Source of the DNA: Candidatus Saccharimonadota bacterium
Lineage (GTDB): Bacteria > Bacteroidota > Bacteroidia > Cytophagales > Amoebophilaceae
Assembly: GCF_936981045.1 (NCBI RefSeq)
Contig: NZ_OW441264.1
Coordinates: 510,001 to 542,000 of the forward strand
Reading direction: 5' to 3'
DNA: 32,000 nt
The translations under genes were made by a program, and so were the position numbers. Below, one piece after another: positions 1-32,000 of the stretch; positions within the stretch are counted from its first letter, which is position 1; each line of letters begins with the position of its first letter. The notes beneath the pieces are model-generated. The model was given only the letters and a program-made list of their open reading frames with translations, did not search any database and was not told the DNA's origin.

Positions 1-485
1 TTAAATCGATTGCTACTAAAGGTAAAACCAGCATCGGTTGGTTTTTTGGATTAAAGTTTCACTTGATAGTCAATGATTTAGGAGAAATTATGAATTTTCA
101 ACTGACCACAGGTAAAACTAATGATAGGCTTCCTGTAGAAAATTTATGTAAACACTTCATGGGTAAAATGTTTGCCGATAAAGGTTACATAAGCAAAGAT
201 TTATTTGAAAAACTGATCGAGAAAGGCGTGGAACTCATTACCCAGATCAGAAAAAATATGAAAAATTCTTTTATGCCACTTTGGGATAAACTGATGCTTA
301 GAAAACGATCTATAATTGAAACTATTATAGATCAGCTCAAAAATATTAGCCAGATAGAATATTCCAGGCATAGAAGCATACCTAATTTTCTAGTCAATTT
401 GATAGCTGGAATTACAGCTTATGCACTAAAAGAGAAAAAACCTTCTATAACTAATATATATATGACTGGTTCACAATACGTCTAA
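1..485 (+). CDS. IS982-family DDE transposase, C-terminal part (partial at window edge)
   Basis: Translation ([53 protein letters not shown]..) matches the C-terminal ~160 aa of the 293-aa ORF at 20528..21409 almost residue for residue. Confidence 0.85.
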   Translation, partial: KSIATKGKTSIGWFFGLKFHLIVNDLGEIMNFQLTTGKTNDRLPVENLCKHFMGKMFADKGYISKDLFEKLIEKGVELITQIRKNMKNSFMPLWDKLMLRKRSIIETIIDQLKNISQIEYSRHRSIPNFLVNLIAGITAYALKEKKPSITNIYMTGSQYV

Positions 486-499
486 TCCCGAACTGAGGT
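1..499 (+). mobile_element. IS982-family insertion sequence, 3' portion (5' part lies outside the window)
   Basis: Near-identical to the 3' half of the intact copy at 20527..21515. Ends in the terminal repeat AATCCCGAACTGAGGT at 484..499. Confidence 0.9.
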
Positions 500-1928
500 T
501 AATAGTATTGTTTGGTTTTTCCCTTCAAGTATCTACTTATAATTGTCTTTTAATTCTATAAAAAATACTTTCCTTCTGTATTATTTGATGAATAAAGTTT
601 AAAATGTACTTTTTTATATAAAGACATGGTAGAGAAAGGGAAAAATTATTTTACGAATTAAAGATACCATACACTTGCGTAAGTTTCCAGTGAAGCATTG
701 TTTGGCAAAAAATAGTTTCACACGCAGGAGAAAACTTACATTTCCAGTGGTATTTTCTATGATTTTGAGGTTAGTTAAAAAAAGTTTAGGTATAGAGTGT
801 GAACTTATGGAACCACTCAACTTTTAAAATTCCCCCATCCAAGCAAGCTTTTTCAAAAGCAAGATATAAAATTGCTCATACAGGATTTAAAGAATTATTG
901 GATTTAAGCCTTCAAACAGCTTATCAAGGTGATACCTCATATGGAACATGGAGAGGTTATAGAGTTATTGCTGGAGATGGCTTCTCAGTTCGCTTGCCTG
1001 GTTCTCAAGAAATCGTCTCTAAGTTTGGTCGCCTTAACCCGAATGGAACTACAGGCACTATGCCTTCATTGGCTAGAGGTTCCCTTTTCGTTGATTTATG
1101 TACTTCTCTGATTATCAGTGTACGTTTTGCACCTTGGCATGTGGGAGAGCAAACAATGGCAGAAGAACAATTACCTGAAGTAATTAACCAACTGCGTTCA
1201 TTAGAGCAAGAAAAACTATTATTCATCTATGATCGTGGTTATATTTCAATAAAGTTTATTGAGCAACATAATGCTTGCCAAACAGACTTTATTTTTCGTG
1301 TGCAAGAAAAAAATTATACCAATCTATGGAAAATGGTTTCATCTGGTAAATCAGATTTTGATTTTATGTTGGCAAATAATTCCAAGACAATCGGCCAAAA
1401 AGTAAGGGTCATAGCCCTTAGTTTACCCAACGACAAACTGGAAGTATTGGTTACCTCTCTTTTTGACCGAGAAAAATTTACTGCAGACGATATCAGCAAA
1501 GCATACCTATTAAGGTGGCACATAGAGGAGTGTTATAAACGACTTAAGATAGGTTCAGAATTAGAGAATTTCTCTGGAAAAAACTTAGATGCCGTACTAC
1601 AAGAGTTTTGGGCACACTTAGTGATGTGTAATATACTATCACTTCATATGTGTGATAGACAAGGCGCTTGGAACCCAGACCAAATTGCTCAATATCGGTT
1701 AAACTTTTCCGTTTTATTTGGTGTAATGAGGCAGAAACTGTATCAGGTTTTTGTTGGCGATTGCTCTCCCAAGAGCTTTCAGAGACTTTTTAATAGAGCC
1801 AGTATACGTGCTAAAATTAAAATCCGGATAAGTCGATTATATAGTCGAGACAAGGTCGATAAACCTAGACGGAATCATGTTTTTAGAAGAGTTTGCTAAC
1901 CAATAAACCCTTAAGTTGACGCTATTGA
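500..1928 (+). mobile_element. IS4-family insertion sequence, left terminus cut by the IS982 copy at 1..499
   Basis: Carries the IS4-type transposase ORF. The right end CCCTTAAGTTGACGCTATTG (1909..1928) matches the termini of the 241-bp derivative at 4468..4708. The left subterminal sequence AGTATTGTTTGGTTTTTCCC is shared with that derivative. Confidence 0.75.
626..1899 (+). pseudogene. IS4-family DDE transposase, N-terminal region frameshifted
   Basis: The main ORF 799..1899 has D..D..E context (VIAGDGF, IYDRGY) and the IS4 signature Y-2-R-3-E-6-K (YLLRWHIEECYKRLK). The N-terminal segment NSFTRRRKLTFPVVFSMILRLVKKSLGIE is in another frame (654..827, stop at 825). The only upstream ATG (626) is in a third frame. 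Confidence 0.7.
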
Positions 1929-1944
1929 ACGATCACCCTGGTCA

Positions 1945-3174
1945 TTATTCTGATACAGAATCAGCCATAATGAGTGTAGCCAAGAAAGCCAACAGCGCTA
2001 TATAACAGGCAGGGGCTATGGGGCTATTAAATCTATGAAAAAGATAGAAACAAATCACCGCAGCAGATTTTCCAAACAAACTACTCCCCAAGATAGTAGC
2101 GAATCCTATCGTAACATAGGGTGCTTCAGTGACCACTTGTACTTTGGACCAAATGGTTAGAAAACAGCTAAAGACCACACCCAAAAAGATTATCCAACAA
2201 CGTACTGCAGTTACATAGAAGATAGAAGCACCTTGTAATCCTGCAAAAAGAGGAATAATGGATAAGGCGACCAGACCACTGGCTGCTGCCATAAGGTTAT
2301 TGTGGTCATACTTTGGACCAATTTTAGCGATCCAACCGATTAATAGTATATCCAATACCATGAAGAGGGGCAGATATTGCATCATAGTTGAATAGGTAAT
2401 CGTGGTAACGATAGGTACAAAACTACTCATAAAAAGAAAGGGAATCGTATAGGTAAGGTAACCAAATCCAGCCACTATGGCGATTCGCATAATGGGTTGG
2501 CGTGCTTTCCAAAGTTGTAGATATAGGGCTACTTTTTGAGCCATAGGGTAGCAGTTTTGTTCGATTTCTGTTGTCTTTAATCTAAAGAAGATAACATTCA
2601 ATAGCGTAGATAGCGCTGCAATTAAAAAGGGCAGGCGCCAGTAGGGCAGGGGATCATGGATCCATGCAAAGCAGGTACCCACAACTCCAGCAAATAAAAT
2701 ACCTACCATAGTAGAAACTTCATAAAATGCTGCAACCTTTTTAGCCTGTTGCATAGCCACACCTTTGAGCAGGTAAATTTGGGTAATGTTATGTTCTCCC
2801 GCTGCACATGATTCTGCACAGATCCTAGCTACCAACAACAAAATAATGCTCGATAGTGACCCTTGTGTATAGGTAGGCAAGCAACCCATAGCCATTAAAC
2901 TGATCCCTACACCCAAAAGTGTATAGCGCAATACAATCATTTCTTTTGTAGTTTGGGCCATTTTGCTAAAAAAAAGGAGCCCCAATGGTTTGGCTATAAA
3001 GGAAATTATAAATGGACTATAGCCCCATATCAGTTGGACCACTGGCTCTTTCTTTGGAAAAAAAAGAGGGGCTATCATAGGAACCAAATAACCATATAAG
3101 GCATTATCAAAATGAATAAAGGCATTAGCCATTAACATGGATAGTTGTGACTTGTTTACAAATTTTCCTTTCAT
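1945..3174 (-). CDS. MFS transporter, metabolite:H+ symporter (ProP-like) family
   Basis: 409-aa ORF, hydrophobic throughout (about 12 predicted helices). The N-terminal motif FIHFDNALYGYLVPMIAPLFFP matches the MHS-family pattern (W/F-D-F-x-Y-G...FFP). Confidence 0.8.
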   Translation of the reverse strand: MKGKFVNKSQLSMLMANAFIHFDNALYGYLVPMIAPLFFPKKEPVVQLIWGYSPFIISFIAKPLGLLFFSKMAQTTKEMIVLRYTLLGVGISLMAMGCLPTYTQGSLSSIILLLVARICAESCAAGEHNITQIYLLKGVAMQQAKKVAAFYEVSTMVGILFAGVVGTCFAWIHDPLPYWRLPFLIAALSTLLNVIFFRLKTTEIEQNCYPMAQKVALYLQLWKARQPIMRIAIVAGFGYLTYTIPFLFMSSFVPIVTTITYSTMMQYLPLFMVLDILLIGWIAKIGPKYDHNNLMAAASGLVALSIIPLFAGLQGASIFYVTAVRCWIIFLGVVFSCFLTIWSKVQVVTEAPYVTIGFATILGSSLFGKSAAVICFYLFHRFNSPIAPACYIALLAFLATLIMADSVSE

Positions 3175-3203
3175 CTATATCGCATTGTGTTTTCTCTTTA
3201 CTA

Positions 3204-3453
3204 ACCTCAGTTCGGGATTATACGTATTTTGAACCAGTCATATATATATTAGTTATAGAAGGTTTTTTATCTTTTAGTGCATAAGCTGTAATTCCAGCTA
3301 TCAAATTGACTGGAAAATTAGGTATGCTTCTATGCCTGGAATGTTCTATCTGGCTAATATGGATAATCTGGTTAGTATTTTTTTATCTCCAAATTTAAAA
3401 CACAAAGAAGCTTTTTAAAGCTATTTTTTAACAAGCTAATCCCGAACTTAGGT
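3204..3453 (-). mobile_element. Internally deleted IS982 derivative (250 bp, both termini retained)
   Basis: 3204..3360 is the reverse complement of the last ~155 bp of IS982. 3361..3453 is the reverse complement of the first ~95 bp (5' leader plus TIR). The deletion junction lies at 3360/3361. TIRs are ACCTCAGTTCGGGATT and AATCCCGAACTTAGGT. Confidence 0.85.
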
Positions 3454-3584
3454 TATTAGGTAAAAATAGTCAATCTTTCTTAGGACCTAAACCAACTATT
3501 GGATAACCTACCTTTTGGATGAGATATGAAGCTAGTGAAATTAGTCGAAATATATTAAGAAATCTTTTTTGTAAAAAAAGTAAA

Positions 3585-3673
3585 CAAAAAATCAAGCCCT
3601 AATCCAAAAAGTTGCTGAAATTGTCCCCTTAAAACTGGAAAATCAGAATCTACCCTGCAAACCCAACCAAACT
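3585..3673 (+). repeat. Partial copy of the palindromic intergenic element, cut by IS5
   Basis: AAAAAATCAAGCCCTAATCCAAAAAGTTGCTGAAATTG... aligns with 26871..26958. The alignment stops exactly where the IS5 terminus GAGGCCGTTGC begins. Confidence 0.55.
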
Positions 3674-4467
3674 GAGGCCGTTGCAATAGAGTTTTAATCT
3701 TTGGTATAAAAAGTGACTTTTAGCGTTATACAATGGTTAAATTATGTTACTTCTTTAATCGTTTATACTTAAGCTTTTTAATAGTATTGTTATGGCAATT
3801 CAAACAAGTGGTCAGTTAAGTTTGGCAGATATTTCAGCGAACAGGGGTAAATGCAAACATACCTTTTTTGATCAAATTAATAAGCTAGTTAATTGGTCAT
3901 CAGTAGAAAAATTACTCCGCTCATATTACCCTAAAGGCTTAGGTTTATCAGGAAGGCCAGCGTATAGTCCGCTGCTTTTGTTTAAAATTCTCTTGCTTCA
4001 AACCTGGTATTCACTCAGTAACTATCAAGTAGAAGAAGAAGTAAATGATCGTATTACTTTTAGCAGATTTTGTGGTATTTCGATGGATAGTTCTGTTCCA
4101 GATCATAGTGTATTAAGTAGATTTAGGACTTCCCTTACCGAACAAAAGGCCCTAGAAAAGTTATTGAAAATCATTAATGATCGGCTAGCTGCACATGGAC
4201 TACTCGTTCAACATGGTGCAGTTGTTGATGCTTCTATCACCCCCACACCTAGACGGCCTAAAGGTAAAAAAAGCTATGATCTCCATGAAGATGGCACTAT
4301 AACTGTAGCCGAAAGTTATCAAAAAGGTGTAGATCCAGAAGCGAGTTGGACAAAAAAAGGAGATAATCTCTACTATGGGTATAAGCGACACGTTCTTGTG
4401 GAAAGTAAAGAAGGCTTAGTCCTAGAAGTCAGTACCACAAAAGCATCTAGTCATGATAGTGCTCATT
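3674..4467 (+). mobile_element. IS5-family insertion sequence, 3'-truncated copy
   Basis: The left terminus GAGGCCGTTGCAATAGAG and the coding region are homologous to the intact copy at 30699..31975. Homology stops at 4467, where the IS4-derived MITE begins. Confidence 0.85.
3792..4467 (+). pseudogene. IS5-family transposase, truncated after ~225 codons
   Basis: About 85% identical by eye to residues 1-225 of the 341-aa ORF at 30832..31857. It lacks the C-terminal third (ADKGY, RYKVERVFG motifs). The ORF tail 4468..4484 is read from MITE DNA. Confidence 0.85.
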
Positions 4468-4708
4468 CAATGGCGTCAACTTAAGAGAAAATATGGGTAA
4501 TTATTTGCTTAGTATTGTTTGGTTTTTCCCTTTCTCTACCATGTCTTTATATAAAAAAGTACATTTTAAACTTTATTCATCAAATAATACAGAAGGAAAG
4601 TCTTTATTTATAGAATTAAAAGACAATTATAGGTAGATACTTGAAGGGAAAAACTAAACAATACTAAGCAAATAATTACTCATATTTTCCCTTAAGTTGA
4701 TGCCATTG
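4468..4708. mobile_element. MITE derived from the IS4 termini (241 bp, ~60-bp terminal inverted repeats)
   Basis: CAATGGCGTCAACTTAAGAGAAAATATGGGTAATTATTTGCTTAGTATTGTTTGGTTTTTCCC (left) is an imperfect inverted repeat of GGGAAAAACTAAACAATACTAAGCAAATAATTACTCATATTTTCCCTTAAGTTGATGCCATTG (right). The core is the reverse complement of 520..640 of the IS4 element. No ORF. Confidence 0.7.
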
Positions 4709-4817
4709 AGTGATCGGGTACCACTATGGCACTTATTTTTTGAAACCTTTATTTTTTTGTTTAGATTTGGCAATCGGGTTCTCCTTTAGCCTAACGGCTC
4801 TATAGGCCTGGTTTTAT

Positions 4818-4892
4818 GGTGAATGTAGCTCAGCTGGTTAGAGCATTGGTTTGTGGTACCAAGGGTCGCGGGTTCGAATCCCGTCTTTCACC
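4818..4892 (+). tRNA. tRNA-His: tRNA-His (anticodon GTG) with encoded G-1
   Basis: Manual cloverleaf: G-1, acceptor GTGAATG/CTTTCAC (one T-T mismatch), D arm GCTC-AGCTGGTTA-GAGC. Anticodon arm TTGGT-TTGTGGT-ACCAA, variable loop GGGTC, T arm GCGGG-TTCGAAT-CCCGT, discriminator C. G-1:C73 is the tRNA-His hallmark. CCA is not encoded. Confidence 0.9.
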
Positions 4893-5082
4893 CTTATTCC
4901 CATTTATTATTGATCCGTCCAGTCAATAATCCTTTTAGCCCAAGTTTTATAAAAGCGCTCATATCTAAATGGGCGTGAATAGTAACGGTTGGCATAGGTT
5001 TGTTTTTTATTGTGTATACCTCTATGCCTATATTTAAAGCAATTGGTAAGGATCTATTTAATTTAGTTTTAATTCTAAAATT

Positions 5083-5523
5083 ATGTGCGATATAAGCAGT
5101 TTATTTAAAAACGTTGCTTTATTTTGCTTAATTACATTCTTATGCCCAAGATGTGGGTTTTCTTCTAACAAAAAGTCGATTCTTAAAGCACCCAATACAA
5201 AGCGTCCTGAAAAAGAACTAGTAGAAAGCGGTGATGAAAAAAAGCCTGAACAAAGTGCTCAACAAAGTGATGATAAAAAAGCATTACAGAATGAGGTAGT
5301 GTCACTGTTGCAGCAGCAGTTTATGGATACCCATTCAACAGCATCGCAGCCTACTGCTCCAGCAGCATCACAGGATGCTCATCAGGAAAAATTAAAAAAA
5401 GAGTTTGAAGACAGTAACGAATGGTATACGACGCAAGTGAAAAAAATGCTAGTGGACGATGGTCGTCTATCGGGTGACCAAATTGAAAAGCTTATAATAC
5501 TTAATATAAGGTATAGTGTGTAA
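5083..5523 (+). CDS. Hypothetical protein with hydrophobic N-terminus, Q/K/E-rich (possibly secreted)
   Basis: 146-aa ORF with an N-terminal hydrophobic stretch (VALFCLITFLCPRCG) followed by a low-complexity charged region. No recognisable domain. Confidence 0.45.
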   Translation: MCDISSLFKNVALFCLITFLCPRCGFSSNKKSILKAPNTKRPEKELVESGDEKKPEQSAQQSDDKKALQNEVVSLLQQQFMDTHSTASQPTAPAASQDAHQEKLKKEFEDSNEWYTTQVKKMLVDDGRLSGDQIEKLIILNIRYSV

Positions 5524-6076
5524 GCTGCAGGAGGAGGTTTTTAAGCTGCCTTTTGAGCAGCTGAAGCCTCTATGTCATTGCATGAATGAGCAAATAAGGC
5601 TAGCAAAAAATATTGTTGAGACTTTTAAGCCGTTTCAGAGTCTAGTGCAGAATCTAGAAAAAGCAAAGAATAGCCTGGAAGAGGGTTGCCGAGTAGAGTT
5701 AGAAGGTAATGTACCTCAACCTATATTTCAGGAGCTTGTTAAAGCGAGTCAGGAGGCATTTATAATTGCTCAAGATTTTATCCACCCTGAAGATCATATA
5801 AGTCTTTCGGAACTCCAGTCGGTACGTGAGTATAGTACTTGTTTATACGAGAAAATGCAAGCAGTATTTCTGGAATGTTTACCTGAAGAGCAGCAAGCGT
5901 ACCAGGCTCATTTGGCTCATTTGTTAAGTTTATCCCAGAGCATGGTAGAAAACACAAGAACGCTTAAGCAAATAATGCCTAATTCCTTAATAAGGGAGTT
6001 GCAAGATCTTAAGAAGGAAGTACAAAAGCAGGCAGCGGCCATTAGCGGAGATTCAAAAGCCCATCATAAAACATAA
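5516..6076 (+). CDS. Hypothetical alpha-helical protein
   Basis: 186-aa ORF that overlaps the upstream ORF by 8 nt. The composition suggests helices or coiled coil. No recognisable domain. Confidence 0.45.
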   Translation: MCKLQEEVFKLPFEQLKPLCHCMNEQIRLAKNIVETFKPFQSLVQNLEKAKNSLEEGCRVELEGNVPQPIFQELVKASQEAFIIAQDFIHPEDHISLSELQSVREYSTCLYEKMQAVFLECLPEEQQAYQAHLAHLLSLSQSMVENTRTLKQIMPNSLIRELQDLKKEVQKQAAAISGDSKAHHKT

Positions 6077-6275
6077 GGAATAGGAAATACAACCGAGTGT
6101 TTAGGTTAGAATAGATGTATAGAATATATGCTATTTACTAGTCTTATTATAGCATAAATACCCCTTGTAAAAAGTTGCGATCAGAAAGCATACGCTCAAA
6201 GCTTGTCAAGCTAAGGATTTATCCTTTAGTACATCCAAGCCAAAAGCAAAAAGCAGCATATAAATTCCTTTAACC

Positions 6276-9200
6276 ATGCATAACTTTTGTCATTTACATT
6301 GCCATACAGAATATTCCCTGTTGGATGGCGCAGCCAAGGTAGAGCGTTTAATAGTAGCCAATAAACAGTTGGGCATGAATGCATTGGCCATTACAGACCA
6401 CGGCAATATGTTTGGTGTGCCTCAGTTCGTAGCCGCAGCAGCCAAGGAAGGGGTAAAACCCATTATAGGGGGTGAATTTTATATGGCACCTGATCGGCAC
6501 GACCATAAAGATAAAACCCGTTACCACCAGCTGTTGTTGGCTAAAAATGCCATAGGCTATCAAAATATTACCAAACTATGTTCCCTAGGTTTTTTAGAAG
6601 GTTATTATTATAAGCCACGCATTGATAAGGCTTTACTCAAACAATGCAAAGAAGGCTTAATCGCCACTACCTGTTGCTTAGGTGCAGAAATTCCTAAAAC
6701 CATTATTCGACACGGGGAAACAGTTGCAGAAAAGCTCTTTTTAGAATGGTTGGACCTATTTGGTGAAGATTATTATATAGAACTACAAAGACATGGCATT
6801 AAGGAACAAGAAATTTGTAATGCCGTATTACTGCGTTGGGCTGAAAAATATAATGTAAAAGTCATTGCTACCAACGATGTCCATTACATTGCGCAACAAG
6901 ACAGTCTTGCTCAGGATGTATTGCTCTGTTTGCAGACTGGAAAAGATTACAATGACCCCAATCGTATGCGTTTTAGCAACGATCAATTCTTTTTAAAGTC
7001 ACCAGAAGAGATGGCTCTGCTTTTTGCAGATGTGCCAGCTGCTGTTACCAATACCCTAGCATTGGTAGAAAACATAGAAACACCCTCCTTAACCCGCGAT
7101 GTGCTGCTGCCTATTTTTCAACTTCCTGACGGTTTTTCAGATCCCAATCTCTATTTAACCCATTTGGCTTTTTCTGGGGCCCGAGCCAAGTATGGGACCA
7201 TTTCTATGGAAGTAGAAAGTAGACTGAATTATGAATTGGCCATTATTGCCCAAACCGGTTTTGCCGGTTATTTTTTAGTCGTACAAGACTTTATTGAAGC
7301 GGCTGTACAATTAGGTGTAATCGTAGGACCAGGGCGCGGCTCTGTAGCAGGTTCGTTAGTCGCTTTTTGTATAGGGATTACCAAAATAGATCCCCTTCGC
7401 TATAATCTACTTTTTGAACGCTTTTTAAATCCAGAGCGGATCTCCATGCCCGATATAGATGTAGACTTTGATGATGAAGGTCGTAAAAAAGTAATTGATT
7501 ATGTAATTCAAAAATATGGTAGAAACCAAGTTGCTTCCATTATCACCTTTGGTAGTATGGCAGCTAAATCTGCCATACGTGATGTGGCGCGTGTATTAGG
7601 CATTCCTTTGGCACGGGCCAACTATCTCACCAAGTTGATACCAAACAAATTAGGCATTACGTTATCAGAAGCCTTTGAGGAGGTAAAAGAACTGGCTGAG
7701 ATCAAAAAAGCCATTGCCACTCCAGAAGGTAAAGTGCTCGATTTGGCTGAAACCTTAGAAGGGCTGGTGCGCCATACAGGTATTCATGCAGCAGGCATCA
7801 TCATTGCACCCAATGATATTGTAGAATATATCCCGGTAAAAACAGATAAAAATTCTGACTTATTGGTTACCCAATATGATGGGTCGGTACTGGAAGGACT
7901 GGGTATGTTAAAAATAGATTTTTTAGGGCTCAAAACGCTTAGCATTATTAAAGATGCACTGCTATTAATTGAGCAAAATAGAGGCATTACCATAGATATA
8001 GATCGCATCCCATTAGACGACCCTATTACGTTTAAACTATACCAATCTGGTAATACCAAAGGAACCTTTCAATTTGAGTCAGAAGGCATGCGCCAATGGC
8101 TGTTTAAACTGCAACCCACCACGATGGAGGAGCTTATTGCCATGAATGCCCTCTATAGGCCAGGCCCCATGCAGTTTATTCCTAATTTTATTGCCCGTAA
8201 ACATGGCAAAGAACCCATTGAATATCCTTATCCACTTTTGGAAGCCATTCTAAAGCCCACTTATGGTATTATGATTTACCAAGAGCAAATCATACAAACG
8301 GCACAAGCCATGGCAGGTTATACCCTAGGGGGTGCCGATTTATTGCGCAAGGCCATGGGTAAAAAAAATGCAGCAGAAATGGCTAGGCAACGCGATATCT
8401 TTGTAACAGGTGCAGTCCAAAAACATAAGATCCTTAAAGAAAAAGCATTGGCTGTTTTTGAGATTATGGAAAAATTTGCGCAATATGGTTTTAATCGTTC
8501 GCATGCAGCGGCTTATTCCCTTATTGCTTACCAAACTGCTTATTTAAAGGCCCATTACCCTACCGAATATATGGCTGCTGTATTGACCCATAACCAGGGC
8601 GATATTGAAAAAATTGCTTTCTTTATGGAAGAAAGCCGCCAGCAAGGACTCTCTGTATTAGGACCTGATATAAATGAAAGTCAAGTCAATTTTAGTGCTG
8701 GCCTCCATAAAGAAATACGATTTGGACTAGGTGCGATTAAAGGAGCTGGTGCGTCAGCTGTTACCGCTATTATAGAAGCAAGAGCGCAGAAAGGCGCTTT
8801 TAAAGATATCTTTGATTTCTTGGAATCTATCCAACTTAAAACCGTGAACAAGAAAACCATGGAAGCGCTTGCCTTATCGGGTGCTTTTGATACCTTTAAA
8901 GCGGTACATAGAAGGCAGTATGTCTATGGAGTGTCAGGTAGCAGCTTTATAGAAAAAGTCATACAATATCGCAATCGTATTCAAAAAGAGCGGATGGAAG
9001 CCCTTCAATCGCTTTTTGCAGCCAGTGCCCATAGTCACATTAAAAGGCCAGAACCCGCTGATTGTGCGCCTTATGAGCCGTTGGAACAATTGCGTATAGA
9101 GAAAGAACTGGTTGGTTTTTATATTTCTGGTCATCCACTCGATCCATTTAAAGTGGATATAGAAAACTTCTGCAATGTAACCACACAAAATATATTAACC

Positions 9201-9713
9201 GCTAGTCGAAAAGCCGTAACCATAGCGGGTATGCTTACCGCCTCTACCATTAAGCAAAATGGAAAAGGCAATGCTTTTGCTTTACTCACATTAGATGATT
9301 ATCATGGCTCGCTTAACTTTGCACTTTTTGGAGAAGACTACTTAAAATACAAACATCTATTAGAAGTCGGCACATTACTCTTCCTTACAGGCCATGTAGC
9401 CCCACGCTATGGGAACCAAGAAATGCAAACCTTTAAACCCCAAACCATTAACCTGTTGGAAGAGATTCGGGAAAGAATGGCTCAAGGGGTCCATTTAAAG
9501 CTAGCACAACACCATGTCAATCCACCATTGGTGCATGAATTGGAATCTTGTATCAAACGTTATCCAGGCAAATCTTTTATAAAGATATCGATCATAGATC
9601 ATGAAGCGCAAATCACCATTCCAACATGCTCTACCCAATACCGTGTCGAACTCAACAATGAACTATTTGAATTATTCAACCAGCTGTCTATAGATTTTCA
9701 CCTATTTGCCTAA
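6276..9713 (+). CDS. dnaE: DNA polymerase III alpha subunit
   Basis: 1145-aa ORF. N-terminal PHP motif HLHCHTEYSLLDGA, polymerase core (PDIDVDF, GLLKIDFLGLKTL, FNRSHAAAYS) and a C-terminal OB-fold region. Colinear with DnaE. Confidence 0.97.
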   Translation: MHNFCHLHCHTEYSLLDGAAKVERLIVANKQLGMNALAITDHGNMFGVPQFVAAAAKEGVKPIIGGEFYMAPDRHDHKDKTRYHQLLLAKNAIGYQNITKLCSLGFLEGYYYKPRIDKALLKQCKEGLIATTCCLGAEIPKTIIRHGETVAEKLFLEWLDLFGEDYYIELQRHGIKEQEICNAVLLRWAEKYNVKVIATNDVHYIAQQDSLAQDVLLCLQTGKDYNDPNRMRFSNDQFFLKSPEEMALLFADVPAAVTNTLALVENIETPSLTRDVLLPIFQLPDGFSDPNLYLTHLAFSGARAKYGTISMEVESRLNYELAIIAQTGFAGYFLVVQDFIEAAVQLGVIVGPGRGSVAGSLVAFCIGITKIDPLRYNLLFERFLNPERISMPDIDVDFDDEGRKKVIDYVIQKYGRNQVASIITFGSMAAKSAIRDVARVLGIPLARANYLTKLIPNKLGITLSEAFEEVKELAEIKKAIATPEGKVLDLAETLEGLVRHTGIHAAGIIIAPNDIVEYIPVKTDKNSDLLVTQYDGSVLEGLGMLKIDFLGLKTLSIIKDALLLIEQNRGITIDIDRIPLDDPITFKLYQSGNTKGTFQFESEGMRQWLFKLQPTTMEELIAMNALYRPGPMQFIPNFIARKHGKEPIEYPYPLLEAILKPTYGIMIYQEQIIQTAQAMAGYTLGGADLLRKAMGKKNAAEMARQRDIFVTGAVQKHKILKEKALAVFEIMEKFAQYGFNRSHAAAYSLIAYQTAYLKAHYPTEYMAAVLTHNQGDIEKIAFFMEESRQQGLSVLGPDINESQVNFSAGLHKEIRFGLGAIKGAGASAVTAIIEARAQKGAFKDIFDFLESIQLKTVNKKTMEALALSGAFDTFKAVHRRQYVYGVSGSSFIEKVIQYRNRIQKERMEALQSLFAASAHSHIKRPEPADCAPYEPLEQLRIEKELVGFYISGHPLDPFKVDIENFCNVTTQNILTASRKAVTIAGMLTASTIKQNGKGNAFALLTLDDYHGSLNFALFGEDYLKYKHLLEVGTLLFLTGHVAPRYGNQEMQTFKPQTINLLEEIRERMAQGVHLKLAQHHVNPPLVHELESCIKRYPGKSFIKISIIDHEAQITIPTCSTQYRVELNNELFELFNQLSIDFHLFA

Positions 9714-9850
9714 TCATATATAACTGATCTATTGGTTGGTTGGTGTTGTATTTTAATATTTTAAGGCTTAAATTTAAGATAGTCATTTTTAAGCAGATTT
9801 TTTGTACCCGTTAAGCCTTGTGGCAATGTTATGAAAAAACAGAAAAACCG

Positions 9851-9897
9851 CCCCTTGTAAAAATTTGCTCAACTTTTTGCACAGGGGTTGATTTTTT
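9851..9897 (+). terminator. Possible intrinsic terminator; short version of the palindromic intergenic element
   Basis: CCCCTTGTAAAAATTTGC/TCAACTTTTTGCACAGGGG forms an imperfect hairpin followed by TTGATTTTTTG, about 140 nt downstream of the dnaE stop. Confidence 0.4.
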
Positions 9898-10033
9898 GCA
9901 CACTTTATTTATCAAGAAAAAAGTGGGATATAAATTCCTTTTTTACCCCTGGCCTGAACAAATGCCTTTTTTTTGTCATCTAATCCAGGCTTCAGATGTG
10001 TGCAGTAGAAAGTAGGTAGTCCCAGATAAAAGT

Positions 10034-10534
10034 ATGGATATGCATGCGAACAACCCTAAAAATTTTTCGTTTACCCTACTAGATGGCACTACATTTCATC
10101 TTTGTAGTGGCGTTCCCCAGGTGGTGTTGGTGGTGAATACGGCTTCACGCTGTGGATTTTCCCGTCAATTTGATACATTACAAAAGCTACATGATCGTTA
10201 CTATGTCCATGGCTTTACTGTGCTTGGGGTATCTTCCCAAAGCTTTAGGAAGCAAGAATTTGACAGGCCTTGCGATATAGCGGCTGCTATAAAAAAGAAA
10301 TGCAGTGCTGTTACCTTTCCTATTACCCAGTTAACAGCTGTCCGTGGAAAAGCCATTCATCCATTTTATGCATGGGCTGCTACCCAAGTACTTTTATGGG
10401 GTCGTCCAAAATGGAACTTTCATAAATACTTGATAGGAAAAGATGGCGGGTGCATCACATGGTTTTCTTCTGCAACAGATCCTTTAGCCCCAAAGGTAAT
10501 AGCAGCAATAGAGGCCGCACTAGGTAACCACTAA
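10034..10534 (+). CDS. Glutathione peroxidase family protein (Cys-type)
   Basis: Has VVNTASRCGFS (GPx motif 1 with the peroxidatic Cys) and KWNFHKYLIGKDG (GPx WNF motif). The middle motif is diverged (LGVSSQSF instead of FPCNQF). Confidence 0.75.
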   Translation: MDMHANNPKNFSFTLLDGTTFHLCSGVPQVVLVVNTASRCGFSRQFDTLQKLHDRYYVHGFTVLGVSSQSFRKQEFDRPCDIAAAIKKKCSAVTFPITQLTAVRGKAIHPFYAWAATQVLLWGRPKWNFHKYLIGKDGGCITWFSSATDPLAPKVIAAIEAALGNH

Positions 10535-10571
10535 CTCTCTATCCCTTTAGATGATAGTCTCAGCTTAAGCA

Positions 10572-11043
10572 ATTTGACTGATTTACAACAATTTAATATC
10601 AATTATTTAGTTAATATTTGCACCTATTTAACAAGTTTTTATATCTAATTTTATAAATATAATATATATAATAAACTGATTACCAGAATTATTTGTTATT
10701 ACGTGAGTTCGGGATTAGATTATTTTTTCATTTGATAATCAATATCAATGAAAATTTATAAAATTTGTTTTATTAGACAGTTAAATAGGTAGTTGAATAA
10801 CAAATAATTCTGGTAATCAGTTTATTATATATATTATATTTATAAAATTAGATATAAAAACTTGTTAAATAGGTGCAAATATTAACTAAATAATTGATAT
10901 TAAATTGTTGTAAATCAGTCAAATAAATCCCGAACTCACGTTGTTGTTCAACTACCTATTTAACTGTCTAATAAAACAAATTTTATAAATTTTCATTGAT
11001 ATTGATTATCAAATGAAAAAATAATCTAATCCCGAACTCACGT
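10572..11043 (-). mobile_element. 240-bp MITE (outer copy, left TIR missing) split by a nested inverted copy
   Basis: 10572..10700 plus 10942..11043 together reconstitute the MITE consensus in reverse orientation. It ends in AATCCCGAACTCACGT (11028..11043). Confidence 0.85.
10701..10941 (+). mobile_element. 240-bp MITE (nested inner copy)
   Basis: TIRs ACGTGAGTTCGGGATT ... AATCCCGAACTCACGT. Flanked by TGTTATT / TGTTGTT of the outer copy, an apparent 7-bp target duplication with one mismatch. Confidence 0.9.
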
Positions 11044-11245
11044 TCCTAAGAAAGTAGTAATTGACAAAAGCGGTAGTAATAAAGCTGCCCTTGATACGAT
11101 CAATACAGAACTTGATCAAGATCATACCATTCAAATATTTCAAAACAAATACTTGAATAATAGAGTTGAACAAGATCATAGGTTTATCAAAAAACGGCTA
11201 AAACCTATGCTTAGTTTTAAGTGTTTTAAGTCTGCAGCCATTGCA
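11044..11245 (+). pseudogene. IS6-family transposase, central fragment
   Basis: PKKVVIDKSGSNKAALDTINTELDQDHTIQIFQNKYLNNRVEQDHRFIKKRLKPMLSFKCFKSAAIA aligns by eye to the IS26/IS257 block ..TDKAPSY...KYLNNxIEQDHRxIK...FKS..A. Confidence 0.8.
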
Positions 11246-11586
11246 CGCCGGCACAGGTGTGCAACAAATGGGGTGTAAATCCCCTGACTCTAATTTGTCT
11301 ATTTCGGGAGTCTAGCAGGAGGTTAGATTTGTGGGGTGATTCACAGGTTTAAGTTACCTTTAAATGCATCTGCAAAATAGCGAGCTGCAACAAAAGTGAA
11401 CCCAAATTAGCCTCGTTAAGCCATTTAAGCACATTTGCCGACTGTCTAGTGGCTACAAGAAGGCTGATAGTAGGATGGAAAAAAAAATAGACCATGACCA
11501 TCATACAAGTGCCGGGGTGTTAGGGGTTGCACGCTATGAATGTTTCACATCGTAGTCCGGGAGATCTGATATGAATCCAGTAGGCC
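11246..11586 (+). other. Probable 5' segment (domain I) of group II intron 2
   Basis: Non-coding. GTGTGC (the GUGYG 5' consensus) occurs at 11257. A CCGGGAG..GTAGG..GGCC motif about 300 nt downstream parallels ACCGGGAG..GGTAGGTGGCC about 260 nt into intron 1 (17411..17440). A second copy lies at 21795..22172. Confidence 0.4.
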
Positions 11587-11587
11587 A

Positions 11588-12179
11588 AATTTCTCCTAAA
11601 TCATTGACTATCAAGTGCAACTTTAATCCAAAAAACCAACCGGTGCTGGTTTTACCTTTAGTAGCAATCGATTTAAAAACCCTGTGCGTATAGGCTCTTT
11701 TGATATGGCAAACCTTGATGGCTGTTGCATCCATAAAATAACAACCTGTTTTTGTTTTAGAAAGACTTTGTGTAAAACAGTACAAGGGAACTAACGTTCT
11801 TTGGATCAGTTCTATAAATCTATTCTAGCTTACTAACTTTCCAAATTCACTAGAATGAAATTGCTGTAAATGAATATAATAAGACTTAAAATTTCTAAAA
11901 CCAATCACATGAAAGGCAATAAGAACAGTCATTATTTCACTCAAAGTTAATGAACAAGTTCTAGTGGGTTTTCTTTTAGAGTTGGTTAACAGTTGTTTTT
12001 CCATATACGGCATAAACTTTATGAGAAATTCATCAACAGCATAATATATTTCAACTAACTTTTCTACATTCATAACTGGCTCCTTTGGATAATCTGGTTA
12101 GTATTTTTTTATCTCCAAATTTAAAACACAAAGGAGCTTTTTAAAGCTATTTTTTAACAAGCTAATCCCGAACTGAGGT
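11588..12179 (-). mobile_element. IS982 copy, 5' ~590 bp only, transposase degenerate
   Basis: Matches 20925..21515 of the intact copy, with TIR AATCCCGAACTGAGGT at 12164..12179. The N-terminal ORF 11825..12073 ends in a premature stop, and the remaining ORF runs into unrelated DNA at 11587. Confidence 0.9.
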
Positions 12180-12180
12180 T

Positions 12181-13027
12181 ATTAGTAAAAGGATAGCAGA
12201 TGGCAGTATGTTGAAGCTAATTAAACAAACCCTAACAACGTCAATAGTAAAACAAGGTAAAATTACATGCAAGAAAGTTGGAGTACCGCAAGGATCACCA
12301 ATATCACCGTTGTATAGTAATATCTACCTAAATGTTATAGACCAAGTGTGGCACTCAAGGGGGTATCCAGAAAAGCTAAGCGCAACCTTGCATAGGTATT
12401 GTGATGATGCAATTTTGGTATGTCGTAAGAGTGCCAGCTTAGCGCTGGAGAAATTCACAGAATTAGCAAAGAGGTTATCGCTCATTATTAACCACTAAAA
12501 GACACGAATAACGAAACTGAAAGAAGGCTTTAACTTCATAACGTGAGTTCGGGATTAGATTATTTTTTCATTTGATAATCAATATAAATGAAAATTTATA
12601 AAATTTGTTTTATTAGACAGTTAAATAGGCAGTTGAATAACAAATAATTCTGATAATCAGTTTATTATATATATTATATTTATAAAATTAGATATAAAAA
12701 CTTGTTAAATAGGTGCAAATATTAACTAAATAATTGATATTAAATTGTTGTAAATCAGTCAAATAAATCCCGAACTCACGTTCATAGGTTTTAACTTTGT
12801 AAAAAGAAAGAGTCCAATAAGTGGCAGAAATAGCATTTATGTATTTCCAACGAAACAATCCCAACAAAGCATCCGTAACAGACTAAAATACCTGACTTGT
12901 AGAAGAGCACCAATCAAACCTCAAGCATTCATCGAGCAAATAAAACCAGTAGTGTTAGGATGGGTTAACTATTTTAAACATACGAATTCGAGTGAAACTT
13001 TTGTTAGATTGCAGGACTTTATTAATA
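12181..13027 (+). pseudogene. Group II intron reverse transcriptase/maturase (RT2), central and X-domain fragments split by a MITE
   Basis: RIADGSMLKLIKQ..VGVPQGSPISPLYSNIYL..HRYCDDAILVC (RT blocks 5-7; YxDD box is YCDD). In-frame stop at 12496. The frame resumes after the MITE with GFNFVKRK..IKPVVLGWVNYFKH (maturase X domain). Confidence 0.85.
12541..12781 (+). mobile_element. 240-bp MITE
   Basis: Complete copy with both TIRs, flanked by TCATA on each side (apparent 5-bp target duplication). It interrupts RT2 within GFNFIGFNF. Confidence 0.9.
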
Positions 13028-14029
13028 ACCTGAGTTCGGGATTAGCTTGTTAAAAAATAGCTTTAAAAAGCTCCTTTGTGTTTTAAATTTGGAGATAAAA
13101 AAATACTAACCAGATTATCTAAAGGAGCCAGTTATGAATGTAGAAAAATTAGTTGAAATATATTATGCTGTTGATGAATTTCTCATAAAGTTTATGCCGT
13201 ATATGGAAAAACAACTGTTAACCAACTCTAAAAGAAAACCCACTAGAACTTGTTCATTAACTTTGAGTGAAATAATGACTGTTCTTATTGCCTTTCATGT
13301 GATTGGTTTTAGAAATTTTAAGTCTTATTGTATTCATTTACAGCAATTTCATTCTAGTAAATTTGGAAAGTTAGTAAGCTAGAATAGATTTATAGAACTG
13401 ATCCAAAGAACGTTAGTTCCCTTGTACTGTTTTACACAAAGTCTTTCTAAAACAAAAACAGGTTGTTATTTTATGGATGCAACAGCCATCAAGGTTTGCC
13501 ATATCAAAAGAGCCTATACGCACAGGGTTTTTAAATCGATTGCTACTAAAGGTAAAACCAGCATCGGTTGATTTTTTGGATTAAAGTTGCACTTGATAGT
13601 CAATGATTTAGGAGAAATTATGAATTTTCAACTGACCATAGGTAAAACTAATGATAGGCTTCCTGTAGAAAATTTGTGTAAACACTTGATGGGTAAAATG
13701 TTTGCCGATAAAGGTTACATAAGCAAAGATTTATTTTAAAAACTGATTGAGAAAGGCGTGGAACTCATTACCCAGATCAGAAAAAATATGAAAAATGCTT
13801 TTATGCCACTCTGGGATAAACTGATGCTTAGAAAACGATCTATAATTGAAACTATTATAGATCAGCTCAAAAATATTAGCCAGATAGAATATTCCAGGCA
13901 TAGAAGCGTACCTAATTTTCTAGTCAATTTGATAGCTGGAATTACAGCTTATGCACTAAAAGAGAAAAAACCTTCTATAACTAATATATATATGACTGGT
14001 TCACAATACGTATAATCCCGAACTGAGGT
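13028..14029 (+). mobile_element. IS982-family insertion sequence, full length (1002 bp), transposase degenerate
   Basis: TIRs ACCTGAGTTCGGGATT (13028) and AATCCCGAACTGAGGT (ends 14029). Flanks are TAATA / TGATA. Colinear with the intact copy. Confidence 0.9.
13134..14015 (+). pseudogene. IS982-family transposase with premature stops
   Basis: Same protein as 20528..21409, but with TAG at 13380, TAA at about 13737 and further changes that break the ORF into 13134..13382 and 13758..14015. Confidence 0.9.
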
Positions 14030-14183
14030 TGATAACCGATTTCGCAGATACTTAACCCATAGAAGAAAAGGCCGTGGGTGTGGGTGGCGAAGCTATCCCA
14101 ATAGCAAACTCTATACAATGGGGATGTTGTACATTGGTAGTGGAATGATTAAGTATCCTGAGAGGGTTGTGCAAGGTTTATGA
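14030..14183 (+). pseudogene. RT2 C-terminal fragment
   Basis: RFRRYLTHRRKGRGCGWRSYPNSKLYTMGMLYIGSGMIKYPERVVQGL* continues the frame broken at 13027 (..QDFINN). This is a typical group II maturase C-terminus. Confidence 0.8.
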
Positions 14184-14195
14184 AGAAGACTGTCG

Positions 14196-14231
14196 GACCG
14201 CCGTATTCGGGAAAACTGAACGTACGGTGGG
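14196..14231 (+). ncRNA. Group II intron domain V (intron 2)
   Basis: GACCGCCGTATTCGGGAAAACTGAACGTACGGTGGG folds as the canonical ~34-nt domain V hairpin (CCGTAT..ACGTACGG with a 2-nt bulge). It lies 13 nt after the RT2 stop. Confidence 0.7.
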
Positions 14232-14347
14232 ATGAGAAGGGAATGGGTAAACAATGAAGAATCAAGTTAGCCAGCTACTGTATTGCGAGCAATCAGAAGC
14301 AATAGATATGCTTAATTTTAAGTGGTCCAACCATTTCTTTACTCTAG

Positions 14348-14455
14348 ACCATTGCAGGGATAGAAAACATTCCTATGATTCAAAAAGGACAAGTAATCGG
14401 AGCTAAAAATCATTTTTCTACTTTTGAGAATTTTGTTATGCTAATGGCTGAATAA
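14348..14455 (+). pseudogene. IS6-family transposase, C-terminal 35 codons
   Basis: TIAGIENIPMIQKGQVIGAKNHFSTFENFVMLMAE* aligns by eye to the IS26 C-terminus TIKGIEVMRALRKGQ.... Confidence 0.65.
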
Positions 14456-14477
14456 TAACCAATATATATCCAAAACT

Positions 14478-15116
14478 TCACTTAAAAGAAAAGACGTTAC
14501 TAACGAAAATATAGACGCGACAGAACCCAATGGTGTTAATCGGATAGGATAACCCCTGCCCATTTGCTTTAATCAATGATTCTTTTTTAGTCCATATATC
14601 GTAAAAAAAACTAACTTTTGCATCACCATTCAGGCAAGTAAAAAAGCGATATTCTGTGGGAGTAAATACCAGATGAGCCAGCTCTTGCACTTCTAGATTC
14701 TTATCATGTAGTTCAATATCAATACCCACTCTACTATCTAAAGCAATCGCATAACCAACTAGGTCATGCGAATGGGACATATTAAAGGTAATATTAGACT
14801 CCTTCAAGAAAGGTTTACCATAGGCTCCGTAGGAAAATATAATATCTTTTGGATGCTGCTTAGTGTAATAGCCTAATATATACCTTAAAATTCCATGTGA
14901 GATAATGTACTGCCTCCTTAAATGGTCCGTATAATATTTGCTGGCTTGAACTTGTTCTTCAGCTGCTAAACATTGAAGGAATGGGTTTATATTTAATTTG
15001 CACTCAGCTAGATTGACAATATAAATAAACACTTTATTAGGGTTTTGATTGAATACCAACTGGTCTAAAAGTTTTTGTTCAAAAATACCAGCACATTCCA
15101 TTAAACCCTTTAGCAT
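14478..15116 (-). CDS. 4'-phosphopantetheinyl transferase (Sfp type), C-terminus replaced by IS6 end sequence
   Basis: Has FNMSHSHD, VGIDIE and WTKKESLIKANGQGL motifs. Native sequence ends at 14528. The last ~16 codons (FCRVYIFVSNVFSFK*) are read from the IS6 terminus, so roughly 40-60 aa of a normal Sfp C-terminus are missing. Confidence 0.75.
   Translation of the reverse strand: MLKGLMECAGIFEQKLLDQLVFNQNPNKVFIYIVNLAECKLNINPFLQCLAAEEQVQASKYYTDHLRRQYIISHGILRYILGYYTKQHPKDIIFSYGAYGKPFLKESNITFNMSHSHDLVGYAIALDSRVGIDIELHDKNLEVQELAHLVFTPTEYRFFTCLNGDAKVSFFYDIWTKKESLIKANGQGLSYPINTIGFCRVYIFVSNVFSFK
14511..14527 (-). repeat. IS6-type terminal inverted repeat (GGTTCTGTCGCGTCTAT)
   Basis: Begins GGTTCTGT like IS6-family ends (IS257/IS1216-type GGTTCTGTTGCAAAG). 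The same 17-mer recurs at 29600..29616 and 22784..22800. All homology between repeat copies ends here. Confidence 0.6.
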
Positions 15117-15213
15117 ATATTGCCCTAGCTTATGATTATTTCACTTTATGTCCTATAGCCCATATGCAAACATACACCAAGTATCAAGCAAAGCTGCTTT
15201 GCTTAGATTTTCC

Positions 15214-15426
15214 CTAATTAGAGGCAGTTAATTTGTCCATTTTTTCCCTAAGGCTTTTTGGTTTCATATCTGTCCATACCTGATTGATGTATTGCAAGCA
15301 CTCCTCTTTACTACCTTTGGGCCTAACCTGCTTCCAACCATGTGGAATGGGTTTCCATGCAAACCAAAGTGAATACTGTTCTTCCTCATTTATCAAGCAT
15401 ATATATGTTTCATGTTTGTCTGACAT
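15214..15426 (-). CDS. MbtH-like protein
   Basis: 70 aa. INEEEQYSLWFAWKPIPHGWKQV..ECLQYINQVWTDMKPKSL matches the MbtH signature, including the three invariant Trp. Confidence 0.9.
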   Translation of the reverse strand: MSDKHETYICLINEEEQYSLWFAWKPIPHGWKQVRPKGSKEECLQYINQVWTDMKPKSLREKMDKLTASN

Positions 15427-15961
15427 AGTATATAATAATTTACTGGTTACATCTTGTTTGCGACAATGGACTTAGATTGGAGGATTGGTCATCCCCACAG
15501 TTGTGTTCTAAGCCCCTAAGTATAGAGTTAAAATAAACATTAAAATAGATACAGTACAAGACCCTAATTTAGCATAATCTTATTCTTGTCATAAATTATA
15601 CTCTTAATCACATAAAAATAATTTTTTAAAAGAAGAATTTTTATATAAAATATCAGAGCATATTGCATAATACAATTTTTTTCCTTTTATATCGTACATA
15701 AAGCCTTGTTGAAATTAAAGGTCTAAGAGGAGCCTTAAAAAGCAGGAGCAAGGTTAGGAAATGAATGCATGGTAACCAATCAAAGATAAATATAGTCTTA
15801 TATCGGTGAAATCATCATATCATTTTATACTGATTTTTAGTTAATCTATCCTTAGTGTTATATAAACATTAGGTATAAAAGTGGCTTTATAAGGCTGCCG
15901 TTACTATCTAAATAGGATAACCCTACATTTATATGTACTAATCATATCAACTTACATAGCA

Positions 15962-17028
15962 ATGGTTAGACAAAAGCTTAGCAAGGAGTTAACATCATTA
16001 TCTCCCCACCATACAGATAAGAAATTAAGGTTGGCGGGGATGTATGGTCTATTTAGGCATGCTATAGACCAAAGTCATGGAGGTAATGGGGATAGTTTTT
16101 GTGATTTAATTGCCCATCACAAGGATTTAGGTAAATCTACTTTAGATAGTAGCTTACTACTTTCCATAAATGGCCATTTATGGGGCGCTCTTTTTCCCAT
16201 CTATTACTTTGGTACCACGCAACAAAAAAGTCAATACCTCAAGCCATTGATGGATGGGAAATTAATAGGTGGACATGCTATTACCGAAGCACAAGCAGGA
16301 TCTAATGTATCTTTAATGAAAATGCGAGCAGATAGTATAGATGATGGCTTTAGACTAAATGGATCCAAGCGATATATTACTAATGTTCCCATTAACGACA
16401 TCTTATTAGTTTATGCAAAGACAGGGGATACCGTAATGCATTTATCATTGAAAAGCAAGACTCAGGGGTCTATTTGCATCAAGATCACAGGGTTACTGGT
16501 TTTCCTCATTCGTCTATGGGTGAAGTAGTTCTTCAAGATTGAAAAATAGTGCATAATAGGTTAGTAGGTTCAGTAGGTACAGGGCAGGTAATTATCCAAA
16601 AAGTATTGGAGTTAGAACGGGCATTTATCTTTGCAGGTATATTGGGCATTATGGAATGGCAATTGGAACAAGTTATCAGATATACCAAGTTAAGACGGGT
16701 TGGTAAACAGGTTGCACTCTATGATTTACAAGCTATTTATCATAAGATAGCTGATATTTCCATGAAGCTTAAAACGGTAACATTATGGTTGCATAGATGT
16801 GCTCAATTAAAAGATAGTGATGCACGTATTACGCTAGAGAGTTCATATACTAAATTGTTTTGTAGTGAAGCATTTCTACAAGTTCCTATAGATATTGCCC
16901 ATATGATAGGTGCCTTTGGACTAGAAGTAAACCAAACCCTTTAGCCGATGGGTATTGGATGGGCTAGCTTCTAGGCTATTTTCTGGAACCAGTGAGATAC
17001 AAAAAAATATTATTGGTGCATTATTGTA
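15962..17028 (+). pseudogene. Acyl-CoA (or acyl-carrier-protein) dehydrogenase family, multiple frameshifts
   Basis: GGHAITEAQAGSNVSLMKMRADSIDDGFRLNGSKRYITN (ACAD middle domain). The frame is lost near 16430, there is a stop near 16540, a second ORF at 16549..16944 (C-terminal helical domain), then another shift to ..SGTSEIQKNIIGALL* ending at 17028. Confidence 0.8.
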
Positions 17029-17056
17029 AGTTAACAAAAACCCAAGTCATAAAACT

Positions 17057-17150
17057 ATGAAAAATACAATACAAGATAAAATAGATGAATTTGTTCGCCA
17101 GCATTTACTGGTCAGCGATGAGTGATTCAATATTCAATATGATGATGACC
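17057..17150 (+). pseudogene. Carrier protein (ACP/PCP-like) N-terminal stub, in-frame TGA, cut by group II intron 1
   Basis: MKNTIQDKIDEFVRQHLLVSDE*FNIQYDDD resembles the N-terminus of stand-alone carrier proteins (..FI...L.....I..DD). The intron 5' end GTGTG follows directly at 17151, and the Ser-attachment motif is not present. Confidence 0.4.
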
Positions 17151-18702
17151 GTGTGCCGTAGAAGCACAGGAAAGTGTTGAAGCTGTGCAGTAGATGAGGG
17201 AAGGCCCCTCAAAGCCGGCTTACAAGAGCAGGCTTTAAACAACCATAAGCTGCTTTGGTAAAGAGTCAAGGTAGTGAGCGTTATGGAAAAGGCACAATTA
17301 TGTGTCATGTATGAAATAGAGAGACGAACGGAAGTGAACCATTGATGAAGTGTCGAAAGTGTAAAGAAGAAGTCAAAACCAGGGGGTAGTCGTTAACCTG
17401 GGACAAATCTACCGGGAGCTTGTTTACTGGGTAGGTGGCCTCTGGCATAAAAGTGGCGTGAATCTATTTCAGGCTATTGCATGGAACTACGGGAACCTGT
17501 CATTTCGATGATAAGGGAGAAATCTAAAGAGCTGATCTCTGAGGATCAGAGTATGGATGCGAAAAACAGGGGCGGAGCAACTTGTAGTAGTGATGAAGTT
17601 TCTGTAATGGAAATGGAATGAAAGGGTTGCGTTATTTAGTTTTAATTATTAATCAACTGAAAGGGAGGAATTAATGAATGAAACAAAGTCTTTTGATATA
17701 CCAAAGCAGTTGATTTGGAAAGCTTATAAACGAGTATCCAAAAATAAAGGTGCAGCAGGTGTAGATGAAGTCTCGATAACAAAGTTTGAAGAAAATCTAA
17801 AAGATAATCTATACAAACTATGGAATCGGATATCATCCGGAAGTTATTTTCCAGAGCCAGTAAAAGCTGTTTCTATACCAAAAGATACAGGAGGGAAAAG
17901 AAACTTATGTGTACCTTCAGTATCCGACAGGATAGCACAAACAGCTGCTAGCATGTATCTTGAACCATTAGTAGAGCCGAAATTTCAAGAAGACTCCTAT
18001 GGTTATAGACCAAATAAGTCTGCATTGGATGCGATATACACAGCACGGAAGAGATGTTGGGCAAATGATTGGGCAATAGATCTTGATATATCTGGATTTT
18101 TTGACAATCTGGACCACGAATTAGTACTGCGGTCTATTAAGCAACATACAAGCTGTAAATGGGTCATACTCTACGTTGAAAGGTGGATGAAAGCTCCTAT
18201 TCAACTAGCAGATGGTAGCAAGGTAATTAGGAATAAGGGAGTTCCGCAAGGAGGTTCTATAAGCCCGATCATTTCAAACATATTTATGCATCACGCATTT
18301 GATGAATGGATGAAACACAATTACCCAACAATACCATTTGAGAGGTACGTTGATGACGCGATAGTACATTGTAGGACTAAGAGACAGGCAGAATCTATGC
18401 AAGTAATGATCGGAGAAAGATTGGCTAAGTGCAAATTGCAGTTGCATCCTGAAAAGACTCAGATTGTCTATTGTAAGGATGACGATAGAAGAAAGGAATT
18501 TCCTACACAGAGTTTTGATTTCCTAGGCTATACTTTTAGACCTAGAGGGGCAAAGAATAAGATGGGGAATTATTTCATCTCATTATTAGAGGAAATATCT
18601 AAGAAAATAGATCCAATAGTCAGAGGCTGGTTTAAGTACTATGGCAGGTTTTGTAAATCAGAGATGTATCCATCTCTGAGAAATATAGAGAGGTACCTCA
18701 TA
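17151..18702 (+). mobile_element. Group II intron 1 (5' domains plus RT ORF), 3' part removed by IS982
   Basis: Starts GTGTGCCGTAGAAG (GUGYG). About 520 nt of non-coding structured RNA precedes the RT ORF. No domain V follows, because the IS982 TIR starts at 18703. Confidence 0.8.
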
Positions 18703-18708
18703 ACCTGA
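17674..18708 (+). CDS. Group II intron reverse transcriptase/maturase (RT1), C-terminally truncated
   Basis: Has NKGAAGVDE, SYGYRPNKSALDA, GVPQGGSISP, YVDDAIVHC and FDFLGYTFRP, plus the maturase motif IVRGWFKYYG. The last codons and the stop are supplied by the IS982 terminus. Confidence 0.85.
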   Translation: MNETKSFDIPKQLIWKAYKRVSKNKGAAGVDEVSITKFEENLKDNLYKLWNRISSGSYFPEPVKAVSIPKDTGGKRNLCVPSVSDRIAQTAASMYLEPLVEPKFQEDSYGYRPNKSALDAIYTARKRCWANDWAIDLDISGFFDNLDHELVLRSIKQHTSCKWVILYVERWMKAPIQLADGSKVIRNKGVPQGGSISPIISNIFMHHAFDEWMKHNYPTIPFERYVDDAIVHCRTKRQAESMQVMIGERLAKCKLQLHPEKTQIVYCKDDDRRKEFPTQSFDFLGYTFRPRGAKNKMGNYFISLLEEISKKIDPIVRGWFKYYGRFCKSEMYPSLRNIERYLIT

Positions 18709-18929
18709 ATTCGGGATTAGCTTGTTAAAAAATAGCTTTAAAAAGCTCCTTTGTGTTTTAAATTTGGAGATAAAAAAATACTAACCAGATTATCCAAAGG
18801 AGCCAGTTATGAATGTAGAAAAATTAGTTGAAATATATTATGCTGTTGATGAATTTCTCATAAAGTTTATGCCGTATATGGAAAAACAACTGTTAACCAA
18901 TTCTAAAAGAAAACCCACTAGAACTTGTT
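18703..18929 (+). mobile_element. IS982 5' fragment (227 bp)
   Basis: ACCTGAATTCGGGATTAGCTTG.. through codon ~35 of the transposase. Homology ends at 18929, next to the IS256 terminus. Confidence 0.9.
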
Positions 18930-18965
18930 TTGGAAGTGTTCTATAAACTGTGTCACATCTCCTGT

Positions 18966-20451
18966 TCATCTCAACGTCTCTTTTAATCTACCGGGAAAAA
19001 AGATGTCTATCTGAGATATGGTCAACGCCCAGTTTCGTAGCGGCATAGTCCGTTTATCCTCGATCTTCTTTATGGCACAATATACTAATTTAACGTGAGT
19101 TCGGGATTTATTTGACTGATTTACAACAATTTAATATCAATTATTTAGTTAATATTTGCACCTATTTAACAAGTTTTTATATCTAATTTTATAAATATAA
19201 TATATATAATAAACTGATTATCAGAATTATTTGTTATTCAACTACCTATTTAACTGTCTATAAAACAAATTTTATAAATTTTCATTTATATTGATTATCA
19301 AATGAAAAAATAATCTAATCCCGAACTCACGTTAAATTATACAAAGCATTTATACTGGTAAACGCTCCTTTTGTCTTGGTAAACTTCCTAATCTGCCTAT
19401 GCAAGCTTTCTATAGGATTGGTGGTATAAATTAGCCTTCTGACAGGATCTGAATACTTAAAATAACCAGACAAATGTTCCCAATTATTTTGCCGAGATTT
19501 GGTAACCATTGGATACTTCCCCCCCCATTTTTCTTCTAATTCCAATAGATAATGCTCAGCAACTTCCTTACTTGAAGCTTGATATATTTGCTTTAAATCA
19601 GTTAAAAAACGTTTTACGTCTTTGCTAGCTACATACTTGAGTGAGTTTCGTATCTGATGTACTACACAGACCTGCACTTGTGCATTAGGGAAAACGCTAT
19701 TTATGGCTGAAGGAAAGCTTTTTAGGCCATCAACACAGGCAATAAGGATATCTTCTACACCTCTTTCCTTAAGCTCGTTAAGTACACCCAACCAGAAGTT
19801 AGCCCCCTCACTTTCAGACAAATAAAATCCCAATACTTCTTTTTTACCCTCTTGATCTATGCCTAATAAGGTATACATGCATTTGCTTACACATCTGCCA
19901 TCTTCTTTTACCTTAAAAAACATCCTATCCATGAAAACTATCGGATAAACTGATTGAAGAGGGCGGTTACGCCATTCATTTATTATCGGTAACAAGCTAT
20001 CTGTAATAGATGATATTTCAGCAGCTGATACTTTATGATCATAGATCTCTTCAACATGAACGGCTATAGATTTATAGCTCATACCACTAGAAAACATGCT
20101 TAAGATCTTGCTTTCCAGCTCAGGATGTAGGCTTGTTTGACGCTTTTTAACTATTTGTGGATCGAAACTACCTGTCCTATCCCTAGGAGTTAGCAGATCA
20201 AAGGAACCAGAACTTGTACGTAAAGTTTTAGAGCTTTTTCCATTTCTTCTATTATTTTCTGTTGAATCACTAGATAAATGGTGTGCCATTTCACCTTCTA
20301 GACTTGCCTCTAGAAGCTTTTTTATCAGAGGCGTTAAAGCACCACCTTTTCCTGTTAAAGGCTTACCTAAACGGATAGAGCACAAAATATTTTCCTACAG
20401 AAATTTGTAATCTATTAAACCAACATAGGAATTGTTCTTATTTTCTTCCAT
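18966..20451 (-). pseudogene. IS256-family (mutator-type) transposase, nonsense codon plus MITE insertion
   Basis: GKGGALTPLIKKLLEASLEGEMAHHL..VFMDRMFFKV..LIACVDGLKSF..VVHQIRNS is typical of IS256. ATG at 20451 with an in-frame TAG at 20397..20395. The C-terminal 41 codons (KLVYCAIKKIEDKRTMPLRNW..) are separated by the MITE at 19093..19332. Confidence 0.9.
19093..19332 (-). mobile_element. 240-bp MITE
   Basis: Complete copy with both TIRs. Flanked by TAATTTA / TAAATTA (apparent 7-bp duplication, one mismatch). Splits the IS256 transposase between ..ALY and KLVY... Confidence 0.9.
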
Positions 20452-20526
20452 GTCTAAAACCTTTAATGTTTATTTAATTAATTTATAACTTTTTATCGCC
20501 TTGACACAGTTTATAGAACACTTCCG

Positions 20527-21515
20527 ATTAGACGTATTGTGAACCAGTCATATATATATTAGTTATAGAAGGTTTTTTCTCTTTTAGTGCATAAGCTGTA
20601 ATTCCAGTTATCAAATTGACTAGAAAATTAGGTATGCTTCTATGCCTGGAATGTTCTATCTGGCTAATATTTTTGAGCTGATCTATAATAGTTTCAATTA
20701 TAGATCGTTTTCTAAGCATCAGTTTATCCCAGAGTGGCATAAAAGAATTTTTCATATTTTTTCTGATCTGGGTAATGAGTTCCACGCCTTTCTCGATCAG
20801 TTTTTCAAATAAATCTTTGCTTATATAACCTTTATCGGCAAACATTTTACCCATCAAGTGTTTACATAAATTTTCTACAGGAAGCCTATCATTAGTTTTA
20901 CCTGTGGTCAGTTGAAAATTCATAATTTCTCCTAAATCATTGACTATCAAGTGCAACTTTAATCCAAAAAACCAACCGGTGCTGGTTTTACCTTTAGTAG
21001 CAATCGATTTAAAAACCCTGTGCGTATAGGCTCTTTTGATATGGCAAACCTTGATGGCTGTTGCATCCATAAAATAACAACCTGTTTTTGTTTTAGAAAA
21101 ACTTTGTGTAAAACAGTACAAGGGAACTAACGTTCTTTGGATCAGTTCTATAAATCTATTGTAGCTTACTAACTTTCCAAATTTACTAGAATGAAATTGC
21201 TGTAAATGAATATAATAAGACTTAAAATTTCTAAAACCAATCACATGAAAGGCAATAAGAACAGTCATTATTTCACTCAAAGTTAATGAACAAGTTCTAG
21301 TGGGTTTTCTTTTAGAGTTGGTTAACAGTTGTTTTTCCATATACGGCATAAACTTTATGAGAAATTCATCAACAGCATAATATATTTCAACTAATTTTTC
21401 TACATTCATAACTGGCTCCTTTAGATAATCTGGTTAGTATTTTTTTATCTCCAAATTTAAAACACAAAGGAGCTTTTTAAAGCTATTTTTTAACAAGCTA
21501 ATCCCGAACTGAGGT
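20527..21515 (-). mobile_element. IS982-family insertion sequence with intact transposase; about 13 bp of its 3' TIR are replaced by the IS256 end
   Basis: The 5' TIR AATCCCGAACTGAGGT ends at 21515. At the other end the sequence ATTAGACGTATTGTGAACC abuts the IS256 IR directly. Confidence 0.9.
20528..21409 (-). CDS. IS982-family DDE transposase (intact, 293 aa)
   Basis: The only uninterrupted copy in the window. Has MDATAIKVCH, ADKGYIS and [13 protein letters not shown] (DDE context). The size and AC-terminated TIRs fit IS982. Confidence 0.9.
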   Translation of the reverse strand: MNVEKLVEIYYAVDEFLIKFMPYMEKQLLTNSKRKPTRTCSLTLSEIMTVLIAFHVIGFRNFKSYYIHLQQFHSSKFGKLVSYNRFIELIQRTLVPLYCFTQSFSKTKTGCYFMDATAIKVCHIKRAYTHRVFKSIATKGKTSTGWFFGLKLHLIVNDLGEIMNFQLTTGKTNDRLPVENLCKHLMGKMFADKGYISKDLFEKLIEKGVELITQIRKNMKNSFMPLWDKLMLRKRSIIETIIDQLKNISQIEHSRHRSIPNFLVNLITGITAYALKEKKPSITNIYMTGSQYV

Positions 21516-21554
21516 TTCTATGGGTTAAGTATCTGAGAAATCGGTTATTAATAA

Positions 21555-21794
21555 ATGTGAGTTCGGGATTTATGTGACTGATTTACAACAATTTAATATC
21601 AATTATTTAGTTAATATTTGCACCTATTTAACAAGTTTTTATATCTAATTTTATAAATATAATATATATAATAAACTGATTATCAGAATTATTTGTTATT
21701 CAACTATCTATTTAACTGTCTATAAAACAAATTTTATAAATTTTCATTGATATTGATTATCAAATGAAAAAATAATATAATCCCAAACTCACGT
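21555..21794 (-). mobile_element. 240-bp MITE (slightly degenerate TIRs)
   Basis: ATGTGAGTTCGGGATT ... AATCCCAAACTCACGT. A 39-bp RT2 fragment (21516..21554) lies between it and the IS982. Confidence 0.85.
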
Positions 21795-22172
21795 TTATTG
21801 ATTTCGCTTTACTTATACAATAAAGTTTCCAGTGGCCTACTGGATTCATATCAGATCTCCCGGACTACGATGTGAAACATTCATAGCGTGCAACCCCTAA
21901 CACCCCGGCACTTGTATGATGGTCATGGTCTATTTTTTTCCATCCTACTATCAGCCTTCCTGTAGCCACTAGACAGTCGGCAAATGTGCTTAAACGGCTT
22001 AACGAGGCTAATTCGGGTTCACTTTTGTTGCAGCCCTCTATTTTGCAGATGCATTTAAAGGTAACTTAAACCTGTGAATCACCTCACAAATCCAACCTCC
22101 TGCTAGACTCCCGAAATAGACAAATTAGAGTCAGGGGACTTACACCCCATTTGTTGCACACCTGTGCCGGCG
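21795..22172 (-). other. Second copy of the probable group II intron 2 5' segment
   Basis: Reverse complement of 11246..11586 with a few substitutions, extending about 40 nt further (21795..21833). Joined to the IS6 transposase at the identical nucleotide (..GCCATTGCA). Confidence 0.4.
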
Positions 22173-22737
22173 TGCAATGGCTGCAGACTTAAAACACTTA
22201 AAACTAAGCATAGGTTTTAGCCGTTTTTTGATAAACCTATGATCTTGTTCAACTCTATTATTCAAGTATTTGTTTTGAAATATTTGAATGGTATGATCTT
22301 GATCAAGTTCTGTATTGATCGCATCAAAGGCAGCTTTATTACTACCGCTTTTGTCAATTAACGTGAGTTCGGGATTATATTATTTTTTCATTTGATAATC
22401 AATATCAATGAAAATTTATAAAATTTGTTTTATAGACAGTTAAATAGATAGTTGAATAACAAATAATTCTGATAATCAGTTTATTATATATATTATATTT
22501 ATAAAATTAGATATAAAAACTTGTTAAATAGGTGCAAATATTAACTAAATAATTGATATTAAATTGTTGTAAATCAGTCAAATAAATCCCGAACTCACGT
22601 TTCTTAGGAATATTATTTTCTGTGATCGCCTTACGAAAAAAAGAAAAAGCTGCAGACTTGTCTCTATGCTCAGATAGAAAAAAGTCAACTGAATTACCAT
22701 AACGATCTACTGCTCTATAATAAATAGATTCACTTTG
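22173..22737 (-). pseudogene. IS6-family transposase fragments split by a MITE
   Basis: ESIYYRAVDRYGNSVDFFLSEHRDKSAAFSFFRKAITENNIPKK (22601..22737), then IDKSGSNKAALDAINTELDQDH..FKSAAIA (22173..22360). The N-terminus is missing. Confidence 0.8.
22361..22600 (+). mobile_element. 240-bp MITE
   Basis: Complete copy with both TIRs, inside the IS6 transposase. Confidence 0.9.
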
Positions 22738-22805
22738 TTATATAATTAATATTATGTTAAATAGAATTCCGTAGGCGTTTTTTGGTTCTGTCGCGTTTAT
22801 TCTAA

Positions 22806-23326
22806 AAAATCATTATTTTAGTACCTGTAGTTAAAAACTATGATAAAATTTATCTAAAAGATGTACTTTGGGAAGCTTGGCGTCAAGTCAAAGCAAATCA
22901 AGGCTCAGCAGGGATTGATGGTAAAAGCATAAGTGATATAATAACGTGAGTTCGGGATTAGATTATTTTTTCATTTGATAATCAATATTAATAAAAATTT
23001 ATAAAATTTGTTTTATAGACAGTTAAATAGGTTGTTGAATAACAAATAACTCTGATAATCAGTTTATTATATACATTATATTTATAGAATTAGATATAAA
23101 AACTTGTTAAATAGGTGCAAATATTAACTAAATAATTGATATTAAATTGTTGTAAATCAGTCAAATAAATCCCGAACTCACGTTAATAGATCAAGGTGAG
23201 GTAAAGATTATCAATAAATTTCAGCAGCAACTACGCGCAAAGCTATACAAATTTACCTCAAGCAGGTTGGTAGAAATACCCAAAGCTAAAGGTGGAACAA
23301 GGCCACTAGAGGTAATGACCGTAGAA
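22806..23326 (+). pseudogene. RT2 N-terminal fragments split by a MITE
   Basis: KNYDKIYLKDVLWEAWRQVKANQGSAGIDGKSISDI (22806..22943) and IDQGEVKIINKFQQQLRAKLYKFTSSRLVEIPKAKGGTRPLEV (23184..23326) correspond to RT blocks 0-1 of group II intron RTs. No start codon is retained. Confidence 0.75.
22944..23183 (+). mobile_element. 240-bp MITE
   Basis: Complete copy, flanked by TAATA on each side (apparent 5-bp duplication). Confidence 0.9.
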
Positions 23327-23566
23327 ACGTGAGTTCGGGATTAGATTATTTTTTCATTTGATAATCAATATCAATGAAAATTTATAAAATTTGTTTTATA
23401 GACAATTAAATAGGTAGTTGAATAATAAATAATTCTGGTAATCAGTTTATTATATATATTATATTTATAGAATTAGATATAAAAACTTGTTAAATAGGTG
23501 CAAATATTAACTAAATAATTGATATTAAATTGTTGTAAATCAGTCAAATAAATCCCGAACCCACGT
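23327..23566 (+). mobile_element. 240-bp MITE
   Basis: Complete copy (right TIR AATCCCGAACCCACGT). Confidence 0.9.
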
Positions 23567-23709
23567 TATAAATATAATATATATAATAAACTGATTACCA
23601 GAATTATTTATTATTCAACTACCTATTTAACTGTCTATAAAACAAATTTTATAAATTTTCATTGATATTGATTATCAAATGAAAAAATAATCTGATTCCG
23701 AACTCAGGT
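23567..23709 (-). mobile_element. Partial MITE (143 bp) in inverted orientation
   Basis: Matches the second half of the reverse-orientation consensus. Its terminus GATTCCGAACTCAGGT is intermediate between the MITE and IS982 TIRs. Confidence 0.8.
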
Positions 23710-23734
23710 TACTAAGCCAACGTAGTCATTATGC

Positions 23735-23825
23735 ATTGTTTCTTCCATGTCTAAAACCTTTATCTGTTAAGTATGTAAATTATAACTTTTTATCGCCTTG
23801 ACACAGTTTATAGAACACTTCCGAC
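23735..23825 (-). mobile_element. Solo IS256 end fragment (IR plus ~65 bp of leader)
   Basis: ..TTCTTCCATGTCTAAAACC..TATCGCCTTGACACAGTTTATAGAACACTTCC matches 20440..20525. Confidence 0.85.
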
Positions 23826-24191
23826 AGACCGTAAAAACGCTATGCATGGCTTTAGGTAAGCTGTAAAGGCATTTGTATTACTCATTTACAGCTTATGTTT
23901 TACATCCTCAAAGGTGCGTTTATGGTCTATATTCTTGGAATTTTATCCTTTATTTATTTTATTGCTATTGTTGAGGGCCTAACATTTTTAGACTTTGATC
24001 ATGCGGTTTACCCAATGCAGTCTATTTTGTTCTATTGATCCTATCTATAGTATTTAGCTAGGTTATCTGAGGCGTAAGCAAATAGGCGTATACAAGGTGT
24101 AGAAATTGGTTGGAACGACCAGCGGTATATTTTATATTTAAGTGGGCGTAGTTTCAACAATATTTTTCTTTGCTTTATATTCTTTATTTCC

Positions 24192-25982
24192 ATGGCCGCT
24201 ATATCAGGTGATTTTATTAAGTATACCATCAAGGTAGGTTCTAAAACCCTAGATGCCAGCTACCCTATACAATCCATAATAGTGGATAAAAGAATCAACA
24301 AAATACCTTATGCCAAAATAGTTTTGCATGATGGTAACATTCAGTCGCAAACTTTTTCTATAGCCAATGACAAAACCTTTTCCATTGGCGCCACGGTTAC
24401 CATACGAGCCAGTTACGGCGATGGATTAGCGCAGCTCTTCGAAGGTGTAGTAGCCAAACTAGCCATTCAGTCTAGCTTAACAGCGTTATCTACTCTGACT
24501 GTAACGTGTAGAGATGTTGCTTATAAGACTACTCTTACGCCTAAAACGGCGCATTTTGTAAAGAGCAAGGATAGTGATCTTTTAAAAAAAATTTTGAACG
24601 GGTATAGCGGTTTAAACTATAAAATTGAAGCGACCACTATTGTACATGAAAATATTTCACAGCATGAAATATCAGATTGGGACTTCCTAAACATTCGCGC
24701 GGAGGCAAATGGACAGATCATAGTGGTGAATGATGGAGTCATTTCAGTTAAAAAACTTAAATCAACCGGAAAAGGCTCCTTTACCTATACCTATGGAGCC
24801 GATTTTATTGACTTTGATGCTGAAATAGATGCAAAAGACCCATGGTCAGCTGCTACCGCCTTCTCCTGGAATAGTAGCAAACAAAGTAAAGTTTCTGAAA
24901 AAGCAAGCGACCCAGGAGAACAGTCTATAGGGGACCTTTCTTATAAAAAATTAACCGCTGCTGCCCAACCAGGTAACGTTGCTATATCCCACAGTGGTGT
25001 ATTAGATCCCTTGGAAATCAAAACATTGGCAACTGGCTTACTAAACCGGAGTAGAATAGCTAAAATAAAAGGTAGCGTTACGGTTTCAGGTAATGCGGAA
25101 TTACGTCATGATGGGCTTATAACCATTGAAAAAGGTGCAAACCACTTTTCAGGAAATGCTTATGTATCTGGTGTTCAACATATCATATCAGATGGAGGTT
25201 GGCAGACTCTATTAACCTTAGGGCTAGATGCACAACGCTACATGCACAAATACCATGACATTGGTGCACTTCCAGCAGCAGGCATAATGCCTCCTATACA
25301 TGGGCTACAACTCGGTATTGTCAAGCAAATCACAGAGGATCCTCAAAAGCATAATCGAATTTTGGTACATCTGCCTTTGGTACAAGACAAACCTAAAGAG
25401 GGCATTTGGTGTCGCTTGGCTTCATTTTATGCTACGCAAGCATCAGGTGCTTTTTTTATTCCAGAGCTAGAGGATGAAGTGGTAGTAGGTTTTGTAAACG
25501 ATGATATTCGATTTCCTATTATTCTAGGCTCCCTGCATAGCAGTAAACATGTGCCACCTAAAACAGCTGATCCTAACAATCTTTTTAAATCTTTTGTTTC
25601 TAGAGAAAAATTAGAGTTTACCTTTCATGACAATAAAGAAGGCCCTGAAATCATTATTAAAACATCCAAGGGAGGACTTATTCAGATATCAGATAAGAAA
25701 AAAAGTCTTGAAATAGTAGACCAGAATGGTAATAAATTGGTTTTAAACAACGATGGAATCAACCTAACCAGCGGGAAAGATATTCATTTGAGTGCAAGGG
25801 CTAGCATCACCATAAAGTCAGGCAAAGATGTAGTGGTAAATGGTACGCAAAGTGTAAACTTGAAGAGCATGAACATTAATGCACAAGCTTCCATGAAGGC
25901 CATCTTAAGTGGCAATGCTAGTACAGAAGTAAAGTCTGGTATGGCTACCATTGTCAAAGGTACAACAGTACTTATAAATTAA
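24192..25982 (+). CDS. vgrG: VgrG-like spike protein (gpD/gp27-like plus gp5 OB-fold plus beta-helix) of a contractile injection system
   Basis: 596 aa. N-terminal gpD-like region (YTIKVGSKTLD..IVLHDG..). gp5/Phage_base_V-like block GLQLGIVKQITEDPQKHNRILVHLP..GIWCRLASFYA..GAFFIPELEDEVVVGF..PIILGSL. C-terminal repetitive beta-helix (KLVLNNDGINLTSGKDIHLSA..ITIKSGKDVVVNG..). Confidence 0.85.
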   Translation: MAAISGDFIKYTIKVGSKTLDASYPIQSIIVDKRINKIPYAKIVLHDGNIQSQTFSIANDKTFSIGATVTIRASYGDGLAQLFEGVVAKLAIQSSLTALSTLTVTCRDVAYKTTLTPKTAHFVKSKDSDLLKKILNGYSGLNYKIEATTIVHENISQHEISDWDFLNIRAEANGQIIVVNDGVISVKKLKSTGKGSFTYTYGADFIDFDAEIDAKDPWSAATAFSWNSSKQSKVSEKASDPGEQSIGDLSYKKLTAAAQPGNVAISHSGVLDPLEIKTLATGLLNRSRIAKIKGSVTVSGNAELRHDGLITIEKGANHFSGNAYVSGVQHIISDGGWQTLLTLGLDAQRYMHKYHDIGALPAAGIMPPIHGLQLGIVKQITEDPQKHNRILVHLPLVQDKPKEGIWCRLASFYATQASGAFFIPELEDEVVVGFVNDDIRFPIILGSLHSSKHVPPKTADPNNLFKSFVSREKLEFTFHDNKEGPEIIIKTSKGGLIQISDKKKSLEIVDQNGNKLVLNNDGINLTSGKDIHLSARASITIKSGKDVVVNGTQSVNLKSMNINAQASMKAILSGNASTEVKSGMATIVKGTTVLIN

Positions 25983-26042
25983 TAGAATTATTTTTTAGAT
26001 TCTTATGCTTACATCATAATATCATTATAATCATATAACACT

Positions 26043-26351
26043 ATGCCACCTGCAGCTGTATTATTAAATAAACACATGTGCCCTATGGTCACGCCAGGTG
26101 TTCCACCTGTTCCGCATGCTAGTGGAGGAATGATTATGTTGGGTTGTCCAACAGTTTTAATCGGCAAGTTCCCGGCAGCAAGAATGGGAGACATGATGCT
26201 TTGTAATGGCCCCCCACCCCATCCGGATACTATTGTCAAGGGATCTGCAACTGTTCTAATAGGTAAAAAGCCAGCAGCACGCTTAGGCGATACAACAGGT
26301 ATGGGCGGAATGATATTGCAAGGGTGCCCTACAGTAATCATTGGTGGGTAG
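26043..26351 (+). CDS. PAAR-domain spike-tip protein
   Basis: 102 aa with two explicit PAAR motifs (FPAARMGD, KPAARLGD) in the usual V-L-I-G-x-x-PAAR-x-GD context, plus conserved Cys/His (HMCPM, LCNG). Confidence 0.9.
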   Translation: MPPAAVLLNKHMCPMVTPGVPPVPHASGGMIMLGCPTVLIGKFPAARMGDMMLCNGPPPHPDTIVKGSATVLIGKKPAARLGDTTGMGGMILQGCPTVIIGG

Positions 26352-26384
26352 AATACAATTAAACAAATAGAAAAAAGGCTGCGT

Positions 26385-26789
26385 ATGGAAGATGAAAATA
26401 ATTTCTTGGGTATAGGATGGAAGTTTCCACCTTCTTTTAACCACCATAGTAGCACAGTAGAAATGGTAAGCGGATTGAACGATATCAGAGAAAGTTTAAT
26501 CATCTTAATGCGTACTAGAGTGGGTGAACGCATTGTAGAACAGAGATATGGTTGTGATTTGACCCCACTTGCCTTTCAGCAATTGGATCTTAACTTGGAA
26601 ACCTTTATGGTCAATAACATCAAGCAAACCATCGCAGAACATGAGCCTAGAGTAGAGGTGCTTGATGTACAATTAACTACGCCAAATGATGGAGAAGGGG
26701 CTATCGATATTAATATAAGTTATAAGGTAAAAAAACTAGATATAGAAGAAACGATCCAATATGGCTACCATCCTATTTTTAATAAATAG
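26385..26789 (+). CDS. gp25-like baseplate wedge protein (GPW_gp25 family)
   Basis: FLGIGWKFPP...VSGLNDIRESLIILMRTRVGERI..RYGCDL...IKQTIAEHEPRVEVLDV matches the GPW/gp25 pattern G-x-GW-x-FP...I-x-x-S-I...T-x-x-GER...EPR. Confidence 0.85.
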   Translation: MEDENNFLGIGWKFPPSFNHHSSTVEMVSGLNDIRESLIILMRTRVGERIVEQRYGCDLTPLAFQQLDLNLETFMVNNIKQTIAEHEPRVEVLDVQLTTPNDGEGAIDINISYKVKKLDIEETIQYGYHPIFNK

Positions 26790-26870
26790 CATCTTAGAAA
26801 TAGTATGTAGACAAATCATGCATAATAAGGCAAAATTTGTATGCTACTTTTTTTTGATAAAAAAGCAGCC

Positions 26871-27024
26871 AAAAAATCAAGCCCTGTGCAAAAAATTGCT
26901 GAAAGTACTCCTTAGAGCTGGAAAAACAGAAGCCGCTCTGCAGCCCCCATTAAACTGTTTTTCTGATCAGCTGCAAGCTGCATTTTCTCATCGTAACTTT
27001 TTACAAGGGGCGTTTTTGTTTTGT
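26871..27024 (+). repeat. Palindromic intergenic element (full-length copy) inside the injection-system gene string
   Basis: AAAAAATCAA-GCCCTGTGCAAAAAATTGC (26881..26899) pairs with GTAACTTTTTACAAGGGGC (26993..27011), which is followed by GTTTTTGTTTTG. Related copies lie at 3585..3673, 6161..~6270 and 9851..9897. Confidence 0.6.
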
Positions 27025-27107
27025 GTTGCTGGAACGCTAAATGGATGCTCTATTTATGTTTTATCCACTATGAATTCAAAATCAGCATTATTTATAGATT
27101 AAAGACT

Positions 27108-29594
27108 ATGAAAAACACCCTACTAGAACTGGATTATCCTTTTTTAAAGGAGCAAGGGATAGCCTACATTCAACAATTAGCAGGAAAGAAATGGACGGAC
27201 TATGGAGATCACGACCCTGGAATTACCATTTTAGAGGTACTTTCTTTTGTGATCATGGACCTAGAATATAGAACCAATTTCTATATAGAAGATATATGGA
27301 CTAAGGATCCTGATGCAGTAGCCAATCCCAATGAACAACCATTCTACAAAGCTGAAGAGATCCTTCCTTGTAATCCGCTAACCCAGTGGGACTTTTTAAA
27401 GATTGTCTTGGATGTTCCAGGGGTGAAAAATGCGAATATCTTTTTAAGTGATGGACCAAAAGAAATCAAAGGTGGTTACAAGATTTTTGTGGATGTAGAA
27501 GAACGTATCAGCCATACACTGCAAGAAAAAGAGGTATTAGATTTAATCAAGCAAAGATTATATGCACAAAGGAATCTATGTGAAGATTTCTTTCTGATTC
27601 AAACGATGGAAACCCTGCCCATTAGTATTAAAGCAACCTTTGAGGTAGCTAATTGTTTGGCTTATGAAGAAGGAGAAACCATTATTGCTCAGATATTATT
27701 TGCTTTTCAAGAGTTTTTCTCACCACGTATTACTTTTTACAGCATTAGTCAATTACTAGAAAAAGGTAGAATTATAGACCAGATCTTTACGGGACCACTT
27801 TTAACCCAAGGTTTTATAGATGAAGAGGAGCTCATTTGCCTAAAAAACAAATCTAGAATTTACGTAGTTGAACTCTTAGAACAGGCCACTAAAATGGCTA
27901 GTATTAAAAGTGTATTAAACTTTGAACTCTTTATTCATGAAGAAAATACAAGGACCAGTAGCGTCACGATACCTGTCTTACCAGATCGATCTTTAGTGCT
28001 GGATATTCCACAAAGTGAAATTATCCTCCATTATAATGGCCTACCCATTAGTACAGATTGGGGAAAAGTTATAGACCTACTTGAAGATATGAAAGGAAGG
28101 GGCACTTTAACAAAAGCCTATCTACAAGAGGAAAATGTCTTTGTTTTAGAAGGAAACTATAGATATTTAGAAGACCATGTTTCCATACAACAAGACTTTC
28201 CCTTACTCTATAATGTAGGTCATGAAGGGTGTTCTCCATCTGAAACTCTTGAAAACCAATCGAAAGCAAAACAATTAAAAAGCTACTTAATGTTTTTTGA
28301 CCAGCTTTTTGCCAATTATCTGGGTCAATTGTCCAATATCAAACACACTATGGCCATCTACAGTGAGCGTTATAATCAGCCTAATGGCCGTTTGCCCTTG
28401 GACGTATCTAGAATGCATAGCATTATTAAACAACCTACTAAAGAGTCTGATTCAGGTAATGATCTTGACTTTGTGGTACAAAGAAAGTACTTAGATTTAA
28501 AAAAAGAAATAGTAGATAGATCTTCTGAAGATAAAGACCAAGGTGATGCAACGACTAAAGCTTACTATTCTTATATCAATAGAGCATTAGAAAGTGATAT
28601 TCGAAGCTTAGACAAACGATCAAGGGTATTAGACCATTTATTAGCTTATTTTGCAGAACGATTTACCATCTACTCGTTGCACCTCTATCCTAAAAATGAG
28701 GAAATGCAATGGGATGAATTTAATACAAATAAAGCTCTTTTTCTAAAGGATTATACTGATATCAGTAAAAATAGAAACCGAGCGGCCCATATAGCGGCCA
28801 ATGAAGTGAATAACTGGATCCATTATACGCCATCTGGTTTTAAGCGTCGTATTTACCGCAATTTAGGTATTAAAAGTTTAGAAAAAAAGCTTTTACATCA
28901 AGTAGTCAAGAATAGTATGTACTTAGACAAAAAGTCCGTACAATATAATTTGGATATTTTTCTAGGCAAAAATTGCCAAACAGCATATGATGATATTTTC
29001 ATGTTTAGAGGGAAATATGAAAATCTGCAATCCTTAGTTATATCCTATGGTATCAATGAACAGTATTACAATATTGTAAAAAAAGCCAATGATACCTATA
29101 GCATTCTACTTTATGTGGATAAAGTAAAAAAGCACACTATTGAGCTAGTTACTGAACCTGTTATGCATATCGAAGAAGCAGAGGCTATTGTACAACAAAG
29201 TGTGGAGTTGCTTAGAGCATTGAACCAAGCATGTGAAGGATTTCACTTAATAGAACATATTCTGCTTAGAAGTGACGATACATTAACAACAGAACAGGAT
29301 CCCTATTCATTTATCATGACAATGGTTTTTCCTGCATGGCCAGCCAGGTTTCAACAATCTTCATTTAGGCATGCTGTAGAAGAAATGGTTCTAATGGAAG
29401 GCCCAGCCCATATACTTACTAATACTTTTTGGTTAGATTTTGAAGATATGGAAACCTTCGAGAAGGCCTATAAATCATGGATACTGTTAAAAACTGATGG
29501 TAAATCTAGCAAAGTAGAAATAGATGCAGCAGCCAAAGTATTAATGGATCTTATAGCTTCTTATAATAATAAAGAAGCAAATCTATGTGGATAA
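27108..29594 (+). CDS. Baseplate wedge protein, gp6/gpJ-like (Afp11/Afp12 class)
   Basis: 828 aa from the ATG at 27108. The ORF-track start at 27021 lies inside the repeat element. The N-terminal motif WTDYGDHDPGITILEVLSFVIMDLEYR is the hallmark of the putative baseplate assembly proteins encoded next to gp25 in Afp/PVC-type clusters. Its position directly after VgrG-PAAR-gp25 supports the call. Confidence 0.6.
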   Translation: MKNTLLELDYPFLKEQGIAYIQQLAGKKWTDYGDHDPGITILEVLSFVIMDLEYRTNFYIEDIWTKDPDAVANPNEQPFYKAEEILPCNPLTQWDFLKIVLDVPGVKNANIFLSDGPKEIKGGYKIFVDVEERISHTLQEKEVLDLIKQRLYAQRNLCEDFFLIQTMETLPISIKATFEVANCLAYEEGETIIAQILFAFQEFFSPRITFYSISQLLEKGRIIDQIFTGPLLTQGFIDEEELICLKNKSRIYVVELLEQATKMASIKSVLNFELFIHEENTRTSSVTIPVLPDRSLVLDIPQSEIILHYNGLPISTDWGKVIDLLEDMKGRGTLTKAYLQEENVFVLEGNYRYLEDHVSIQQDFPLLYNVGHEGCSPSETLENQSKAKQLKSYLMFFDQLFANYLGQLSNIKHTMAIYSERYNQPNGRLPLDVSRMHSIIKQPTKESDSGNDLDFVVQRKYLDLKKEIVDRSSEDKDQGDATTKAYYSYINRALESDIRSLDKRSRVLDHLLAYFAERFTIYSLHLYPKNEEMQWDEFNTNKALFLKDYTDISKNRNRAAHIAANEVNNWIHYTPSGFKRRIYRNLGIKSLEKKLLHQVVKNSMYLDKKSVQYNLDIFLGKNCQTAYDDIFMFRGKYENLQSLVISYGINEQYYNIVKKANDTYSILLYVDKVKKHTIELVTEPVMHIEEAEAIVQQSVELLRALNQACEGFHLIEHILLRSDDTLTTEQDPYSFIMTMVFPAWPARFQQSSFRHAVEEMVLMEGPAHILTNTFWLDFEDMETFEKAYKSWILLKTDGKSSKVEIDAAAKVLMDLIASYNNKEANLCG

Positions 29595-29599
29595 GGTTC

Positions 29600-29900
29600 G
29601 GTTCTGTCTCGTCTATAATTTCTTTTTGTATAGTTCTTCTCTTTACCTGAAACTTTGGTTATTATTCGGCCACTAGCATAACAAAATTCTCAAAAGTAGA
29701 AAGATGATTTTTAGTTCCGATTACTTGTCCTTTTTGAATCATAGGAATGTTTTCTATCCCTGCAATGGTCTAGAGTAAAGAAATGGTTGGACCACTTAAA
29801 ATTAAGCATATCTATTGCTTCTGATTGCTCGCAATACAGTAGCTGACTAACTTGATTCTTCATTGTTTACCCATTCCCTTCTCATCCCAAGGTACGTTCA
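29600..29900 (-). mobile_element. IS6 3' end (IR plus transposase C-terminus) joined to the 3' end of group II intron 2, inverted copy
   Basis: GGTTCTGTCTCGTCTAT at 29600..29616. The rest is the reverse complement of 14216..14527, including half of domain V. Confidence 0.75.
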
Positions 29901-30266
29901 GGGGATGTTGTAATTGGTAGTGGAATGATTAAGTATCCTGAGAAAGTTGTGCAAGGTTTATGAAGAAGACTGTCGGACCGCCGTATTCGGGAAAACTGAA
30001 CGTACGGTGGGATGAGAAGGGAATGGGTAAACAATGAAGAATCAAGTTAGTCAGCTACTGTATTGCGAGCAATCAGAAGCAATAGATATGCTTAATTTTA
30101 AGTGGTCCAACCATTTCTTTACTCTAGACCATTGCAGGGATAGAAAACATTCCTATGATTCAAAAAGGACAAGTAATCGGAACTAAAAATCATCTTTCTA
30201 CTTTTGAGAATTTTGTTATGCTAGTGGCCGAATAATAACCAATATATATCCAAAACTTCACTTAAA
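29901..30266 (+). mobile_element. RT2 tail, domain V, intron 3' end and IS6 transposase C-terminus (direct copy), cut by a MITE
   Basis: Near-identical to 14121..14487. Confidence 0.8.
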
Positions 30267-30506
30267 ACGTGAGTTCGGGATTAGATTATTTTTTCATTTG
30301 ATAATCAATATTAATAAAAATTTATAATATTTGTTTTATAGACAGTTAAATAGGTAGTTGAATAAAAAATAATTCTGATAATCAGTTTATTATATATATT
30401 ATATTTATAAAATTAGATATAAAAACTTATTAAATAGGTGCAAATATTAACTAAATAATTGATATTAAATTGTTGTAAATCAGTCAAATAAATCCAGAAC
30501 TCACGT
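30267..30506 (+). mobile_element. 240-bp MITE
   Basis: Complete copy (right TIR AATCCAGAACTCACGT). Its two flanks come from different parts of the IS6::intron unit, so no target duplication is visible. Confidence 0.9.
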
Positions 30507-30698
30507 TAATAACCGATTTCGCAGATACTTAACCCATAGAAGAAAAGGCCGTGGGTGTGGGTGGCAAAGCTATCCCAATAGCAAACTCTATACAATGGGG
30601 ATGTTGTACATTGGTAGTGGAATGATTAAGTATACTGGGAGAGTTGTGCAAGGTTTATGAAGAAGACTGTCGGACCGCCGTATTCGGGAAAACAGAAC
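30507..30698 (+). pseudogene. RT2 C-terminal fragment plus partial domain V (third copy), cut by IS5
   Basis: Matches 14025..14222. Homology ends inside domain V, where the IS5 terminus GAGGCCGTTGTG starts. Confidence 0.8.
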
Positions 30699-31975
30699 GA
30701 GGCCGTTGTGATAGATTTCTATTATAATATTTTTAGGGTTGTTTAGACTGATTTTTGGTATTAAAGTGGTATTAATTTTATTATTTATTGATTTTCACGT
30801 ACTTTTATTGCATTTTAGACAGACCATTCCCCTAAAGACCTCTTAATATGATATTTGGCGACCTGTATAAGTTATAGGCTATTGCTTCGATAACGTGTTG
30901 CGTATGAGTTTTAGCAAGTCCTATGTAGTGAGCTCCTGAGCTTCGGAACCAACTTTTAATACTTCCAAATACACGTTCTACTTTATACCTGGTTTTAGCT
31001 ACCAATGTATTAAACCGTTTAGCAGTAGGTGATAAAGGATTATTTCTAGTAGCTTTCTTCTGAATAGCTGATTTTAAGGCTTTATTCTTTAATAAGGTTT
31101 CATTAGGTGATCCGCTATAGCCCTTATCTGCATATAGCCTACTACCTACTTTTAGCTCTACTTTATCCAATAAGACTTGTAAATGAGCATTATCATGACT
31201 AGATGCTTTTGTGGTACTGACTGCTAGGACTAAGCCTTCTTTACTTTCCACAAGGATGTGACGCTTATACCCATAGTAGAGATTATCTCCTTTTTTTGTC
31301 CAACTCGCTTCTGGATCTACACCTTTTTGATAACTTTCGGCTACAGTTATAGTGCCATCTTCATGGAGATCATAGCTTTTTTTACCTTTAGGGCGCCTAG
31401 CGGTAGGCGTAATAGAGGCATCAACAACTGCACCATGTTGAACTAATACACCATGACTAGATAGTTGATCGTTAATTATTTTCAATAACCTTTCTAGGAC
31501 CTGCTTCTCCGTAAGCGCAGTCCTAAACCTGCTTAATACGCTATGATCTGGAACAGAACTATCCATGGAAATACGACAAAATCTGCTGAAAGTGATACGA
31601 TCATTTACTTCTTCTTCTACTTGATAGTCACTCAGAGCATACCATGTTTGAAGCAACAGCATTTTAAATAAAAGAAGCGGGCTATAAGCTGCCTTTCCTG
31701 ATAAACACAAACCTTTAGGATAATACAAGAAAAGTTCTTTTTCTATTACTTTCCAAGTAATCAGCTTATTAAGCTGATCGAAAAAAGTATGCTTACACTT
31801 ACGTCGACTGGCTGAAATATCTGCAAAACTTAATTGATTATTTGTTTTGACGGCCATAACAATATTATTAAAAAGCTTAAGTTTAAACGATTAAAGAATC
31901 AACCTAATTTAACCATTGTATAACACTAAAAGTCACTTTTTATAACAAAGCTTAAAACTCTATTGCAACAACCTC
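30699..31975 (-). mobile_element. IS5-family insertion sequence, complete
   Basis: Imperfect terminal inverted repeats GAGGCCGTTGTGATAGA (30699) and the complement of GAGGTTGTTGCAATAGAG (ends 31975). Carries an intact transposase. Confidence 0.85.
30832..31857 (-). CDS. IS5-family DDE transposase (intact, 341 aa)
   Basis: The N-terminal InsH-like domain (YSPLLLFKMLLLQTWY.LSDYQVEEEVNDRITFSRF), VVDASI, LYADKGYSG and RYKVERVFGSIK form the DDE triad context. Confidence 0.9.
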   Translation of the reverse strand: MAVKTNNQLSFADISASRRKCKHTFFDQLNKLITWKVIEKELFLYYPKGLCLSGKAAYSPLLLFKMLLLQTWYALSDYQVEEEVNDRITFSRFCRISMDSSVPDHSVLSRFRTALTEKQVLERLLKIINDQLSSHGVLVQHGAVVDASITPTARRPKGKKSYDLHEDGTITVAESYQKGVDPEASWTKKGDNLYYGYKRHILVESKEGLVLAVSTTKASSHDNAHLQVLLDKVELKVGSRLYADKGYSGSPNETLLKNKALKSAIQKKATRNNPLSPTAKRFNTLVAKTRYKVERVFGSIKSWFRSSGAHYIGLAKTHTQHVIEAIAYNLYRSPNIILRGL

Positions 31976-32000
31976 AAAGCATTTATACTGGTAAACGCTC
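31976..32000 (-). mobile_element. IS256 internal fragment running off the window
   Basis: AAAGCATTTATACTGGTAAACGCTC equals 19343..19367 of the IS256 copy. Confidence 0.7.

What the first reader, a model, noticed from the sequence alone, without database searches (positions are those of the whole stretch)
24192..29594. Intact spike/baseplate module of a contractile injection system, stranded without sheath or tube genes
Four co-directional intact genes encode a VgrG-like spike, a PAAR tip, a gp25-like wedge protein and a large gp6/J-like wedge protein. None of the partner genes that normally surround them occurs anywhere in the 32 kb: no tube, sheath, tube initiator, tape measure, gpI-like protein, AAA+ ATPase or cap, and no capsid or terminase. 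A solo IS256 end lies upstream at 23825. An IS6 terminal repeat starts 5 nt after the last stop codon (29600). Nearly every other accessory gene nearby is a pseudogene while these four ORFs (about 5 kb of coding sequence) are uninterrupted, which argues for ongoing selection. The products would then work in trans with a sheath/tube locus elsewhere. The family is that of Afp/PVC-type extracellular injection systems and the T6SS subtype iv described in Amoebophilus. The order here (VgrG, PAAR, gp25) differs from the afp8-afp9-afp10 order (VgrG, gp25, PAAR). A 318-bp gap holding a terminator-like repeat sits between gp25 and the gp6-like gene.
Basis: partly seen in the sequence, partly recalled or inferred. 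Interest (0 to 1): 0.85.

Follow-up and report, generated by a model that had tools for sequence, protein, structure and literature searches.

The report
Known Cardinium injection-system spike/baseplate gene block
These four intact genes are the spike and baseplate part of the phage-tail-like secretion system (T6SS-iv, "Afp-like") already described in Cardinium and Amoebophilus, and their separation from the sheath and tube genes is the published, normal arrangement in Cardinium.

Summary
The four co-directional intact ORFs exist at the stated coordinates. They encode VgrG/Cis8, PAAR/Cis10, gp25/Cis9 and an 828-aa wedge protein. The wedge protein is the Afp12/Cis12 orthologue, not the Baseplate_J (Afp11/gp6) protein: it has no Pfam hit and matches All3315 (2.6e-77), Algo12 (2.4e-69), Pvc12 and Afp12. 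[quoted passage not shown]

No other injection-system gene lies in the 32 kb. However, a full-length sheath protein is encoded elsewhere on the same 1.137-Mb chromosome. The same four-gene block, in the same order and without sheath or tube, is present in four other Cardinium genomes I examined. In Amoebophilus relatives it is contiguous with the sheath/tube genes. dN/dS is 0.04-0.14, and about 0.15 on the window's own lineage.

All of this is published. Penz 2012 reported 16 AFP-like genes in five regions, including CAHE_0763-0760. Mann 2017 found all of them transcribed. Halter 2023 reported all 15 genes in this genome. The finding is already known and of low interest.

The parts
23893..24191 (+). 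Conserved upstream region of the block (probable native promoter/5' UTR of the VgrG gene)
   Evidence: Nucleotide similarity to orthologous loci starts here: 79.5% over 303 bp to Sogatella Cardinium L028, with partial matches to L024 and L025. Promoter function is inferred, not shown.
24192..25982 (+). VgrG / Cis8 (Afp8-like) spike, 596 aa, no C-terminal effector extension
   Evidence: Pfam Phage_base_V 4.9e-19; TIGR01646 143.8 bits, above its cutoff. Full-length PDB sequence matches to All3320 1e-115, SalCIS VgrG 4e-110, Afp8 4e-33 and Pvc8 4e-31. dN/dS 0.09-0.12.
26043..26351 (+). PAAR / Cis10 spike tip, 102 aa, no toxin extension
   Evidence: Pfam PAAR_motif 2.8e-18; SalCis10 1e-31. dN/dS 0.07-0.09 in three pairs and 0.32 in one.
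26385..26789 (+). gp25 / Cis9 (Afp9-like) baseplate wedge/sheath-initiator protein, 134 aa
   Evidence: Pfam GPW_gp25 3e-16; Algo9 3e-26, Pvc9 1e-18, Afp9 1e-11, T4 gp25 1e-7. dN/dS 0.04-0.07.
26790..27107 (+). Expanded spacer between gp25 and Cis12. About 27048-27107 is conserved among group-A Cardinium. About 26913-27012 is an insertion absent from the other strains examined and contains a weak hairpin at 26968-26980.
   Evidence: The spacer is 12 bp in the Amoebophilus relative, 64 bp in the Nabis strain, 215 bp in the Dermatophagoides strain and 318 bp here. RNA fold z = -1.92. The terminator call is weak. In distant relatives this junction holds the Cis11 gene.
27108..29594 (+). Afp12 / Cis12-type baseplate wedge protein, 828 aa
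   Evidence: 100% identical to NCBI 'Afp12-like phage baseplate wedge protein [Cardinium endosymbiont of Oedothorax gibbosus]'. PDB sequence matches: All3315 2.6e-77, Algo12 2.4e-69, SalCis12 3e-34, Pvc12 3e-17, Afp12 2e-16. No Baseplate_J hit. dN/dS 0.10-0.14.
23710..23824 (.). Solo fragment matching the end region of the IS256-family element (left flank)
   Evidence: 83% over 115 bp to 20413-20527, the stretch adjoining the IS256 transposase ORF 19327-20385.
23322..23714 (.). MITECca01 copies (one complete, one partial, inverted) upstream of the block
   Evidence: ~243-bp repeat, 95-97% identical to copies at 12540, 19080, 21546, 22360, 22943 and 30265. This matches the ~240-bp, 169-copy MITE described for this genome (PMC9769881).
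29600..30243 (.). Two inverted IS6-family (ISCca2-like) 3'-end fragments abutting the Cis12 stop codon (right flank)
   Evidence: GGTTCTGT terminal sequence at 29600. IS6-type transposase C-terminus on both arms. Self-inverted match 29655-30242 at 90%. Copies also at 14120-14530.

Best explanation
[quoted passage not shown] It is the orthologue of CAHE_0763-0760 in Cardinium cEper1 and Aasi_1080-1083 in Amoebophilus asiaticus.

Proposed mechanism (inferred from solved homologous systems, not shown here):
- A VgrG trimer capped by PAAR forms the spike.
- gp25 and Cis12, together with the Baseplate_J protein Cis11 encoded elsewhere, form six wedges around the spike.
- Tube and sheath, encoded at a distant locus, polymerise on this baseplate.
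- Sheath contraction drives the spike out of the bacterium into the host cell.

In the Amoebophilus/Cardinium ancestor the Cis11 gene had already left its position between gp25 and Cis12. In the Cardinium lineage the cluster was further broken between the Afp7-like gene and VgrG. The four-gene block has since been carried around intact by IS-mediated rearrangement, keeping about 300 bp of its own upstream sequence, and is maintained by purifying selection.
For: Identity of the genes:
- Curated-threshold profile hits for three genes.
- PDB sequence matches for all four to CIS components 8, 10, 9 and 12.

Source organism:
- Gene 4 is 100% identical to the annotated Afp12-like protein of the O. 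gibbosus Cardinium.

Orthology and synteny:
- The same four genes occur in the same order in the Nabis, Dermatophagoides, Tipula and Sogatella Cardinium genomes. Flanking genes differ except in the Nabis and Dermatophagoides strains, which share an upstream ATP-synthase operon.
- In Amoebophilus sp. the block is contiguous with cap-sheath-tube-Afp7 upstream and the tape measure downstream.
- Penz 2012 Table S5 lists exactly this correspondence.

Partners in trans:
- Sheath P0242 (495 aa) is on the same 1,137,202-bp contig.
- Halter 2023 reports all 15 T6SS-iv genes in this genome.
- Seven Cardinium sheath loci contain cap-sheath-tube-Afp7 and none of the four spike genes within +/-10 kb.
- In the Nabis strain the sheath is at about 88 kb and the spike block at about 952-958 kb of one 1.158-Mb chromosome.

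Selection:
- Pairwise dN/dS is 0.04-0.14.
- There are 45 nonsynonymous against 71 synonymous window-specific changes, giving omega of about 0.15.

Expression:
- All 15 orthologues are transcribed in cEper1 (Mann 2017).

Position of Cis11:
- In Draconibacterium and Maribellus a ~3.5-kb gene sits between gp25 and Cis12. It has a weak Baseplate_J hit (E=4e-4), and its Cardinium homologue retrieves proteins named 'baseplate J/gp47'.
Against: - I could not retrieve the rest of this genome. The locations and intactness of its tube, cap, Afp7-like, Cis11, tape-measure and ATPase genes rest on Halter 2023's one-sentence statement, not on my own inspection.
- My search for Cis11 returned no Cardinium entries at all.
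- There are no expression or imaging data for this strain.
- The lineage-specific omega was computed only on codons invariant in three other strains, which is a crude estimator.
- The cell-anchored T6SS-like mode of action is extrapolated from Amoebophilus.
Confidence: 0.9

Rival explanations
1. Decaying remnant: the block is a leftover of a broken CIS cluster that no longer functions, and its ORFs are intact only because too little time has passed.
For: The neighbourhood is dominated by IS and MITE fragments. An IS6 end lies 5 nt after the last stop codon. The gp25-Cis12 spacer has grown to 318 bp.
Against: - dN/dS is 0.04-0.14, and about 0.15 for window-specific changes.
- The same intact block occurs in four other Cardinium genomes separated by dS up to about 1.7.
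- The sheath in this genome is full length.
- The orthologues are transcribed in cEper1.
Confidence: 0.03
2. Auxiliary 'orphan' spike island: a second VgrG-PAAR module, as in canonical T6SS orphan vgrG islands, supplying an alternative spike or effector to a main cluster that has its own spike genes.
For: It is separated from the sheath/tube locus, and VgrG-PAAR pairs often occur as orphan islands in canonical T6SS (general knowledge).
Against: - Cardinium sheath/tube loci contain no VgrG, PAAR, gp25 or Cis12 within +/-10 kb.
- Penz 2012 lists only one copy of each.
- Only one protein named from this organism appeared among the listed Cis12 homologues.
- The block includes structural wedge proteins (gp25, Cis12).
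- There is no adjacent effector gene, and VgrG and PAAR have no extension domains.
Confidence: 0.03
3. Same genes, different mode of action: the particles are released as extracellular Afp/PVC/AlgoCIS-type injection systems, not as cell-anchored T6SS-iv.
For: The best sequence matches include extracellular systems (AlgoCIS, SalCIS, Afp, PVC). Sequence alone does not distinguish the two modes.
Against: - The closest characterised orthologues (Amoebophilus, 44-66% identity, syntenic) form membrane-anchored arrays (Bock 2017 as cited in PMC12342168 and PMC8894135).
- Cardinium shows intracellular parallel arrays of such structures.
- An obligate intracellular symbiont has little use for lysis-released particles (inference).
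Confidence: 0.05

Closest known systems
Cardinium hertigii cEper1 AFP-like genes CAHE_0763 (VgrG), CAHE_0762 (PAAR), CAHE_0761 (gp25), CAHE_0760 (Afp12-like) (Penz et al. 2012, PMC3486910)
   Same: Same four genes, same order, same separation from the sheath/tube block (CAHE_0456-0463), from Afp11/Afp13-like (CAHE_0037/0036), from the ATPase and from the tape measure. All are transcribed. Cis12 orthologues annotated as C. hertigii are 73-78% identical to the window's.
   Different: The flanks differ: here IS256, IS6 and MITECca01 debris surround the block. The gp25-Cis12 spacer is longer here. No functional difference is evident.
T6SS subtype iv of Amoebophilus asiaticus, Aasi_1080-1083 within Aasi_1072-1083 (Bock et al. 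2017; Penz 2012 Table S5)
   Same: Orthologous genes in the same order: 45% (VgrG), 66% (PAAR), 46% (gp25) and 44% (Cis12) identity to the Amoebophilus sp. relative L001. Cis11 is likewise encoded elsewhere.
   Different: In Amoebophilus the four genes directly follow cap-sheath-tube-Afp7, the gp25-Cis12 gap is 12 bp, and in Amoebophilus sp. 36-38 the tape measure follows. In Cardinium the cluster is broken between Afp7 and VgrG.
AlgoCIS (7AEB/7AEF), Anabaena tCIS (7B5H), SalCIS (9RCE), PVC (6J0M/6J0N), Afp (6RAO/6RBK) baseplates
   Same: All four proteins have significant sequence matches to components 8, 10, 9 and 12 of these solved systems. The wedge architecture (Cis11-Cis12 heterodimer plus gp25 around a VgrG-PAAR spike) is presumably shared.
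   Different: Those clusters are contiguous and contain Cis11 next to Cis12. Afp orders its genes 8-9-10. Afp, PVC, AlgoCIS and SalCIS are extracellular. Many distant Cis12 homologues carry a PF07411 (YegP) domain that is absent here.
Canonical T6SS (subtypes i-iii) VgrG/PAAR/TssE
   Same: Shared domains: VgrG OB-fold, PAAR and the gp25/TssE fold.
   Different: Scores are far below the curated cutoffs for TssI (TIGR03361, 49.5 against 186) and TssE (TIGR03357, 26.5 against 53.2). The wedge partner is Cis12-type, not TssF/TssG.

Membership tests
T6SS-iv / Afp-like CIS of Amoebophilaceae (Amoebophilus-Cardinium) | VgrG (Cis8/Afp8-like) spike gene | tested here: met
   Phage_base_V 68.9 bits and TIGR01646 143.8 bits, both above cutoff. 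Afp8 4e-33, All3320 1e-115.
T6SS-iv / Afp-like CIS of Amoebophilaceae (Amoebophilus-Cardinium) | PAAR and gp25 genes immediately downstream of VgrG, in the order VgrG-PAAR-gp25 | tested here: met
   Pfam PAAR_motif and GPW_gp25 above cutoff. The order is identical in L001/L002 (Amoebophilus sp.) and L024-L028 (Cardinium).
T6SS-iv / Afp-like CIS of Amoebophilaceae (Amoebophilus-Cardinium) | Afp12/Cis12-type wedge gene directly after gp25 (no Cis11 in between), orthologous to Aasi_1083/CAHE_0760 | tested here: met
   Penz 2012 Table S5.
T6SS-iv / Afp-like CIS of Amoebophilaceae (Amoebophilus-Cardinium) | Sheath gene in the same genome | tested here: met
   P0242, 495 aa, 'phage tail sheath family protein [Cardinium endosymbiont of Oedothorax gibbosus]', is on the same 1,137,202-bp contig. 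It sits in a >=90%-identity cluster with the Nabis strain sheath.
T6SS-iv / Afp-like CIS of Amoebophilaceae (Amoebophilus-Cardinium) | Tube, Afp7-like, cap, Cis11 (Baseplate_J), tape measure and AAA+ ATPase in the same genome | not testable with these tools
   This genome is not in the indexed collections, and the Cis11 search returned no Cardinium entries. Halter 2023 states that all 15 genes are present. Close relatives have cap-sheath-tube-Afp7 blocks.
T6SS-iv / Afp-like CIS of Amoebophilaceae (Amoebophilus-Cardinium) | Cell-anchored, intracellular arrays firing outwards (T6SS-like mode of action) | not testable with these tools
   This needs cryo-ET. It is known for Amoebophilus and hypothesised for Cardinium.
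   No Pfam or PHROG hit. There is only an N-terminal 48-residue match to TIGR02243 at E=0.007. The best PDB matches are all Cis12-type. Cis12 proteins do contain a gp6-like N-terminal part according to PMC8894135, so the resemblance is real, but the gene is not the Afp11 orthologue.
Canonical T6SS (TssI/TssE equivalogs) | Scores above the NCBIfam cutoffs for TIGR03361 (TssI) and TIGR03357 (TssE) | tested here: not met
   49.5 against 186.35 bits and 26.5 against 53.2 bits.

The most novel reading that the evidence does not exclude
The block may have become an autonomous, internally regulated transcription unit. It keeps about 300 bp of native upstream sequence. It also has a ~60-bp element (27048-27107), conserved among group-A Cardinium, just before cis12. 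That element could be an internal promoter or translational control site, evolved after Cis11 left this junction. The ~100-nt insertion seen only in this strain (about 26913-27012) might further uncouple Cis12 from spike expression. If so, IS-driven scattering would have produced separately tuned sub-operons for one machine.
Probability: 0.2. Interest if true: 0.2.

Novelty: already known. Interest (0 to 1): 0.12.

Why it matters
The T6SS-iv is thought to be the main route by which Cardinium delivers effectors into arthropod cells, possibly including factors for reproductive manipulation. The integrity of its spike/baseplate genes in a genome that is about 30% mobile elements therefore fits the view that the machine is essential to the symbiont. 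That point, the scattered gene arrangement, and the presence of the full gene set in this strain are already in the literature (Penz 2012, Mann 2017, Halter 2023, and the 2025 Cardinium review). This analysis adds four small things:
- a corrected gene identity (Cis12, not Baseplate_J);
- a quantitative selection estimate for this strain;
- the exact boundaries of the conserved unit (23893-29594);
- the observation that the gp25-cis12 junction, where Cis11 sits in distant relatives, has been expanding in Cardinium.

Tried and rejected
- The look-up of encoding contigs with the window's VgrG, with P0001 and with the strain's sheath P0242: none is on record. I could not fetch the rest of this genome.
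- The single genome-contig scan, run with a sheath query, returned seven Cardinium genomes but not the O. gibbosus strain.
- The third and last homologue search used a Cardinium Afp11-like fragment (L025 21045-22487, minus strand). It returned only partial 'baseplate J/gp47' proteins from other taxa and no Cardinium entry, not even the query's own protein. Cis11 in this genome remains unlocated by me.
- Bock et al. 2017 (PMC6485382) is not held, and the Halter 2023 supplements held as text contain none of the searched terms.
- Pfam and PHROGs on gene 4 gave no hits. The PDB sequence search resolved its identity instead.
- Intrinsic terminator in the 318-bp spacer: rejected as unsupported. It is a 5-bp stem, terminator-like sites are not enriched, and the fold z-score is -1.92.
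- The spacer as a MITECca01 insertion: rejected. It shows only weak partial matches to other intergenic spots and none to the 243-bp repeat.
- Sigma-70 promoter scan: uninformative (24 sites found, 21.6 expected).
- Structure prediction was not run, because the sequence-level matches to solved CIS components were already decisive.

Full report
**Observation.**
- 24192-25982 (596 aa)
- 26043-26351 (102 aa)
- 26385-26789 (134 aa)
- 27108-29594 (828 aa)

The mechanical ORF for the last one begins at a TTG at 27021. The ATG at 27108 is the start shared by all orthologues.

Profile searches give curated-threshold hits for three of them:
- Phage_base_V (68.9 bits) plus TIGR01646 vgr_GE (143.8 against a cutoff of 121.8) for the first
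- PAAR_motif (66.3 bits) for the second
- GPW_gp25 (59.4 bits) for the third

The fourth has no Pfam or PHROG hit at all. Its only NCBIfam match is a 48-residue N-terminal stretch of TIGR02243 at E=0.007.

**What the fourth gene is.** A sequence search against PDB chains identifies it as a Cis12/Afp12-type baseplate protein:

| PDB protein | E-value |
|---|---|
| All3315 (Anabaena tCIS) | 2.6e-77 |
| Algo12 | 2.4e-69 |
| SalCis12 | 3e-34 |
| Pvc12 | 3e-17 |
| Afp12 | 2e-16 |

The homologue search shows it is 100% identical to the NCBI entry 'Afp12-like phage baseplate wedge protein [Cardinium endosymbiont of Oedothorax gibbosus]', on a 1,137,202-bp contig. Proteins named from Cardinium strains are 66-88% identical and the Amoebophilus sp. 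36-38 protein is 44% identical.

According to the AlgoCIS structure paper, Cis12 proteins have a gp6-like inner part and a gp7-like outer part. They pair with Cis11, the Baseplate_J-type protein, to form the wedge (PMC8894135). The wedge gene missing from the window is Cis11/Afp11.

The other three proteins also have their best solved-structure matches in CIS components 8, 10 and 9. VgrG and PAAR align end to end with their homologues and carry no effector extensions.

**Absence of partner genes in the window.** I ran tblastn of the window with cap, sheath, tube, Afp7-like, DUF5908 and tape-measure proteins from a contiguous Amoebophilus cluster, and with Cis11 from Draconibacterium. There were no hits at E<=1e-3. 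The absence claim is correct.

**Context in relatives.**
- In Amoebophilus sp. 36-38 (L001) the four genes follow cap, sheath, tube, DUF5908 and the Afp7-like gene directly. The gp25-Cis12 gap is 12 bp and the tape measure comes next.
- In the Cardinium genomes of Nabis, Dermatophagoides, Tipula and Sogatella hosts the same four genes are intact and in the same order, with no sheath or tube nearby. The flanks are an ATP synthase operon (Nabis, Dermatophagoides), IS/AAA genes (Tipula) or a tRNA-synthetase gene next to a sigma-54 gene (Sogatella).
- Conversely, seven Cardinium sheath loci contain cap-x-sheath-x-x-tube-Afp7 and nothing from the spike block within +/-10 kb.
- In the complete Nabis-strain chromosome the sheath lies at about 88 kb and the spike block at about 952-958 kb. 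In the Tipula strain they lie at about 1,057 kb and about 160-166 kb.
- In Draconibacterium and Maribellus the order is VgrG-PAAR-gp25-[~3.5-kb gene]-Cis12. The intervening 1174-aa protein has a sub-threshold Baseplate_J hit (E=4e-4). Its Cardinium homologue, used as a query, retrieves proteins named 'baseplate J/gp47'.

Two conclusions follow. The VgrG-PAAR-gp25 order is the norm in this CIS lineage. And the gp25-Cis12 junction is the place from which Cis11 was lost in the Amoebophilus/Cardinium ancestor.

**Partners in this genome.** The 90%-identity sheath cluster seeded with the Nabis-strain protein contains P0242. This is a 495-aa 'phage tail sheath family protein [Cardinium endosymbiont of Oedothorax gibbosus]' on the same 1,137,202-bp contig. 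I could not fetch the rest of the genome and could not find its Cis11. For the remaining components I rely on Halter et al. [quoted passage not shown]

**Selection.** Nei-Gojobori estimates against the four orthologous Cardinium blocks:

| Gene | dN/dS |
|---|---|
| VgrG | 0.09-0.12 |
| PAAR | 0.07-0.09 (one pair 0.32) |
| gp25 | 0.04-0.07 |
| Cis12 | 0.10-0.14 |

dS ranges from 0.41 to 1.72. At codons where the three closest strains are identical and only the window differs, there are 71 synonymous and 45 nonsynonymous changes, giving omega of about 0.15. This estimator is crude, but it is far from neutrality. In cEper1 all 15 system genes are transcribed at moderate to high level (PMC5698495).

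**Boundaries and flanks.**
- Nucleotide similarity to orthologous loci starts at about 23893, roughly 300 bp upstream of the VgrG ATG, and stops exactly at the Cis12 stop codon at 29594.
- Upstream lie a ~115-bp fragment matching the end region next to the IS256 transposase gene (23710-23824) and copies of a ~243-bp repeat. That repeat corresponds to MITECca01, the ~240-bp, 169-copy MITE described for this genome (PMC9769881).
- Downstream, GGTTCTGT... begins at 29600. Two inverted IS6-type 3' fragments follow, then another MITECca01 copy and an IS5 transposase gene.

**The 318-bp spacer.**
- The last ~60 bp (27048-27107) are conserved among group-A Cardinium.
- About 100 nt (roughly 26913-27012) are absent from the other strains examined.
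- The 'terminator-like repeat' is a 5-bp stem. Such sites are not enriched (6 found, 3.6 +/- 2.1 expected), and the spacer's fold z-score is -1.92.

**Neighbourhood.** Besides mobile-element debris and a split acyl-CoA dehydrogenase, the window contains open dnaE, MFS transporter, glutathione peroxidase and PPTase genes. The contrast 'everything else is a pseudogene' is overstated.

**Comparison with what is known.** Penz et al. [quoted passage not shown] Their Table S5 pairs Aasi_1080/CAHE_0763 (VgrG), Aasi_1081/CAHE_0762 (PAAR), Aasi_1082/CAHE_0761 (gp25) and Aasi_1083/CAHE_0760 (Afp12). It places Afp11 at CAHE_0037/Aasi_0557, away from the cluster in both organisms. The 2025 Cardinium review states that all sequenced Cardinium have T6SS-iv homologues (PMC12342168). 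The gene in the window is already annotated as Afp12-like in the public record.

**Verdict.** One gene was mis-assigned, and the supposedly surprising 'stranding' is the published, lineage-wide arrangement. Novelty: already known. Interest: low.

Noticed in passing
window 10701-11062, 12540-12782, 19080-19333, 21546-21796, 22360-22601, 22943-23185, 23325-23710, 30265-30508: At least eight copies of a ~243-bp repeat (95-97% identical) lie within 32 kb, some nested or inverted. This is consistent with the published MITECca01 of this genome (PMC9769881).
   Followed up: partly
window 26834-26957; also 3565-3674, 9870-9936, 6153-6187; L007 14901-20109; L008 11522-11591: Part of the gp25-cis12 spacer shares 73-86% similarity with other intergenic spots in the window and with intergenic DNA of two other Cardinium strains. 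It may be a short dispersed intergenic repeat distinct from MITECca01.
   Followed up: no
L025 21045-22487 (minus strand; gene runs off the locus): In the Dermatophagoides Cardinium strain the Afp11/Cis11-like gene (called as 1257 aa) lies only about 8.6 kb downstream of cis12 on the opposite strand. Some strains therefore keep the two wedge genes loosely linked.
   Followed up: partly
P0051: A 916-aa protein from a eukaryote protein set (eukprot) is 42% identical to Cis12 and carries a GPW_gp25 domain. It is probably a gp25-Cis12 read-through or fusion call from an Amoebophilaceae symbiont contaminating a protist dataset.
   Followed up: no
P0060-P0119: Many distant Cis12 homologues (roughly 870-1190 aa) carry a PF07411 (YegP/DUF1508) domain that the Cardinium/Amoebophilus proteins lack. 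This fits the idea that the outer part of Cis12 is an evolutionary hotspot (PMC8894135).
   Followed up: no
window 15962-16528 and 16549-16944: An acyl-CoA dehydrogenase is split into two ORFs (N/M domains and C domain), which is an apparent recent pseudogene.
   Followed up: partly
window 17196-17309 and 17674-18708; 12208-12498: A group II intron D1-D4 RNA domain (Rfam RF01999, 107.6 bits) is followed by an RT/maturase ORF whose maturase domain is truncated. A second short ORF that looks by eye like a reverse-transcriptase fragment (not profile-tested) lies at 12208-12498.
   Followed up: partly
window 4819-4892: A tRNA gene (Rfam RF00005, 64.8 bits) sits between an IS5 fragment and two hypothetical ORFs. 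Its anticodon was not determined.
   Followed up: no
window 29655-30242 and 14014-14530: A near-perfect 590-bp palindrome is made of two inverted IS6 3'-end fragments, with a related arrangement near 14.1-14.5 kb. It looks like the IS6-derived deletion or MITE-like derivatives discussed for this genome.
   Followed up: partly
(tool behaviour): The homologue search with a 480-aa Cardinium Cis11 fragment returned no protein longer than about 840 aa and no Cardinium entry, not even the source protein. This suggests that very long proteins were not retrieved as candidates for this query.
   Followed up: no
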